A stretch of 63,312 nucleotides of DNA, filler included. It is 4 parts of 4 records of this genome, joined end to end, with 100 filler letters (N's around TTAATTAATTAA, not from the genome) between each part and the next. Parts side by side here need not be neighbours in the genome. Positions count along the whole stretch, not along the records: positions 1 to 31,604 come from SRR2962707_2780; 3 more parts are not named here. One strand, 5' to 3'. This document shows positions 1-63,312 of the stretch, piece after piece. The notes below the pieces were generated by a model, which was not told where the DNA came from, ran no database searches, and saw nothing but the letters and a program-made list of their open reading frames with translations. The translations under genes and the position numbers were made by a program. How positions within the stretch are numbered: the first letter of the stretch is position 1; every line of letters begins with the position of its first letter.

Positions 1-90
1 GATGAACCAGAAATCCTCCGTTGTTCAAATACTCAAATCTGTCCGGCATTCTTGCGCCGCACGCATCCAGATTACTGAGCCCCATCAGCA

Positions 91-1014
91 TCACTTTGTG
101 CCGTTCACATTTAGATAAACAGAATACAACGAACTCGTCCCCGCGATGAACAAACGGTTGAGCTTTGCACCGCCAAAGCACAGGTTTCCAACCAATTCAG
201 GTATGTGTATTTTTCCGATCAGATCACCCTGCGCGGACAAACAATGGACCCCGTCAGCCGCAGACGTCCAGATGCGGCCGCTGCGGTCCAACCTGAACCC
301 GTCAAAAACGCCGTTGGTACAATCCGCGAAAACACGGGATGCGCCAAGGGTTTTTCCATCGGTATTAACATCAAGACTGCGAATATGGGCTGGCCCATCG
401 GTGTCATGCGTTGCACCGGTATCTGATATAAACAGCACGGTTTCATCAGTTGAGAATGCCAACCCGTTTGGTTTTACAAAATCGGTGGCAACGGCGGTCA
501 CAGTGCCATCAACAGGATCAACCCGATAGACAAAACACCCGCTTTGTTCTTGTGGTGCGCGATCGCCTTCGTAATCCATCATGATGCCATAAGAGGGGTC
601 TGTGAACCAGATCGACCCATCGGATTTTACAACCACGTCATTTGGCGAATTGAGCGGTTTGCCAAGGTAGCTGTCGGCGATTACGGTCACCGAGCCGTCA
701 TGTTCCGTGCGTGTCACCCGCCGTAACAGATGTTCGCACGAGACCAGCCTGCCCTGCGCATCAACGGTGTTTCCATTGGTATTGTTCGAGGGTTGCCGAA
801 ACACCGAAACCGATCCGTCCGTTTCGTCCCAGCGCATCAAGCGATTGTTGGGAATGTCCGACCAAACCAGATAGCGCCCCGCTGGGAACCACGCTGGCCC
901 CTCTGACCATCGGGCACCTGTCCAGAGACGCTCGACACGTGCATGGCCAATGATGCATTCATCAAAAGACGGGTCCAGTGCCTCGAACCCGGTGCCTTCC
1001 AATTCTCCGTACAT
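91..1014 (-). CDS. SMP-30/gluconolactonase family lactonase
   Basis: 307 aa ORF with motifs WSEGPAW, SDIPNNR, LNSPNDVVV, PNGLAFS and DGFRLD. Confidence 0.93.
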   Translation of the reverse strand: MYGELEGTGFEALDPSFDECIIGHARVERLWTGARWSEGPAWFPAGRYLVWSDIPNNRLMRWDETDGSVSVFRQPSNNTNGNTVDAQGRLVSCEHLLRRVTRTEHDGSVTVIADSYLGKPLNSPNDVVVKSDGSIWFTDPSYGIMMDYEGDRAPQEQSGCFVYRVDPVDGTVTAVATDFVKPNGLAFSTDETVLFISDTGATHDTDGPAHIRSLDVNTDGKTLGASRVFADCTNGVFDGFRLDRSGRIWTSAADGVHCLSAQGDLIGKIHIPELVGNLCFGGAKLNRLFIAGTSSLYSVYLNVNGTK

Positions 1015-1754
1015 CAGCCGTCCTTTTTCTGCGTTTTAAAGCGGGGGCATTCCGATGGGCGTACCACGCCGATGCCCTGCTTTGCCATTGTGTTGCCAGG
1101 GTGTTTAGGGTCTGGGCCCCATATTGCTTGATAGGTCTCGTATGCGCGTCCAGCACGTTGCAACCATATCCCGAACCCAATGAGAAGCAACCACCAGCCG
1201 GAAATTCCGAACCACATCCAGACGGGTGCATTTGCGGCCCAAAGGCCCGTTTGAAGGGACAGAATGATTAATCCCATGACAAGATATCCAGCAGTTTTAT
1301 GTACCCACTCAAACACAAGACGCTGACGGGTCATGTCGTAATGATCCCCGCGCAGGCTGCCATTAGGATGCGGCGAAGTCGGACCGCCTTTTGTGCCGCG
1401 CAACATCCCAGACAAAATCTGTAGCAGCCCAAAGCCCATTACCGTGTATCCCAGCACACGATGCAGAAACGCCAGGCCAAGGTTTTGCGAGGACACCCAG
1501 ATTAGGCTCAGTGCAACACAAGCAATTGCAAACGACACCGACTGGCCTATCGCATGCACTTTCCACCACAAGAGGTTATCCAATTCCTCAGGCCAATTTT
1601 GACCCGGAACAATCTTGAAAAATCTCGCCGCAAGGATCGCCACAGGCGTCAGCATTCCCCAGGACAAAACCATCAGACGCGCGTGCCAAGACAGGGCTAG
1701 GCCAATCTCATGCGCGCGCGTCGGATCTACCGGAGAAAGCAACCAATCCAACAT
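1014..1754 (-). CDS. Cytochrome b561 domain membrane protein (FRRS1/DOMON-associated type)
   Basis: Hydrophobic helices with four spaced His (WHARLM, VHAIGQ, LHRVLG, VHKTAG). Start moved to the ATG at 1754, which overlaps the upstream TGA. Confidence 0.85.
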   Translation of the reverse strand: MLDWLLSPVDPTRAHEIGLALSWHARLMVLSWGMLTPVAILAARFFKIVPGQNWPEELDNLLWWKVHAIGQSVSFAIACVALSLIWVSSQNLGLAFLHRVLGYTVMGFGLLQILSGMLRGTKGGPTSPHPNGSLRGDHYDMTRQRLVFEWVHKTAGYLVMGLIILSLQTGLWAANAPVWMWFGISGWWLLLIGFGIWLQRAGRAYETYQAIWGPDPKHPGNTMAKQGIGVVRPSECPRFKTQKKDG

Positions 1755-2626
1755 CAGCCTTTGACGGCACCGGCCGTCATACCAGTAATGATCTGTTTGG
1801 AAGCAACGAAAGTGAAGATGATCGGTGGTATTGCCAGCAACATCCCAGTCGCCATGATAACACCCCAATTGATGTCATATTCGGTGATCGAGTTCACGAT
1901 TGTTACGGGCACAGTGCGCGTGTTGCGGTCCAGAAGCGCATTGCCAAGCAGGAATTCGTTCCACGCGATCCGAAAAGTAAAGATCGCAGCAGCCGCCAGC
2001 CCAGGTTTGATGATCGGCAAGACAACGAGAAAGAAAATCTGCATTGGGTTGGCACCGTCCATACGAGCCGCTTCTTCCAACTGGATCGGAACCTGAACAA
2101 TGAAGGACTGGAGAATCCAGATCACAAACGGCAGATTCATAGCCGTATAGACTAGAATGATGCCCGTGTATGAGCCGTCCAACCCAAATTGGAATGTCCA
2201 GATACCAAACACTGGCACCAGCAAAACGGCAGGTGGCACCATGCGCATCAACAAGGTGGTCATCGACACTGTGCCACGCCCCATAAACTTGAAACGTACC
2301 AAAGCATAAGCCGCCATGCACCCCATCAACAGGGTCAGAGCCGTTGAAACGAGCGCCACGTAAATAGAATTACCCAAGGCGCGCCCAAAGGTCGGGTCGC
2401 AAAATTCCACATGATCTGGCTCGTACCACAACACGTTGCAAAGGACCGTTTCGTAGTTGGCAATTGTGGGCGCGAAAAAGAAGGCCGACACAGTGCTGTC
2501 GTAGACATCCACGTTGGTCTTAAACGATGTGGCTACCATCAACAGGATTGGCCCAAGTGACATGACAACCAGCATGACAATTAGCATGTAGAAGGCTGGG
2601 TTCTGTGTTTCTTTTTGAACAGACAT
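1754..2626 (-). CDS. Carbohydrate ABC transporter permease (CUT1, MalG-like)
   Basis: EAA loop LEEAARMDGA and AWNEFL motif; multiple TM helices. Confidence 0.95.
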   Translation of the reverse strand: MSVQKETQNPAFYMLIVMLVVMSLGPILLMVATSFKTNVDVYDSTVSAFFFAPTIANYETVLCNVLWYEPDHVEFCDPTFGRALGNSIYVALVSTALTLLMGCMAAYALVRFKFMGRGTVSMTTLLMRMVPPAVLLVPVFGIWTFQFGLDGSYTGIILVYTAMNLPFVIWILQSFIVQVPIQLEEAARMDGANPMQIFFLVVLPIIKPGLAAAAIFTFRIAWNEFLLGNALLDRNTRTVPVTIVNSITEYDINWGVIMATGMLLAIPPIIFTFVASKQIITGMTAGAVKG

Positions 2627-2628
2627 AT

Positions 2629-3552
2629 TCAGCTTCCCTGCTTTGCGAGGTTACGCATACGTTCTGCGTGACCCTCTTGAATTTTGTTGTAAACAAACAT
2701 GCCTATCGTAAGGGCCATCAGCACCATCAATAGCGTGTTAGACATGGCCGCAGCTTCACCAAGCTCTTGGAATTCTTGGGCTGTGCGGAAGATACGCAGC
2801 GCGAGAATCTCTGTTGATAAGCCCGGACCACCGTTCGTCAAAACCAAGATGACTTCGAGAACCTTGAATGCGTCAATCAAGCGCAACAGCAATGTCACGA
2901 TCAGGACTGGCATCATGAGTGGCAGCTTAATCAACCAGATTTTCTGGAGCTCAGACGCACCGTCGATTTCAGCAGCTTCCAGCGCGGAGCGCGGCAATGA
3001 CTGCATCGCGGCCAAAGACAGAATGAAGATAAAAGGTGTCCACTGCCACACATCTGCCAACACAACGGCGACGAATGACCATGTGCTGTCAGACAACCAT
3101 GGGATGCCCTCTTCAAACCCCATACTTTTTAAGGTTCTGTTAAAAATACCCACAGTCGGGTGGTACATATAGCGCCACATCAGGCCCACAACGATCGGGG
3201 CAATCATCATCGGCAGGATAAAGATCGTCCGCAGCATGGACATGCCTTTGATGTTACGATCCAGCAGCAGGGCAAGGCCCACACCGATGAACATCTCGAT
3301 CGTCACAACAACGGCAGCAAATTTCATCGTAACCCAGAAACTCTCGCGGAAGGCTTCGTCCGTCATCAAGTTGGCATAATTTCTCAGGCCAACAAATTCG
3401 GCCTCGCCAATTCGCTCACTGGGGCTCCAGTCGAGAAAGCTTGCATATACCATGTAGCCAATTGGATACAGCAGGGCCACTATCAGGATAATCACAGCCG
3501 GTGCCATGAAAACATAGGGCGTGAGCCTGTTCGCTTTGATTGCGATACTCAT
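2629..3552 (-). CDS. Carbohydrate ABC transporter permease (CUT1, MalF-like)
   Basis: Motifs FVGLRNY, DVWQWTPF, EAAEIDGA and TNGGPG. Confidence 0.95.
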   Translation of the reverse strand: MSIAIKANRLTPYVFMAPAVIILIVALLYPIGYMVYASFLDWSPSERIGEAEFVGLRNYANLMTDEAFRESFWVTMKFAAVVVTIEMFIGVGLALLLDRNIKGMSMLRTIFILPMMIAPIVVGLMWRYMYHPTVGIFNRTLKSMGFEEGIPWLSDSTWSFVAVVLADVWQWTPFIFILSLAAMQSLPRSALEAAEIDGASELQKIWLIKLPLMMPVLIVTLLLRLIDAFKVLEVILVLTNGGPGLSTEILALRIFRTAQEFQELGEAAAMSNTLLMVLMALTIGMFVYNKIQEGHAERMRNLAKQGS

Positions 3553-3586
3553 GCGGACATACCTTGAATTTGGGAATGGAAAGGGG

Positions 3587-3612
3587 GGTGCCCCACGTTC
3601 ACGCGGGGCACC
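3587..3612 (-). terminator. Stem-loop downstream of the SBP gene (terminator or mRNA stabiliser)
   Basis: Inverted repeat GGTGCCCC...GGGGCACC just after the stop codon. Confidence 0.6.
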
Positions 3613-3624
3613 GATTTGGTCAGC

Positions 3625-4953
3625 TTACTGCCAAGTGTAGTAGCCAGCGTCTTCCATGATCGCTTTTGCCCGCTCCGCAACGCCATCAAGCGACGTTTGG
3701 ATATCGGCACCTTCAGTCAGGACCTTGGATAAAGTCGTGCCCAGATCGGCGTTGATTTTACCCCATACTGGGATAATTGGGCGCCAGTCCGGGTCCGCAT
3801 TTTTCAACGCTTCGCCAAATGTTGCCATGTGGGGGTACTTAGCGTTCACTTCGGCATCCGCATGTGTCGAATAGCGCGATGGGTTACCACCGGCCAACGC
3901 GATCAGTTTGTCTGCGTTTTTGGACGTTAACCACTGCATCAGCAAGAACGCAGCATCTTTGTTCTGTGCATTGCGCGGAATTCCGATACCAAAGCCACCG
4001 GTCTGAGAACCGGCACGTACACCAACCGGATGCGGTGCCCACGCAACTTTACCAACCACTTTGGATTTGTTTGGGTCGTTAACTTGCCCAGCAAATACAG
4101 TGGAGTCGAGGAACATCGCGGAATTGCCCTGCAAGAAGGACGCGCCCGCCTCGGCAAAGCCGAATGTTGCAGCACCCTCTGTACCACAATCAACGATTGT
4201 TTTCAGAGCATTGGCAGCAGCAACACCAGCGGCATTGTTAACAATTGGGTTCCAACTGTCGTCAAATATGCGACCACCAAGCGGTGCGAGGTGCAGCAAG
4301 AACGCGTGGCTTGCATGGTGACCCGACGCCGCACGTGACGCCAATCCACCCATGCCGGGCTCAAGTTCTGGAATTTTGCACGCAATATCCAGCAGTTCTT
4401 CGTATGTGCCGGGAACCGTCAAACCATGCTTTTCAAAGATGTCTGTCCGGTAACCCAAGACAGACGTCTCAGATCCAAATGGCAGGCCAAAAAGCGAACC
4501 GGTCACACCTGGAAGGTAACCTTTTTCACCACCGGCCACGCCAATGTTTCCTACATAACCGTCAACCAAATCAGCCGCGTCATAGTTAGGATCGGCCAGT
4601 TTTGGGTTCATGAAGAAACGGGCAAGGTTTTCGAGTTGGTCCGCATAAACATAGTCAGCTTTTGAAAAAACCACATAGGCGATCAGATCATAGTCGCCTT
4701 TGTTTTTGGTCAACTCAAGCGTCTGCTTTTCCCGCATTTTCAGATATTGCAGTTGGTCAACTTCAACTTGAATTCCGGTTTCCTTGGTAAATTCCGGCAA
4801 GACACGTCTGACAGCGTCATAGTGCGGGTGTGCCGGAAAGTTCACGACGAGCGTCGTACCTTCATAGGCGTCATAAGGCCCAGCCAGTGCGGCCGTGGCC
4901 GTCATCGCGATACCCGCAAGGGCACCGACGATTGGTTTCTTGATGTTCAGCAT
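3625..4953 (-). CDS. Sugar ABC transporter substrate-binding protein (CUT1)
   Basis: Signal peptide; LFGLPF, YRTDIFEKHGL and GGFGIGI patterns; lies between ATPase and permeases. Confidence 0.92.
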   Translation of the reverse strand: MLNIKKPIVGALAGIAMTATAALAGPYDAYEGTTLVVNFPAHPHYDAVRRVLPEFTKETGIQVEVDQLQYLKMREKQTLELTKNKGDYDLIAYVVFSKADYVYADQLENLARFFMNPKLADPNYDAADLVDGYVGNIGVAGGEKGYLPGVTGSLFGLPFGSETSVLGYRTDIFEKHGLTVPGTYEELLDIACKIPELEPGMGGLASRAASGHHASHAFLLHLAPLGGRIFDDSWNPIVNNAAGVAAANALKTIVDCGTEGAATFGFAEAGASFLQGNSAMFLDSTVFAGQVNDPNKSKVVGKVAWAPHPVGVRAGSQTGGFGIGIPRNAQNKDAAFLLMQWLTSKNADKLIALAGGNPSRYSTHADAEVNAKYPHMATFGEALKNADPDWRPIIPVWGKINADLGTTLSKVLTEGADIQTSLDGVAERAKAIMEDAGYYTWQ

Positions 4954-4986
4954 ATTTTCCTCCCAAAAACTGAAAATTATTGTGTC

Positions 4987-6075
4987 TTAAAGGGCCACTT
5001 CGGTCTTTCGGTCGAAGAGATGGATGCCCTCTGGATCGATTGCAAAACGCAGTTTTCCGTCACGATCAATCGGAATTGTGGACTTCAGTTCGACCTCAAC
5101 TTTTTGGCCTCCGCAATCACACAACAAAACCGTTTGCGCGCCGATGTATTCAGAAACGACAATACCCAAAGATAGGGATCGATCTTCGGCAGCGTCTACA
5201 TCGTAGACCAGATCAGATGGCCGAATACCAAGGGTGACTTCCCGCGCTGGATGCGCAGCGGCGACCTTGGCTTTGCTTTCTGATAGCAAGACACAAAAGC
5301 CCTGACCTTCGACATACGTTTTGTCTTTCTTGACGACGATCTCACCATCCAGAAAGTTCATCGGCGGCATGCCTAGAAAACCGGCCACAAATTTGTTGAC
5401 GGGGTGTTTGAACAGTTGTTCAGGGCTGCCCTGCTGCTGGATGTATCCACCATTCATCACCACAATCCGGTCCGCCAAAGTCATGGCTTCGATCTGATCG
5501 TGGGTGACGTAGATCATGTTTTTCTGAACCCGCTGGCTCATCAGGGCCAGCTCCGCCCGCATCTGCCCGCGCAATTTGGCATCAAGGTTGGACAGTGGTT
5601 CGTCAAACAAGAACGTACCGGCATCGCGGGTGAGAGCACGACCCATTGCAACGCGCTGGCGTTGGCCACCGGACAATTCCCCTGGCTTTCGATCCAAAAA
5701 CGGGGTCAAGCCAAGTGTCTCGGCAACAACACCAACTTTTTCGTCAATCTCGGCCTGTGGCGTGCGCTTCAGGCGCAGCGCAAAAGACATGTTCTTTGCT
5801 ACGTTCATATGCGGATAAAGCGCATAATCCTGAAAAACCATCGCCAGATCACGCGCTTTTGGCTCCAGATGGCTGACCGGATTCCCGTCTACGTAAATCT
5901 CGCCTTTGGTAACGCTTTCCAGACCCGCGATCATACGCAGCGTCGTTGATTTACCGCAACCGGATGGGCCGACAAAAACTGTAAATTCGTTTTCTTCCAT
6001 CTCAAGATCGATGCCATGCAGCACCTCAACGGATCCGTACTGTTTGACCAAACCTTCTAAGACAATCTTTGGCAT
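4987..6075 (-). CDS. Sugar ABC transporter ATP-binding protein (MalK/UgpC-like)
   Basis: GPSGCGKST, LSGGQRQRVAMGR and DEPLSNLD; GGAGG RBS before the ATG at 6075. Confidence 0.97.
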   Translation of the reverse strand: MPKIVLEGLVKQYGSVEVLHGIDLEMEENEFTVFVGPSGCGKSTTLRMIAGLESVTKGEIYVDGNPVSHLEPKARDLAMVFQDYALYPHMNVAKNMSFALRLKRTPQAEIDEKVGVVAETLGLTPFLDRKPGELSGGQRQRVAMGRALTRDAGTFLFDEPLSNLDAKLRGQMRAELALMSQRVQKNMIYVTHDQIEAMTLADRIVVMNGGYIQQQGSPEQLFKHPVNKFVAGFLGMPPMNFLDGEIVVKKDKTYVEGQGFCVLLSESKAKVAAAHPAREVTLGIRPSDLVYDVDAAEDRSLSLGIVVSEYIGAQTVLLCDCGGQKVEVELKSTIPIDRDGKLRFAIDPEGIHLFDRKTEVAL

Positions 6076-6099
6076 CTTTCCTCCCACCGAATTATTCGG

Positions 6100-6145
6100 T
6101 TATTGTTACCGGTCACATTAACACAAATGTGACCGGTAACAATAA
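6100..6145. promoter_or_regulatory. Twin GntR/LacI-type operators forming a perfect 20-bp inverted repeat
   Basis: TTATTGTTACCGGTCACATT-N6-AATGTGACCGGTAACAATAA; each arm resembles the LacI-family GntR box TGTTACCGGTAACA. Confidence 0.85.
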
Positions 6146-6190
6146 AAATCTTCGGAGGAATAACGTTTTAAATTCAGTCTGTTAGCTGTT

Positions 6191-7219
6191 TCACGAACTT
6201 TCGCGAAATATAGGTTCGGCGGGAACTTCAATATGATTCGCAGACTCATGAGTGCCCTCGCCTGCCAGAAGACGTGCTATCAGGCGTCCCGTTTCGCGTC
6301 CGATTGTCAAAGGTTCCACAATAACCGTCGAGATCGACGGAGAGGCGAACCGCGAAACTTCGAAATTTCCGAAGCCCGCAACCGCGATCTGATCGGGGAT
6401 ATTGATGCCGTTGCTCAGTAAATAGCTTTGAACCCCAAATGCAGCCGCATCTGAAACGCAAAAAATGCAATCTGTATCCGGCCATGCCTTCAATATTCTG
6501 GCACCTGCAAGCGCACCGGATTCAATGGACAATGGAGGCGCGCCATATTGCACAACCCGCGCAGTTTCCAACCCTGCTTGTTCCATTGCGGCCCTATAAC
6601 CAGACCGCCGCGCCGCACCACGGGTCCATGTATCGGCTTCCTCACCAAGAAAAGTGATTTCTCGATACCCTTTGGCAATCAGCTTTTGGGTCATACGAAA
6701 GGCAGCGTCATAGTTTGAAAACCCAACTGTGTGTTCAATTGGGCGATCCGGCTTTTCCCAAATTTCGACAATTGGAATGTCGACACTGGCCAGCAGTTCA
6801 TAGGTTCGTTCTGTATGTCCGTCATAAGACAGAACCAATGCCTCAGGGCGCCGTCTGAGCAGGGATTGGACCACCTGTTCTTCGCGGTCCGCGGAATAAT
6901 CCGTGTGCCCCAGCAGGATTTGCAGATCAATCTTTTCCAGTTCTTCCGTTAATCCCTGCACAGTCAACGCAAAGTGCAGGTTGTTCAACGATGGCAAAAG
7001 GGCCGCGACAAAGCCTGATTTTTTGGTTGTCAGGCTACCGGCCATCTGATCCGGGACATAATTCAGGTCTTTGACGATCTTTAAGATATGGTCGCGTGTC
7101 TTGTCAGTAATTGAGCTGTTTTTCTTGAGCGCACGCGACACGGTCATGCGCGACACGCCTGCTGCTTTGGCGACGTCGCGCATTGTTACTGGTGTTTTGG
7201 CGTTTCCGTTTGTTGGCAC
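6191..7219 (-). CDS. LacI-family (GntR/IdnR-like) transcriptional repressor
   Basis: HTH TMRDVAKAAGVSRMTVSRAL plus a periplasmic-binding-type effector domain. Confidence 0.95.
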   Translation of the reverse strand: MPTNGNAKTPVTMRDVAKAAGVSRMTVSRALKKNSSITDKTRDHILKIVKDLNYVPDQMAGSLTTKKSGFVAALLPSLNNLHFALTVQGLTEELEKIDLQILLGHTDYSADREEQVVQSLLRRRPEALVLSYDGHTERTYELLASVDIPIVEIWEKPDRPIEHTVGFSNYDAAFRMTQKLIAKGYREITFLGEEADTWTRGAARRSGYRAAMEQAGLETARVVQYGAPPLSIESGALAGARILKAWPDTDCIFCVSDAAAFGVQSYLLSNGINIPDQIAVAGFGNFEVSRFASPSISTVIVEPLTIGRETGRLIARLLAGEGTHESANHIEVPAEPIFRESS

Positions 7220-7278
7220 AACTGTCTCCCGATGTAAGCTAGATAGAGCTCCTTACACCGGAAAACCAGAAGTGTCCG

Positions 7279-8784
7279 TTAGACAGTTTGCAATTCAGGA
7301 CGCAAAAGCGCTGTTGGGAAGTCTTGGTAAGAGACCGGACGCAACCAGCGCACGATGGCCAACGTGCCCACCGATGTTGCCCGCGCGTCTGTGCTCGCAG
7401 GATATGGACCGCCATGCATCATGGCAGAGCAAACCTCAACGCCTGTGGGGAAACCGTTACAAAGCAGGCGCCCAGCCTTCTCTTCCAACACCTCGGCAAG
7501 ATCACGTGCGAGATCAATGTCGGCATCTTCAAGCTGTAGTGTGGCGGTCAATTGCCCCTCAAGGGCTTCTGCAACCGCCATCATCTGTTCCGTATCTTCG
7601 CATTCCACCATAATACCCGCGGCACCGAATACCTCTTGCTGCAATATCGGGGTCGCCATCCATGTTGCTGCGTCAATCTTAAAGACCGCAGGCAGCGCGT
7701 GACGCTGTTTGTCCGAGCGTCCACAAGACGAGATTTCTTGCATCAGATCGGCAAATGTACGCACCCCTTTTTGATAGGCATCATGAATACCGTCGGTCAA
7801 CATCTTCTGCTCTGGCGCGTCTTCTAGAGCGGTCAGGGCGGCATCAGTAAATGTCTCAAGACCCGCGCCTTTAACCCCAACGATAACCCCCGGATTCGTA
7901 CAGAACTGCCCTGCCCCCGTAATCAAGGAACTTGCCCAACCAGTGCCGATAGCAGCTGCGCGTGCCTCAACCGCATGGGGTAACAGAAATACAGGGTTCA
8001 CCGAACCCAGCTCACCATAAAACGGAATTGGATGTGGACGTGCATGACAAAGATCATACAACGCTTTGCCTCCGCCAAATGATCCTGTAAACCCGACCGC
8101 GCGAATTTCTGGATGTTTCACCAATGCAGTACCGATTACCCTGCCCGGCCCTTGCAACAACTGGAATGTGCCGCTGGGCATGCCACATATTTCCATAGCT
8201 TTTGCAACCGCTTGGCCCACCAATTCGGCGGTTCCTGCATGCGCCTCGTGGCCTTTTACAATCACTGGACAACCAGCCGCAAGCGCGCTTGCCGAGTCGC
8301 CACCAGCCGTTGAAAAGGCCAGTGGGAAATTGGATGCCCCGAACACCACGACAGGCCCAATCGGGCGATGCGTCAGCCGCAGATCAGCGCGCGGCAAGGG
8401 TGAGCGATCCGGCAATGCCACGTCAATACGGGTATCAAGGTGTTTGTCATCCTCTATAAGGTCGGCAAACATGCACAACTGACCGGTCGTGCGGCCTCGC
8501 TCGCCATTCAGGCGTGCTTCGGGAAGACCGGTTTCAGCGCTGCCCGTTTTGGTGATCTCGTCGCCCAACACGTCGATTTGCTCAGCTATGGTGCGCAAGA
8601 ACGTGGCGCGGTCGGCGCGCGACATACCGGCATAGGCCCTGAAGTCACGGCGCGCGGCGACACACGCCGCATCAACTTGCGCGTCTGTTGCTTGCGCAAA
8701 CGCCATACCGTCCAGATCATCGCTTGCCCGCGTTTCGTCTGACCCGAGCCATTTTCCGTCAATTAGATTGTTACCTGTCAACAT
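7279..8784 (-). CDS. Alpha-ketoglutaric semialdehyde dehydrogenase (NADP+ ALDH)
   Basis: FGASNFPLAFSTAGGD, ELGSVNP, GQFCTNPG and HGGPYPA are KGSADH-type signatures. Confidence 0.9.
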   Translation of the reverse strand: MLTGNNLIDGKWLGSDETRASDDLDGMAFAQATDAQVDAACVAARRDFRAYAGMSRADRATFLRTIAEQIDVLGDEITKTGSAETGLPEARLNGERGRTTGQLCMFADLIEDDKHLDTRIDVALPDRSPLPRADLRLTHRPIGPVVVFGASNFPLAFSTAGGDSASALAAGCPVIVKGHEAHAGTAELVGQAVAKAMEICGMPSGTFQLLQGPGRVIGTALVKHPEIRAVGFTGSFGGGKALYDLCHARPHPIPFYGELGSVNPVFLLPHAVEARAAAIGTGWASSLITGAGQFCTNPGVIVGVKGAGLETFTDAALTALEDAPEQKMLTDGIHDAYQKGVRTFADLMQEISSCGRSDKQRHALPAVFKIDAATWMATPILQQEVFGAAGIMVECEDTEQMMAVAEALEGQLTATLQLEDADIDLARDLAEVLEEKAGRLLCNGFPTGVEVCSAMMHGGPYPASTDARATSVGTLAIVRWLRPVSYQDFPTALLRPELQTV

Positions 8785-8787
8785 TGG

Positions 8788-9702
8788 CTATTTTCCCCAG
8801 TTCAGTACAATTGGATCAAGTGGTTTCAGAAGGCTCATCAACCTTGAACGAATGTCCGGATGCAGCGGTTCAATCGGGTGGCGGCAGAATTCGGACTTGA
8901 TCACACCCCCTTCGACCATCGCCGCCTTGCAGGATCGCCAACCACATTGACGGTTCTCATGGTTGATCGCCATCGCGACCCGCCCATACGCAGCCGTGGC
9001 ACCGTCCACATCACCGGCGTGATACAGGTCAATCACCGGTTTGATCTGGTCAACGATCATGCCCGATGTCATCGCACCCGTGGCACCTGCATCCAGATCA
9101 GCCAGCAACGTGATCGCCTCTTCGCCGTCAAAGGGGCCCTCAATCGCGGCACCCCCTTCGGCAATCAACGTGCGCAATTTATTCGCAGCCATCGGACATT
9201 CGATCTTGAAAAGTTTTACCATTTCAATCTCGTTCGCCATTTTAATCAGCAGCGGCACAGGCAGATCAACGCCGGACAAGGGCGCATCCTGAACCATAAT
9301 CGGAATACCAACCTTGCCCACTGCCTGAAACTGCTCGAACGTCTGCTGTGCGGTCCCCTTAAGGAGTGCGCCGTGATAGGGCGGCATCAACATGACGATG
9401 TCGGCCCCCAGATCCTTCGAGAACTGCGCCCGTTCAACTGCGATCTTGGTCGCGTAATGGCTGATTGTCACAATCACCGGAACGCGGCCCGCAATATGCT
9501 CAATACACAGGCGGGTCAGAACTTCGCGCTCAGTATCGGAAATCAAGAATTGTTCCGAGAAGTTGGCAAGGATACAGATACCATCCGCGCCTTGATCGAT
9601 CAGACAATCCAACACCCTTTCCATCCCATCTGTATCAAGCGTTCCATCAGGATTGAACGGCGTTGGTGCGACGGGCCAGATGCCTCTGTAAGCAAAGCTC
9701 AT
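8788..9702 (-). CDS. DHDPS-family 2-keto-3-deoxy-L-pentonate (KDA/KDL) dehydratase, AraD-like
   Basis: CILANFSEQF, MPPYHGA, FKIE, DGEEAITLLADL and HENRQ match the L-KDA dehydratase subfamily as recalled. Confidence 0.88.
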   Translation of the reverse strand: MSFAYRGIWPVAPTPFNPDGTLDTDGMERVLDCLIDQGADGICILANFSEQFLISDTEREVLTRLCIEHIAGRVPVIVTISHYATKIAVERAQFSKDLGADIVMLMPPYHGALLKGTAQQTFEQFQAVGKVGIPIMVQDAPLSGVDLPVPLLIKMANEIEMVKLFKIECPMAANKLRTLIAEGGAAIEGPFDGEEAITLLADLDAGATGAMTSGMIVDQIKPVIDLYHAGDVDGATAAYGRVAMAINHENRQCGWRSCKAAMVEGGVIKSEFCRHPIEPLHPDIRSRLMSLLKPLDPIVLNWGK

Positions 9703-9707
9703 GTCAG

Positions 9708-10883
9708 TTACTCCACGATGTCAAAGTTGTGCAAATGTTTGTCCGAAATTGTGATGCCCAGTCCCGGAATGTTGTCATCCAGTTGAAGGTATCCATCTAC
9801 CGCATCGGGATCACCCTCAAAGATGTAATAGAACAGCTCGTTGCCGACCTCGACATCATGCACAGGGAAATACTCACTGATTGGGCAGTTAACGTTCGCC
9901 ATCGTCAGATGATAATTGTGCATTTGACCTGCGTGCGGAATGACCGGAATTTGATAGGCTTCGGCAATCGCGTTGATCTTTTGTGCAGCAGTAATTCCAC
10001 CCACGCGGTTGGTGTCATATTGCAGAACACTGACAGCCTTTTTCTCCAGCAACTGCTGGCAACCCATAATCGAGAATTCATGCTCCCCGCCTGAAATTGG
10101 CACAATGCCCATCGCGTTCAGCTCGGCGTAGCCATTCACATCATCGGCAATCACCGGCTCTTCCAGCCAACGTGGCTCGTATTTGGCCAGTTTGGGCAAC
10201 ATCCGTTTGGCGTAATCAAGATTCCAGCCCATGTAGCACTCAAGCATCAGATCAACGTCATAGCCCAACACTTCACGCAGCGCTTCGACTCGCTTGAGGT
10301 TTTCGCGCATGCCTCTCATGCCGTCTTTGGGGCCAAAGCCAAAGCGAGTCTTGAACCCCTGATAGCCGTGTTTTTGCGCCTCTTCCGCTTCCGCTTGCAT
10401 CGATTCAATCGAACCGGAATACAGCTTGGAATAATAGGCCGGAATTTTCTCTTTTGTGCGACCGCCCAACAGTTTGAACACAGGCTTGTTGATCAGTTTG
10501 CCCATCAAGTCCCAGATCGCAATATCAATGGCAGACATCGCTGTCATACCAATGCCCTTGCGGCCCCATGCGTGACTGCGGCGGTACATTTTGTCCCAGA
10601 TATAGGCATAGTCAAATGGGTCTTCGCCAATGACCATCGGAGCGTACCAGTCATCGATCGCCTTTTTCACAACCGTGGGTGCCAGTGCTGCGTTCCCGAT
10701 GCCGATGGTGCCATCATTAGTCTCGACCTCGACGGTCAGCCATTGGTGAAAGCGGAACGATGCCATTGCATCACCACGGTCCCACAGCGTATCTGACGCA
10801 TTGGTGCAAAAATTGCCGGACGGCGGCACGGTTGGGCCTTTCCAGTTCCAGACACGGGTGCGAATTGATTTGATTTTGGTCAT
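9708..10883 (-). CDS. Enolase-superfamily acid-sugar dehydratase (RhmD family), probably L-lyxonate dehydratase
   Basis: [20 protein letters not shown] and DTNRVGGIT; adjacent to KDA dehydratase and KGSADH as in lyxonate operons. Confidence 0.8.
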
Positions 10884-10945
10884 AGATCTCTCTCCCTTAG
10901 GCTAGGCCCGTGCCCGCCAATATTGGTGATGTAGCGCAGGTTTTT

Positions 10946-11956
10946 TTAACTTGCGGCGCGGTCTGCGCTATGTGTTTTGGCCATGCGCACAAGCAAATCA
11001 AAAGCTTGGCGTGTGGCGCTTACATTGGCCTTGTTCTGGCCTGCGATATCGAACGCCGTCCCGTGCGCGGGCGTTGCCACCGGAATGGGCAGCCCGCCAG
11101 CAACCGTCACGCCACGCTCAAATCCCAGCAGCTTAATCGCGATCTGGCCCTGATCGTGGTACATCGTGACAACTGCATCCACTTCGCCGCGTTTGGCTTT
11201 CAAAAACACGGTATCCGAAGGCCATGGCCCCGTCACATCCATCTGTTTGGCTTGTGCTTTAGCAATAGCGGGTTCCAGAACATCGATCTCTTCGCGACCA
11301 AACTTGCCATTATCTCCTGCGTGCGGGTTCAAAGCAGCAACAGCAATCGACGGGCGCAATTTACCTGCGCGAAGCAAGGTGTCGTTGGCCAGATTGACGG
11401 CCCGCAAAATACCCTCTTGGGTGATATTAGCCGCTACATCTCTTAATCCGATATGACTGGTGACGCGAGTCGTCATCAGATCGTCCAGCACGTTGATTTC
11501 GCTGTGATAGCCCCCAAAGCCAAGGTAGCGCGCCATGTACTTGTGCTCGTCCTCGGCGTTCAGACCCGCGCTGGTCATTGCGGCCTTGTTAAAGGGGGCG
11601 AAAAGCACGCCGTCAACCAGACCTGCCTGCGCCAAATCCATCGCCTTATCAAGGCAACGCAAGGATGTACGACCACCGGCTTCAGTCACTGTCGCGACTT
11701 GAACTTCTGACGGCGTGATGGTTTCCATCTCAAGATGGTGAAACCCTTCTTGGGTCGCGATGTCCGTTTCGGAAATCCGGTTCAGCGTAACCGGCAAATC
11801 CGCCTGCCCTGCTCCTTGCGCCCATAGATGGCTGTCGCCCACCAGAACGATGTTCGCCGCCTCCATGACGCCGGTATCGTTTAGCAGTTTTGCGACCAGT
11901 TCTGGGCCAATCCCCGAAGGATCTCCCGGCACAATTGCGATGCGTGGCTTGCTCAT
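10946..11956 (-). CDS. PdxA-family protein, probable catabolic decarboxylase (2-carboxy-L-lyxonate decarboxylase-like)
   Basis: GDPSGIGPE, LNPHAG, MYHDQG and HGTAFDIAG; ATGA overlap with the upstream gene. Family is certain; function is inferred from context. Confidence 0.8.
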   Translation of the reverse strand: MSKPRIAIVPGDPSGIGPELVAKLLNDTGVMEAANIVLVGDSHLWAQGAGQADLPVTLNRISETDIATQEGFHHLEMETITPSEVQVATVTEAGGRTSLRCLDKAMDLAQAGLVDGVLFAPFNKAAMTSAGLNAEDEHKYMARYLGFGGYHSEINVLDDLMTTRVTSHIGLRDVAANITQEGILRAVNLANDTLLRAGKLRPSIAVAALNPHAGDNGKFGREEIDVLEPAIAKAQAKQMDVTGPWPSDTVFLKAKRGEVDAVVTMYHDQGQIAIKLLGFERGVTVAGGLPIPVATPAHGTAFDIAGQNKANVSATRQAFDLLVRMAKTHSADRAAS

Positions 11957-12915
11957 GACAACCCCTCCCAATGTTTAGAAAATCCATCCGGCAAGATGAC
12001 CATAACGTCAGGCTCTTTGCCGGTCTCAAAGGTCCGAACCACCTCAAATGTATCAAGACTAAAGCGCTGAACCTGTTCACAATCAATTGCGATATAGGCA
12101 AAGTTTTGCTCTGCATCCAGACACAACGCCAGCGGATTGGCGGGCGTGTCTTGACGGTGCAATTCTTCCCCCGTTGTTTCGTCAAAAACGCTGAAGGAAC
12201 CCCCGTGGTGGTTCATCGTCACCAAGCGATTGCGCTTGGTATCGTGATAGATACGGCAAGGGTCAGTTGGTGTCGGGAAAGACCGAACCACTTCCAGTGA
12301 CTGCATATCAATCAGAGTGACCGTGTTCGATATCCGGTTTGTTGTGTAAAGTATCTTTTCGTCCACACGCATCGCCCTGCCCTCAGGCTTTTCACCTGTT
12401 TTGATCGAGATAGGCGCGATCGCCGTATCGTAGGGCTTGAACATCGTCACATCGCCAGATGTGAGGTTCATGGAATACGCGGTGTCGCCATCAGCGGTCA
12501 GTGCAAAGAGATGCGATTTGGTTCCCCCGGTGGGCGTAATGTGATCCCAACCTTGGTCAAAGGCGCGTGGGTTTTCTTTGACCAGCAAATGCGCAGTCCA
12601 CTCAGAAAGGACGTACAAGCGGCCCTTGGCATCTAACGCAATCCCATGCGGGCGGGCGTGTTCGCCCAAATCATAGGTGTGCGCGATCTCTTGCTTGCGG
12701 ATGTCTATGACGATGACGGACCGTCCGTCAGTGCCCTCAATGCTAGAGTTCTGCACGCCATAGTGACCAACATAGGCATATTCAAAGGCATCATCCACGA
12801 CAAATTCGTGGGGGTAGTCAGGCAGTTGGGTACGGCCCTGACGTGTGCCTGTCTCAATATCGTACCAGCTCACGCAGTGGCTGCATTTTTCGATCAGCAT
12901 CATAGATTGAGCCAA
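11953..12915 (-). CDS. WD40/YVTN-like beta-propeller protein (candidate 2,3-diketo-L-gulonate mutase)
   Basis: Repeated blades (PHEFVVD, PHGIALD, TGEKPEG, TGKEPD); no signal peptide; GAAGGGGA RBS before the TTG at 12915. Confidence 0.7.
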   Translation of the reverse strand: MAQSMMLIEKCSHCVSWYDIETGTRQGRTQLPDYPHEFVVDDAFEYAYVGHYGVQNSSIEGTDGRSVIVIDIRKQEIAHTYDLGEHARPHGIALDAKGRLYVLSEWTAHLLVKENPRAFDQGWDHITPTGGTKSHLFALTADGDTAYSMNLTSGDVTMFKPYDTAIAPISIKTGEKPEGRAMRVDEKILYTTNRISNTVTLIDMQSLEVVRSFPTPTDPCRIYHDTKRNRLVTMNHHGGSFSVFDETTGEELHRQDTPANPLALCLDAEQNFAYIAIDCEQVQRFSLDTFEVVRTFETGKEPDVMVILPDGFSKHWEGLS

Positions 12916-12939
12916 AGGAATCCCCTTCAATAATAAAAT

Positions 12940-12953
12940 TGTGACCGGTCACA
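12940..12953. promoter_or_regulatory. GntR/LacI-type operator
   Basis: Perfect palindrome TGTGACCGGTCACA upstream of the enzyme operon, one base different from the boxes at 6100-6145. Confidence 0.85.
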
Positions 12954-13022
12954 CAAGTAACCACCACCTTCAAACTCGTCAACACAAACAAAGAATTTGG
13001 TGCAAACACACATGGTCAACAG

Positions 13023-13052
13023 TGCATAGCCCAGTCGCGACCGGGCTATGCA
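13023..13052 (-). terminator. Stem-loop downstream of the LuxP-like SBP gene
   Basis: 10-bp inverted repeat TGCATAGCCC...GGGCTATGCA. Confidence 0.65.
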
Positions 13053-13058
13053 ATTGAC

Positions 13059-14198
13059 TTAGCGCTTGAGTGCGCCGACACCTGAGAAGCGGAACGCTTC
13101 TTGTTCGAGCGCGTTCAACTCATCCGCGGACATTTGGTCATGCGCGACAGTGATCCGTCCCAAGAATACCAGTGGCAATTCATCTCCACGGGCTTCCAAA
13201 TCAGCCTTAATTGCTTCGGCTGTTGCAGCACCCACATCATCACCCATCCGCATCGGCGTGGCATCCAGGTCACCACGGCGGATTGCGTCCAGCTCAAGGC
13301 CAGTACCGCCCCAACCTGTAGAGAAGATGTCTTTAGTCTTCTCAGCAGCGACTTGCGCTTCGACACTGCCCATAGCCATCGCTGTGTTGGCATTATGGAT
13401 GATCGTGGCTTCAGGATAGGCTTGGAGAATCAGGCTCGTGCCTTCGTATCCACCTTCGGTCTGGTATTCGCCGTAGTGTTCGTAAGCGACGCTCCAGTTG
13501 CCCTTTTCCATAACGCAGTCTTTGAAATCACCCGAACGTTGGTTGTCGGTGATGCCTGGAATGCCTCGGTTCATCGCCATGGTGACGTCATTGCCCAAAC
13601 GGCCAAGCATGTAGTCACACATGGTCAAGGCGCCTGCGGCTGAAGAGAAGTCAAACCAAGCTGCAGGCTGTGTTGCCAAATACTTGAGTGGCGTGTGGAA
13701 AGCCCAAACATAGGTGCTAAAGCCGTCGTTTCCGGATAGCTTTTCAATGTTATCGCCTTGAATGGCGAGCTCAGATGGTCCGAAGATCACATAGTCGTAC
13801 AGATCTGCGTCTTGCTCGACTTGGTTGGCGTATGTCGCTTGCAAAGAATGCTCGACCTGACGGCTCGCAAACTCGGTTGTCTCATACGCGATACCCAACT
13901 GCTCAAGCCGTTTGGTCATCGCAAGATAGTTGCGGGCCCAAAAGTCTGAGGTATCAGCAGATGGGTAGATCAGAGCAATCTGAACTGGATTATCTAGCGA
14001 ACCGGTGAACGGTACGGCTTCTGCACCAACCGCAGCTTGCAACGCTTCAAGTTTGCCATCTGCGTTAACTTCGCCTGGCAGCCAGTGATCGCGATCCGCA
14101 ATCCCAGCCATTTCTTTGAGTGGCAAATGGCCATCTGCCATCGCCATACCAGCGCAGAGCGCTGTTGTTGTAAGTAAAGTTGTCGTAAAGGCTTTCAT
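13059..14198 (-). CDS. LuxP-like periplasmic binding protein of an ABC transporter
   Basis: Signal peptide; YPSADTSDFWARN, GWGGTGLELDAIRRGDLDATPMRMGDDVGAATAEAIKADLE and AFRFS align with recalled Vibrio LuxP segments. Confidence 0.82.
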   Translation of the reverse strand: MKAFTTTLLTTTALCAGMAMADGHLPLKEMAGIADRDHWLPGEVNADGKLEALQAAVGAEAVPFTGSLDNPVQIALIYPSADTSDFWARNYLAMTKRLEQLGIAYETTEFASRQVEHSLQATYANQVEQDADLYDYVIFGPSELAIQGDNIEKLSGNDGFSTYVWAFHTPLKYLATQPAAWFDFSSAAGALTMCDYMLGRLGNDVTMAMNRGIPGITDNQRSGDFKDCVMEKGNWSVAYEHYGEYQTEGGYEGTSLILQAYPEATIIHNANTAMAMGSVEAQVAAEKTKDIFSTGWGGTGLELDAIRRGDLDATPMRMGDDVGAATAEAIKADLEARGDELPLVFLGRITVAHDQMSADELNALEQEAFRFSGVGALKR

Positions 14199-14281
14199 CG
14201 TGGTTCCTCCCTGTTGATGAAATGGTGGTGTCTATAAGGTGCGCCGAGGATCCTACCTCCCGGCGAACCACTTTTTATCTC

Positions 14282-15409
14282 TTAACCGCTGGGTGTTGGG
14301 TCAACTGCGAACAGCGTACCCAAGACCAGCAGCAGGGCCAAAAGGCCAAGGATGCCTAGAACAAATCGAAGCATTTTTTTGCCTTCAGGTGTGCTCAAAC
14401 CGGACAGCAATCCTTTGGCACCATCGCGGTCTTTCTTTTGCATCCAAGTGTAGAGCGCGACCGAACTCACGATGACGACGCCAGAGGCGACGGATTGCCA
14501 AAAGAACTCGATACGCAAAGTGACCAGCGCGTTGATCATCATCGACAGCAAAAGCACGCCGGCAAATGATCCAATGATGGACGCCCGTCCGCCAAATAGT
14601 GATGTGCCACCCACAACCACGGCCGCGATAACGTGAAGGTTGAAATAGGGGGCTGACGTTGCCTGGACGGCGTTCAATTTGCCGGTCAACATAAGGCCAG
14701 CAAGTGCTGCGGTAGCACCCATTAGAACATACGCGTAGATCTTGTGTCTGTTAACGGAAATCCCGGTCATTTCAGCGGCTTCAGGGTTGGACCCTATGGC
14801 AACCGTGTAGCGGCCAAAGTAGGTCTTTTTCAGCAGCCAATATCCACCGATCATTGTCGCGATCCCGATGACGACAGGAATTGGTAGAAATCCGGGGATT
14901 TGGCCACGGCCAATGTCCGTCAAAAGATCTGGGAACCTTGCCAGAACTAGCCCTTTGGCAAGAACCAAAGCAAAGCCACGATAAACAAGGTCCATCGCCA
15001 AAGTACCAATCAAGTCAGGCACCTTCAGCTTTGTAATAACCAAGCCGTTGATCAGACCCATTGTAGCCCCCAACATGATCGCGATCGGAATAGCGATCCA
15101 GGCAGGAAAGCCATATTGCTTGATCAAAAAGGCCATCACGATAGCACTGAGGGCCGCAATGGAGCCGATCGACAAATCAATGCCGCGCTGCGTGATGACA
15201 AAAGTCATCGCCATTGCCATTGGCATATATAGCGCCGCGTCGATCAAGATCAGCTTCATATTGCTTATGCGGAAATAGCGAGCGGGTTCGACCGCGCCCA
15301 TGAACAAAAGGATGGCGAGGATCATGACCATGGGGCCAATAATTGCCAGATAAGGCTCGATCCGTTCGCCAAAGCTGCGCGGCGGAAGGTTTGTTTTTGT
15401 AGTTGTCAT
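14282..15409 (-). CDS. Sugar ABC transporter permease (RbsC/CUT2 family) with C-terminal extension
   Basis: GIDLSIGS, AIGSNPEAAEMTGI and IAAVVVGGTSLFGG. Confidence 0.93.
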   Translation of the reverse strand: MTTTKTNLPPRSFGERIEPYLAIIGPMVMILAILLFMGAVEPARYFRISNMKLILIDAALYMPMAMAMTFVITQRGIDLSIGSIAALSAIVMAFLIKQYGFPAWIAIPIAIMLGATMGLINGLVITKLKVPDLIGTLAMDLVYRGFALVLAKGLVLARFPDLLTDIGRGQIPGFLPIPVVIGIATMIGGYWLLKKTYFGRYTVAIGSNPEAAEMTGISVNRHKIYAYVLMGATAALAGLMLTGKLNAVQATSAPYFNLHVIAAVVVGGTSLFGGRASIIGSFAGVLLLSMMINALVTLRIEFFWQSVASGVVIVSSVALYTWMQKKDRDGAKGLLSGLSTPEGKKMLRFVLGILGLLALLLVLGTLFAVDPTPSG

Positions 15410-15419
15410 TGTATTTCCC

Positions 15420-16178
15420 TCAGGCTGCTTCTTCAGCGCCAACGATCAGACCAAGCACTTCTTGCTGGCTGCTTTCAGACGTCTTAACGACACCGGCACA
15501 TTGGCCCCGCCGTTGAACATGGACGCGATCAGAAACCTGAAAGACGTCATCCAGCGAGTGACTGATCAGGATAACGGCCAGCCCCTGCGCCTTGAGCGCC
15601 TCGATCAATTTCAAAGTACGTGCTGTTTCTTGTGGGCCGAGGGCGGCCGTTGGCTCGTCCATGACCAGCACCCGAAGCCCTTCGGTATAGACCGCGCGGG
15701 CAATGGCCACGGCCTGGCGTTGTCCGCCAGACAGGCTTTCGGTCGCGGCATCCATGGAACGAAGTGTCACGCCAAGGCGTTCAAACAACACACGTTCGGT
15801 TTCGGATCGCATCTTTTTGTTGTCGAGGACCGGAATGCCAAAAAAGTTCTTGGTCAGCTCATTGCCCAAAAACATATTGGCGGCTGGATCAAGATGATCA
15901 GCCAAAGCAAGCGTTTGATAAACCGCATCGATACCTTTTGCGATGGCATCGGAGTGGTTGGTCATCTCCAGTGTTTCACCCCCAACCATGATCTGGCCTT
16001 CGGATGGTTGATAAACGCCTGTCAAAATTTTGATCAGTGTGGACTTGCCCGCACCGTTATCCCCAACAATTGCGAGAACTTCGCCAGCGTTTGCATCAAG
16101 GTCGACCTCGGATAGCGCGGTAACCCCACCAAATCGTTTTGAAATGTTGCGCATCTTGACCAATGGTTCAGACGACAT
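15420..16178 (-). CDS. Sugar ABC transporter ATP-binding protein (single NBD, CUT2)
   Basis: GDNGAGKST, LSGGQRQAVAIAR and MDEPTAALG. Confidence 0.95.
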   Translation of the reverse strand: MSSEPLVKMRNISKRFGGVTALSEVDLDANAGEVLAIVGDNGAGKSTLIKILTGVYQPSEGQIMVGGETLEMTNHSDAIAKGIDAVYQTLALADHLDPAANMFLGNELTKNFFGIPVLDNKKMRSETERVLFERLGVTLRSMDAATESLSGGQRQAVAIARAVYTEGLRVLVMDEPTAALGPQETARTLKLIEALKAQGLAVILISHSLDDVFQVSDRVHVQRRGQCAGVVKTSESSQQEVLGLIVGAEEAA

Positions 16179-16258
16179 AACGGCACCTTTCTTGAGTTAA
16201 CAAAGCTCCGCCATGCCCGGAAATCCGGAAGATAGAACGCTTTGAAATTTTTAAAAAA

Positions 16259-16289
16259 TGGTGGCGAAGAAAGCCTTCCGACGCCACCA
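16259..16289 (-). terminator. Probable intrinsic terminator after the SBP gene
   Basis: TGGTGGCG...CGCCACCA stem followed by a T-tract on the minus strand. Confidence 0.6.
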
Positions 16290-16305
16290 GTTCAGGGGAG
16301 GTTCC

Positions 16306-17355
16306 TTATTTGCCCCAAATCGCACTATAAGCAGCGCGATATGGTGAATCTGGATCAAACGAATTGCTGTCGCCGAGTTTGGCTAGCCCTTCTTGGGTCA
16401 CCAAGGCCGGTGAGGTGATGTAGCCCGAACAAGCTTCCCCAGAAATCGCTCGGTTCAACTCATCCACAAGCTGCCAACCCTGAAGATTCAAGGGCTCGGC
16501 CACTGTGATTGCTTGGTACTGGGCTGTACGGATCCGCTGGAACGCGGCCTCTGAGCCGTCGCCGGCCGATCCGGCAAGTGGTGCGCCGTCACCTTTGATC
16601 CCAGCGGCGGCGAGGGCAGGGCCCATAAAGTCAAAATACAGGTCATTGATCGCCAAAGCGTGAGTCCAGCTGCTGCCATACTTTTGCAAAAGGCTGGTTG
16701 TCAGTGGCCCCATCCGGCTGGATGTATCTGCAATCGGTGTGTCGACATATTCAAGAACTGTGCCGCCCATCGCTTCGATGGTTTCTTTGATCCGGTCCGC
16801 TTTATCGATCGCAATCTGGTAAGTGGAGTCCGTGAAAATCACCGCGCCAACATTGTCGCCGCCGTCTTCTATGGCCCATTTTGCTGCCACTTCAGAAACG
16901 GTCATCGCGTTTGTAGACACGTTGGCGAAAATGCCACCCGGCGCGTCGCAACCAATTTTGGGGCCAGAGTGCCAAGAAACCATCGGGATGCCAGCGGTCG
17001 ATACGCCTTCCAGCGCAGCTTGCTGTTCTACTGCATCAAAGCCATTGATGATGATGCCATCTGGCTGCAACGCCATGGCCTGACCAATCGCGCCAGTGCG
17101 GCCTTGGATTGAACCCGCGCCGTCCAATACACGAACTTCCCATCCGATCACTGCCGCTGCTTCTTCGATGCCTGTCGTCACACCAAGAATGCCGCCGTTT
17201 TTGAGATCACCCGCCAGGATAACAATTGATTTGCCTTCGGCAGCAGCTGGACCTGATGAGGGTCCGTCAAACGCTGTTTCGGCGAACACTGATGCACCCG
17301 CGCTGACAAGTAACGTCGTCGCAAGAAGCACCTTCATTGTTGTTCGTCGTTGCAT
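16306..17355 (-). CDS. Sugar ABC transporter substrate-binding protein (Peripla_BP_4/RbsB-like)
   Basis: Signal peptide; IGWEVRVLDG, QPDGIIING and LAINDLYF; GGAGG RBS. Confidence 0.9.
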   Translation of the reverse strand: MQRRTTMKVLLATTLLVSAGASVFAETAFDGPSSGPAAAEGKSIVILAGDLKNGGILGVTTGIEEAAAVIGWEVRVLDGAGSIQGRTGAIGQAMALQPDGIIINGFDAVEQQAALEGVSTAGIPMVSWHSGPKIGCDAPGGIFANVSTNAMTVSEVAAKWAIEDGGDNVGAVIFTDSTYQIAIDKADRIKETIEAMGGTVLEYVDTPIADTSSRMGPLTTSLLQKYGSSWTHALAINDLYFDFMGPALAAAGIKGDGAPLAGSAGDGSEAAFQRIRTAQYQAITVAEPLNLQGWQLVDELNRAISGEACSGYITSPALVTQEGLAKLGDSNSFDPDSPYRAAYSAIWGK

Positions 17356-17384
17356 AATATTCCTCCCTATATGCATGTCGTGAA

Positions 17385-18407
17385 TTATGATGATTTCGCG
17401 CCCTTGTTGCGCTGCGCGTAGCCTGCGATCCCGATGGCGATCAGCAAGGTTACGCCATTAAACATTGGCTCAACCCAGAACGATCCGCCGAATTGCTGGA
17501 TGCCCGAGATACCCACCGCAAGCACCGCAACACCGATGATCGTTCCAAAAACGTTGACCCGACCGGGTTTGATGGTGGTCGACCCCAAGAAGGCACCAAC
17601 CAATGCAGGTAGTAGAAACTCTAGGCCCACGCTGGCTTGTCCGATGCGTAGTTTGGATGCCAAGATGACCCCGGCAAGAGCCGTCAAAAAGCCCGAGCTC
17701 ATGAACGCGCCGATGACGTATTTGCGTGTTGGGATGCCGCTCAATTGGGCGGCCTTTTGGTTCGCGCCAATTCCGTAAAGATAGCGACCCATCGGGGTGT
17801 ATTCCAATACGATCCACATGATGATGGTGATGGCCGCCACATAAAACCCAGTGATGGGGAGCCCAAATACAAACGTTCCGTTGATTGCATAAAAGCCGTC
17901 TGGAAGCAGGCCAACCATTTGGCGCCCCCCCGTGTGCCAAAGCGCCAGGGCATAAAGCACAGTGCCGGTGCCCAGTGTCGCGATAAAGCTGTCGATCTGG
18001 GCCACTTCAACCAGAAGGCCGTTCAAGAAACCGGTGAACAAACCCAACGTCAAGACAATACCAACCGCAATTGGCCACGGAATTCCGTAAATTGTCTGCA
18101 AGGAGATTGCGAGGATGTGCCATAAAACAATGCCATACCCGACTGTTAGGTCAATCCGCCCCGCGGCCATCGGGATCATCGCACCCAACGACAGCAACGC
18201 AATGATGGCTTTGTCAGAAATGATCGCGCGCAGGTTCAAAATCGTTGGGAATGTGTTGGGCAACAAGATTGAGAATAAAAGGATCAGCACCCCCGTGATG
18301 ATCACCAAGCCATAGACCGGCAACAGGCGCATCATGCGACCGGCCAAGGTTAGCTTGCTGAGCTCTGCCCGCGTCGGTTCAAGGGCATTAGACTTAAGAG
18401 ATTGCAT
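17385..18407 (-). CDS. Sugar ABC transporter permease (RbsC/CUT2 family)
   Basis: IDLTVG, FIATLG and GANQKAAQLSGI. Confidence 0.93.
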   Translation of the reverse strand: MQSLKSNALEPTRAELSKLTLAGRMMRLLPVYGLVIITGVLILLFSILLPNTFPTILNLRAIISDKAIIALLSLGAMIPMAAGRIDLTVGYGIVLWHILAISLQTIYGIPWPIAVGIVLTLGLFTGFLNGLLVEVAQIDSFIATLGTGTVLYALALWHTGGRQMVGLLPDGFYAINGTFVFGLPITGFYVAAITIIMWIVLEYTPMGRYLYGIGANQKAAQLSGIPTRKYVIGAFMSSGFLTALAGVILASKLRIGQASVGLEFLLPALVGAFLGSTTIKPGRVNVFGTIIGVAVLAVGISGIQQFGGSFWVEPMFNGVTLLIAIGIAGYAQRNKGAKSS

Positions 18408-19920
18408 GGGGGTTTTCCTTCGCCAATCCATGATTGCCTGCCGAGGCGGCTTGGATCAGGTTTTCTGATGTTAGTCGGGTGCCTTTGAGTTCGCCAACGA
18501 TCTGGCCTTGGCTAAACACAATCGCGCGATGGCAGATGGCCGCTACTTCTTCGAAATCTGTAGAGACGATTATTATTGCAACGCCAGCTTCCAAAGCCTT
18601 GTTCAATAACGTGTAAATTTCTGCCTTTGCGCCAACGTCTACGCCCGCTGTTGGATCCTCGCAAATTAACAATTTACGGCCTGTCGCAAGCCAGCGCCCC
18701 ATCACCACCTTTTGTTGGTTTCCACCAGACAAGGCTTCAATTGCGAGAGTTGGATCATTCGGGCTAAGGGCGATGTCCTTGCCAATTTGAACCGCGGCAT
18801 TTGTTTCGTCGCGTCCCCACATAAAGGAAAAGGCCTTGCGGCCAACGGCTGCCGGATTAAGAAACGTGTTTTCGCGAATAGTGAGGTTCATAGCAACTGC
18901 TTCGCCGGTACGGTCACGGGCAACCAGGCCGATACCAGCATCCAAAGCTGACTGCGGTGAACTTAGGTCAGGTATTGTACCGTCCAGAACAATGGTGCCG
19001 CGAAATGGATCAACACCGAAAAGGGCACGCGATACGTCCTCATGACCTGCACCGCGCAATCCAACCAGCCCAACAATTTCATTGCGGTACAAGTCAAAGT
19101 CGACGGGTCCAGCTTCGCCTACATAAAGATCCTGAACACTCAATGTTTTTTCGCCGCGCGCTTCGGTCGGCTTGTGCACTTCGCGTGTCGCACGACCGAC
19201 AATCATGTTGACCAATTCCTCGGGCGAGGTGTGGTCGATGGCGCGCACACCAACAACCTGGCCATCGCGTAAAACGGCAACGCGGTCCGCAATGTCAAAA
19301 ATCTCGTCCAACCGATGTGAAACGTAGATCATCCCAACGCCTTGTTCGCGCAAAGGGCGCAGGGCCTTGAACAATCGATCCACTTCGTCCGCGGGCAATG
19401 AAGCCGTTGGTTCATCCAAAACAAGAAAGTCACAATCAACGGCCAAGGCGCGGGCAATCGCGACAAGCGATTTTTCCGTACGTGACAAATCTTGAACACG
19501 AGTTGTTGGATCAAACGTGCAGTCGACCTTGGCCAAAGCCTGCCGTGCGAATTCGTTGACTTTGCTCCATTTGATCAGCCCGTTTTTGCGCGAATATCCC
19601 AAAGCCAGAGCAATGTTCTCGGCGACGGTCATCCATTCAATCAAGCCCAGATCTTGGTGAATAAACGCTACTTTTTGACGTTCTCCAAAGCCGCCGGGGC
19701 GATGTGCATAGGGTTGGCCGTCTATTAGAACCTGGCCGGCATCAGGTGCGTGAATGCCTCCGAGGACTTTGATGAGGGTCGATTTTCCGGCACCGTTTTC
19801 GCCCAGCAAAGCAACAATCTTGCCGCGCTCAACAGCGAGCGATACCGACTTAAGAGCGTAGGTGCCCCCAAAGTGCTTTTCGACTGAATCAAAAAATAAG
19901 CCGCCTTGCAAACATTGCAC
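18394..19920 (-). CDS. Sugar ABC transporter ATP-binding protein (two NBDs, RbsA/MglA-like)
   Basis: GENGAGKST, LDEPTASL and LSGGNQQKV; start placed at GTG 19920 after a GAGGGG RBS. Confidence 0.95.
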   Translation of the reverse strand: MQCLQGGLFFDSVEKHFGGTYALKSVSLAVERGKIVALLGENGAGKSTLIKVLGGIHAPDAGQVLIDGQPYAHRPGGFGERQKVAFIHQDLGLIEWMTVAENIALALGYSRKNGLIKWSKVNEFARQALAKVDCTFDPTTRVQDLSRTEKSLVAIARALAVDCDFLVLDEPTASLPADEVDRLFKALRPLREQGVGMIYVSHRLDEIFDIADRVAVLRDGQVVGVRAIDHTSPEELVNMIVGRATREVHKPTEARGEKTLSVQDLYVGEAGPVDFDLYRNEIVGLVGLRGAGHEDVSRALFGVDPFRGTIVLDGTIPDLSSPQSALDAGIGLVARDRTGEAVAMNLTIRENTFLNPAAVGRKAFSFMWGRDETNAAVQIGKDIALSPNDPTLAIEALSGGNQQKVVMGRWLATGRKLLICEDPTAGVDVGAKAEIYTLLNKALEAGVAIIIVSTDFEEVAAICHRAIVFSQGQIVGELKGTRLTSENLIQAASAGNHGLAKENPHAIS

Positions 19921-19977
19921 CAGAATCCCCCCTCGTTCGAGTTTTTGACACTCAACTGCCTCTCCCAAGACTGTTGA

Positions 19978-20046
19978 GTTACCCGTAACGTATTGCTATC
20001 ATTGTGGTGGAACCCGTCGCTGTCAACACAAAATGTTACGGGTAAC
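19978..20046. promoter_or_regulatory. Pair of GntR/LacI-type operators in the divergent promoter region
   Basis: GTTACCCGTAAC (19978-19989) and its reverse complement GTTACGGGTAAC (20035-20046). Confidence 0.8.
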
Positions 20047-20069
20047 GTAAGCGACCGTGGAGAGACACT

Positions 20070-21080
20070 ATTTCTATTAAGAACAATCGAGTAGGCGTAA
20101 ATGATGTGGCGAAAGCCGCAGGCGTTTCCAAGATGACAGTGAGTCGCGTTCTGCGTGACGAAGGCGGCTTTTCAGAAACAACGCGTGTCAAAGTGATGAC
20201 GCAAATCGAACGATTAGGGTATCTGCCGAATCGACTCGCCGCCGTCTTTGCAGGCGACACACGATCTACCTTTGTCGGGGTCGCTATTCCTGAGTTGGCG
20301 AACGAAGTATTCGGTTTGATTTTGGAGGGGGTCGATCGAAAGCTCGGCGCTTTCTCTCATCAAGCTGTTCTTGGAGTGACCCAGCACGCGCTTGATCAAG
20401 AAGAGAAATGGATTGAACGGGTCCTATCTTGGCAGCCCGCTGGCCTTATTCTGACAGGCCGCGCGCATTCTCAAAAATCGCAATCCATGTTGAGGTCTGC
20501 AGGGATACCGATCGTTGAGATTTGGGATCTCAATTCTTCTCCGATGGATATGTGTGTCGGGCTGGATCACTATGATAGCGGGTATGATATGGGTCGCCAT
20601 TTGCTGTCCAAGGGCTACCGTAAATTTGGCTATGTCGGCACATCTCATATTTCGGCAAACGCCGCATCTGCACGAATGGACGGGTTCGCAAAGGCCGTGA
20701 CGGATTCTGGTGGGGAAGTGACCAAGCAGTTGTGCCTACACGATGTCCCCGGTTTTTATCCCGGATATTATGGCACAGAGCAGCTTTTGGCGTCGGCACC
20801 AAATGTCGAAGCGGTGTTTTATCAAAACGACAACATGGCAGTTGGCGGCATGCAATATTGCCAAGCGCGCGGCATGGCGACGCCTGACGATATCGCAATT
20901 GCGGGTTGGGGCGATTTGCCGGTTCTTTCTATCCAACCTTACCGCATGACGACTGTCCGCATTCCACATCTCAAACTTGGTCAAACCGCGGCAGAGGTCC
21001 TTCTTGACGCGTTGCAGGGCAGTGCAACCAAAAACGTTCACGATATCGGATATTTGTTAGTGCCCGGTTCGACCACCTAA
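20070..21080 (+). CDS. LacI-family (GntR-like) transcriptional repressor
   Basis: HTH VGVNDVAKAAGVSKMTVSRVL. The first canonical start (GTG 20106) cuts helix 1, so an ATT start at 20070 after GGAGA is proposed. Confidence 0.92.
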   Translation: MSIKNNRVGVNDVAKAAGVSKMTVSRVLRDEGGFSETTRVKVMTQIERLGYLPNRLAAVFAGDTRSTFVGVAIPELANEVFGLILEGVDRKLGAFSHQAVLGVTQHALDQEEKWIERVLSWQPAGLILTGRAHSQKSQSMLRSAGIPIVEIWDLNSSPMDMCVGLDHYDSGYDMGRHLLSKGYRKFGYVGTSHISANAASARMDGFAKAVTDSGGEVTKQLCLHDVPGFYPGYYGTEQLLASAPNVEAVFYQNDNMAVGGMQYCQARGMATPDDIAIAGWGDLPVLSIQPYRMTTVRIPHLKLGQTAAEVLLDALQGSATKNVHDIGYLLVPGSTT

Positions 21081-21151
21081 CTGCTTAATCTCTATTTAGA
21101 AGTATTGGCCCAAAATTATCACTGTTTAACTCATCTTAATTGCATAGCACT

Positions 21152-21179
21152 TCATCACATAAGCGACATTATCGGTTTT
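21152..21179. other. dif-like tyrosine-recombinase core site
   Basis: Minus strand reads AAAACCGATAA-TGTCGC-TTATGTGATGA, an 11-6-11 layout with an ATAA-N6-TTATG core, at the cargo/backbone junction. Confidence 0.45.
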
Positions 21180-21378
21180 TGACATGACGCCAAAAATGGG
21201 CAAGATCACCGATGAGCGACTCTTGATGAGTTGTTGCACAGTATTCGCCCATCCAGGCCCACCAACTTGCTTGGAATTCCGCCAAAGTAAGCTGTGACCC
21301 ACACAATTGATCTTCGGTGGTCTTCCACGATGCTGCGCACTGCGCTTTCGTCGCCCGTGATTACCATCCGGATGCAAC

Positions 21379-22593
21379 CTACCGCTCCCGGTCTTTGTTC
21401 CCATTGCTCGGCCCTTTCTGCGGCTCCCTATCCGCATCCTTGGCACGATCCGCAGCACCACGCTCCCGCACAGGCTCTTTAGGTGTTGCAAGGCCCTCAG
21501 AGCGCCCCAGACGGGCATCAGATGCAATCTGCACCCTCTCCGTCCTCAAGTCCGTTAGCTGAGCGGCATAACGCTGCGTATCACCAGCAAGCGCCCTGTC
21601 TTCGGGATCGTCTGACAATGCCAGTGCCGCTGCCGCCTTCAAATATGTCCCGATCACGCGGTTGCGACGGCTCATCAGAGCGTTGTCCCACGGATAGTCA
21701 GGCAACCGTCCACCATGAGCCTGCATGTCGCGCTTCGCTTCTTCCCGCTTTGCTTCATCGGTTCTAACCAGTTGGCCTTTTTGGCGCACCTTATAGATCG
21801 GCATCTTTTGAGACTTGCGCGTCACACCCCTTGCGTGGCGTGGTGTCGCCTCGGCCTCAATCCCGCGTTGTCTCAGACGTTGCGCAAACTGGCTTCTTAA
21901 GTGCTGCAAATCAGCCTTCCGCAGATTCAGTTTGATCCCGTCATGGCCAACAGACCGCACGGTCAAATGAACATGTGGATGTTTTGTATCCGTGTGCAGC
22001 GCCATCACGTAGTCATGCCGCCCACCAAACTCATCCTCAGCCAACGCCCGCACAGCGTCCTTGACCCCCTCCGCGTTCACATCTGCTGGCATCGAAAACA
22101 CCATGTTCGTTGTGATCCGAGTGCGCCCCGTAGCAAAACCGTTATGGCGATCTTCATCGTGGCGCACCAACCATTCAGCTGCGAGCTGCCCCGTAGCAGA
22201 TTTGCCCGAGAGTGTTTGACCATCTGCCGTTTCGATTTCGAGCTTCCCATTGCGGCTGATGTAATCGAAATGCCCGGTAACACGCACACCTTCCGACTGG
22301 CGGTTCACGACAATTGTCTTGCCGCTCCTGTCAATCTTAGCGGGCTTGGTGACTTTCACCATCACTTCCGGCGCGCCCCTCACCACACGGGCGAGCCTCG
22401 CCTTGTCAGCAGCAGTAACCGCACCAGACGCACGCGCGCTTACAGACGCAGATGATTTGGTATTGTCCTGGCTGTTGGTGTCTGACTTTGCTTTCCCGAC
22501 AGAATAGTACCCTGCACCTTTTGATCGAACGGGTCGTGACGGCGGCGGTGTCCAACAATCTTGAAAACCAATCGGCTTTTCATCGTCACTCAT
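21379..22593 (-). CDS. Relaxase, VirD2-like (MOBP)
   Basis: PEVMVKVT, HFDYISRNG (catalytic Tyr), NMVFSMP and HTDTKHPHVHL (3H motif). Confidence 0.95.
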   Translation of the reverse strand: MSDDEKPIGFQDCWTPPPSRPVRSKGAGYYSVGKAKSDTNSQDNTKSSASVSARASGAVTAADKARLARVVRGAPEVMVKVTKPAKIDRSGKTIVVNRQSEGVRVTGHFDYISRNGKLEIETADGQTLSGKSATGQLAAEWLVRHDEDRHNGFATGRTRITTNMVFSMPADVNAEGVKDAVRALAEDEFGGRHDYVMALHTDTKHPHVHLTVRSVGHDGIKLNLRKADLQHLRSQFAQRLRQRGIEAEATPRHARGVTRKSQKMPIYKVRQKGQLVRTDEAKREEAKRDMQAHGGRLPDYPWDNALMSRRNRVIGTYLKAAAALALSDDPEDRALAGDTQRYAAQLTDLRTERVQIASDARLGRSEGLATPKEPVRERGAADRAKDADREPQKGPSNGNKDRER

Positions 22594-23158
22594 CGTCGCC
22601 GACCTCTACCTTTTGGATTTCAAACTGCCCACCAGCAAACCGCGCCAGTTCTGAACGAAGAACGCTTACCTCTTCCCGAAGTGCCGCCAACTCCACCCGA
22701 GATGGTGCGTAACCGCTGCCAGTGAACACGCCCCGGTTCATCAGAGCTGCCATCTGGTTCAAATTGGTGGCCATACCTCTCAGCTGCCGAAACGTGCGTT
22801 GGATTGCCGTTCGTTGCGGCTTGACCGGTTGGGGTGCGTTTCGGAACTTCGCCATCAGGATTGTTGCGGCCCAGGTCGATGGCGTGACCCCCTGCCCCTT
22901 CGCATCCACTGCCAAGACCTCAGAAACGTCTTCCGGCAAACGCACCGTTACTTTCGCCTGTCGGCGCTTGGCAGGTTCGGCATCTTCTGCCGCAACAGCC
23001 TCCGTCCCCTCCGTCACTTGATCAATCATCAGTCTCAGAAAATCAGAAGGCGACAAACCGTGTTCCGACGCCAGGGCCACAAACTTGGCCTTGGTGGTGG
23101 GAAAAACACGGGTTTTGACGGTCTCTGATTTCTGAGCCAATTTGATTTTGTGTCCCAA
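22586..23158 (-). CDS. mobC: MobC-like relaxosome accessory protein with two RHH-like repeats
   Basis: LRGMATNLNQMA MobC motif; overlaps the relaxase start. Confidence 0.85.
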   Translation of the reverse strand: MGHKIKLAQKSETVKTRVFPTTKAKFVALASEHGLSPSDFLRLMIDQVTEGTEAVAAEDAEPAKRRQAKVTVRLPEDVSEVLAVDAKGQGVTPSTWAATILMAKFRNAPQPVKPQRTAIQRTFRQLRGMATNLNQMAALMNRGVFTGSGYAPSRVELAALREEVSVLRSELARFAGGQFEIQKVEVGDDE

Positions 23159-23170
23159 TGCTGGCGCTTA

Positions 23171-23182
23171 GCCTACCCTGCC
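23171..23182 (+). other. Candidate oriT nic site (IncP/T-border type)
   Basis: GCCTACCCTG/CC resembles the RP4 nic CCTATCCTG/CC; it lies immediately upstream of mobC, in the polarity that transfers the relaxase last. Confidence 0.55.
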
Positions 23183-23394
23183 TTAGTCTTCTTCTCAAAC
23201 CTAAGTGTTGCCCCGGGCAACATTCCGCCTTGCAGAAAGGTCGCGCGGCGGACAGGCAAGCGCGTCTATATTCTAAGACAAATGGGGCTGAGCCAGGACA
23301 AGAAGGTGAGCAGCAGCCGGAATGGACGGCGCAACAAATTAGGCGCGCTCCAAAGCGTAAAGCAGAGTGCATTCACCATCATTGCCTTTCCTTT

Positions 23395-24333
23395 CTAGAC
23401 CTCCACAGCTTCAAACAGATTGATGTCTGTCAGTGGGATTTCTTCAATCCGTTCACCGTTGTCAAAACTGACCATCACCATCTTGCCAGATGAGGCGGCT
23501 TTGTCCGTCATCAGCCGCCCAATATCATCGCCTTGTTTGCACAGGAACACGCGCTTGCGTGGCGCGCCGGTTTCCGCCTTTTCTGGCTTTGCCGGTTGCC
23601 GTTCGTTCAAAGAGGCAAGCGGCTCGCGAACACTTGGCTGCGGTTCTGGGTCTGCTTCATTTATCTGTGCTTTCAACACCTCCACAGTCGTCCGTGTAAT
23701 CTGCTCAGGGTCTGTGCTGTCTATGAATTCCTCAACGGCGACATTGTCTTTGTTCCACAATGTTTGCAGGTCGGATAATGCTCTGACCTGCACGGAGGCT
23801 TCGGCTAAATCCTGCAACTTGGCGGGCATCTTCAAAACTTTCGTGAACAGCGAAATGTGCACTTCCGACCAGCCAAGCGCCTTTGCTATATCTGATCGGC
23901 TTCGACCGTCTGCTTTTAATTGCTCAACCGCTCGTGCGATCTCCATTGTCGTCAGTTCTTGTCGTTGGATGTTTTCCGACAACTGGATAGCTCTAAGCTC
24001 TGCTGTGGCCTCCTTGACCATGGCAGGGATTGTCTTCAACCCGGCCATCTGCGCGGCTCTGTACCGCCGCTCGCCCATGATGATCCTATGAACACCATCC
24101 TCATCTTGCGGCTGCACTACGATGGCCTGCAACACGCCGTGCTGGGTGATATTACTGGACAGTTCTGCGAGCTTGTCCTTGTCGAAATTCTTGCGCGGCT
24201 GCTCCGGGTCCGGCGCAACGCGGTCAATGTCGATCTCGGCAGCACCCTGCCCGACCGGTTTTTTCGTCATGGCGGCATCCAGTTTGCCAGCCATGGCGAG
24301 CCTGGTCATTGTGTCGATTGCTTTTCTGGCCAT
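23395..24333 (-). CDS. parB: ParB partition protein with KorB-like C-terminal domain
   Basis: PDPEQPRK, GERRYRA and ENIQRQEL, plus an HTH; the C-terminus resembles the KorB SH3-like domain. Confidence 0.92.
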   Translation of the reverse strand: MARKAIDTMTRLAMAGKLDAAMTKKPVGQGAAEIDIDRVAPDPEQPRKNFDKDKLAELSSNITQHGVLQAIVVQPQDEDGVHRIIMGERRYRAAQMAGLKTIPAMVKEATAELRAIQLSENIQRQELTTMEIARAVEQLKADGRSRSDIAKALGWSEVHISLFTKVLKMPAKLQDLAEASVQVRALSDLQTLWNKDNVAVEEFIDSTDPEQITRTTVEVLKAQINEADPEPQPSVREPLASLNERQPAKPEKAETGAPRKRVFLCKQGDDIGRLMTDKAASSGKMVMVSFDNGERIEEIPLTDINLFEAVEV

Positions 24334-24344
24334 GTGACTGCCTC

Positions 24345-25076
24345 CTATTGAATACGTTGGTTGAGCCAGCCGAAGAATGCTGCGAACTCATATCCCGCAT
24401 CCCTGCCGCTTTTGGTTTTGACTGCTGATACGGCACACCCTTGCGTTTGCGCCTCCTCATAGGCGGCGCGGTTGCGTATGGCGTGCGGAATGAGAATTTG
24501 CGGGAAGGTTGTCACAACGCCCTCAAGCGTGGCCCGCTCGGACGCCTTCACAGCATCAAATCGCGACGGCAACAGGCCCAACAACTGAAGGTCCGGGTTG
24601 TGCTCTTGGATCGAGAAAAACGCCTCAAGCACCCCTTCGATGCCGTCCAGACTGTACCGCTTCAACTCAATCGGAACCAAAAGATAGTCGGCGGCCAGCA
24701 ATGCGCCATAGACAACAACAGAAAAGCTCGGCGGCGTGTCGATCACACAATAATCCGCACCCCCCATTCCCCTCAGAGCGGCTGAGACGTGGCCCATAAC
24801 CTCATCATCGTTAAACGATGCCAAGTCAGCATCGCCTTTGACCAGCCCAATTTGACCCGCCTCAAGGGAGATCGGAACCAACTTGCCGTTCTCAACAATG
24901 GTGCGGGCATCGCCCAGCTCAGCCATGTCTTCCAGACTGGCCGACATGTTTCGCTGACTGTCCAGATCGACACAGACAACAGAGTTTCCCGCTGCGGCAA
25001 GGGAATGCGCGATCTGTGTCGCAACCGTCGTTTTACCAACGCCGCCTTTGTTATTTGCGACAACTATTTTTTTCAT
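24345..25076 (-). CDS. parA: ParA/IncC-like partition ATPase
   Basis: KGGVGKTT, DLDSQRN and IDTPP. Confidence 0.95.
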   Translation of the reverse strand: MKKIVVANNKGGVGKTTVATQIAHSLAAAGNSVVCVDLDSQRNMSASLEDMAELGDARTIVENGKLVPISLEAGQIGLVKGDADLASFNDDEVMGHVSAALRGMGGADYCVIDTPPSFSVVVYGALLAADYLLVPIELKRYSLDGIEGVLEAFFSIQEHNPDLQLLGLLPSRFDAVKASERATLEGVVTTFPQILIPHAIRNRAAYEEAQTQGCAVSAVKTKSGRDAGYEFAAFFGWLNQRIQ

Positions 25077-25399
25077 TGCTTTGGCCCTTGTCAATGTCGC
25101 CTGCGATGGCGAGTGCCGCATCCTTCAAAATGCCGCAACAAGATTGCCGAGCCAGTGCGTAAGACCGGCTCAAAGTCGCCGAAGTTCGGATAAACACCGC
25201 AGCAAGCATCGGGCACATCTGCGGCCAATCATTGGCCATCCCAGCGGAAGCGCCAGTCCCTGACCGGCGGGGCTATGCCCCGGCAGGCAGGGACATCAAA
25301 ACCCACCCTCAGGGCTCATCCGTTGGAAGGAAATGGGGACTGATTGCCCCCCCTTTTTGTTCTGCGAGCTCATCCAACGACACCGTCTCAGAAGCCTAT

Positions 25400-25939
25400 C
25401 TACGCAGCGCACACCTGCTGGTGTTTTGCCTCAAGGGCAGCAAACGCCGCGCCCCGGTTCGGCAGGTTGGAACAGACCAGTTCAGAAATCCGATCCTCAA
25501 AATCCGGGCCTTCCTGTTCGCACCACGCCAGAATGGCCCTGCGATCTTCTTCGCTGTCGGGATCAAACCAGTGGGACGTGGCTTCTTCGTCGCCTTCGTC
25601 CGCCCATCCATCAAGAATATTTATCACCTCGTCGGGGTCATAGAGATTGCCAAAGGAGCCGGGGGTGACCTTGCAGAGCTTCCATGCTGCGTTGACGGTC
25701 ATCAGTTGCCCCGGGTCGATCTCGATCTCCTGCGCGTCTGTTGAAAACGTGTCGAGATAATCAGTCTTGCTCTGAACGTACTCATGCAGATCGTTGGCAA
25801 GATCGCTCTTGGCCCATTCTTTGCGGTTAGAACCGACCCATCCCAGCAAGGCATCATCGCGCGCGTCTTCAGTTCCAAATACATCTGCATGCGTGCCGCC
25901 CTTGTCATCCGTGGCGAGGGTATAGATTTTCAATCTCAT
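25400..25939 (-). CDS. Hypothetical acidic protein (plasmid leading region)
   Basis: 179 aa ORF rich in Asp/Glu; ATGA overlap with the upstream gene; AGGAG RBS. Confidence 0.75.
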   Translation of the reverse strand: MRLKIYTLATDDKGGTHADVFGTEDARDDALLGWVGSNRKEWAKSDLANDLHEYVQSKTDYLDTFSTDAQEIEIDPGQLMTVNAAWKLCKVTPGSFGNLYDPDEVINILDGWADEGDEEATSHWFDPDSEEDRRAILAWCEQEGPDFEDRISELVCSNLPNRGAAFAALEAKHQQVCAA

Positions 25940-26313
25940 GCTGCGATCTCCTGATAGGCTGCGGCCAAGTTTTCGGCATTGGTGCGGATGATGTGTTCCT
26001 GCTGTCGTTCACGATCGCGTTGTTGTTGCTCGGCCTTGCGTTGCTGCCGGTGGGCGTCCCACGCGGCATCTGCCACTGCTTTCAGGATGTACTCGAGCGA
26101 TCCGGGGGCACGGCCTAACGCTTCGCCGGTTTGTGCGTCAAACTCAGCAACATGGCATTCCGCGCCCTGACACTCCTCGCTGTTGCAATAGCTGTCATCG
26201 TAAGTGTTGCTGACCACCAGCTTCTGCAGTTCCGCATCCCATTCGGCGGTTGCGTCAAACGTAACTTCAGTGCTGCCGCAGGATTGGCAGCGATAGTAGA
26301 TCAAACGTGTCAT
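25936..26313 (-). CDS. Hypothetical protein with putative Zn-binding Cys pairs and a coiled-coil tail
   Basis: CQSC and CNSEEC motifs; Q/R-rich helix; AAAGGAA RBS. Confidence 0.75.
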   Translation of the reverse strand: MTRLIYYRCQSCGSTEVTFDATAEWDAELQKLVVSNTYDDSYCNSEECQGAECHVAEFDAQTGEALGRAPGSLEYILKAVADAAWDAHRQQRKAEQQQRDRERQQEHIIRTNAENLAAAYQEIAA

Positions 26314-26343
26314 GATCTCATTCCTTTCTGTTTGCTGCTGTTC

Positions 26344-26901
26344 TCAAGCCGCGCTTTCAATGTCTTGATAGGGGTCACGCTGGTCGCAGCCCGAGCAATC
26401 GGAGAATGCGACAAACGCCTCGCGCAGCTCGGCCAGCGGATGAGTGTCAAAATCATCGTCGCGCCGGTCCGCTGCTTCGATATTGTTCTCGTTGTCCTGA
26501 TGGATGGCGAAAGTCAGGTCCTCGGCAATCTCGGTGAATGCGCTGACCGGCGTGACTTGACCATTGCGGCGCGGGAACTGCCCATAATGACTGTCACCGG
26601 TAACAAAGCCTTTGCCGGTCTCGATGGCGATCTGACGCGCGATGCGGACGGCGTCCAGCGGTGAAAAGGCGTCATGAATGGCGGTTGCCAGATAGGCCGG
26701 GTCGGCTGCCGTCCCCTCATTGGCGCGGCCATAAATGCTCCAAAACGCGGCCCAGCCCGGCTCGCATTGGACAACACCGCCCGCGCTCTCACCGTTGCGG
26801 CATGGCATGAGTTCAAACCACTCAAAGCGGTCGAGCCTGTCGCCTTTGCGAAGATTATTGAACCGCGCGTGATGTGGGATTTGTAGACCTGTATCTGTCA
26901 T
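26344..26901 (-). CDS. Hypothetical protein (plasmid leading region)
   Basis: 185 aa ORF co-oriented and tightly packed in the DUF932 operon. Confidence 0.75.
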   Translation of the reverse strand: MTDTGLQIPHHARFNNLRKGDRLDRFEWFELMPCRNGESAGGVVQCEPGWAAFWSIYGRANEGTAADPAYLATAIHDAFSPLDAVRIARQIAIETGKGFVTGDSHYGQFPRRNGQVTPVSAFTEIAEDLTFAIHQDNENNIEAADRRDDDFDTHPLAELREAFVAFSDCSGCDQRDPYQDIESAA

Positions 26902-26932
26902 AGTTTCGTTCCAATATGATTGGGGGATGGAT

Positions 26933-26956
26933 GACGCGGCCCTGAGGGGCCGCGTC
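26933..26956 (-). terminator. GC-rich stem-loop after the DUF932 gene
   Basis: GACGCGGCCC-TGAG-GGGCCGCGTC. Confidence 0.6.
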
Positions 26957-26961
26957 TTGGC

Positions 26962-27825
26962 TCAAGCTGATTTCAGCTCGGCCATTTTCTCGGTCAGGGT
27001 CCAAAGTGCGCGGTTCAGCGATTTGTTCTGATCAATCCCGGCAACGGCGCGGGTGCGTTGACGGCGGGTGAACCCGTCAGCTGTGCGGACACGGCCAGAC
27101 AAACCGCCTTTGATGGTGTTCTCCTGAACGACGTTGAATGCTGTCCACAGATCGCTGGCCCGGTCATCGGTGCGCCGGGTGTAGAGCAACCGATCCGCAG
27201 CAACCGGTGCCTGTTTGGCGTTGTCCTTGTGCGCTTCGGGAAAACGCAATTGATGCGCCGCTTGCGCCAGAATGGTGCGCTCTGCATCAGTGACGGTGAT
27301 GCCTTTGAATTCTTCAACTTGCTCGGTGATTTCTGCGGCATCTTCCAGCACGGTGAACGCACCTTCGATCACCTCCGATGTGGCATTGCCGGAATGTCGG
27401 ACTTTCACCTCACCGAATGTATCGCCCACCATCAGGCCATTGGCACAAACAAACCGGAAGTATCCGGGGATCATCTGATACGAAGACGTGCCGTCATTGG
27501 CATTGACCAGCACGATTTCGAACGACTCGCCGTCGTTGTTGGTGATCGAGCGGTGACGCAGGCGCAGCATGTGCTTGGTGTATTCGGCTTTCCCGGCAAT
27601 CCGGGTGCGGGCCTGTTGAGCAAAGAAAGGATCGAACCCTTCCGTCCGCAGTCCGTCAAGCACATCAATGGTCGGCACTGCGACAAACTTTTCGCTGCGG
27701 CTCTCATGCGCCTCAGTCGCAAAGATCGACGGTACGGCCTTGCGCAATTCGGCGTCTGTCAGGGCCTGCCCCGTGACCAGACCGCCATTCGACATGCCCC
27801 GCATATATTTGTTGAAATAACCCAT
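26962..27825 (-). CDS. DUF932/DUF945 family protein (plasmid leading-region marker)
   Basis: PSIFATEAHESRS, TKHMLRLRH, NDGTSSYQ, FRFVCANGL and DLWTAFNVVQEN. Confidence 0.92.
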   Translation of the reverse strand: MGYFNKYMRGMSNGGLVTGQALTDAELRKAVPSIFATEAHESRSEKFVAVPTIDVLDGLRTEGFDPFFAQQARTRIAGKAEYTKHMLRLRHRSITNNDGESFEIVLVNANDGTSSYQMIPGYFRFVCANGLMVGDTFGEVKVRHSGNATSEVIEGAFTVLEDAAEITEQVEEFKGITVTDAERTILAQAAHQLRFPEAHKDNAKQAPVAADRLLYTRRTDDRASDLWTAFNVVQENTIKGGLSGRVRTADGFTRRQRTRAVAGIDQNKSLNRALWTLTEKMAELKSA

Positions 27826-27949
27826 TGTTCGATCTCCTTTGTGGTGTGACTCTTGAGGCCTGCTGCCCCTTAGTTGGTCTGGTTTTGAGCAAAGCCCTTT
27901 CGGGCGTCGTCTCTAAAACCTGCCACGTGGCGAACTCGGATGGGGGCGA

Positions 27950-28144
27950 GGCAATGCCATTCGATAGAAGTGGCGCGGGCAGGAGGCGCAGCCGACAACA
28001 CGGTTCTATCTAATGGGGTTGCCCGAGGGGGAAGGCTGCGCCTTCACCCTGACGGCGCAGCGGCGTATCGCGCTCGTCCGAACCCCAAGCCCAATAAGGA
28101 ATGGCAAAGGATCTTTGATCCTGCGCGAGCGCAAAAGGCGCAGC
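27950..28144. promoter_or_regulatory. Highly structured non-coding region, candidate ssDNA promoter (Frpo/ssi-like)
   Basis: Stems 27950-27969/28004-28023 (17 of 20 complementary), 28035-28044/28135-28144 (10 of 10) and GCGCTCG/CGAGCGC; lies upstream of DUF932. Confidence 0.55.
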
Positions 28145-28401
28145 AAACGATCGTTACCCGAACGGGCAGATCACCGCGGCCTCCGGCGACCATGCCGCAA
28201 AGACCAGGCACCGGCTCAGTGAGACGGGGCACGGGCTATTGCGGCAGGGAGGACGAGGTTGGGGTGTTCTGGGTGTAAGCCGGCCTGCCGGCTGGAACCT
28301 GGAGCGCGGTCACTAGCCGAAGGCGCAGGGATTTGCCCTATTGTTGAGCGTCAGATAACTTTGACCATCACGTCACAATATTAACCCAAAATGGAAAACC
28401 G

Positions 28402-28474
28402 GACCTTCGCGCAAGATGCAGCGAAGGTGTCAAAAGAGCCCAATTTACCGAATGCTGCACCCTGCACGAAGGTC
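28402..28474. repeat. Imperfect palindromic intergenic element
   Basis: GACCTTCGCGCAAGATGCAGC pairs with GCTGCACCCTGCACGAAGGTC (18 of 21); nested alternative stem ACCTTCGC/GCGAAGGT. Confidence 0.55.
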
Positions 28475-28497
28475 GGCTTTGCCGCCATTGTCCATAA

Positions 28498-29394
28498 TCA
28501 CGACAAGCATTCTGCTACTTCCCTGACCTGATCAATGAAAGCTCTTTGTTTGACCGTTGCGCCACGGCGGCTAGGGTAGATAGCAGACAGTGTCGCGCCA
28601 GAAGCATGCCAATCTGGCAGGACTGCAGAAAGTAGGTCGGATGCGCACTCTGCATGCACAGCGTAGGCTGGAAGCATCGCCACACCGCCCCCTGCGATTG
28701 CCAAATTTCTAAGTGTTAGAAAATCGTTGGCGACGACCGCGCCCCGTATCGCGATTTCTTCAAAGTCTTCGTCCCGTTTTAGTTTCCACCGTGCGGTTTT
28801 AACGCCGGTGCGCATAATCAGGCACCGATGGTGTTGCAAATCCTTGGGTGAACGCAGCTTGCTCGACTTGCGCAAATAGTTGGGGCTAGCATAGAGGCCA
28901 AATGGAAACGTCCCAATGGCTTGCGACATCATCGAGGAGTCTGCATTTTCACCAATGCGGAATGCCAGATCAAAGCCGTCCTCAATCAGATTTGCCCGTG
29001 TGTTCGTCAGCTCCAAAATGACCTGTACTTTGGGGAACTGTTGACCATAAGCCGCAATCGCAGGTGCTATGATTTGCTGTCCGACCAAAACCGATGCAGA
29101 AACCCGCAATTCTCCCGTTGGCTCCCCCAAACTTGTTTCAACAACGGCGTCGGCTGCATTCGCCTCATCTACCATCAAACGGCAGTAATCGGCGTAACAG
29201 ACACCAATCGATGTCAAACGACTGCTGCGGGTATTGCGTTCAATCAATTGAACACCGAGACGGTCTTCCAGTCGCGCGAGCCTGCGGCTAACGTTTGACT
29301 TTGGAAGCTTCAACGTTTTGGCCGCACCTGTAATGCTGCCTGCCTGCGCAATGGCGGCAAAAGTCGCTAAATCGTTCAAATCACGTTGTTCCAT
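28498..29394 (-). CDS. LysR-family regulator (CrgA/DmlR-like)
   Basis: N-terminal HTH, LIERNTR and LIEDGFDLAFRIG. Confidence 0.95.
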   Translation of the reverse strand: MEQRDLNDLATFAAIAQAGSITGAAKTLKLPKSNVSRRLARLEDRLGVQLIERNTRSSRLTSIGVCYADYCRLMVDEANAADAVVETSLGEPTGELRVSASVLVGQQIIAPAIAAYGQQFPKVQVILELTNTRANLIEDGFDLAFRIGENADSSMMSQAIGTFPFGLYASPNYLRKSSKLRSPKDLQHHRCLIMRTGVKTARWKLKRDEDFEEIAIRGAVVANDFLTLRNLAIAGGGVAMLPAYAVHAECASDLLSAVLPDWHASGATLSAIYPSRRGATVKQRAFIDQVREVAECLS

Positions 29395-29491
29395 ATTTAG
29401 AACTCTCTTTTGCTATTTTGCACAATTGATCCACTGAAAGAACAGTCTCATATTCCATTCAAGTAATGCAACACGCTTGATTGGAAACGTT

Positions 29492-30184
29492 ATGACATCG
29501 CAAAACCTGGAAATCCTGCACCGTGATGCGCTCACTCAAGGCGGCTTTGCCGGTTTGAAAGAGCACCGCCTTGTTACCGGAAAAAAGCTTTGGGGCGACC
29601 GCGCTAATCCGGACGCATGGGACGGTCTCGGCAACTTTGTCTATTTGGCTGATGCGCAGTTCGATCCCAAAGGCGAAACCACAATGCATCCCCATAAAGA
29701 GATCGACGTTATCTCTGTCATGGTCGAAGGCCGCGTTGCGCATCAGGGGTCTTTGGAACATGGCGGCTCACTCGATACGAATGACGCACAAGTGCAGCGG
29801 GCTGGGGGCGAAGGGTTCAAGCATAACGAGGTGAACCCCGATGAAACCAAGAACCGTATGCTGCAACTTTGGGTCATGCCCGAAGAGGAAGGCGAGCCAG
29901 CCGGATACAAAAAGTTTAGCCCAACATGGGGCGAGACGGTTCGCATTTATGGTGGCACATCGGCTGACACGCAGTCTTTCGCGGCTCAGACAACCATTGA
30001 TGTGGCGATGCTTTCTGCAGGCCAATCCATTGAACTGACAACCCCGTATTTGGCTTACGTCGCCAAGGGAGACGGGCAGTTTGAGACAACGGATTTGACG
30101 GGTGGCGATTTGATCCGAGGCGGCGATGGCACATTCACAGCCACAACAGACGTTCAATTCATTCTTGTCAGCTCACTTCCATAA
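29492..30184 (+). CDS. Pirin family protein
   Basis: MHPHKEID, AGGEGFKHNE and MLQLW. Confidence 0.9.
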   Translation: MTSQNLEILHRDALTQGGFAGLKEHRLVTGKKLWGDRANPDAWDGLGNFVYLADAQFDPKGETTMHPHKEIDVISVMVEGRVAHQGSLEHGGSLDTNDAQVQRAGGEGFKHNEVNPDETKNRMLQLWVMPEEEGEPAGYKKFSPTWGETVRIYGGTSADTQSFAAQTTIDVAMLSAGQSIELTTPYLAYVAKGDGQFETTDLTGGDLIRGGDGTFTATTDVQFILVSSLP

Positions 30185-30213
30185 CCGACAAAATCTCAAG
30201 AAAGGACTCTACC

Positions 30214-30852
30214 ATGTCTAACAAATTCTCAGAATTCCTGACCCCAGATAACGCTGTATTGGCAATGATCGACCACCAAACTGGCCTGCTTGCTAGTGTT
30301 CGAGACATCCAACCGGAAACTCTGCGTAAGAACATCAATGGCTTAACCAACATGGCCAATACCGCAGGTATTCCATCGGTTGTAACTGCATCTTTGGCAG
30401 ATGGTCCTAATGGCCCAATTTTGTCAGACATCACCAATGTACTTGGCGATACTGTGATTAACCGTTCCGGCGAAATCAACGCGTGGGATTCACCGGAGTT
30501 CAAAGCCGCAATTGAGGCAACAGGCCGAAAGAAAATCATCATGGCGGGTATCGTCACCGATGTTTGCTTGCTGTTTCCTGCCTTGTCAGCAGTCGCAGAA
30601 GGTTACGACGTTTATGCTGTCGTCGATGCCTCTGGAACATGGGACGAAGTAACCCGCGATGCAGCCATGATGCGTATGAGCCAAGCTGATGTGAAGGTTA
30701 CAACATGGGCATCTGTATTGGCTGAAGTCATGAACGACTGGCGCTCTGAGCACGGATACCCACTTGGCGGCGTTCTGGGCGGGCACACAGCCTACGGTTT
30801 GGTTTATGAGAGCTACCTTGCCACGCAACCAAAAACAGAAGCTGCTGAATAG
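30214..30852 (+). CDS. Isochorismatase-family hydrolase, YcaC-like
   Basis: IDHQTGL, GPNGP, GEINAWD and AGIVTDVC. Confidence 0.92.
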   Translation: MSNKFSEFLTPDNAVLAMIDHQTGLLASVRDIQPETLRKNINGLTNMANTAGIPSVVTASLADGPNGPILSDITNVLGDTVINRSGEINAWDSPEFKAAIEATGRKKIIMAGIVTDVCLLFPALSAVAEGYDVYAVVDASGTWDEVTRDAAMMRMSQADVKVTTWASVLAEVMNDWRSEHGYPLGGVLGGHTAYGLVYESYLATQPKTEAAE

Positions 30853-30904
30853 CTGCATCAACCCCTGTGACGGTGTCACCGGGGAACCAAACTAGGAGGC
30901 GAAA

Positions 30905-31603
30905 ATGGCTGGAAAATTGATTGATGGTGTTTGGACGCGTGAAGGCGACATTCTGGCGTCAGAAGACGGGCATTATCGCCGTCAGGAAACTGATTTCCGC
31001 AACTGGATATCACCCGAACCCGGTGCAAAGTTCGCGCCTGAAATTGGCAGATATCACCTTTACGTCTGTTATGCCTGCCCGTGGGCACACCGTACATTGA
31101 TCATGCGCAGCCTGAAAGGGCTGGAAGATGCGATTTCTATCTCGCCAGTTTCGCCTATCGTCAATCAGGACGGCTGGGAGTTCACCGATGCTGATGGTGG
31201 GTTTCCCGATCACCTATCTGGAAAAAAGTATCTGCACGAAATCTACACACTTGCCGACCCGACTTATACAGGTCGCGTCAGCGTGCCAGTCCTGTGGGAC
31301 AAAAAGTTGAACACCATTGTGAGCAATGAATCCGCTGAGATTGCGCGAATGTTGAATTCGGCCTTCGTTGGCATTGCGGGCAATGACACCGATTTTGCAC
31401 CCGAGGCGCTTTTGGCGGAAATCGACGAAGTGAATGACCTCGTTTACAGCAAAATCAACAACGGCGTGTACCGATGCGGGTTCGCTGGAACCCAAGCCGC
31501 GTATGAAGAAGCGGTCACCGATCTGTTCTCGGCATTGGACACGGTTGAGGCGCGACTGGAAGGCAGCGGTTATCCGGCATTATGGAGCAAACTCACCAAA
31601 TAA
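30905..31603 (+). pseudogene. yqjG: Glutathionyl-hydroquinone reductase (YqjG-like GST), 3-prime truncated
   Basis: CPWAHR, VPVLWDKK and NNGVYRCGFA; stops at 232 aa and lacks the conserved C-terminal third. Confidence 0.8.
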
Positions 31604-31604
31604 G
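31576..31604. mobile_element. Probable insertion-sequence terminus interrupting yqjG
   Basis: Protein similarity stops at GGCATTATGGAGC..., 29 nt before the contig break. Confidence 0.45.
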
Positions 31605-31704
31605 NNNNNNNNNNNNNNNNNNNNNNNNNNNNNNNNNNNNNNNNNNNNTTAATTAATTAANNNNNNNNNNNNNNNNNNNNNNNNNNNNNNNNNNNNNNNN
31701 NNNN
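31605..31704. other. Artificial contig linker
   Basis: N44-TTAATTAATTAA-N44, giving stops in all frames. Confidence 0.99.
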
Positions 31705-31705
31705 C

Positions 31706-32158
31706 TACGAAGGCACCAACGGCATTCAGGCGATCGACCTCGTAAGCCGCAAGTTGCCCCTCGGCAACGGCGAGGTCGCGCGCGGCTTCATCGCGGAAAT
31801 GCGCGAGACGGCGAGAGAGGCGCGCTCGTCCAACGACAAGGTGCTGACAGGCATTGGCGCGGCGCTCGACGACGCGCTCGACACGCTCTGCAAGGCGACG
31901 GACTACATGCTCGCGAATTTGAAATCCGCGCCGAACGACTGCCTCGCTGGCGCGTCGCCCTATCTCCGCCTCTTCGGAACCGCGGCGGGCGGCCACTACC
32001 TCGCCAGCGCCGCGTTGCGCGGCAAGAACGCGGCACGCCTCTCGCTCGCGCAATTTTACGCCGCCAACGTGCTCCCCACGGTGCATGGTCTTCTCGGCCC
32101 CGCCACGGCCGGCGCGGAAAGCCTGCACGCCCCCGATTCCGCTATCTTCGCGGACTGA
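31706..32158 (+). CDS. Acyl-CoA dehydrogenase, C-terminal fragment (contig edge)
   Basis: YEGTNGIQAIDLVSRKL at the contig start. Confidence 0.9.
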   Translation, partial: YEGTNGIQAIDLVSRKLPLGNGEVARGFIAEMRETAREARSSNDKVLTGIGAALDDALDTLCKATDYMLANLKSAPNDCLAGASPYLRLFGTAAGGHYLASAALRGKNAARLSLAQFYAANVLPTVHGLLGPATAGAESLHAPDSAIFAD

Positions 32159-32282
32159 ACGCGTCCTCTTTCCCCAGCGTCAGACTGTCCTCCGCGCGCC
32201 CTCGTTTGACCTCGCCCGGCCGTGCGCCTATCACGGAAGGGCACCCCGCTGCCCTTTTGCGGTCCCCGGTTCGAGAGTTCAG

Positions 32283-33338
32283 ATGTCCGACGTTTCCCAG
32301 GCGACCATTGAAAGCCGTGGCCTAAGCTACCCATTCGACAGGGTGCCTGAGCCTGCGGAAATGATGGAAGCCGCCCCCGGCATCTGGTGGGTGCGCATGC
32401 CGCTCCCGTTTCAGCTCGACCACATCAATCTTTGGCTGATCGAGGATGGCGAGGGCTGGACGGTCGTCGATACCGGCGTTGCCTCCGACGAAGTGAAGTC
32501 GCTCTGGCGTGAGGTCTTCAAGACCGGCCTTCGCGGCAAGCCCGTCACCGGCCTCATCGTCACCCATCTCCATCCCGATCATGTCGGCCTCGCGGGCTGG
32601 TTCAGCCGCAAGTGGGGCGTCGATCTTCATATGTCGCGCACCGACTTCCTGATGTGCAAGACGCTCGTGCTCGACACCGGCCGCGACGCGCCGCAGGAGG
32701 CGCTGGATTTCTACCGCGCCGCCGGGTTCAGCGAGCGCGGCGTCGAAAGCTATCGCCAGCGTTTCGGCGGCTTCGGCAAGGGCGTGTCGCGCCTGCCCGA
32801 TATTTTCCGTCGCCTGCGCGAAGGCGATGAGCTCGAAATCGGCGGCCGCACCTGGCGTGTCGTCGTCGGCTCCGGCCACGCACCGGAGCATGTCTGCCTC
32901 TATTGCGAGGAAGGAAAAATCCTCATCTCCGGCGATCAGGTTCTGCCGAGGATATCTTCCAATGTCAGCGTCCATCCGACGGAAGCCTACGAGAACCCGC
33001 TCGAAGACTGGATCGACAGTTGCAAGCGCCTTCGCGACACGCTGCCGGACGACGTTCTTGTCCTGCCCGCGCATAACGAACCCTTCTACGGCCTTCACAC
33101 GCGCCTGACGCAGTTGATCGACGGCCACGAAGACGGCCTCGCCAAACTCCGCGCCATGCTGGCCGAACCGAAACGCGCCATCGACGTTTTCCCCGCTCTC
33201 TTCAAGCGCAAGATCGGCCCGGAAGTCTTCTTCATGGCGACCGGCGAAAGCCTCGCCCACCTGAACTGCCTGCTCGGCCGCGGCCTCGCAACGGTCAGCC
33301 GCGACGAAAACGGCGTGAACTGGTACAGCCGCGCGTAA
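32283..33338 (+). CDS. MBL-fold metallo-hydrolase
   Basis: THLHPDHVG, GHAPEH, SGDQVL and LPAH. Confidence 0.93.
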   Translation: MSDVSQATIESRGLSYPFDRVPEPAEMMEAAPGIWWVRMPLPFQLDHINLWLIEDGEGWTVVDTGVASDEVKSLWREVFKTGLRGKPVTGLIVTHLHPDHVGLAGWFSRKWGVDLHMSRTDFLMCKTLVLDTGRDAPQEALDFYRAAGFSERGVESYRQRFGGFGKGVSRLPDIFRRLREGDELEIGGRTWRVVVGSGHAPEHVCLYCEEGKILISGDQVLPRISSNVSVHPTEAYENPLEDWIDSCKRLRDTLPDDVLVLPAHNEPFYGLHTRLTQLIDGHEDGLAKLRAMLAEPKRAIDVFPALFKRKIGPEVFFMATGESLAHLNCLLGRGLATVSRDENGVNWYSRA

Positions 33339-33379
33339 TCTGCGGTTCGTTGACACTCTCCCGACTCGAAGAGGTCTCG

Positions 33380-33826
33380 ATGCAGGCCTACAGCTATCGG
33401 CAGGATTCCGCCGTTCCCGATTTTCCGGACGACCGCCCCATCATCATTTTCGACGGTCACTGCACGCTCTGCTCCGGCTGGGCGCGCTTCGTGCTGCGGC
33501 ATGATCCGGCAGGCCGCTACAGGCTGTTGCCCGCGCAATCCGCGCTCGGCCATGCGCTCTACGTGCATTACGGCCTCGATCCCGAGGATTATCAGACGAA
33601 CATCCTGATCGAAGAGGGCAGGGCGTGGTTCAAATCCGAAGGATCGATCCGCATGGCCGAGGGGCTCGGCTTTCCTTGGTCTCTGGCTGCGTCCTTTCGT
33701 CTCCTCCCGCTGCCCGTCAGGGACTGGCTCTATGAGTGGGTCGCGCGAAACCGCCTGCGGTTTTTTGGAAGGCGGGAGGTCTGTTATCGCGGCGAAAGTG
33801 GCTACGAGGACAGATTTATTCCTTAG
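33380..33826 (+). CDS. DCC-family thiol-disulfide oxidoreductase (YuxK-like)
   Basis: FDGHCTLC and YEWVARNR. Confidence 0.92.
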   Translation: MQAYSYRQDSAVPDFPDDRPIIIFDGHCTLCSGWARFVLRHDPAGRYRLLPAQSALGHALYVHYGLDPEDYQTNILIEEGRAWFKSEGSIRMAEGLGFPWSLAASFRLLPLPVRDWLYEWVARNRLRFFGRREVCYRGESGYEDRFIP

Positions 33827-33841
33827 GAGCGCTGATACGGC

Positions 33842-35536
33842 ATGACGGCAACTCGCACGAAGGTTCTCGTCGTCGGCGGCTACGGCACGTTTGGCGGCCG
33901 TCTCGTGAAGCTGCTGTTGAACGAGCCCCGTCTGACCCTTGTCGTTGCCGGGCGCTCGCATGAAAGCGCCTCCCGCTTCTGCCGCGACGCTGGGGCCGCG
34001 GCGGCCGAACTAGTTCCCGCCCGGTTCGACAGGGAAGGCGACCTTGACGCCCAGCTCGCGACGATCGCTCCCAATATCGTCGTCGATGCCACAGGTCCTT
34101 ATCAGGCCTATGGCGACGCCCCTTACCGGCTGGTGGAAGCGGCGATCAGGCATGGCGCTCACTATCTCGATCTGGCCGACGGGTCGGATTTCGTTCGTGG
34201 CATCAATGCGTTCGACGGCGAGGCGAAGGCGCGCGGTGTCTTTGTTCTCTCCGGCGTCAGCAGTTTTCCCGTTCTCACGGCGGCTGTCTTGCGTGAGATC
34301 GCCCGCGACGTGCCGCAGATCGAAGACGTGACGGCAGGCATCGCACCCTCGCCTTATGCTGGCGTCGGCCTCAACGTGATCCGCGCCATTGCAGGGTATG
34401 CAGGACAGAAGGCGAAACTGACGCGGGAGGGGCAGTGGACGGAAGGCTACGCGCTCGCCGAGACGATGCGGTTCACCGTTTCTCCACCGGGGCGCCTTCC
34501 GCTGCACAGCACGCATTTCTCGCTGGTCGACGTGCCGGACCTGCAACTTGTTCCCGATCTGATGCCCGATATCCGCACCCTCTGGGTCGGCGCCGGTCCC
34601 GTGCCGGAAGTTCTGCATCGCATGCTGAACATGCTCGCCTGGCTTGTGCGCTGGCGCGTCATTCCATCCCTCTCTCCTTTTGCCGGGCTCTTTTATCGGG
34701 CGATCAACATTCTGCGCTGGGGTGAACATCGCGGCGGCATGTTCGTCTGCGCGCGCGGAGAGAACGGCTTGGGACAGCAGATAGAGCATTCATGGCACAT
34801 GCTTGCCGAGGCGGATGACGGCCCTTTCATCCCGTCAATGGCGATAGAGGGGATAATTCGCAAGTTGCTGGATGGCGAGACGCCGCTGCCCGGCGCCCGC
34901 CCCGCGACCGATGCGCTTTCGCTTGCCGATTACGAAAACCTGTTTGCGGCGCGCGACATTCATTTCGGTTGGCGCCGCAGCGAACCCGGCGACGCGGAAA
35001 TGCCGCTCTACCGGCGCATGCTCGGCGATGCGTGGGACGATCTGCCGGAACCTGTAAAGGCTATGCATGACAGCCGGACGTCGCATCGCGCTGAGGGCTT
35101 CGCCAGCGTGGAGCGCGGAAGGGGATTTCTGAGCCGTCTCACGGGCGGTCTCTTCCGTTTTCCGGACAATGCGGATGATATTCCCGTTTCCGTTACTTTC
35201 GAGGTTGGACGGAATTGCGAAATCTGGCGCCGGACTTTCGGCAGGCATTCCTTCTCAAGCACACAATACGCAGGACGTGGGCGGTCTCGGTGGCTGATTT
35301 GCGAAAGGTTTGGCCTCCTGACCTTCGGCCTGGCGCTTGTTTTCAACGAGGGGAGGTTGCATTTCGTCGTGAGGAAATGGAGCCTCGCGGGCGTGCCGTT
35401 GCCTCTATTCCTCGCCCCCGCCAGCCGGTCTTTCGAGAGCGCCGAAGACGGCAGGTTCCACTTCGATGTCGAGATTTCTCACCGGCTCACGGGTCTGATC
35501 GTCCGCTATCGCGGCTGGCTGGAGCCGAAACCATGA
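33842..35536 (+). CDS. Saccharopine-dehydrogenase-like Rossmann domain fused to DUF4166
   Basis: GGYGTFG, DATGPYQ and HYLDLAD; C-terminal EIWRRTFG, ERFG and YRGWL. Confidence 0.85.
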   Translation: MTATRTKVLVVGGYGTFGGRLVKLLLNEPRLTLVVAGRSHESASRFCRDAGAAAAELVPARFDREGDLDAQLATIAPNIVVDATGPYQAYGDAPYRLVEAAIRHGAHYLDLADGSDFVRGINAFDGEAKARGVFVLSGVSSFPVLTAAVLREIARDVPQIEDVTAGIAPSPYAGVGLNVIRAIAGYAGQKAKLTREGQWTEGYALAETMRFTVSPPGRLPLHSTHFSLVDVPDLQLVPDLMPDIRTLWVGAGPVPEVLHRMLNMLAWLVRWRVIPSLSPFAGLFYRAINILRWGEHRGGMFVCARGENGLGQQIEHSWHMLAEADDGPFIPSMAIEGIIRKLLDGETPLPGARPATDALSLADYENLFAARDIHFGWRRSEPGDAEMPLYRRMLGDAWDDLPEPVKAMHDSRTSHRAEGFASVERGRGFLSRLTGGLFRFPDNADDIPVSVTFEVGRNCEIWRRTFGRHSFSSTQYAGRGRSRWLICERFGLLTFGLALVFNEGRLHFVVRKWSLAGVPLPLFLAPASRSFESAEDGRFHFDVEISHRLTGLIVRYRGWLEPKP

Positions 35537-35582
35537 CCGGGTTCCCTTGCGCCGCCTCGCCCCGATCGCCTATGACCTGTTC

Positions 35583-36512
35583 ATGACCACACTTCTCGTA
35601 ACCCATTCCGCCTGCCTCGAACACGAGACGCCGCCCGGCCATCCCGAATGCGTGGAGCGGTTGCACGCGGTGATGGGCGCGCTCGAAGCGGAGGAATTCG
35701 CGCTATTGCGCCGCGACGAGGCGCCCCGCGCGAGCCGCGAGCAGATCGCGCGCGTTCATCCCGAAAGCCATATCGAGCGCATCGAAAGTTCCGCCCCCGA
35801 GACCGGCTTCCACCGCATCGACGCCGACACAGCCATGTCGCCTGGGTCGCTTGAAGCGGCTTATCGCGCGGCGGGTGCCGTCGTCCACGCCGTCGATGAG
35901 GTGATGGCGGGGAGCGTTCGCAACGGTTTCTGCGCGGTGCGCCCGCCCGGTCATCACGCGGAGCCGGAAACCCCGATGGGCTTCTGCCTCTTCAACAACA
36001 TCGCCATCGGCGCGCTGCATGCACGCGCGGCGCATGGCTGCGAGCGCGTGGCCGTGATCGACTTCGACGTGCATCACGGAAACGGCACGCAGGCCGCTTT
36101 CGAATGCGATCCCTCGCTGCTCTACATCTCCACGCATCAATGGCCGCTTTATCCCGGCACGGGCAGGGCGAGCGAGCACGGCCTCGGCAACATCTACAAC
36201 CGTTGCCTCCAGCCCGGTGCGGGATCGGATGAATTCCGCGCCGCGATCTCCGATGCGGTTATCCCCGTGCTCGACCAATTCCGCCCCGATTTCATCTTCA
36301 TTTCGGCGGGTTTCGATGCGCATATGGCGGACCCGCTCGCGAATCTGTGTCTCACCGACGAGGATTTCGGCTGGGCGACCGCCGAACTGATGAAAGCCGC
36401 AGACAGGCTTTGTGGCGGCCGCGTTGTCTCCGCTCTCGAGGGGGGATATGACTTGGAAGCGCTGGCGGCGAGCGCGAGGGCGCATGTGAAAGCGCTCATG
36501 CTGGCCGCCTGA
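35583..36512 (+). CDS. Histone deacetylase family amidohydrolase
   Basis: GHPE, RPPGHHA, DFDVHHGNGT, SAGFDAH and LEGGY. Confidence 0.96.
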   Translation: MTTLLVTHSACLEHETPPGHPECVERLHAVMGALEAEEFALLRRDEAPRASREQIARVHPESHIERIESSAPETGFHRIDADTAMSPGSLEAAYRAAGAVVHAVDEVMAGSVRNGFCAVRPPGHHAEPETPMGFCLFNNIAIGALHARAAHGCERVAVIDFDVHHGNGTQAAFECDPSLLYISTHQWPLYPGTGRASEHGLGNIYNRCLQPGAGSDEFRAAISDAVIPVLDQFRPDFIFISAGFDAHMADPLANLCLTDEDFGWATAELMKAADRLCGGRVVSALEGGYDLEALAASARAHVKALMLAA

Positions 36513-36542
36513 ACCCCGCCATACCGCGACAGGGAGTGGATC

Positions 36543-36803
36543 ATGTCCGCCGCCAAAGCCGATGCACACAAGGATATCGAGAAGCTGAACTTCGAGGATG
36601 CGCTGGCGCAACTCGAAAAGATCGTCGGCCAGCTCGAATCCGGCGAAGCGCCGCTCGAAAAATCCATCGAACTCTATGAGCGCGGCACGGCGCTGAAAGC
36701 GCATTGCGAGGCACGCCTGAAAGCCGCGGAAGCCAAGGTCGAGAAGATCACGCTCTCGGCCTCGGGCGAGCCCTCCGGCACCGAACCGCTCGACGTCGGC
36801 TGA
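36543..36803 (+). CDS. xseB: Exodeoxyribonuclease VII small subunit
   Basis: [18 protein letters not shown]; xseB-ispA-dxs synteny. Confidence 0.96.
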
Positions 36804-36817
36804 CGCGGGGCGGGTCC

Positions 36818-37726
36818 ATGACATCCTCCCCCACGGCAGCAGGAGCTTTCGAGGCGGCGCTTGAAAAATGCGCTGCCGATGTGGCGCGGATGCTCGACCG
36901 CTTGCTGCCGCGCCCCGATGGCCCCGAGGGCCGCATCGCCGAGGCGATGCGCTACGCGGCGCTCGGTGGCGGCAAGCGCTTCCGCCCCTTTCTCGTCTGC
37001 CAGAGTGCCTCGCTTTTCGGCGTTTCCAGCGAGGCCGCGCTCCGCGTCGCCGCTGCCGCCGAATGCGTGCATATCTATTCCCTCGTCCATGACGATCTGC
37101 CCTGCATGGACGACGACGACATGCGCCATGGCTCGCCCTCCGTTCATCGCGAATACGATGAAGCGACGGCGATCCTCGCGGGCGATGCGCTGCTGACGCT
37201 TGCCTTCGAAATTCTCGGCGACCCGGAAACGCATGAGCGCGCGCGGGTCCGCATTGAGCTTGTCCGCCGCCTCGCCGCTGCCGCCGGCGCGCATGGCATG
37301 GTGGGCGGCCAGATGATCGACCTCGTCAGCGAAGGCCGGACACTCGACATGGTCGGCGTCACCCGCCTGCAGCAGTTGAAAACCGGCGCGCTGATCGCCT
37401 TTTCCTGCGAGGCAGGTGCGGTACTTGGACGCGCCTCGCCGGACGCGCTCCACGCGCTACATGCCTATGCGCACGATCTCGGGCTTGCTTACCAGATCGC
37501 GGACGACCTTCTCGACGAGGAAGGAGACGCTGAAACCATGGGCAAGACGGCAGGCAAGGACGCGGCGGCAGGCAAGGCGACTTTTGTGTCGATTCTGGGC
37601 ACGGACAGGGCCCGCGCCCAGGCGCGCATGCTCGCCGATCAGGCGATCCAACACCTTGATTTGTTTGATGAAAGGGCCGATCTTTTGCGTGAGGCGCCGC
37701 GTTTCGTTATAACCCGGCGCAACTAG
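36818..37726 (+). CDS. ispA: Farnesyl diphosphate synthase
   Basis: GGKRFRP, HDDLPCMDDDD, GQMID and QIADD. Confidence 0.95.
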   Translation: MTSSPTAAGAFEAALEKCAADVARMLDRLLPRPDGPEGRIAEAMRYAALGGGKRFRPFLVCQSASLFGVSSEAALRVAAAAECVHIYSLVHDDLPCMDDDDMRHGSPSVHREYDEATAILAGDALLTLAFEILGDPETHERARVRIELVRRLAAAAGAHGMVGGQMIDLVSEGRTLDMVGVTRLQQLKTGALIAFSCEAGAVLGRASPDALHALHAYAHDLGLAYQIADDLLDEEGDAETMGKTAGKDAAAGKATFVSILGTDRARAQARMLADQAIQHLDLFDERADLLREAPRFVITRRN

Positions 37727-37747
37727 AGCGTTTCCAGTAGGAAACGC
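37724..37747 (+). repeat. Short RIME/Bru-RS-like palindromic element overlapping the ispA stop
   Basis: TAGAGCGTTTCC-AGTA-GGAAACGC; shares the 14-mer TAGAGCGTTTCCAG with 62325-62338. Confidence 0.55.
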
Positions 37748-37843
37748 GTCAAAAGACCAGGAGCCGTATGGGCCGTGTTGGCTCGGTCCGGTTTTCCGCT
37801 GAAGGGCGTCCCGCCCCTATCTGGCCGGCACAGGCCGAGGTGA

Positions 37844-38125
37844 GTGTTGAACAGCAATCTCCTGACCCCCTTGCTTGACCGGGTACGCACCCCGGCGGAT
37901 CTTCGCGCGTTTCCCGAGAGCGACCTGAGGCAGATCGCCGACGAGTTGCGCGCGGAAGTAATTGACGCCGTCTCGCAGACGGGCGGCCATCTGGGCGCCG
38001 GGCTCGGCGTGGTCGAACTCACCGTCGCGCTCCACTACATCTTCAACACACCGGAAGACAGGATCATCTGGGATGTCGGCCATCAGGCTTATCCCCACAA
38101 GATCCTGACCGGCCGCCGCGACCGC
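37844..38125 (+). CDS. dxs: 1-deoxy-D-xylulose-5-phosphate synthase, N-terminal fragment (contig edge)
   Basis: [14 protein letters not shown] and [17 protein letters not shown]. Confidence 0.97.
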
Positions 38126-38225
38126 NNNNNNNNNNNNNNNNNNNNNNNNNNNNNNNNNNNNNNNNNNNNTTAATTAATTAANNNNNNNNNNNNNNNNNNN
38201 NNNNNNNNNNNNNNNNNNNNNNNNN
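38126..38225. other. Artificial contig linker
   Basis: N44-TTAATTAATTAA-N44. Confidence 0.99.
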
Positions 38226-38253
38226 CTGCTGGCGTCAACAACTTGACGATGCC
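38226..38253 (-). mobile_element. IS terminus, left copy (IS6-like)
   Basis: Exact reverse complement of 57637-57664; reads GGCATCGTCAAGTTG outward. Confidence 0.75.
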
Positions 38254-38284
38254 CCTCGAATAACTAGGACCACCTCTGTCTGTG

Positions 38285-39304
38285 TCAAAGCTTGGTTTCT
38301 ACGATCTGCCAAGCTGTTTCAGCCCGCAATCGGGCCAGATGCCCCAATTTCAGCGCCTTTTCAGAGGCCGCGTTACCATCCAGTCCGCGTTTGTAGACAC
38401 CTTGGATGATGGCCGCACTGCGGAATAGGGAAAACACGACAAAGAACAGATGGTTGGGAATCGTCGCGCGTCCTGCAAACTCACAATAAAGCTCAAGGAA
38501 TTCTTGTTCCGTCGGGATGCCAAGGGCGGCGTAATCTAGTCCTTTTAGCTTGCCCGTCGGCAATACGTCTGCATGATACAGCGCACAAACGTAGCCCAGG
38601 TCAGCTAACGGGTGGCCCAAGGTGCACAGCTCCCAATCTAGCAGCGCCATAATGTTGGGGGTGTCGTCGCACACGATGACATTCCCGGGCCGATAGTCAC
38701 CGTGCACGAGGGCAGCCTCACCATCCTCGATGACGTATTGGGGCAGCCAATCCATCAACTTGTCCATTGCCGGAATGCTTTCGGTTTCAGTCGCTCTGTA
38801 TTGATTACTCCACCGATCGATCTGGCGGGTCAGGAACCCGTCGGGGCGGCCGAAATTTGATAGGCCGACGGCATCGGTGTCTACGCTATGAAGCGCAGCA
38901 AGGCTGCGCGCAAAATCGGTATAGAACGTGCGGCGCTGGTCCGGCGTCAGACCGGGCAGCGACGGATCTTGATGGACGGGGCCTTTGACCATTTCCATGA
39001 CGTAGAATTCCGTTCCGATGACGCTATGGTCCATACACAGGTCGAGCATCTTCGGCACTGGTACGGGCGTATCGACAAGCGCTGCCATCACGCGGTATTC
39101 ACGATCCACCGCGTGTGCCGAGGGCAGCAAAACACCCGCCGGTTTCTTGCGCAGTACGTAATCCACGCCATCGGCCGTAACTTTGTAGGTGGGGTTCGAT
39201 TGGCCGGCGGTGAATTGGTGCAGGGTGATGTCACCAGAAAATCCGTCGATCTTTGCTGTCAGATAGTCCTGCAGCGCAGCAACGTCAAAATCGGGAGCGG
39301 TCAT
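38285..39304 (-). CDS. APH-family phosphotransferase (ACAD10/11 kinase-like, LvaA-like)
   Basis: GQSNPTY, SAHAVDREY, HGDYRPGN and LDWEL. Confidence 0.92.
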   Translation of the reverse strand: MTAPDFDVAALQDYLTAKIDGFSGDITLHQFTAGQSNPTYKVTADGVDYVLRKKPAGVLLPSAHAVDREYRVMAALVDTPVPVPKMLDLCMDHSVIGTEFYVMEMVKGPVHQDPSLPGLTPDQRRTFYTDFARSLAALHSVDTDAVGLSNFGRPDGFLTRQIDRWSNQYRATETESIPAMDKLMDWLPQYVIEDGEAALVHGDYRPGNVIVCDDTPNIMALLDWELCTLGHPLADLGYVCALYHADVLPTGKLKGLDYAALGIPTEQEFLELYCEFAGRATIPNHLFFVVFSLFRSAAIIQGVYKRGLDGNAASEKALKLGHLARLRAETAWQIVETKL

Positions 39305-41382
39305 GGCTGTGCCTCTTCTGTGTTAAGGTCGGCAAAGCGTTGACCGCTGGCTGCCATCTTGCGCAAAATAACAGGCACCTGCCAGAAATAGGGACCTTCG
39401 GCGGCGTAGTTTTCAATACGTTCTACAAGCGCGGCAGCCCCTATCTGGTCGGCCAAATGCATCGGTCCGCCGTGATGACGGGGAAAGCCGTAGCCAAACA
39501 GTTCGACCGCATCGATATCGACGGGACGCAGGGAGATACCATCGTCCAAAAGCTGTGCACCTTCGGCGATCATCGCGGTGATGCAACGATCGATGATGTC
39601 TTCATCGGTGAAGCTGCGCAGAGAGAGGTCCAGCGCCGCGCGTTCCGCGTTTATGATGTCTACTGCGCCCGCGTTGGGGCCCTGTTGCTTGCCCCCATCA
39701 TAAACGTAATACCCCTTCCCCGTTTTGCGCCCGTACCAGCCCTGATCGCAGATCAAATCGGCGATGCGGGAATAGCGTTCGTCGGTTGGCCGGGTTGCGG
39801 CCTTACGGTCGCGGGTCGCCTTGGCTATATCCAATCCGGCAAGATCCCCTACGGCGAAAGGCCCCATTGCAAAGCCAAACCGTTCCAACGCACCATCAAC
39901 CTGTGTGAAGTCCGCGCCGTCCAGCACGAGATATTCGCACGCTTTGCGGTATTTCGTCAGAATGCGATTGCCAATGAACCCGTCACAATTGCTTGAGCGA
40001 ACAGGGACTTTTCGGATTTTGCGAGCCAGCTCAAACACAGTCGCCGTCACCTCAGGGGCCGTATTTTCAGGCACAACAACCTCAAGCAGCCTCATAATAT
40101 GTGCGGGCGAGAAAAAGTGCAGACCGATGACATCTGCAGGTCGAGTTGTTGCGACTGAGATGGCGTTCACATCTAGATAAGAGGTGTTGGTTGCCAGAAT
40201 ACAGCCCTGTTTACAGACCCTATCTAACGCTTGAAATACCGAGATTTTGGCGGACATGTCTTCGAAAATAGCCTCAACCACCAAATCCACTTCCGACAGG
40301 CTTTCCATCTGGGTAGAACACCGAAACGCAGCAAACGCTGCTGCATGACCGGTTTGCGAAAGTTTGCCGCGCTTCAACGCGCCCGCAAGGTTGCCCTCAA
40401 TTGCGATTCTGGCACATTCAGCGGCCTCGGCCCTAGCCTCGATTAATGTAACGGGAAAACCAGAGATCAGAAACGCGGTGGCAATCCCCACGCCCATCGT
40501 GCCGCCGCCCACAACGCCTATCTGATCGATGGTCCGTGTTTTTGCGCCTTGTTCGGGAATTTTCGCCGTGGCGCGTTCGGCAAAAAATGCGTGAACCAAT
40601 CCGGCGCGTTCCGGACCATCCATCAGCTCCATGAACAAGGCGCGTTCTTTTTGCAAACCTTGCGTGATCGGCAATATCGCCGCCTCAACAGCGTCGATGG
40701 CGCGTAAAGGGGCGTTCAGGCCCTTGGCATATCTGGTCCGCGCGGCGGTAAGGGCGGCGGTGTCCGGCGCGACGATCAGGCTATCGGTCGGGGTGGCGGT
40801 CAACGTGCCGTTCAACACATCGCGCGCGGCCAGTATCCCAGCATCGCGCGCGGTGCCATCTACTAGTCGGGCGATGATGCTAAGCTTCATCGCCTCAGTG
40901 TCCGACACATCGCGGCCTTTGCAGATAATATCCGTGGCCGCCGCGATCCCGGTGAGACGTGTCAGGCGCTGGGTGCCGCCCGCGCCGGGTAAGAGCCCTA
41001 GTTTAACCTCAGGCAGGCCCAGTTTGACGCCGATGATCCCGACGCGAAGATGCGTGGCCAACGCCAGTTCCAAAGCACCGCCTAAGGCCACGCCATGCAG
41101 GGCTGCGATAACCGGTTTTGGGCTATCATTGAGGGCCTTGAGCACATCCGGCAGGGTCGGCTTTTCTGCAGCGCGGGCGAAATCTTTGATGTCCGCACCC
41201 GCCGAAAAGAACCGCCCTTCGCCGTAAAGGACAATGGCCTTAACACTGACGTCCCCCAAAAGCCGTTCAAGAGCGTCACCCACCGCTGTGCGCAAGGCCA
41301 CACCAAGCGCGTTCACTGGAGGTTTTGTTAGGCAAATCAGCCCGATATCGCCCGCGTGTTCGATATGAACGATGTCGCTCAT
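39301..41382 (-). CDS. Enoyl-CoA hydratase/3-hydroxyacyl-CoA dehydrogenase (FadB-like)
   Basis: FSAGADI, LPEVKLGLLPGAGGTQRL, GGGTMG and GLHFFSPA. Confidence 0.95.
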   Translation of the reverse strand: MSDIVHIEHAGDIGLICLTKPPVNALGVALRTAVGDALERLLGDVSVKAIVLYGEGRFFSAGADIKDFARAAEKPTLPDVLKALNDSPKPVIAALHGVALGGALELALATHLRVGIIGVKLGLPEVKLGLLPGAGGTQRLTRLTGIAAATDIICKGRDVSDTEAMKLSIIARLVDGTARDAGILAARDVLNGTLTATPTDSLIVAPDTAALTAARTRYAKGLNAPLRAIDAVEAAILPITQGLQKERALFMELMDGPERAGLVHAFFAERATAKIPEQGAKTRTIDQIGVVGGGTMGVGIATAFLISGFPVTLIEARAEAAECARIAIEGNLAGALKRGKLSQTGHAAAFAAFRCSTQMESLSEVDLVVEAIFEDMSAKISVFQALDRVCKQGCILATNTSYLDVNAISVATTRPADVIGLHFFSPAHIMRLLEVVVPENTAPEVTATVFELARKIRKVPVRSSNCDGFIGNRILTKYRKACEYLVLDGADFTQVDGALERFGFAMGPFAVGDLAGLDIAKATRDRKAATRPTDERYSRIADLICDQGWYGRKTGKGYYVYDGGKQQGPNAGAVDIINAERAALDLSLRSFTDEDIIDRCITAMIAEGAQLLDDGISLRPVDIDAVELFGYGFPRHHGGPMHLADQIGAAALVERIENYAAEGPYFWQVPVILRKMAASGQRFADLNTEEAQP

Positions 41383-42578
41383 GCTGGGTTTTCCTCCATG
41401 CGCTCAATGATCATCGCGATGCCCTGACCAAAGCCGATGCACATGGACAGGCAGGCATAACGACCGTTCGTGCGTTCCAACTGGCGAAGCCCTGTCAGGA
41501 TCAGCCGTGCCCCCGATGCGCCGAGAGGATGGCCGATGGCAATGGCCCCGCCATTGGGGTTCAGACGGGCGTCGTCGCCTTGGATATCAAGCGCCTTGCA
41601 ACAGGCGAGAACTTGGGACGCGAAGGCTTCGTTAATCTCGATCACGTCCATGTCGGCGAGAGTCAGGCCAGCCCGTTCAAGTGCCCTGGGAATGGCATAG
41701 GCCGGACCGATGCCCATGATGCGTGGGGCTACACCAGACACCGCGCCGGACAGGATGCGCGCCCGTGGCGGGCCAAAACTGCCCTGCCCGATGATCAGCG
41801 CGGCTGCACCGTCGTTTATGCCGGATGCATTGGCCGCCGTAACAACGCCGCCCGGAAACACAGGCCGCATCGTTGCCAATTTCGCGAGCGTGCCGCCAGG
41901 GCGGGGGTGTTCATCCGCCGTGACCGTTGTGATACTGCGTTTCGGACCCGCCACATCAATGGGTGTGATTTCACCCTCAAAGAACCCGTCTGCACGGGCG
42001 CTTTCATATTTGTCCTGACTGGCCAGCGCGTAGGCGTCGCATGCCTCGCGCGATATACCGAAATCCGACACCAGGTTATCGGCGGTTTGGGGCATCGTAT
42101 CGGTGCCAAACAGTTCGCCAAACATCAGGTTTGGAAACGGTTTTCCAGCCGTCGAGTCGTAGATTTCGCTTTGCCGCGACCATGCGGAAGACGACTTTGC
42201 TAATACAAACGGCGCACGAGACATGCTTTCAACGCCCCCCGCGACGAACAACGCACCATCCCCGACCGTCGCCGCGCGTGCGGCATCAAGAGCGGCGGAC
42301 ATGCTCGACCCGCACAGGCGGTTCACCGTCTGCGCCCCGACTGTTTCAGGCAGCCCGGCGAGCAATGCCGAGAAGCGGGCCAGGTTGCGGCTATCTTCGC
42401 CGGATTGGCAGACATTACCCAGAATGACGTCCTCGACCCGATTCAACGACAGGTCGTTGCGGGCGACCAATGCGCGCATCACCTCGGCCATCAGATCATC
42501 GGGCCGCGCGGTGGCCAATGCGCCGCCGTGGCGGCCAAACGGGCTGCGCAAGCCGTCATAGATATAGGCATTAAGCAT
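41379..42578 (-). CDS. Thiolase (PcaF/PaaJ-like acetyl-CoA C-acyltransferase)
   Basis: NRLCGSS, NEAFA, GHPLGASG and CIGFGQG. Confidence 0.95.
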   Translation of the reverse strand: MLNAYIYDGLRSPFGRHGGALATARPDDLMAEVMRALVARNDLSLNRVEDVILGNVCQSGEDSRNLARFSALLAGLPETVGAQTVNRLCGSSMSAALDAARAATVGDGALFVAGGVESMSRAPFVLAKSSSAWSRQSEIYDSTAGKPFPNLMFGELFGTDTMPQTADNLVSDFGISREACDAYALASQDKYESARADGFFEGEITPIDVAGPKRSITTVTADEHPRPGGTLAKLATMRPVFPGGVVTAANASGINDGAAALIIGQGSFGPPRARILSGAVSGVAPRIMGIGPAYAIPRALERAGLTLADMDVIEINEAFASQVLACCKALDIQGDDARLNPNGGAIAIGHPLGASGARLILTGLRQLERTNGRYACLSMCIGFGQGIAMIIERMEENPA

Positions 42579-42590
42579 CTTGTCTGTCCC

Positions 42591-44054
42591 TTATTCGGCC
42601 AAAAATTTGCCCGCGTCTTGCATGGCAGTGATGGACGGCATGGACTTGATCTCCATGAATTCTTCCAATCCGATTAACCCGCCTTCGCGTCCGTTGCCAG
42701 AACGTTTGTAGCCACCCAAAGGCGCGCCAAAAACGGTGCCTTGACCGTTGATCCCGACGTTACCTGCGCGAAGCTGTGCGGCGACTCGGGCGGCACGGCT
42801 GGCGCTGCCAGTTTGGATGTAAGCGGCCAATCCATAATCGGTGTCATTGGCTAAAGCGATGGCTTCGTCCTCGGTGTCGAACGGAATGATGCACAAAACA
42901 GGGCCGAAAATTTCCTCGCGCGCGATGGCCATGTCATTGGTGACATCGGTAAAGACCGTCGGCTTGACGAACCAACCGGTGTCCATTCCGTCAGGTCGAC
43001 CAAGCCCACCGGCTACCAAACGTGCGCCTTCATTGATCCCCATTTGGATCATGGATTGGACCCGATCAAATTGCGCCTTGTTGGCCAACGGGCCAATGTG
43101 GGGCCCTTCAACTGCGGGATCACCGATGGTCTGAGACCGGGCCTTGGCGATGGCCATGTCCACGACTGCATCATAACAACTGCGTTCGACCAACATGCGG
43201 GTCGGCGCGTTGCAGCCCTGCCCCGTGTTTAAGAAGCAACGGCCGACGGCGGCCGGAACGGTGGCCTTCAGATCGGCATCCGCAAAGACGAGGTTCGGGG
43301 ATTTACCGCCAAGTTCTAGCGTGACACGTTTTATGGTTTCTGCTGCATCTCGGGTTACCATTGCACCAGCGCGTGTTGATCCCGTGAACGACAACATCGC
43401 GACGTCTGGGTGGCGCGACAACGCGCTGCCCACGGTCGGTCCGTCACCAAAAACCATGTTGAACACACCGCGCGGAAACCCTGCCTGATCCATAAATTCG
43501 GCAAACAGGGCAGCAGATAGGGGCGTTTCCTCGGACGGTTTTAGCACGCAGGTCGCGCCAGCGGCCAAGGCGGGTAATACCTTTGGTACGATCTGAAAGA
43601 TCGGCCAATTCCATGGTGTGATCAAACCGCAGACACCTATGGGTTCACGGCGCACGATGTCGCCAGTAGGCAAGACCTGTTCGAGCTCCAACGCCTCCAG
43701 TGCGGCGATGAATTGATCCACATGACGGGTTGCACTTCCGGCTTGGGCGTTGCGCGACAATGTGATCGGCGCACCCATCTCGGCGGTGATGGCCTGTGCC
43801 ATTTCCTCGTTGCGGTCCTGCAGAACTTCTTGCAGACGCCGCATCAGAGCAATGCGGTCGGCCTTTGAGGTGCGTGAATAGCTTTCAAACGCTGCCTTTG
43901 CCGCCTGCACGGCTCGATCGACGTCCTTCACCGACCCCAACGTGACCGTCCCGATCTGTTTTTCGGTCGCGGGGTTCGTGATGGGGAACAATTGCCCCCC
44001 ATCGCTGTCGTTCCACGCGCCGTCAATGTAGTTTTGGTTGAGCGACTTCATCAT
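42591..44054 (-). CDS. Aldehyde dehydrogenase
   Basis: ITPWNWP, FTGST, LELGGKSP, GQGC and EEIFGPV. Confidence 0.95.
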   Translation of the reverse strand: MMKSLNQNYIDGAWNDSDGGQLFPITNPATEKQIGTVTLGSVKDVDRAVQAAKAAFESYSRTSKADRIALMRRLQEVLQDRNEEMAQAITAEMGAPITLSRNAQAGSATRHVDQFIAALEALELEQVLPTGDIVRREPIGVCGLITPWNWPIFQIVPKVLPALAAGATCVLKPSEETPLSAALFAEFMDQAGFPRGVFNMVFGDGPTVGSALSRHPDVAMLSFTGSTRAGAMVTRDAAETIKRVTLELGGKSPNLVFADADLKATVPAAVGRCFLNTGQGCNAPTRMLVERSCYDAVVDMAIAKARSQTIGDPAVEGPHIGPLANKAQFDRVQSMIQMGINEGARLVAGGLGRPDGMDTGWFVKPTVFTDVTNDMAIAREEIFGPVLCIIPFDTEDEAIALANDTDYGLAAYIQTGSASRAARVAAQLRAGNVGINGQGTVFGAPLGGYKRSGNGREGGLIGLEEFMEIKSMPSITAMQDAGKFLAE

Positions 44055-44060
44055 CTGCCC

Positions 44061-44441
44061 CTAAAGCATATCGTGTTCGTCCAGCACCTTGCGGGCATGG
44101 CGAAAACATTCGAGTCCCTGCGGAACGCCGCAGTAGATGCCGATAATATGCAGGATAGCGCGGATTTCTTCTTTGGTGACGCCATTTTTGATTGCGCCGC
44201 GGCAATGGATTTCCCATTCGGTCATTTTGCCCAATGCGGCGAGCATCGTCAGGTTCAACATCGAACGTGTTTTGTGGTCGATTGCATCATCGCCCCAACC
44301 GAACCCCCAGCACCACGCGGTCATCGCCTCCTGAAAGGGGAGCGAGAAATCATCCGCCGCGGCCAAGTTTTTCTCTACGTATTCAGCGCCTACAACCGCT
44401 TTGCGGTTCTTCAGGCCTTCTTCGAATAGTTTCTCGTCCAT
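44061..44441 (-). CDS. Carboxymuconolactone decarboxylase family protein
   Basis: EGLKNRKAVVGAEYV, WCWGFGW and IYCGVP. Confidence 0.9.
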   Translation of the reverse strand: MDEKLFEEGLKNRKAVVGAEYVEKNLAAADDFSLPFQEAMTAWCWGFGWGDDAIDHKTRSMLNLTMLAALGKMTEWEIHCRGAIKNGVTKEEIRAILHIIGIYCGVPQGLECFRHARKVLDEHDML

Positions 44442-44454
44442 GGGTAATATCCAA

Positions 44455-45627
44455 TCAGGCAACAACGCCGCCTTCGTAAAAGCGGTCGATTTCGAGCTTT
44501 TGGTAGCCAAGTTCGATCAGGACGGCACGGGTGTGCTGACCGACGGTCGGGGATTGGGCCAAAACGTCACCAACGGTGAAATTAGGCAAGCCGGGAATGT
44601 TGGGGACCGGCCACGGGTCATCGCTGCCCGCTTGATCCAGCCATGCAAAGACGTCGATTTCCTTGGCTTGTGGATGGTCAACAAAATCGCGGTAGGACTG
44701 GACCGGAATGTTCTGCAATCCGGCTTTGCTCAGCACCTCAGACAATGCCTCGGCATCCCATGTCTTGGTGATGTCGCGGACGTAGTCGTTTAGGTAATCG
44801 ATCTCTTTCAAACGGCCAGCGATCGTATGAAATTTCGTTTGCGCCCAAAGGTCATCAAGACCCATCAGCTTACAGAACGTCGCAAACTCGGTGTCGCGCA
44901 CGATGTTGATCTGGATGTATCCGTCTTTGGTCTGAAATGTCCCTGACGGCGCTGTGGATGCCTTGCGGGCGCCGCTGCGATAACCGCTTAACAGACGCAC
45001 GGCCTGAATGGCGCCTGCGCCCTCCATCAGACTTATCTTGATAAGGCGACCTTTTTCGTGATCGCGCCTCGCGTAAAGCGCACCTGCCAAGGCCTGTGTG
45101 GCATACAACCCAGTTGCCATATCGAAATAGCTGACAGGCGTGTGATGGGCGATACCATCCATACCTGTGTTTTCATGCACAAAGCCGCTAAAGGCCTGCA
45201 ACATCGGATCCATCGCTGGCTTGTCACGCAGAGGCCCGGAGTCGCCAAAGCCGGAGATCGATATATAGATTAAACCCGGATTCATGGCGGACAAACGATC
45301 GTAACCAAAACCAAGACGTTGCGCGACGCCGGGGCGATAGCCTTCGATGAACACGTCGGCCTGTGCGATCAACTTATCGGTGACTCCTTTCGCGTCTTCT
45401 TCTTTCAGGTCCAAGCTGATCGCCCGTTTGCCCATATTTGCCACGATGGAATAGGCCGTGTGATCGCCGAAAACGCCACCAATCAAGCGCGCCCAATCGC
45501 CCCCTTTAGGTTCGATCTTGATCACATCCGCGCCCTGTTGGGCCATCAACATACCACAGTATGGCCCCGCAAGGCCTTGGGACAGATCGACGACCTTCAG
45601 ACCCTCATAAGGGCGTTCAAAACTCAT
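44455..45627 (-). CDS. CaiB/BaiF family III CoA transferase
   Basis: VVDLSQGLAGPY, GADVIKIEP and SISGFG. Confidence 0.93.
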   Translation of the reverse strand: MSFERPYEGLKVVDLSQGLAGPYCGMLMAQQGADVIKIEPKGGDWARLIGGVFGDHTAYSIVANMGKRAISLDLKEEDAKGVTDKLIAQADVFIEGYRPGVAQRLGFGYDRLSAMNPGLIYISISGFGDSGPLRDKPAMDPMLQAFSGFVHENTGMDGIAHHTPVSYFDMATGLYATQALAGALYARRDHEKGRLIKISLMEGAGAIQAVRLLSGYRSGARKASTAPSGTFQTKDGYIQINIVRDTEFATFCKLMGLDDLWAQTKFHTIAGRLKEIDYLNDYVRDITKTWDAEALSEVLSKAGLQNIPVQSYRDFVDHPQAKEIDVFAWLDQAGSDDPWPVPNIPGLPNFTVGDVLAQSPTVGQHTRAVLIELGYQKLEIDRFYEGGVVA

Positions 45628-46496
45628 GACTTTCCCCGTTGATCAAGGACTTGATAAACGCGGGTAAAGTCTGACTTTGGCGGCAGCGTTTCCTCGACCA
45701 GGTTCCAAACTTCGGCGACACGTTCGCCCATCATGTTGGATGTACCTGCTTCTTTGACGAACTCGTTGTACAGGCGCACGTCCTTGTTCAACAATTCGGC
45801 AAAGAATCCCGCATCAAACGTACCCGGAAGAACGCGGTTGGGGAATTTGTCGGCGATGGCGGTGTTATTCCCAGTGGAAACTTTCACCACGTCGATGATC
45901 GTTTTCATCTCGACGCCATGGGACAACCCAAACAGAACGGCCTCGGATGACGCTGCCATGGCTGTTGCCGACAAGAAGTTATTGAGCAGTTTGACCGCCT
46001 GCCCCTGCCCTGGCTCAGATCCGACGTGAAACGCATTGGCGCAGAACAGGTCGATGATGGGGCGGTGGCGTGTGAATTCATCCTCGGATCCCGCCCAGAT
46101 GATCGTGATAGATGCCTTTAGCGCACCCTGACGACCGCCGCTGACGGGGGCGTCAATATAGGTCATGCCTGCCCCATTGATCGTGGCCGCTGCTTTGTTT
46201 GCATCCGCCGGACCAATGGTCGACATCTCAATCAGGACCTTGCCCGCTACATCAGGAATTGCGGTGATTTGGGCGGCAACCGCATTGACGATCTTACCAT
46301 CAGGTAGGGACGTAAAAATCGTGTCCGCACCAGCAATCACCGCCTCAAGACTGTCCATTTCTGTAGCGCCCGCAGGGGCAAGACCCGACACCATATCAAA
46401 ACAGATGACGGGCGTTGGCCCTTTGGCGATGAAGGCGGCCATCGGTTCGCCCATTTGGCCAAGACCGATAAAGCCGATGGTTTTTGGAGTAGTCAT
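45624..46496 (-). CDS. Beta-hydroxyacid dehydrogenase (HIBADH family)
   Basis: GFIGLGQMG, DAPVSGG and KLLNN. Confidence 0.92.
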   Translation of the reverse strand: MTTPKTIGFIGLGQMGEPMAAFIAKGPTPVICFDMVSGLAPAGATEMDSLEAVIAGADTIFTSLPDGKIVNAVAAQITAIPDVAGKVLIEMSTIGPADANKAAATINGAGMTYIDAPVSGGRQGALKASITIIWAGSEDEFTRHRPIIDLFCANAFHVGSEPGQGQAVKLLNNFLSATAMAASSEAVLFGLSHGVEMKTIIDVVKVSTGNNTAIADKFPNRVLPGTFDAGFFAELLNKDVRLYNEFVKEAGTSNMMGERVAEVWNLVEETLPPKSDFTRVYQVLDQRGKS

Positions 46497-46505
46497 AATC
46501 TGGTC

Positions 46506-47738
46506 CTATCGATTGATGTATTTTTTCAACTCAAGGCGAGCAATCTGGTTTGCGTGAACTTCATCAGGACCGTCGGCCAACCGGATCGCACGCGCCCGGG
46601 CATAGGCGTAAGACAGGCCAAAATCGCTAGAAATACCTGCAGCACCATGGGCCTGAATCGCCCAATCGATTACTTGGGCGGCCATATTTGGGGCGACCAC
46701 TTTAATCATGCCGATCTCTTTTCGGGCTTCTTTGTTCCCAACCTTGTCCATCCGATCGGCGGCATTCAGGGTCAACAGCCGTGCCTGATCGATCATGATA
46801 CGAGACTGGGCAATCCAGCCGCGCACAATTCCTTGGTCCGAAAGGGGTTTGCCAAAAGGATGACGGTCAACCACGCGGCGGCACATCTTCTCTAACGCGA
46901 CTTCCGCCTGGCCGATCATCCTCATACAGTGGTGAATCCGTCCGGGTCCAAGCCGCCCTTGAGCAATCTCAAAACCACGCCCTTCGCCAAACAGGATATT
47001 GCTGACCGGTACGCGAACGTTGTCATAGACAATCTCGCCGTGGCCGTGTGGCGCATCCGAGAAGCCAAAGACTGGGATCATCCGTTTGATGATCAGACCG
47101 GGCGTGTCACGTGGCACAAGGATCATGGATTGCTGCCGGTATGGGTCTTCGCCATCAGGGTCAGTTTTCCCCATAACTATGAACAGTTTACAGCGGGAAT
47201 CGCCAGATCCAGATGTCCACCATTTGCGCCCGTTGATCACATATTCGTCGCCATCACGTAAAATGGTCAGGCTAATATTACGCGCGTCAGACGAAGCAAC
47301 GTCGGGTTCCGTCATCGAGAAACACGAGCGGATTTCACCCGCAAGAAGCGGTTCCATCCACTCTTTTTTCTGCGCGTCCGTGCCATAGCGTTCAAGCGTT
47401 TCCATATTACCGGTATCGGGGGCAGAGCAGTTGAAAATCTCGGCCGACCACGGCGCACGACCCATGATTTCGCAAAGCGGTGCATATTCCAGATTGGTCA
47501 ACCCACCACCACGACGGCTTTCAGGCAGAAATAGGTTCCAAAGACCCTCAGCACGGGCTTTGACCTTCAACTCTTCGACAATCGGTACGCCGCCCCAGTT
47601 CCGCCAATCGTCAACCGTGTGTCCCATGTCTTTCAGTTGCTGCTGGTAGACGGGCTCATTCGGGTAGACATGCGCGTCCATGAAGGCCTCTAGACGATCA
47701 CAAAGATCGCGGGCTTTCGGACTCATTTCAAAATCCAT
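46506..47738 (-). CDS. Acyl-CoA dehydrogenase, ACAD10/11 (LvaC-like) subfamily
   Basis: [37 protein letters not shown] and [10 protein letters not shown]. Confidence 0.93.
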
Positions 47739-47783
47739 TATTCGTCTCCTATTTGAATTCCTTTTAGACCGGCATCGGTCTGC

Positions 47784-48554
47784 TTACGGCCCGACAATCG
47801 TTGTGCCGCCGTCGGCCACGATGACCTCGCCGGTGATGAACCGCGACCACGGACCCGCAAGGAAGGCCGCGATGCCGCCAATATCATCGGGTTCACCTAT
47901 ACGGCGCACAGGAGTGCGGTTGATCCGGTCCGCAGACAATTCGGGATTCTCCCAAAGCGCACGGGCAAAATCGGTTTTCACGAGGCCGGGCATGATGCAG
48001 TTGACAGTGATATTCTTCGGGCCCCATTCGACGGCGAGCGAACGGACAACGCCCAAATCAGCCGTTTTAGAAATTCCGTAAGCGCCCAATGTAGGCGAAC
48101 CGCGCAACCCTCCGATTGACGATACCACGATGAAACTTCCGCCGCCTTGTTCGGCCATCAACGGCATCGCCGCTTTGGCAAACCACAGCAAGCTATGAAC
48201 GTTTGATGTCATGACCTTTTCAAATGCGGAATCTTCCAGCTCGGCCAAGGGGCCATAAACGGGGTTCACCGCGGCGTTGGCCACAAAGATGTCGACCCTT
48301 CCCCACTTGTCTTTGGCCGTTTGCACAAGCGCCATGCAGTCGTCTTTCTTCGAGATGTTGCAAGCCACGGCCAAGGCTTCGCCGCCCTTGGCCTCGACCT
48401 CGACCACCGCTGCTTCACAGGCTTCAACCTTGCGCGACGCAATCACCACTTTTGCGCCAAGTGCCGCGAGATGGTGAACCACCGAAAGCCCGATGCCCTT
48501 GGAGCCACCAGTAACGACGGCGACTTTGCCATCTAAGGAATAGGGAAGGCTCAT
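47784..48554 (-). CDS. Short-chain dehydrogenase/reductase (DHRS4-like)
   Basis: TGGSKGIG, NAAVNP and YGISK. Confidence 0.94.
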   Translation of the reverse strand: MSLPYSLDGKVAVVTGGSKGIGLSVVHHLAALGAKVVIASRKVEACEAAVVEVEAKGGEALAVACNISKKDDCMALVQTAKDKWGRVDIFVANAAVNPVYGPLAELEDSAFEKVMTSNVHSLLWFAKAAMPLMAEQGGGSFIVVSSIGGLRGSPTLGAYGISKTADLGVVRSLAVEWGPKNITVNCIMPGLVKTDFARALWENPELSADRINRTPVRRIGEPDDIGGIAAFLAGPWSRFITGEVIVADGGTTIVGP

Positions 48555-49765
48555 AGACGTAGTTCCTTTCGACTTTCGGCAGGCTCATCGCCCATACGTA
48601 ATTGTAATCTGTCGCCGGTGTAGGGATGCGCTTCGGCAACCTCTTCGTTCAGTTCAACACCGATGCCTGGCGCATCTGGCACGATGACATGACCGTCTTC
48701 CCACCGGATCGGCGTGTGAAGAATTTCGGCATGGAAGCCGTCCCATTGTTCAATCCCTTCCATGATGAGGAAATTGGGCGAGCAGGCGCTAACTTGAATG
48801 TTTGCCGCACCGACGATCGGGCCGCAGAATAGATGCGGCGCGATTTGAGCGTGGAACGCTTCGGCCATGGATGCGATTTTTTTGGCTTCCAAAATCCCGC
48901 CGACACGGCCCAAGTTGGGTTGTAAGATGGCCGCCGCATCCTGACGTAAAAGGTCCGCGAATTCATATTTTGTGCAAAGCCGTTCGCCCGTCGAAACAGG
49001 GATCGACGTGTTCGCCGCAACCCGCGCGGTACCCGCGATATTGTCTGGTGGCGTGGGTTCCTCCAGCCAAAGCGGATCGGATTTTTCCAAACGTTTGGCC
49101 AGACGAATAGCTCCAGCTGGGGTCATCTCGCCGTGGGTGCCGATCAACAAATCGCAGCGATGCCCAACGGCTTCGCGAATGCGGGTCGTGTAGCGTTCAG
49201 CGAAATCCAACGTTTCCATCGACAACTGACGCGGATCGAAGGCCGTATAGGGCCGCGCGGGGTCGAATTTCAGCGCTGTGAAACCCTGCTCCACATATTC
49301 GAGGGCGCGTTCAGCGGCTTTGTCGGCGTCATCATAAACCGGCTGGTTAGATGGCGCATCAATTGGCGCATTCAAATAGGTGTAGCTGCGCAGACGGTCC
49401 TGTACTTTACCGCCTAGCAATTCGTAGACTGGCTTATCCAGCGATTTTCCGATGATGTCCCACAGCGCGATTTCGACGCCGCTGAAGATGCCCATCACAG
49501 TCGGGTCAGGCCGCTGCGAGAACCCAGCAGAATAGACATGACGGAAATGGCGTTCGATCTTAAACGGGTCAGCGCCGACAAAGTGGCGTTCGAACATATC
49601 GTCGATCATCGGCACCAGCGCTTTGGGGTGAAACGCCACGCCGTAAATTTCGCCGTATCCTTTTATGCCCGTGTCGGTGGTGACCCGGACAAACACCCAG
49701 TACGGCCCGCCCCGATGGATTGACGGATTGGCGACAACAAACGTTTTGATGTCCTTGATTTTCAT
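48551..49765 (-). CDS. Mandelate racemase/galactonate dehydratase-like enolase-superfamily enzyme
   Basis: EIALWDIIGK, KFDP, GTHG, WLEEP, TGERL and APH; the ATG at 49765 overlaps the upstream stop. Confidence 0.92.
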   Translation of the reverse strand: MKIKDIKTFVVANPSIHRGGPYWVFVRVTTDTGIKGYGEIYGVAFHPKALVPMIDDMFERHFVGADPFKIERHFRHVYSAGFSQRPDPTVMGIFSGVEIALWDIIGKSLDKPVYELLGGKVQDRLRSYTYLNAPIDAPSNQPVYDDADKAAERALEYVEQGFTALKFDPARPYTAFDPRQLSMETLDFAERYTTRIREAVGHRCDLLIGTHGEMTPAGAIRLAKRLEKSDPLWLEEPTPPDNIAGTARVAANTSIPVSTGERLCTKYEFADLLRQDAAAILQPNLGRVGGILEAKKIASMAEAFHAQIAPHLFCGPIVGAANIQVSACSPNFLIMEGIEQWDGFHAEILHTPIRWEDGHVIVPDAPGIGVELNEEVAEAHPYTGDRLQLRMGDEPAESRKELRL

Positions 49766-51381
49766 GCGTGTGCGTCCTCTAGGATCATGCTTGCTGCTTT
49801 TTCGCCGATCATTATGCATCCGGCGTTGGTGTTGCCGGACACCAGCGTTGGCATGATCGATGCATCGGCGACGCGCAGCCCGTCGATGCCGTGTACTTTC
49901 AATCTTGCATCCACGACTGCGCCTGCATCCGCACCCATCCGGCAAGTGGAACTAGGGTGAAAAATGGTCGACCCTTTGGCGCGCACATAGTCCAGCATCG
50001 CGTCGTCGCCTTGGACCAGCGGCCCAGGGGCGTATTCTTCGGCGATGTAATTTTTCATTGCAGGCTGACTAGCAACTTTACGTACCAGGTTCATGCCCTT
50101 GACCATAACGTGGCGGTCTTTGGCTTCGGTCAGGTAATTGGGCTGGATACTGGGTTTCTCGCGGTAATCCGCAGATGTAATCCGCACATGACCGCGGCTT
50201 TCAGGGCGCAGTTGGCACATAGTAACGGTGAACCCTGAAAACGGGTCCAGATTACGGCCGCGTTCTGATGCGGTAAACCGCAGGAAATGAAACTGGACAT
50301 CAGGCGTGGCCAGATCGGGGCTGGTCTTGGCAAAAACTCCCAACTGCCCCGCAGACAAAGACATCGGCCCGCCACGATCCTTAAGCCAACGCAGCGCAGA
50401 GCGGACTTGCCCCACAAAACTACCGGCTTCGTCATTCACTGTCACGGGTTGCGAACAACGGTATTTGCTCGAACAGGTATAGTGATCTTGCAGGTTTTCA
50501 CCGACCTCGGGCAAGTGGCGGCGCACCTGAATGCCAAGCGATTGCAGCGCTTCGCCGTCACCAATGCCGGACAGTTGCAAAATTTGCGGCGAATTGATTG
50601 CACCTGCGGACAAGACAACCTCGCGACGCGCACGGATTGTGCGTGTCTGACCGTTTCGGTCGACCTCAACGCCGGTGACGCGGCGGGTATCCATAATCAG
50701 GCGACGAACATGGCAACCCGTCTGAACATCCAGATTGGACCGGCCCTTTACGGGCCTCAGGTAGGCCGTCGCAGCCGAACTTCTCAAGCCATTGCGCGTA
50801 GTCACATGGAAATATCCCGCGCCCTCTTGTGTGCGGCCGTTATAATCGGGGTTGGTTGGAATGCCTGCCTGTTTGGCGGCCTCAATATAGGCATCACACA
50901 GGGGGTGCGCGCTCGCGCGTGCAACGCCGAGTGGCCCGACAGTGCCATGATATCCCTCATCGAGATTATCCATCACCGCTCCTTCGGCGTGACGGAAATA
51001 GGGCAATACATCGTCATAGCCCCATCCCGTACAGCCAAGCTGGCGCCAATGGTCAAAATCCTCGGCCTGACCGCGTGCGTACACCAGACCATTGACCGAA
51101 CTACACCCGCCGAGAACCTTACCACGGGGCCAATCAAACCTACGGCCAGATACATCCGGTTCAGTTTGGTACCCCCAGCTGATACGATGGTCGTCCATTG
51201 TGCGGTAGTATCCGATGGGGATATGAATCCACGGATTGTTGTCCTTTGGTCCGGCCTCTAGCAGCAGGACGCGGACATCGGGACGCGCGGACAGGCGGTT
51301 TGCAATGACGCATCCTGCCGACCCGGCCCCGACCACCACATAATCATATTCGGCGTCAAATATCTGCAAGGGTTTCCCCAT
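49762..51381 (-). CDS. GMC oxidoreductase (choline dehydrogenase-like)
   Basis: GAGSAG, RGKVLGGCSSVNG, GENLQDH and GNTNA. Confidence 0.95.
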   Translation of the reverse strand: MGKPLQIFDAEYDYVVVGAGSAGCVIANRLSARPDVRVLLLEAGPKDNNPWIHIPIGYYRTMDDHRISWGYQTEPDVSGRRFDWPRGKVLGGCSSVNGLVYARGQAEDFDHWRQLGCTGWGYDDVLPYFRHAEGAVMDNLDEGYHGTVGPLGVARASAHPLCDAYIEAAKQAGIPTNPDYNGRTQEGAGYFHVTTRNGLRSSAATAYLRPVKGRSNLDVQTGCHVRRLIMDTRRVTGVEVDRNGQTRTIRARREVVLSAGAINSPQILQLSGIGDGEALQSLGIQVRRHLPEVGENLQDHYTCSSKYRCSQPVTVNDEAGSFVGQVRSALRWLKDRGGPMSLSAGQLGVFAKTSPDLATPDVQFHFLRFTASERGRNLDPFSGFTVTMCQLRPESRGHVRITSADYREKPSIQPNYLTEAKDRHVMVKGMNLVRKVASQPAMKNYIAEEYAPGPLVQGDDAMLDYVRAKGSTIFHPSSTCRMGADAGAVVDARLKVHGIDGLRVADASIMPTLVSGNTNAGCIMIGEKAASMILEDAHA

Positions 51382-53002
51382 CTTCAAAGGTCGGGATGGT
51401 CCATGCTTGACCGGGCTGTGCTTTCAACAAGGCCTGTGTGTATTGATGACGCGGGGCGTTGAATATCTGCGTGACGCCGCCACGCTCGACAACTTCGCCA
51501 TGCTTCATGACCAGCACTTCGTTACATATCTGCGCGGCCACGCGAAGGTCGTGGGTGATAAAAATCACCGTCAAGCCAAGTCGGTCCCGAATGTCGTTAA
51601 GCAGATGCAAAACCTCGCGTTGGATGGACACGTCGAGCGCCGAAACAGCTTCGTCCGCGATCAGCACCTTGGGCTGCACCACAAGGGCGCGGGCAATACA
51701 CAGCCGTTGACGCTGGCCACCTGAAAACTGGCTCGGAAAACGGTTCACCGACTCGCGCGGCATGCGCACGATTTCGAGCAGTTTGTAGACCCGGTCCCAC
51801 GCCTCTTTGCGCGGAATGCCAAAGTTGACGGCCCCTTGAATAAGCTGGCTGCCAATGGCCCGGCGCGGATTGAGTGATCCGTAAGGATCCTGAAACACGA
51901 TCTGGATATCCTTGCGGTGGGCGCGCAATTCCGCACGGGGTGTAGCCGCGAAATCGACACCGGAGATATTGATCGCCCCACTGTCAGGATCAATCAGGCG
52001 CATCAGGCAGCGCACAAGCGTCGTTTTACCTGAACCGGATTCACCAACGATCCCCATCGTTTCACCGCGCCTGACCTGAAACGACACGTCTTTGACGGCT
52101 GCAACGGTGCGCGCCGGTTTGAAAAGGCCGCCAGCCGTCGTGAAAGTTTTGTTCAGTTTGTCCACATGGATCACGACTGGGGTTTCTTCGCACTGCGCCG
52201 CAAGCGTGCCTTCGGCGGGGCGCGGAACAGCGTCGATCAAGGCGCGGGTATAGGGGTGCTGAGGATTGTTCAGCACCTCGTCAGCTGTGCCTTGTTCAAC
52301 CATTTTTCCGTAGCGCATGACGACCACACGGTCCGCAATCTCGGCCACAACACCAAAGTCGTGGGTGATGAACATAATGCCTGCGTCGTGTTTGGAATTC
52401 AGCTGTTTGAGCAGGTGCAGAATTTGCGCCTGTGTCGTGACATCAAGGGCCGTCGTGGGTTCGTCCGCAATTAGCAGTTTTGGGTCGAGTGCGAGGGCCA
52501 TCGCGATCATGATGCGTTGCCGTTGGCCCCCGGACAGTTGGTGGGGAAAAGCGTTGTACAGACGCGCCGGTTCCGGCAGGTGCACTTCTTCCAACAAGCG
52601 CATCGTCTCTTTGCGCCGCTCCGACGCAGTGACTGACCGGTGAATACGAAACACTTCTTCGATTTGCTTACCTACAGTGTAAGCAGGATTCAGTGCGGTC
52701 ATAGGCTCTTGAAAAATCATCGCCATCTGACTGCCGCGCATCGCGTTGCGTTCTTCCTGCGGCAGTTTAAGCACGTCGCGCCCGGCAAATTCAATCTCGC
52801 CTTCCGTGACGTTCAAACCCGGCGACAACAACCCCATCGCGGCAAGCGATGTGATCGACTTCCCTGACCCCGATTCCCCGACAACACAGAGGATTTCACG
52901 GGGTCGCACGTCAAAAGAAATGCCTTCTACGGCGTTGGCACGTTCTATTTTGACAGGTAAACTTACAGTTAGATTGCGAATGGACAGGACTGGCTTAGTC
53001 AT
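51356..53002 (-). CDS. Peptide/opine-type ABC transporter ATP-binding protein (fused double NBD)
   Basis: Two GESGSGK motifs and two SGGQRQR motifs. Confidence 0.95.
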   Translation of the reverse strand: MTKPVLSIRNLTVSLPVKIERANAVEGISFDVRPREILCVVGESGSGKSITSLAAMGLLSPGLNVTEGEIEFAGRDVLKLPQEERNAMRGSQMAMIFQEPMTALNPAYTVGKQIEEVFRIHRSVTASERRKETMRLLEEVHLPEPARLYNAFPHQLSGGQRQRIMIAMALALDPKLLIADEPTTALDVTTQAQILHLLKQLNSKHDAGIMFITHDFGVVAEIADRVVVMRYGKMVEQGTADEVLNNPQHPYTRALIDAVPRPAEGTLAAQCEETPVVIHVDKLNKTFTTAGGLFKPARTVAAVKDVSFQVRRGETMGIVGESGSGKTTLVRCLMRLIDPDSGAINISGVDFAATPRAELRAHRKDIQIVFQDPYGSLNPRRAIGSQLIQGAVNFGIPRKEAWDRVYKLLEIVRMPRESVNRFPSQFSGGQRQRLCIARALVVQPKVLIADEAVSALDVSIQREVLHLLNDIRDRLGLTVIFITHDLRVAAQICNEVLVMKHGEVVERGGVTQIFNAPRHQYTQALLKAQPGQAWTIPTFEDGETLADI

Positions 53003-53006
53003 AACA

Positions 53007-53909
53007 TCAATTCCTGTTCTCTGGGGCCGTGACGTCACGAATGCCATCACCCAAAAGATTGATTGCAAGGATGAGTAAGAACAGCGCTGTGCCCGGGATA
53101 GCTATTAGCCAGCCGTCAAAGAACATCAGCCCCTTGGCTTCTGATATCATCAGGCCCCAACTGGGATCGGGCGGTTGAACACCCAAACCAAGGAAGGACA
53201 ATGCGGCTTCCAGCAGGATTGCGTGGGCCATCTCAAGCGTGGCTACGATGATGATGCTGTTCATAATATTGGGAAGGATTTCAACGAATAGAATGCGCGG
53301 AGTCGTGCTGCCAAGAGCTTCGGCCGAGGCGACAAAATCCAAAGATCGCACCTGTTGCGTGGCGCTGCGCATGACCACTGCAAATCGGTCCCAAATCAGC
53401 AGCCCCAAGACCCAGATCACCACGGTTAGGGACGACCCCATCAGGCTGACCACCGCAAGGGCGACCAGCACAACCGGCATAGACAGGCGCGTTGTGATGA
53501 TGAAGTTGATCAGCATATCCACGCGCCCGCCAAAATAGCCTGCACAAACGCCAAGTGTTGTACCGATCACGCCGGAAATCAGCATGGCGGAAAAGCCGAT
53601 CATCAGGGAAATACGGGCGCCATAGATCAGACGCGACATATAGTCCCGTCCCAGATGGTCGGTCCCCAGAATATGATTCCACGTTGCTTTCGGACTATCA
53701 AACCAGACAGGCGGGATCAGCTTTCGCGACAGAATCTGTTCGTATGGATCATGGGGTGCCAAAAGCGGGGCAAAAACGGCGATCAGGATAATCGCGACGA
53801 CGATAAACGCGCCAATCAATACGCCGCGATGGTGCATCGCACTGATCAACATCTGGCGCGTCGGGGTTGGTTGGGATGCGATGATGTCAGGTGTATCGGG
53901 GTGTGTCAT
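53007..53909 (-). CDS. Peptide/opine-type ABC permease (DppC-like)
   Basis: LGTDHLGRD and LSFLGLG. Confidence 0.94.
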   Translation of the reverse strand: MTHPDTPDIIASQPTPTRQMLISAMHHRGVLIGAFIVVAIILIAVFAPLLAPHDPYEQILSRKLIPPVWFDSPKATWNHILGTDHLGRDYMSRLIYGARISLMIGFSAMLISGVIGTTLGVCAGYFGGRVDMLINFIITTRLSMPVVLVALAVVSLMGSSLTVVIWVLGLLIWDRFAVVMRSATQQVRSLDFVASAEALGSTTPRILFVEILPNIMNSIIIVATLEMAHAILLEAALSFLGLGVQPPDPSWGLMISEAKGLMFFDGWLIAIPGTALFLLILAINLLGDGIRDVTAPENRN

Positions 53910-53910
53910 A

Positions 53911-54828
53911 TCAAGAAATCCTGATCCGAGGGTCCAGCCACGCATTCAACACATCCGCCAAGAACGTCAGCAGGATGTAGAAAACACTCAGCACCAGAAC
54001 GATGGCTTGCATCATGGGCAGATCGGCACGTTGAATTGATTCCCACGCGAGGAAGCCCAATCCGTTGACGGCGAAAATTGTCTCGATCACGATGGAGCCG
54101 CCCAGCATAAAACCGAACTGCACCGCGGCGAGCGAAACCACGGGAATGATCGCGTTGCGAAGCGCGTGTTTGAACAGGATTGAGAACGTGCTCGCCCCTT
54201 TGGCGCGAGCTGTGCGGATGTAGTCAGACCGCAGAACCTCGAGCATGCCGGCACGGGTAAGGCGCATGACACCCGGTGTGACAAAATACCCCAAGGCAAT
54301 CGATGGCATCACGAAGTGGGCCCATGTATCGTTTCCCGAAACTGGCAAGATGCGCCAGTTGATCCCGAACCACAGCATCATTGTCAGCGCGAACCAAAAG
54401 CTCGGCATGGCTTGGCCCACCACTGCCACCGTCAGGGCAAAGCGATCTAGTAAACTATTGGGACGGACGGCGGCAAGGACACCCAAAGGTATCGCGAGCG
54501 CCAGCGCAAATATCAGTGCACACAGCCCCAAGGTCATCGTTGTCTTGAGACGGGCAAAGACTTCGATTGATACCGGCTGGTTCAGATATAAGGATCTGCC
54601 AAAATCCCCCTGCACTGCATTCCCGAGCCATGACAAATACTGAACCGGAATAGATCTGTCGTATCCGTAAAATTCGCGGATACGCTGAATATCACCTTGT
54701 GTGGCGTTTTCGCCGGCCAAAGCAATAGCGGGATCACCGGTCAGGAACGTCATCGAAAATGTTAGAGCTGATACAGTCAAAGCGACCAAGGCAGCCGTAA
54801 CCATTCGTCTGAAGAAGAATACTAGCAC
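53911..54828 (-). CDS. Peptide/opine-type ABC permease (DppB-like)
   Basis: GDFGRS, YIRTARAKG and HALRNA. Confidence 0.94.
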   Translation of the reverse strand: MLVFFFRRMVTAALVALTVSALTFSMTFLTGDPAIALAGENATQGDIQRIREFYGYDRSIPVQYLSWLGNAVQGDFGRSLYLNQPVSIEVFARLKTTMTLGLCALIFALALAIPLGVLAAVRPNSLLDRFALTVAVVGQAMPSFWFALTMMLWFGINWRILPVSGNDTWAHFVMPSIALGYFVTPGVMRLTRAGMLEVLRSDYIRTARAKGASTFSILFKHALRNAIIPVVSLAAVQFGFMLGGSIVIETIFAVNGLGFLAWESIQRADLPMMQAIVLVLSVFYILLTFLADVLNAWLDPRIRIS

Positions 54829-54866
54829 CGCAGATGCTCACTTTTTTCAGGAGAGATCAGATGGTG

Positions 54867-54897
54867 GGCCCCCAGAACTTAGGATGTTCGGGGGGCC
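54867..54897 (-). terminator. Stem-loop after the SBP gene
   Basis: GGCCCCC-AGAAC...GTTCG-GGGGGCC. Confidence 0.5.
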
Positions 54898-54910
54898 TCT
54901 TTCGGTTGGG

Positions 54911-56440
54911 TTAGTTCCAAGTTGCCTCATAGAAGCGTGGCAACTCGTCGGACGTTGGCGTAAAGTTCAGGTCCTTCGAAAAGGCGTAATATTTCGCATA
55001 GGAGAACATTGGCAGCCAATAAGCTTCTTCTGCGATGATACCCAAAGCTTCGTTGTAGGCTTCCAACCGGACAGCTGGGTCCGTCGACGTATCCCCGCGG
55101 GCCAAGGCTTCGGCTGTGCGTGGATCATTTGCCGGATCATCAGGGCCGCCAGAGAAGAAATGCGGTGTGATCGCGCCAACGTCAGGAATTGAACCGGAGC
55201 CCCACGTCATGTGGTTGACCGGTGTTTTCCCCTGTTGCACGAGTTCAAGCAGGCTGCTGTATTGCAACCAGTTGAGTTTCGCCCGAATGCCAACGGCCGC
55301 AAGATCGCCAATGACCGCTTCTGTGAATTCCCGTTCGCGATACCCGTAAAGGTCAAACTCAAACCCGTCTGTATAACCCGCTTCTGCCAGAAGTGCACGA
55401 GCCTTGTCTGGATCGTAATCGTACTGCATCACATCGGAGGTGCAGCCGAACTGGTCAGGGTGACACGCTGAATGGATCACAACGGATGCTGGGCCTACCA
55501 ATTCTGTGGCTATGGCCTCGCGGTTGATCGCATGGGAAACAGCCCGACGAACGCGCACATCCGTAAAGAAATCCTGACCGGACCCACCGTCCACATCAAA
55601 CGACATGTACGAAATCCGTAGCGTCTTTTCATTGGCGATCGTCACCCGCCCGGTTTCTTCAAGTCGCGTTGCTTGCTCTTTCGGGACATCCCAAATCCAG
55701 TCCAATCCGCCCGTCAGAAGCTCAGCAAGCTGCGTGTTGGATTCCGAAATCGTACGGTAGTTGATGTTCCCGATTTGCGGCGTGCCTTTTGGCCCACCTT
55801 CGAAGTAATCATCGTTGCGTTCCCAATGAACATACTCGCCGGTCTTAATTTCGGCGACACGGTAAGGTCCGGTGCCAACCGGTGCCACGCCCGTATAGTC
55901 CCGCGTGCCATCAGCCCCTACAGGTGCATCATCGTAATGGCCATCAGGCATGATCGAGATTTCATTGGACAAATACGAGAACGCCAATGGGCTAGGATCG
56001 CTCAGCTCGACCCGAACTGTGTAATCGTCGATCTTTTCAGCCGAGCTCATCCAGTTGTAAATAGACGAAGCAGGAACACCGTTTTCCGGGTTCACTAAAA
56101 AATTGATCGTATAGACCACGTCATCGGCGTCAAAGGTACTGCCGTCATGGAAAACAACGTCTTCGCGCAGTTTGAATTCGACCGCGGTGTTGCCGTCCCA
56201 CTCCCAACTTTGGGCCAGAAGCGGTTCAAATTCACCGGTTTCGGAATTGTACAAGACAAGCCCATCCCAGCCCATTTGCCCCATAATTACCAGTTCGCGG
56301 GTGACGCTGAAGTAGGGGTCAACAACGGACACTTCTTTGCCCGTTGCCCAATTGAGCGTATCGTCCGCCTTGCCTGCCATCACAGGAAAAGCCACAGACG
56401 CCAACAAAGATGCACTAAGCGCAAGCTTTAGATGTTTCAT
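54911..56440 (-). CDS. ABC substrate-binding protein, family 5 (DppA/OppA-like)
   Basis: Signal peptide; LREDVVFHDG, PVGTGPY and DVRVRRAVSHAINR. Confidence 0.94.
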   Translation of the reverse strand: MKHLKLALSASLLASVAFPVMAGKADDTLNWATGKEVSVVDPYFSVTRELVIMGQMGWDGLVLYNSETGEFEPLLAQSWEWDGNTAVEFKLREDVVFHDGSTFDADDVVYTINFLVNPENGVPASSIYNWMSSAEKIDDYTVRVELSDPSPLAFSYLSNEISIMPDGHYDDAPVGADGTRDYTGVAPVGTGPYRVAEIKTGEYVHWERNDDYFEGGPKGTPQIGNINYRTISESNTQLAELLTGGLDWIWDVPKEQATRLEETGRVTIANEKTLRISYMSFDVDGGSGQDFFTDVRVRRAVSHAINREAIATELVGPASVVIHSACHPDQFGCTSDVMQYDYDPDKARALLAEAGYTDGFEFDLYGYREREFTEAVIGDLAAVGIRAKLNWLQYSSLLELVQQGKTPVNHMTWGSGSIPDVGAITPHFFSGGPDDPANDPRTAEALARGDTSTDPAVRLEAYNEALGIIAEEAYWLPMFSYAKYYAFSKDLNFTPTSDELPRFYEATWN

Positions 56441-56650
56441 TTAATTCCTCCCTAAACATTGCTCAAAACGACGACGGTGATCCGTCAAAGTTGAATACGG
56501 CCCGTGTCCTTGCATCCTCCCCGACACAATGAACAACCATCCCTCGCCTTCTGAACATCTGTAGGCGTGATCTACGGGGGTGCAACGCCATAAAGCAAAT
56601 GCTAAAGCTTTATTAGTCTATGCATACTGGTTATGACGAGGGAACATGAA

Positions 56651-57565
56651 ATGCACCTACAACTCCGTCAAATCGAAGCGTTTCGGGCTGTCATCGATAC
56701 TGGCAGCATGACCGAGGCCGGTAAGTTTCTTGGGGTGAGCCAACCCGCAGTCAGTCGTCAAATTCGCGATCTAGAACAACGGTTTGGGTTGAACCTTTTT
56801 ATCCGGCGCGCAGGCCGCATTGAACCAACAAAGGACGCAATTGCGCTTCATCATGAGGTTGAAAGATGTCTGGGGGGGCTGGAACAACTGGTCAAGTTCG
56901 CCAATGAGCTTGGCGCCCTGCGGAGGCAGCGGCTGCGGATCGCGGCGACAGTTGGCCATTCCTACTTTCTACTACCGAGCGTAATTCGTGAATTTAACAA
57001 ACGTTTCCCAAATGTTACGATCTCCCTGCGCAGCGTCCCGTCTGTTGAGGTTGTTGATCTCATCGAAAAAGGCCAAAGCGACATCGGCTTCGCCCTTCTT
57101 CCGTCGGATGCGCATGGTGTTAACATGGAGATCATGCCCGAGGTCGAGTTGGTTTGCGTTGTTCCCAAGGGGCATCATTTAGAAAGCAAACTTCAAATCG
57201 AGGCCTGCGATTTGGATGGCGTTCCACTGCTGCTGATTTCCGAGAACAGCTTGATGCGCAAAAGGTTGCTGCAAGCTTTCGAGGGCGCGAACATCAGGCC
57301 AAATGTTATCCTGGATTCGACCTACACCGGGCCAATTTGCAGTTTGGTCGGTCAGAACATGGGGGTCTCCATCGTTGATCACCTTACGGCCACATCATAC
57401 GCCGATCAGAATATCGTTATCAAACCCTTCAAACCAGCGATCCCCTGCGAATTGAAACTTGTAACCCATGCGCGGCAGAACATCTCTGCACCTGCTCGGG
57501 CATTTGTTGATATCGCAAGGGCGGTTCTGCTCCGAATATGCGATAGCTTGGACGCGAATTGTTAA
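56651..57565 (+). CDS. LysR-family regulator, divergent from the operon
   Basis: LRQIEAF and VSQPAVSRQIRDLE; alternative start at 56633. Confidence 0.94.
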   Translation: MHLQLRQIEAFRAVIDTGSMTEAGKFLGVSQPAVSRQIRDLEQRFGLNLFIRRAGRIEPTKDAIALHHEVERCLGGLEQLVKFANELGALRRQRLRIAATVGHSYFLLPSVIREFNKRFPNVTISLRSVPSVEVVDLIEKGQSDIGFALLPSDAHGVNMEIMPEVELVCVVPKGHHLESKLQIEACDLDGVPLLLISENSLMRKRLLQAFEGANIRPNVILDSTYTGPICSLVGQNMGVSIVDHLTATSYADQNIVIKPFKPAIPCELKLVTHARQNISAPARAFVDIARAVLLRICDSLDANC

Positions 57566-57636
57566 AATGGGGCTGCAGCATTTGGTCGATCCGTTCTCAC
57601 GCGGCGACATCCTTGGTTACCACCAATACCCATGAC

Positions 57637-57664
57637 GGCATCGTCAAGTTGTTGACGCCAGCAG
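57637..57664 (+). mobile_element. IS terminus, right copy (IS6-like)
   Basis: GGCATCGTCAAGTTGTTGACGCCAGCAG, an exact inverted copy of 38226-38253. Confidence 0.75.
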
Positions 57665-57764
57665 NNNNNNNNNNNNNNNNNNNNNNNNNNNNNNNNNNNN
57701 NNNNNNNNTTAATTAATTAANNNNNNNNNNNNNNNNNNNNNNNNNNNNNNNNNNNNNNNNNNNN
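57665..57764. other. Artificial contig linker
   Basis: N44-TTAATTAATTAA-N44. Confidence 0.99.
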
Positions 57765-58199
57765 CAGCATGATGCCGACCAGCGGCACCAGCAAGACATC
57801 GCGCAGCGGCACGAAACGCAAAAGGCGCAGGAACAAGGCGGTGCCCGCAAGTGCGAACACGGCCGCGACCGCCATCTTGGCCATAAGCGGCCATCCGGGG
57901 GCAAAGAGCGTGACGACGAGAAAACCCAGCGTAGCGGATTCGGTCGTTCCTGCCGTTGACGGCTCGACGAACCGGTTGCGCACGATCATTTGCATGACCA
58001 GACCCGCAATGGCGAGGGAGGACCCTGCCAACAGAATGGCCAGCGTGCGTGGGATGCGGCTGATCAGGAGAATCTGGGTGGCTCTGTCTTCGGCATTCGA
58101 GGACAGAAGCGTCTGAAGCGACACGTCGCTTACGCCGACAAACAGGCTGACAATCGCAAGAACGAACGTCACGACAATTGCCGCAATAAGAAGCCGCAC
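57765..58199 (-). CDS. Iron-siderophore ABC permease (FecCD/CeuB-like), N-terminal fragment
   Basis: SRIPRT and MQMIVRNRFVEPST. Confidence 0.92.
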
Positions 58200-58253
58200 G
58201 GGCGCCTGCCTTTGGAACGAGCCCGGCCGAATGGGACCGGAAGCAAGAAGAAG

Positions 58254-58276
58254 GCCCGGCGGAGAAACCGCCGGGC
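58254..58276 (-). terminator. Stem-loop after the siderophore SBP gene
   Basis: GCCCGGCGG-AGAAA-CCGCCGGGC followed by a pyrimidine tract on the minus strand. Confidence 0.6.
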
Positions 58277-58295
58277 GCGTTGTATCGATCCGAGA

Positions 58296-59228
58296 TTATT
58301 CGGCGGTGTAGCCGGCGATCACCTGATCGAGCATGGTCATCAGGCCGGTGTAACCGTGCATGGTGATGTAGGCGGCCTGGGGATCGAGATAGATGATCTG
58401 ATCTTCCTGCCAGGCAGTCGTCTGGTGCATCAGCTCGTTATCGAGCAGGGCGCGGGCGGCGCCTTCATTGCCAACGCCGGCGTCACGGTCGACGACGAAC
58501 AGCCAATCGGGGTTGGCCTCGAGCAGGAATTCGAACGACACGCCGTCGCCGCCGTGATCGCCGTCTTCGACTTCGTCCATGACCGAGGGGATGCTCAGTT
58601 CGTTGTAGATCCAGGCGACGCGCGAATCGGGGCCGTAAACACCCAGATTGCCGGCATTGGTGACGAGCACCAGCCCCGTGCCCTGCCCTTCGGCGGCTGC
58701 GGTGGCTTCCGCGATCTTGGCATCGAGGTCAGCGATCAGTTCGGCCGCGCGGTCCTGCACGCCGAAAATTTCGCCAAGCTGTTCGATGTTGGCTTCAACA
58801 CCAGCGACAAGGTCGGTGTTGTTGACCGACATATCGATGGTCGGCACGATCTCGGTCAGGGTCGGGTAGGCTGCTGCCGAACGGGCGGCAACGATCACCA
58901 GGTCCGGCTGCTCGGCGGCGATGCCCTCGAAATCGGGCTCAAAGAGCGAACCGACATTGAACATGTCTGCGCTCACGCCGTCGGCGAGATAGCCGGGAAC
59001 GTTCGAGCCGGGGGCGCCAGCAACATCAATGCCGAGTGCGGTCAGGTTGTCGTACGCTGCCCAATCGATGACGAAGACTTTTTCGGGCACGCCCGAAATC
59101 GTGGTTTCGCCCTGGGGGTGGGCAACAGTAACGTCCTGTGCAGACGCTCCAGCGGTGAGGGCGAGCGAAGCTGCAAGGGCGAGAACCGCAGTGGCGGTCC
59201 GGAAATGGGCTGAGAAGTTCACGATCAC
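58296..59228 (-). CDS. Siderophore ABC substrate-binding protein (FatB/CeuE-like)
   Basis: VGSLFEPDFE, HG..VSFEFLLEANPDWLFVVDRD. Confidence 0.92.
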   Translation of the reverse strand: MIVNFSAHFRTATAVLALAASLALTAGASAQDVTVAHPQGETTISGVPEKVFVIDWAAYDNLTALGIDVAGAPGSNVPGYLADGVSADMFNVGSLFEPDFEGIAAEQPDLVIVAARSAAAYPTLTEIVPTIDMSVNNTDLVAGVEANIEQLGEIFGVQDRAAELIADLDAKIAEATAAAEGQGTGLVLVTNAGNLGVYGPDSRVAWIYNELSIPSVMDEVEDGDHGGDGVSFEFLLEANPDWLFVVDRDAGVGNEGAARALLDNELMHQTTAWQEDQIIYLDPQAAYITMHGYTGLMTMLDQVIAGYTAE

Positions 59229-59268
59229 AATCCAATCGTTGGCTAAAGGTCGGATGGGCAGTCAAATG

Positions 59269-59283
59269 TGACTGCAGACATCA
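59269..59283. promoter_or_regulatory. Candidate IRO box (RirA site)
   Basis: TGA-CTGCAGACA-TCA (TGA-N9-TCA) upstream of an iron-uptake operon. Confidence 0.6.
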
Positions 59284-59353
59284 GGTTATTAGCCAGCACA
59301 AAAGCGCGCGTCAACATAGCTGATCGCGTTAATCATGTTTAAATCTGTCAGGG

Positions 59354-59854
59354 CTATCCGCGCGCTTTCTCGAGCAGGGCGCGGCACTGCTCTAGGGTTT
59401 CCAGGGCCGATGCAAGCGTTTCGCGTTGCTCGCCGGAAAGTCCCGTCGAAACCGGGGTGTGCTGCTCGCCATAGCCCGCCGGCGCCGCCAGGGTATGGCC
59501 CGCCTCGATCTCCACGAACTCGACGGCATCAACGGTTTCGGCGGCTTCGATGTGCGGCTGTGGTGCTATCGGACGGATGGATCCGGTTTCACCAATGGCC
59601 ACGACGTGCCGGGCGCCCTGCTCCTTGAGGATGCGCTGCACGCCCTTGATGGTAAAACCCTGATCGTAAAGGAGGTGCCGGATGCCCTTGAGCAGTTGAA
59701 CGTCGTCGGGGCGGTAATAGCGCCGCCCGCCGCCACGCTTGAGCGGCTTGATCTGCGTGAACCGCGTTTCCCAGAAACGCAGCACATGCTGAGGTAGGTC
59801 GAGTTCGTCTGCCGCTTCGGATATCGTCCGGAAGGCGTCTGGCGATTTGTCCAA
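59354..59854 (-). CDS. MerR-family HTH protein (ihfA-linked)
   Basis: [11 protein letters not shown] and [10 protein letters not shown]. Confidence 0.93.
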
Positions 59855-59877
59855 CGCAAGTGCCCCGGTAAAAGTTG

Positions 59878-60189
59878 TTATTTTCCAGATCGAACCATAG
59901 ATTTGTTGATCTTGGATTTCAAGACGTTGGATGGTTTGAACACAAGAACCTGTCGCGGCAGGATCGGAACCTCCTCGCCAGTCTTGGGATTCCGGCCAAT
60001 TCGCTCGTTTTTCGAGCGCACTTGAAACGATCCGAAGGACGATAGTTTAACGTTGTCGCCCGAGGCCAGAGCGTCACTGACGATCTGAAGGACGCGTTCG
60101 ACAAGTTCTGCCGATTCGGTGCGCGACAGGCCAACGGACTGATAGACTGACTCCGCCAGATCGGCACGAGTCACGGTTTTTCCCGACAT
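59878..60189 (-). CDS. ihfA: Integration host factor alpha subunit
   Basis: VKLSSFGSF and [14 protein letters not shown]. Confidence 0.97.
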
Positions 60190-60273
60190 GGTGTTCCCCT
60201 CAATCTCATTGAGACCCGCAACAGCCCCCAAGATTTCAACCACTTAACGCCCAAAATAGAGCTGGGTCAACGC

Positions 60274-61251
60274 CTACCAGCGAATGAGCGAGGCACCCCA
60301 CGTGAACCCGCCGCCCATCGCTTCGATCATCACCAGATCGCCCTTCTTGATTCGCCCGTCCTCACTCGCCACCCAGAGCGCCAGCGGAACAGAGGCGGCC
60401 GAGGTATTGGCGTGCTTGTCCACGGTAACGATGGTCTTGGCTTCGGGAATGCCCAGTTTGCGGCCCGCGCCGTCGATGATGCGCTTGTTGGCCTGGTGGG
60501 GAACGAACCAGTCGAGGTCTTCGGTCACCTTGCCGGTCTTGTCCAACACGTCTTCGATGACGTCCGAGATCATGCCGACGGCATGCTTGAACACTTCGCG
60601 GCCCTCCATGCGCAGGTGACCGATCGACTGGGTGGTCGAAACGCCGCCATCGACATAGAGCTTGTCCCAATGGCTGCCATCGGTGCGCAGGCTCGATACC
60701 AGTATGCCGTTCTCGGGCGCGTCGTCGGCAACGTCCTGAGCTTCAAGAACGATCGCCCCTGCCCCGTCGCCGAACAGCACGCATGTGGTCCTGTCGTTCC
60801 AGTCGAGAATGCGCGAGGCGGTCTCAGCACCGATCACCAGCGCGCGCTTGGCCATGCCGGTCTTGAGATAGCTGTCGGCCGTCGCCACGCCGAACACAAA
60901 GCCAGAACACACGGCCTGCACGTCGAAGGCCGAACCTTTGGTGATGCCGAGTTTTTGCTGCAGAATGGCCGCTGTCGCCGGAAAAGTGCGATCGGGGGTT
61001 GTCGTACCGACAACGATCAGGTCGATCTCGCTGGCATCCATCCCGGCTTTTTCGAGGGCACGCTGTGCGGCGACCAGTGCAAGGTCGGAGGTATATTCGC
61101 CTTCCGCGGCGATGTGGCGCTGCCGGATACCGGTACGCTGGACGATCCATTCGTCCGAGGTATCGACGACCTTGGCCAGGTCGTCATTGGTCATAATGCG
61201 TTCGGGCAGATATCCGCCGACGCCACGCACAACAGATTGTATTTTGGTCAC
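60274..61251 (-). CDS. fabH: 3-oxoacyl-ACP synthase III
   Basis: [21 protein letters not shown] and NTSAAS. Confidence 0.97.
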
Positions 61252-62315
61252 GCGGAAGGTGCCTCCAGATTGGACGGTTCCGCCGGCACAGCCAGCGCGG
61301 GGAAGCGTTTCATGCCTTCCCCGATCTTTGCGAGGAGATCGTTGCGGGCCATTTCATAGGCAACGCTGAGCGCGCTCTTGTAGCCGATCTCATCGGTTCC
61401 ACCATGGCTCTTGATAACGACACCATTGAGGCCGAGAAAAACGCCGCCATTGACGGTGCGGGGGTCCAGCTTGGAGCGAACGGCGTTCAGCGCCCCGCCG
61501 GCAAACAGAGCGCCGATCTTGCTCATCAGCGACGAGGTCATGGCATTGCGCAGATAAGTCCCGACCTGCCGGGCCGTGCCCTCTGCGGTCTTGAGCGCAA
61601 TGTTGCCGGTGAACCCTTCGGTGACCACCACATCGACGGTGCCCTTGCCCAGATCGTCGCCCTCGACAAAGCCCTTGTAGGTGAATCCGGCGCCAGAAGT
61701 TTCGGCAAGGATCTTTCCGGCGTCCTTGACCCATTCATTGCCCTTGGCTTCCTCGACACCGACGTTGAGCAGCCCGATGGTCGGGCTTTCGATGTCGAAC
61801 AGGGCCCGCGCCAAGGCCGCGCCGAGGATCGAGAAATCGACAAGCTGCTGGGCGTCGGCCCCGATTGTCGCGCCGACGTCGAGCACGACGATGTCGGAGC
61901 GCAAGGTGGGCCATATCGCTGAAATGGCCGGGCGGGAAATGCCTTCCATGGTGCGCAGGCAGAAGGTCGCCATGGCCATCAGGGCGCCGGTATTGCCCCC
62001 CGAGATCGCCACATCGGCCTCGCCGTCCTTGACGGACTGGATGGCGGCCCACATCGAGGATGTGCCCCTGCCCTTGCGCAGCGCCTGGCTGGGCTTGTCA
62101 TCCATGGTGATGACGTTTTCGCTGTGGCGGATCTGCGAGGCAGTCTTAAGCTCTGAAAACTCTTCGAGCAGGGGCGCCAGCACCTCTTCGCGCCCGTGGA
62201 AAATGAATCGCGCGTCCGGATGCTCCCGGAGTAGCAATTTTGCGCCATGCATCGGAGCACGCGGCGCGTTGTCTCCGCCCATTGCGTCGACGGAGATCGT
62301 TATGGTTTCAGTCAT
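61248..62315 (-). CDS. plsX: Phosphate acyltransferase
   Basis: [23 protein letters not shown] and KSHG. Confidence 0.97.
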
Positions 62316-62323
62316 TGCCTGCC

Positions 62324-62375
62324 TTAGAGCGTTTCCAGAAAAAGTGAGCCGCCTTTTTCAATTCGGAGACGCGGC
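62324..62375 (+). repeat. RIME/Bru-RS-like intergenic palindromic element
   Basis: TTAGAGCGTTTCCAGAAAAAGTG...CTTTTTC...GGAGACGCG, an imperfect hairpin. Confidence 0.55.
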
Positions 62376-62487
62376 GTTTCAAAATATCACCGCCCCCAAG
62401 GATGTGCGCAGGGCTCCTCAACCCGGCGCTCACAATAGTCAATGAACGCTGCCATGCAAGCATGTCAACCTGATCGCCCAACGCCAT

Positions 62488-63027
62488 TCAGTCCTTTTTC
62501 AGCGACTTGAGCGCAGCAAAGGGGGAGAGTTCGGCCGGATCGTCGCCCTTGAGTTCCTCGGTCAGCTCAACGCCGGGTTTGCGCGGATAAAGATCGATCG
62601 CCAGGGCAAAGACTTCAATCACCAGATCGGCGAGGTCGATCTCGTCGCCCTCGAAGTAGTCGGGCAGGTCGTCGTCCTCGAGATTGACGAAAATCTCGGC
62701 TCCCGCGGTCGCTTCGCTCGCGGCATCGTGACCAGGCAGAAAGACCCGATCGATTGCCTCGTTTATCGTCTGGCTGACCGGATCTCCGGTCACAACGCAG
62801 GGCTGGACGATTGTTCCGCTGACATTGCCCTTGGCCTGAATACCGCCGCGGAACCGTGTCGCGGTTACCTGCGCGGAAAAATCTGTAACTTCGCTCACCT
62901 TGAGCCGCTCGGCGAGTACCGCGCGCTGTTCGGCATCGGTCTTTATGGTCACCACCCGGCCCGCGGACGGTATCTTGTCGACCCGGATTTTCGCGTCGAG
63001 GTCGAATTGGTCAGGTCTTTGCGTCAT
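62488..63027 (-). CDS. DUF177/YceD family protein
   Basis: QPCVVTGDPV, LAIDLYPRKPG and SPFAALKSLK; upstream of plsX. Confidence 0.9.
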   Translation of the reverse strand: MTQRPDQFDLDAKIRVDKIPSAGRVVTIKTDAEQRAVLAERLKVSEVTDFSAQVTATRFRGGIQAKGNVSGTIVQPCVVTGDPVSQTINEAIDRVFLPGHDAASEATAGAEIFVNLEDDDLPDYFEGDEIDLADLVIEVFALAIDLYPRKPGVELTEELKGDDPAELSPFAALKSLKKD

Positions 63028-63312
63028 TTGGGGTCTCCGAACGTCACACTGCCGGCCATGATCTGCTCGACAGACTGGGAGGCGAGCGTCTCGTCGCTCT
63101 CCAGGATGTAATCGGCAAATCGTTCAGCCAGCGGATGCGTTGCACCGGCGTGGAAGTTTCGCGAAACAAAATCGATCAGCCGCGCGCGGTCGCCCGCATC
63201 CAGAATCGAGGAGAGATTGGACAGCATGCCGTAAAAAAGGCTTCCCATCTTTTCGATCCGCTTGCCCACAGAAAGGTCTCCGACGCCCATTTCGCGCAGC
63301 GAGCGGTCCATA
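63024..63312 (-). CDS. Ubiquinol-cytochrome c chaperone (Cbp3) family protein, C-terminal fragment
   Basis: MDRSLREMGVGDLSVGKRI. Confidence 0.88.
   Translation of the reverse strand, partial: MDRSLREMGVGDLSVGKRIEKMGSLFYGMLSNLSSILDAGDRARLIDFVSRNFHAGATHPLAERFADYILESDETLASQSVEQIMAGSVTFGDPK

Follow-up and report, generated by a model that had tools for sequence, protein, structure and literature searches.

A LuxP-family binding protein encoded with ABC importer genes in marine Rhodobacterales, a candidate uptake system for an acidic sugar

Genes and operator-like motif in the window

The window (the whole stretch of DNA that was analysed, 63,312 nucleotides with filler) includes plasmid DNA of a marine roseobacter-type bacterium. 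The minus strand of this DNA carried a head-to-tail trio of open reading frames (ORFs) for an ABC ATPase, a permease, and a binding protein; the ORFs and their domain matches thus bore out the original prediction of these three genes in a row.

13059–14198, minus strand: LuxP-family periplasmic binding protein (379 aa, Sec signal peptide; Peripla_BP_4, 50.3 bits against a cut-off of 35.1)
14282–15442, minus strand: ABC permease, AraH/RbsC-like (BPD_transp_2, 124.6 bits)
15420–16178, minus strand: ABC ATPase with a single nucleotide-binding domain (252 aa; ABC_tran, 101.9 bits)

The ATG at 15409 was the more likely start of the permease, because the resulting 375 aa agrees with the R. pomeroyi and P. 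inhibens annotations. The operon combined a Peripla_BP_4 protein with a BPD_transp_2 permease and an ABC ATPase, as in CUT2 importers. The ATPase, at 252 aa, was not the fused two-domain protein (about 500 aa) of CUT2 importers, and it matched only the first half of the two-domain RbsA, XylG, and YtfR models (positions 1–237 of 492 in YtfR, the best model). Each of the peptides quoted earlier for the binding protein was present in its translation. Neither of the two signalling genes said to be absent was detected: Pfam identified no histidine kinase in 30 further ORFs, a subset of all ORFs of the window, and tblastn of LuxQ and an LsrK against the whole window gave zero matches at E ≤ 1e-5. 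A GC-rich hairpin (13027–13048) came after the binding-protein gene; the terminator scan of the window was not above shuffles.

The three-gene unit (ABC2) was flanked by a second CUT2 system (ABC1), two regulatory genes, a catabolic operon, and a third transporter.

16306–19968, minus strand: ABC1, upstream tandem CUT2 system (ATPase 18394–19968, permease 17385–18431, binding protein SBP1 16306–17376)
20106–21080, plus strand: LacI1, divergent LacI-family regulator
7279–12930, minus strand: L-lyxonate-type catabolic operon, consisting of the next five genes
11953–12930, minus strand: beta-propeller protein
10946–11971, minus strand: PdxA-like dehydrogenase
9708–10883, minus strand: enolase-superfamily dehydratase
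8788–9702, minus strand: L-2-keto-3-deoxyarabonate dehydratase homologue
7279–8784, minus strand: aldehyde dehydrogenase
6191–7219, minus strand: LacI2, second LacI-family regulator (NCBIfam GntR 253.7 and IdnR 217.7 bits, both below cut-off)
91–6087, minus strand: third transporter, CUT1 type, with a lactonase, consisting of the next four lines
4987–6087, minus strand: MalK-like ATPase
3625–4953, minus strand: SBP_bac_1 protein
2629–3552 and 1754–2626, minus strand: putative CUT1 permeases, assigned by position (counterparts in locus L005 are BPD_transp_1)
91–1014, minus strand: SMP-30 lactonase
19978–20046: palindrome GTTAC(C/G)(C/G)GTAAC, two copies 57 bp apart, between LacI1 and the first transporter gene
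12941–12952: motif GTGACCGGTCAC, 10 nt ahead of the beta-propeller gene start
6105–6140: two copies of the motif, between LacI2 and the MalK-type ATPase gene

The ABC1 ATPase was of the two-domain type, with two ABC_tran stretches. No PDB sequence relative of SBP1 was found at E ≤ 1e-3; its AlphaFold model was poor (pLDDT 56.8), and the Atlas clusters for it were generic sugar-binding only. In the catabolic operon, the dehydratase matched PDB 3sqs, 3stp, and 3ssz at E values of 1e-238 to 1e-244 and had KTR at 178–180 and His317, and the gene after it matched the L-2-keto-3-deoxyarabonate dehydratase of A. brasilense (E 2e-103). An in-frame stop in the lactonase gene was rejected as an artefact of an over-long tblastn alignment.

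The 12-bp operator-like motif GT[GT]AC[CG][CG]GT[AC]AC had five copies in the window, whereas 200 mononucleotide shuffles gave an expectation of 0.075. All five lay in three promoter gaps, which belong to ABC1-ABC2, to the lyxonate-type operon, and to the CUT1 system. The motif links the transporter operon with the L-lyxonate-type operon and with the third ABC system and its lactonase. Beside the motif pair lay the best sigma-70-like site (20026–19998, minus strand), in a promoter scan that was not above shuffles. Among full-length orthologous loci, 45 of 58 had the motif in the gap between LacI1 and the ATPase gene, and in three loci with ABC2 only (L007, L018, and L050) it was just upstream of the single-domain ATPase gene. 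In R. pomeroyi it stood ahead of the transporter operon, the beta-propeller gene, and a lactonase gene; it was absent from L075, L077, and L081.

The binding protein and its pocket

When the binding protein was compared with 177,635 distinct PDB sequences by phmmer, the top four matches were LuxP entries (E 1.1e-36, 129.9 bits, query residues 51–372), and the next was the ribose-binding protein of T. maritima (E 4.3e-7). None of the 34 matches at E ≤ 1 was named as an LsrB chain. The AlphaFold model of the protein (pLDDT 92.7) gave LuxP chains at Foldseek ranks 1–8 (E 2.3e-30 to 1e-28, TM 0.78–0.86), with the best non-LuxP match at E 1.9e-18. Both searches thus placed LuxP ahead of LsrB and RbsB, as had been proposed, and the binding protein is a genuine member of the LuxP family, with a likeness far beyond chance.

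When the protein was aligned by MAFFT to LuxP of V. campbellii (365 aa; L085), all nine residue assignments of the original prediction proved correct. Six were kept (LuxP to binding protein: Ser79 to S84, Trp82 to W87, Arg215 to R221, Thr266 to T272, Trp289 to W296, and Arg310 to R317) and three were changed (Gln77 to D82, Asn159 to A166, and Asp267 to A273), and the full set of AI-2 contacts was therefore not present. Tyr81, Thr134, Asp136 (to Ser), His180, and Phe206 of LuxP were also changed. In total, 15 of the 24 pocket positions compared differed from LuxP; the pocket residues included D82, S84, F86, W87, A166, S186, R221, N271, T272, A273, W296, and R317. The roles of the residues in LuxP were taken from PMC6452917, PMC3794749, and PMC9920117. 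Both anion-clamping arginines were retained, and the alignment and fold match suggest that they face the pocket. Across 82 orthologue rows, 23 of 24 pocket positions were invariant, compared with 198 of 316 columns overall, and R221, R317, S84, W87, T272, and W296 showed no variation.

Spread, family tree, and candidate ligands

A search seeded with a three-sequence alignment, which returned close orthologues only, yielded 80 orthologous loci. Marine Rhodobacterales and some members of the Hyphomicrobiales shared the transporter at 80–87% identity. Genes for the ATPase and permease adjoined the binding-protein gene in 77 of the 80 loci, and the other three (L008, L032, and L079) ended less than 1 kb upstream of that gene. 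Usually, the LuxP-family transporter and a second CUT2 system formed a tandem under a divergent LacI regulator; six full-length loci had the three-gene unit without ABC1, which indicates that the unit is self-sufficient. No LuxQ match was found in the window or in any of the 80 loci, consistent with the prediction that the protein is wired to an ABC importer instead of LuxQ.

In the family tree of 79 rows, the binding protein fell in a clade separate from canonical LuxP, and canonical LuxP nested among ABC-linked clades (AU p 4e-6; test on a 36-row subset, LG+G4). This agreed with the earlier suggestion of a transport-linked lineage related to the ancestor of LuxP. A different sister clade of the LuxP family (Roseicitreum type), 38% identical, was located in lsrK operons. 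A literature search found no description of ABC-linked LuxP relatives. PMC2561040 and PMC12268683 present LuxP itself as a receptor in signalling that belongs mainly to Vibrionales, and mention a few signalling-linked homologues elsewhere.

Four replicons of Vibrio sp. THAF carried a copy that was 55–58% identical, matched the window protein at 23 of 24 pocket positions, and had no ABC genes nearby. This copy adjoined an SBP1-like gene, which overlaps with a GGDEF-EAL gene, and the N-terminal part of the GGDEF-EAL protein had no BLASTP similarity to LuxQ. The Vibrio arrangement shows that this type of protein can serve signalling, and the window protein might accordingly be mainly a sensor for a membrane signalling protein encoded elsewhere, the transporter being secondary. 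We consider this extremely unlikely, since transporter genes adjoined in all 77 loci with upstream DNA available, and the window ORFs scanned included no kinase, GGDEF-EAL, or chemoreceptor partner.

If the importer served eavesdropping or quenching by taking up AI-2 (S-THMF-borate) or a different furanosyl borate diester, this would agree with the LuxP fold and with retention of both arginines and the equivalents of Ser79, Trp82, Thr266, and Trp289. LuxP also accepts other furanosyl borates, according to the titles of PDB 4yr7 and 4yp9, and the clade wired to lsrK operons implies that AI-2-type ligands occur in the wider family. Nevertheless, the eight LuxP positions named above were altered, among them three of the nine contacts cited for AI-2, and the lsrK-linked clade retained Asn159 and His180, whereas the window clade had neither. 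Genes for lsrK, an lsrG-like protein, or luxQ were present in none of the 80 loci (≥45% identity, ≥70% coverage, E ≤ 1e-20) and were not found in the window at E ≤ 1e-5. None of five carrier genomes had luxS; none had lsrK over the cut-off, a weak negative given that the same search missed the E. coli control. AI-2 is thus very unlikely to be the ligand, and this part of the original prediction was not supported. Its second option, an anionic or oxidised sugar, fits the adjacent L-lyxonate-type operon.

Genes for acidic sugars recurred beside the transporter. A GntK/IdnK-type gluconokinase was a neighbour in 24 of the 80 loci, an IdnO-like reductase in 21, an L-idonate-5-dehydrogenase-like gene in 9, a GhrB-like gene in 10, a HIBADH-like gene in 37, and an SMP-30 lactonase in 42. 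At least one of the first five types occurred in 43 loci and all five in four, and in L077 ABC2 alone was followed directly by a LacI gene and a complete idonate-like set. None of these five was found in the window, nor, within the flanks covered, in 37 of the 80 loci; the lyxonate-type operon adjoined the transporter in only eight. The neighbourhood evidence is therefore partial.

The published label for the inferred R. pomeroyi orthologue points to a different substrate. In PMC9038784, SPOA0253, 0254, 0256, 0257, and 0258 are placed under 'Sugar / Ribose', ribose is among the experimentally verified systems, and noon transcripts of the 'Ribose' genes were 21- to 56-fold higher in diatom co-culture; 'Ribose' was the only published label found for SPOA0253–0258. 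Gene order suggests that SPOA0253 is the LuxP-like protein. The system might thus import ribose, possibly as a ribose-borate ester formed in boron-rich seawater, with ABC1 and ABC2 as two ribose systems or systems for two ribose forms. Ribose-binding proteins were also the closest solved relatives after LuxP. However, the study cited for the ribose label, Landa 2017, reportedly recorded an expression response, which cannot tell which of the two systems binds ribose. In the main text of a mutant screen (PMC10130141), which documents an arrayed R. pomeroyi mutant library, ribose is mentioned zero times. A search for ribokinase-family genes in four carrier genomes found none closer than about 14 kb to the system, and on the R. 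pomeroyi megaplasmid none closer than about 20 kb. The neighbours were acid-sugar genes, and the binding protein scored 33.5 bits on the NCBIfam RbsB model, far under its cut-off of 337. A ribose importer is therefore rather unlikely.

Alternatively, the arginine pair may be a borate clamp family-wide, and the importer may take up a cis-diol sugar or keto-acid (e.g. ribose or an ascorbate-derived ketoaldonate) as the borate ester that arises spontaneously in boron-rich seawater. LuxP signalling and the Vibrio sp. THAF GGDEF-EAL copy would each be derived from such importers, and the lsrK-operon sister clade would be a LuxP-type AI-2 importer. This is distinctly unlikely; if true, the system would be the first importer dedicated to a borated metabolite.

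The best explanation, to which we give about even chances, is an ABC importer of an anionic sugar acid in which the arginines that clamp borate in LuxP hold the anion. The three genes would form a binding-protein-dependent CUT2 (ribose/xylose-like) importer with a LuxP-family capture protein, presumably with two copies each of ATPase and permease, because the ATPase has a single domain and there is one permease gene. The ligand would most likely be an aldonate or keto-aldonate of the idonate, ketogluconate, or lyxonate group. Acids of this group are oxidation products of hexoses and ascorbate. R221 and R317, the counterparts of the AI-2 borate holders, would grip the anionic group of the ligand, and S84, W87, T272, and W296 would retain the ring contacts. 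Against an acid ligand, the change of Gln77 to Asp adds a negative charge in the pocket. The loaded binding protein would dock on the permease dimer, ATP hydrolysis would power import, and the product or substrate would relieve LacI repression; the system would thus serve uptake rather than AI-2 sensing.

The nearest relatives of LuxP here would be working ABC-transporter binding proteins, widespread in marine Rhodobacterales. This suggests a concrete origin for LuxP, in which signalling recruited a transport protein, apparently on more than one occasion. Proteins annotated 'LuxP' in marine metagenomes, a name in use in IMG, should not be counted as AI-2 receptors. The system also suggests that an acidic sugar of algal origin is taken up by an abundant route; expression of the putative R. 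pomeroyi copy was strong in diatom co-culture (PMC9038784).

Comparison with known systems

LuxP of V. harveyi/campbellii (PDB 1JX6, 2HJ9, 1ZHH, and 4YP9) was the best sequence and fold match of the binding protein. The two proteins share an N-terminal extension before the two-lobe core (the alignment began at query residue 51) and a C-terminal AFR(F/Y)S motif. Their identity was 27–30%, and the window protein is encoded with an ABC permease and ATPase, not with LuxQ.

The RbsABC/CUT2 importers of E. coli and T. maritima have the same operon make-up under a LacI-type repressor. They have two fused nucleotide-binding domains, whereas the window ATPase has one, and the window pocket is LuxP-type. 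Single-domain CUT2 ATPases are known, e.g. FrcA of Sinorhizobium. The Lsr AI-2 importer (LsrACDB with LsrK, LsrR, LsrG, and LsrF) is an ABC importer of the same superfamily; the window permease matched the LsrC model at 145 bits and the ATPase matched the LsrA model at 146.7 bits, neither score coming near its cut-off, and the window system had no LsrB-type binding protein and no lsrK, lsrR, lsrG, or lsrF nearby.

The GntII/L-idonate system of E. coli consists of IdnT, IdnD, IdnO, IdnK, and IdnR, and IdnT is a secondary carrier of the GntP family. In other genomes, the transporter described here adjoins IdnK-type kinase, IdnO-like, IdnD-like, and GntR/IdnR-like genes, of which only the kinase passed a curated cut-off (179.9 against 113.75). 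By analogy, the transporter may take the role of IdnT; uptake in GntII is by a secondary carrier, whereas here an ABC system with a binding protein of LuxP fold would perform it.

The L-lyxonate pathway of P. aeruginosa PAO1 was reportedly described by Ghasempur et al. in 2014. The window dehydratase is near-identical to PDB 3stp, 3sqs, and 3ssz, the first of which we take to be the published LyxD structure. Together with the L-KDA dehydratase homologue and the aldehyde dehydrogenase that follow it, this dehydratase corresponds to the three steps of that pathway to 2-oxoglutarate, and the beta-propeller and PdxA-like genes are additions with no assigned role.

A LuxP-family binding protein with an ABC importer

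The binding protein was encoded together with a single-domain ATPase and a permease, here termed the LuxP-type importer.

Genes of the LuxP-type importer
16178..15420, minus strand: ABC ATPase, 252 aa, Pfam ABC_tran
15442..14282, probable ATG start 15409, minus strand: permease, Pfam BPD_transp_2
14198..13059, minus strand: secreted binding protein, 379 aa, Pfam Peripla_BP_4

Among NCBIfam models, the permease was closest to AraH/RbsC and the ATPase to the first half of YtfR/XylG/AlsA/RbsA; no curated NCBIfam cut-off was reached by the ATPase, permease, or binding protein, the last scoring 33.5 bits against the RbsB model (cut-off 337). In a phmmer search, the top four PDB matches of the binding protein were LuxP sequences (E 1.1e-36, query residues 51–372), the best non-LuxP match was a Thermotoga ribose-binding protein (E 4.3e-7), and LsrB was not named among the 34 PDB matches at E ≤ 1. 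Foldseek analysis of an AlphaFold model (54 sequences used; pLDDT 92.7) placed LuxP chains at ranks 1–8, with E values of 2.3e-30 to 1e-28 and TM scores of 0.71–0.78 by query and 0.80–0.86 by target; ribose-binding proteins ranked after them, starting at E 1.9e-18. The LuxP likeness described in the original prediction was therefore real, with LuxP ahead of ribose-binding proteins in both searches, and the peptides quoted there were all present in the translation.

Alignment with the 365-aa V. campbellii LuxP confirmed all nine residues that had been called by eye: S79, W82, R215, T266, W289, and R310 of LuxP were retained (S84, W87, R221, T272, W296, and R317), and Q77, N159, and D267 were replaced (D82, A166, and A273). 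In the available parts of three reports (PMC6452917, PMC3794749, PMC9920117), the borate-like group pairs with R215 and R310, and N159 provides an additional hydrogen bond. Comparison of 24 pocket-lining positions taken from the same sources revealed additional changes, among others Y81F, T134G, D136S, H180S, and F206G. The pocket was invariant at 23 of the 24 positions in 82 orthologue rows, as against 198 of 316 columns overall, and a 58%-identical Vibrio copy had the same residue as the window protein at 23 of 24. Of the acidic pocket residues, D136 and D267 were gone and D82 was new, while both arginines were retained; judged from the sequence, these charge changes would be compatible with an anionic ligand other than AI-2.

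A HMMER search of 1.84 billion representative proteins yielded only 285 LuxP-like relatives at E ≤ 1e-3 (135 at E ≤ 1e-10), so the family is compact. When one genome per species was scanned, 422 stretches encoded a relative; the best 80 of these 422 loci were all 80–87% identical to the window protein and came from marine Rhodobacterales, plus Hoeflea, Roseibium, and Lentilitoribacter. A family member at E ≤ 1e-20 was present in 36 of 401 sampled Rhodobacterales genomes. The single-domain ATPase and permease genes adjoined the binding-protein gene in 77 of the 80 loci, and in the other three the sequence ended less than 1 kb upstream. The LuxP-family binding protein serves a working CUT2 importer, and a mainly sensory role for it is very improbable.

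Directly upstream in 62–69 of the 80 loci lay a second CUT2 transporter in tandem, ABC1 (two-domain ATPase, permease, and the binding protein SBP1), with a divergent LacI gene; six full-length loci had the LuxP-type system without ABC1. Replicons sharing this layout in a plasmid collection were P. inhibens S4Sm p1 (89%), a Tateyamaria plasmid (81%), and the megaplasmid of R. pomeroyi DSS-3 (78%). SBP1 (16306–17376) matched no NCBIfam model and, at E ≤ 1e-3, no PDB sequence; its AlphaFold model was poor (pLDDT 56.8, shallow alignment). One Paracoccaceae MAG carried a second, partial permease and binding-protein copy (L075:17577–19251; 77–80% identical to the window genes) approximately 6 kb downstream of a complete system.

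Acid-sugar genes and a shared operator motif

The window was plasmid-like, with backbone genes at 21.4–27.8 kb (21379–27825: relaxase, NikA/MobC-like, ParB/KorB, ParA, and DUF932), which places the sugar-acid island on a mobilisable replicon. Downstream of the binding-protein gene were a hairpin and, after 128 nt, five genes in the order beta-propeller, PdxA-like dehydrogenase, enolase-superfamily dehydratase, DHDPS-family gene, and aldehyde dehydrogenase; further on came a LacI regulator resembling GntR/IdnR, then a CUT1 ABC system and an SMP-30 lactonase. A dehydratase, a DHDPS-family enzyme, and an aldehyde dehydrogenase of these types convert L-lyxonate (or L-arabinonate) to 2-oxoglutarate. 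The dehydratase, with KTR at 178–180 and His317, was near-identical to PDB 3sqs, 3stp, and 3ssz (E 1e-238 to 1e-244), and the DHDPS-family product matched A. brasilense L-2-keto-3-deoxyarabonate dehydratase at E 2e-103. We take 3STP to be the L-lyxonate dehydratase from Labrenzia aggregata described by Ghasempur et al. 2014.

The beta-propeller gene overlapped the PdxA-like gene by 19 nt (10946–12930), and its product had only weak YncE/lactonase-like matches. This pair preceded the lyxonate-type genes wherever those occurred, and no DUF1537-type kinase was found among the scanned genes neighbouring it. Elsewhere in the window, 32000–38000 (metallo-beta-lactamase-fold, DUF4166, and histone-deacetylase-family genes) had a G+C of 0.63–0.65, compared with about 0.52–0.58 elsewhere, and may be a separate acquisition; at 39301–49945, a beta-oxidation-like cluster (enoyl-CoA hydratase/3-hydroxyacyl-CoA dehydrogenase, thiolase, acyl-CoA dehydrogenase, and aldehyde dehydrogenase) adjoined a second enolase-superfamily gene (48551–49945).

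Adjacency of the lyxonate-type operon to the LuxP-type system was limited to 8 of the 80 loci; the commoner neighbours were also acid-sugar genes.

Acid-sugar genes neighbouring the LuxP-type system
SMP-30 lactonase: 42/80 loci
HIBADH-like: 37/80 loci
GntK/IdnK-type gluconokinase (passes its cut-off): 24/80 loci
IdnO-like reductase: 21/80 loci
GhrB-like: 10/80 loci
L-idonate-5-dehydrogenase-like: 9/80 loci

At least one of the gluconokinase, IdnO, idonate-dehydrogenase, GhrB, and HIBADH types occurred in 43 of the 80 loci, at least three in 10, and all five in 4. In one locus (L077), a LuxP-type system without ABC1 had the entire idonate-like set and a LacI gene directly beside it.

Five copies of the palindrome GT[GT]AC[CG][CG]GT[AC]AC were present in the 63-kb window, whereas 200 mononucleotide shuffles of the window gave an expectation of 0.075 and never more than one copy. 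All five fell in promoter gaps of three operons.

Copies of the 12-bp palindromic motif
6105 and 6129: ahead of the CUT1 ATPase gene
12941: 10 nt upstream of the beta-propeller gene
19978 and 20035: gap between the regulator gene LacI1 and the ABC1 ATPase gene

The motif was present in the LacI1 gap of 45 of 58 full-length loci, and in three loci without ABC1 (L007, L018, L050) it lay just upstream of the single-domain ATPase gene; it was absent from L075, L077, and L081. In R. pomeroyi, copies lay ahead of the transporter operon, a lactonase gene, and the beta-propeller gene. The five copies are probably operators of one acid-sugar regulon, predicted to be bound by LacI1 and LacI2, the GntR/IdnR-like regulator. 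With the motif shared by the importer, beta-propeller, and CUT1/lactonase genes, the LuxP-type importer is linked to the catabolism of acid sugars and lactones through regulation as well as position.

Ligand of the importer

The original prediction held in part: a LuxP-family protein does serve a CUT2 importer in an acid-sugar context, but AI-2 as the ligand was not supported. At E ≤ 1e-5, tblastn detected no lsrK in the window, as the original prediction had noted, and no lsrG-like, luxQ, or GGDEF-EAL gene; the 80 loci likewise contained none of the four at E ≤ 1e-20 with ≥45% identity and ≥70% coverage, thresholds at which distant forms could be missed. Five carrier genomes had no luxS; they also had no lsrK over its cut-off, a weak negative because the E. 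coli control gave no match. Import of AI-2 or another furanosyl borate is improbable.

Ribose, the main rival, is somewhat less improbable as the cargo. The available part of Uchimiya et al. 2021 (PMC9038784) includes a table, its label attributed to Landa et al. 2017, in which R. pomeroyi SPOA0253, 0254, 0256, 0257, and 0258 appear as an ABC transporter for ribose whose noon transcripts were 21- to 56-fold higher in diatom co-culture; from gene order, we infer that SPOA0253 is the LuxP-like protein. Against ribose, the main text of a mutant screen (Schroer et al. 2023, PMC10130141) does not mention it, and a search of four genomes and one megaplasmid found no ribokinase-family gene near the system. 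The most likely cargo, a reading we hold with about even confidence, is an acidic sugar of the idonate/ketogluconate/lyxonate group.

Relationship to LuxP and Lsr systems

A tree of 79 rows was built with ordinary ABC-linked Peripla_BP_4 proteins as the root. In it, the 47 rows of the canonical LuxP-type clade (SH-aLRT 100), among them the LuxQ-linked proteins of V. campbellii and V. fluvialis, were nested within a grade of clades with D/E-type pockets. Members of the D/E-type clades with visible context were all ABC-linked, except the Vibrio sp. THAF copy. An AU test under LG+G4, which used 36 of the 79 rows (7 outgroup rows, 19 of the 23 D/E-type rows, and 10 of the 47 canonical rows), rejected the D/E-type rows as one group (log-likelihood difference 73, p 3.6e-6). 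Membership of that group was taken from the pocket table, although with the first tree already in view.

The excepted copy, 55–58% identical and without ABC genes, occurred in four Vibrio sp. THAF replicons, beside an SBP1-like gene (39% identical to the window SBP1, E 1e-79) that overlapped a GGDEF-EAL gene. In the second replicon of Vibrio sp. THAF191d (L003:8212–12990; 58% identical, no ABC genes within 12 kb), the binding-protein gene was divergent from the SBP1-like gene and the GGDEF-EAL product was 831 aa. This binding-protein pair appears to have been co-opted into c-di-GMP signalling.

A LuxP-family clade with 38% identity to the window protein was located in Lsr-like operons of two Rhodobacterales genomes (2 of 401 sampled) and of the plasmid pRA01 of Roseicitreum antarcticum.

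Lsr-like operons with a LuxP-family protein
L004:6172–16068 (Roseicitreum pRA01)
L117:2002–11200
L118:6997–14826

The lsrK of this operon exceeded its equivalog cut-off (784 bits, cut-off 528); the genes for an LsrR-like regulator (291.6 bits) and an LsrG-like isomerase (109.6 bits) were both below cut-off, and the operon further held a permease, binding protein, single-domain ATPase, RbsD/FucU gene, and class II aldolase. The lsrK-linked protein retained Asn159 and His180 in its pocket, and this system is a candidate LuxP-type AI-2 importer.

The available parts of two surveys (PMC2561040, PMC12268683) treat LuxP homologues as receptors, and no description of ABC-linked LuxP relatives was found in the literature searched. 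The proposal that the window protein represents the transport ancestor of LuxP stood as to a transport-linked relative and not as to ancestry: because canonical LuxP is nested among ABC-linked D/E-type clades, the window clade is a surviving transport-linked cousin of LuxP.
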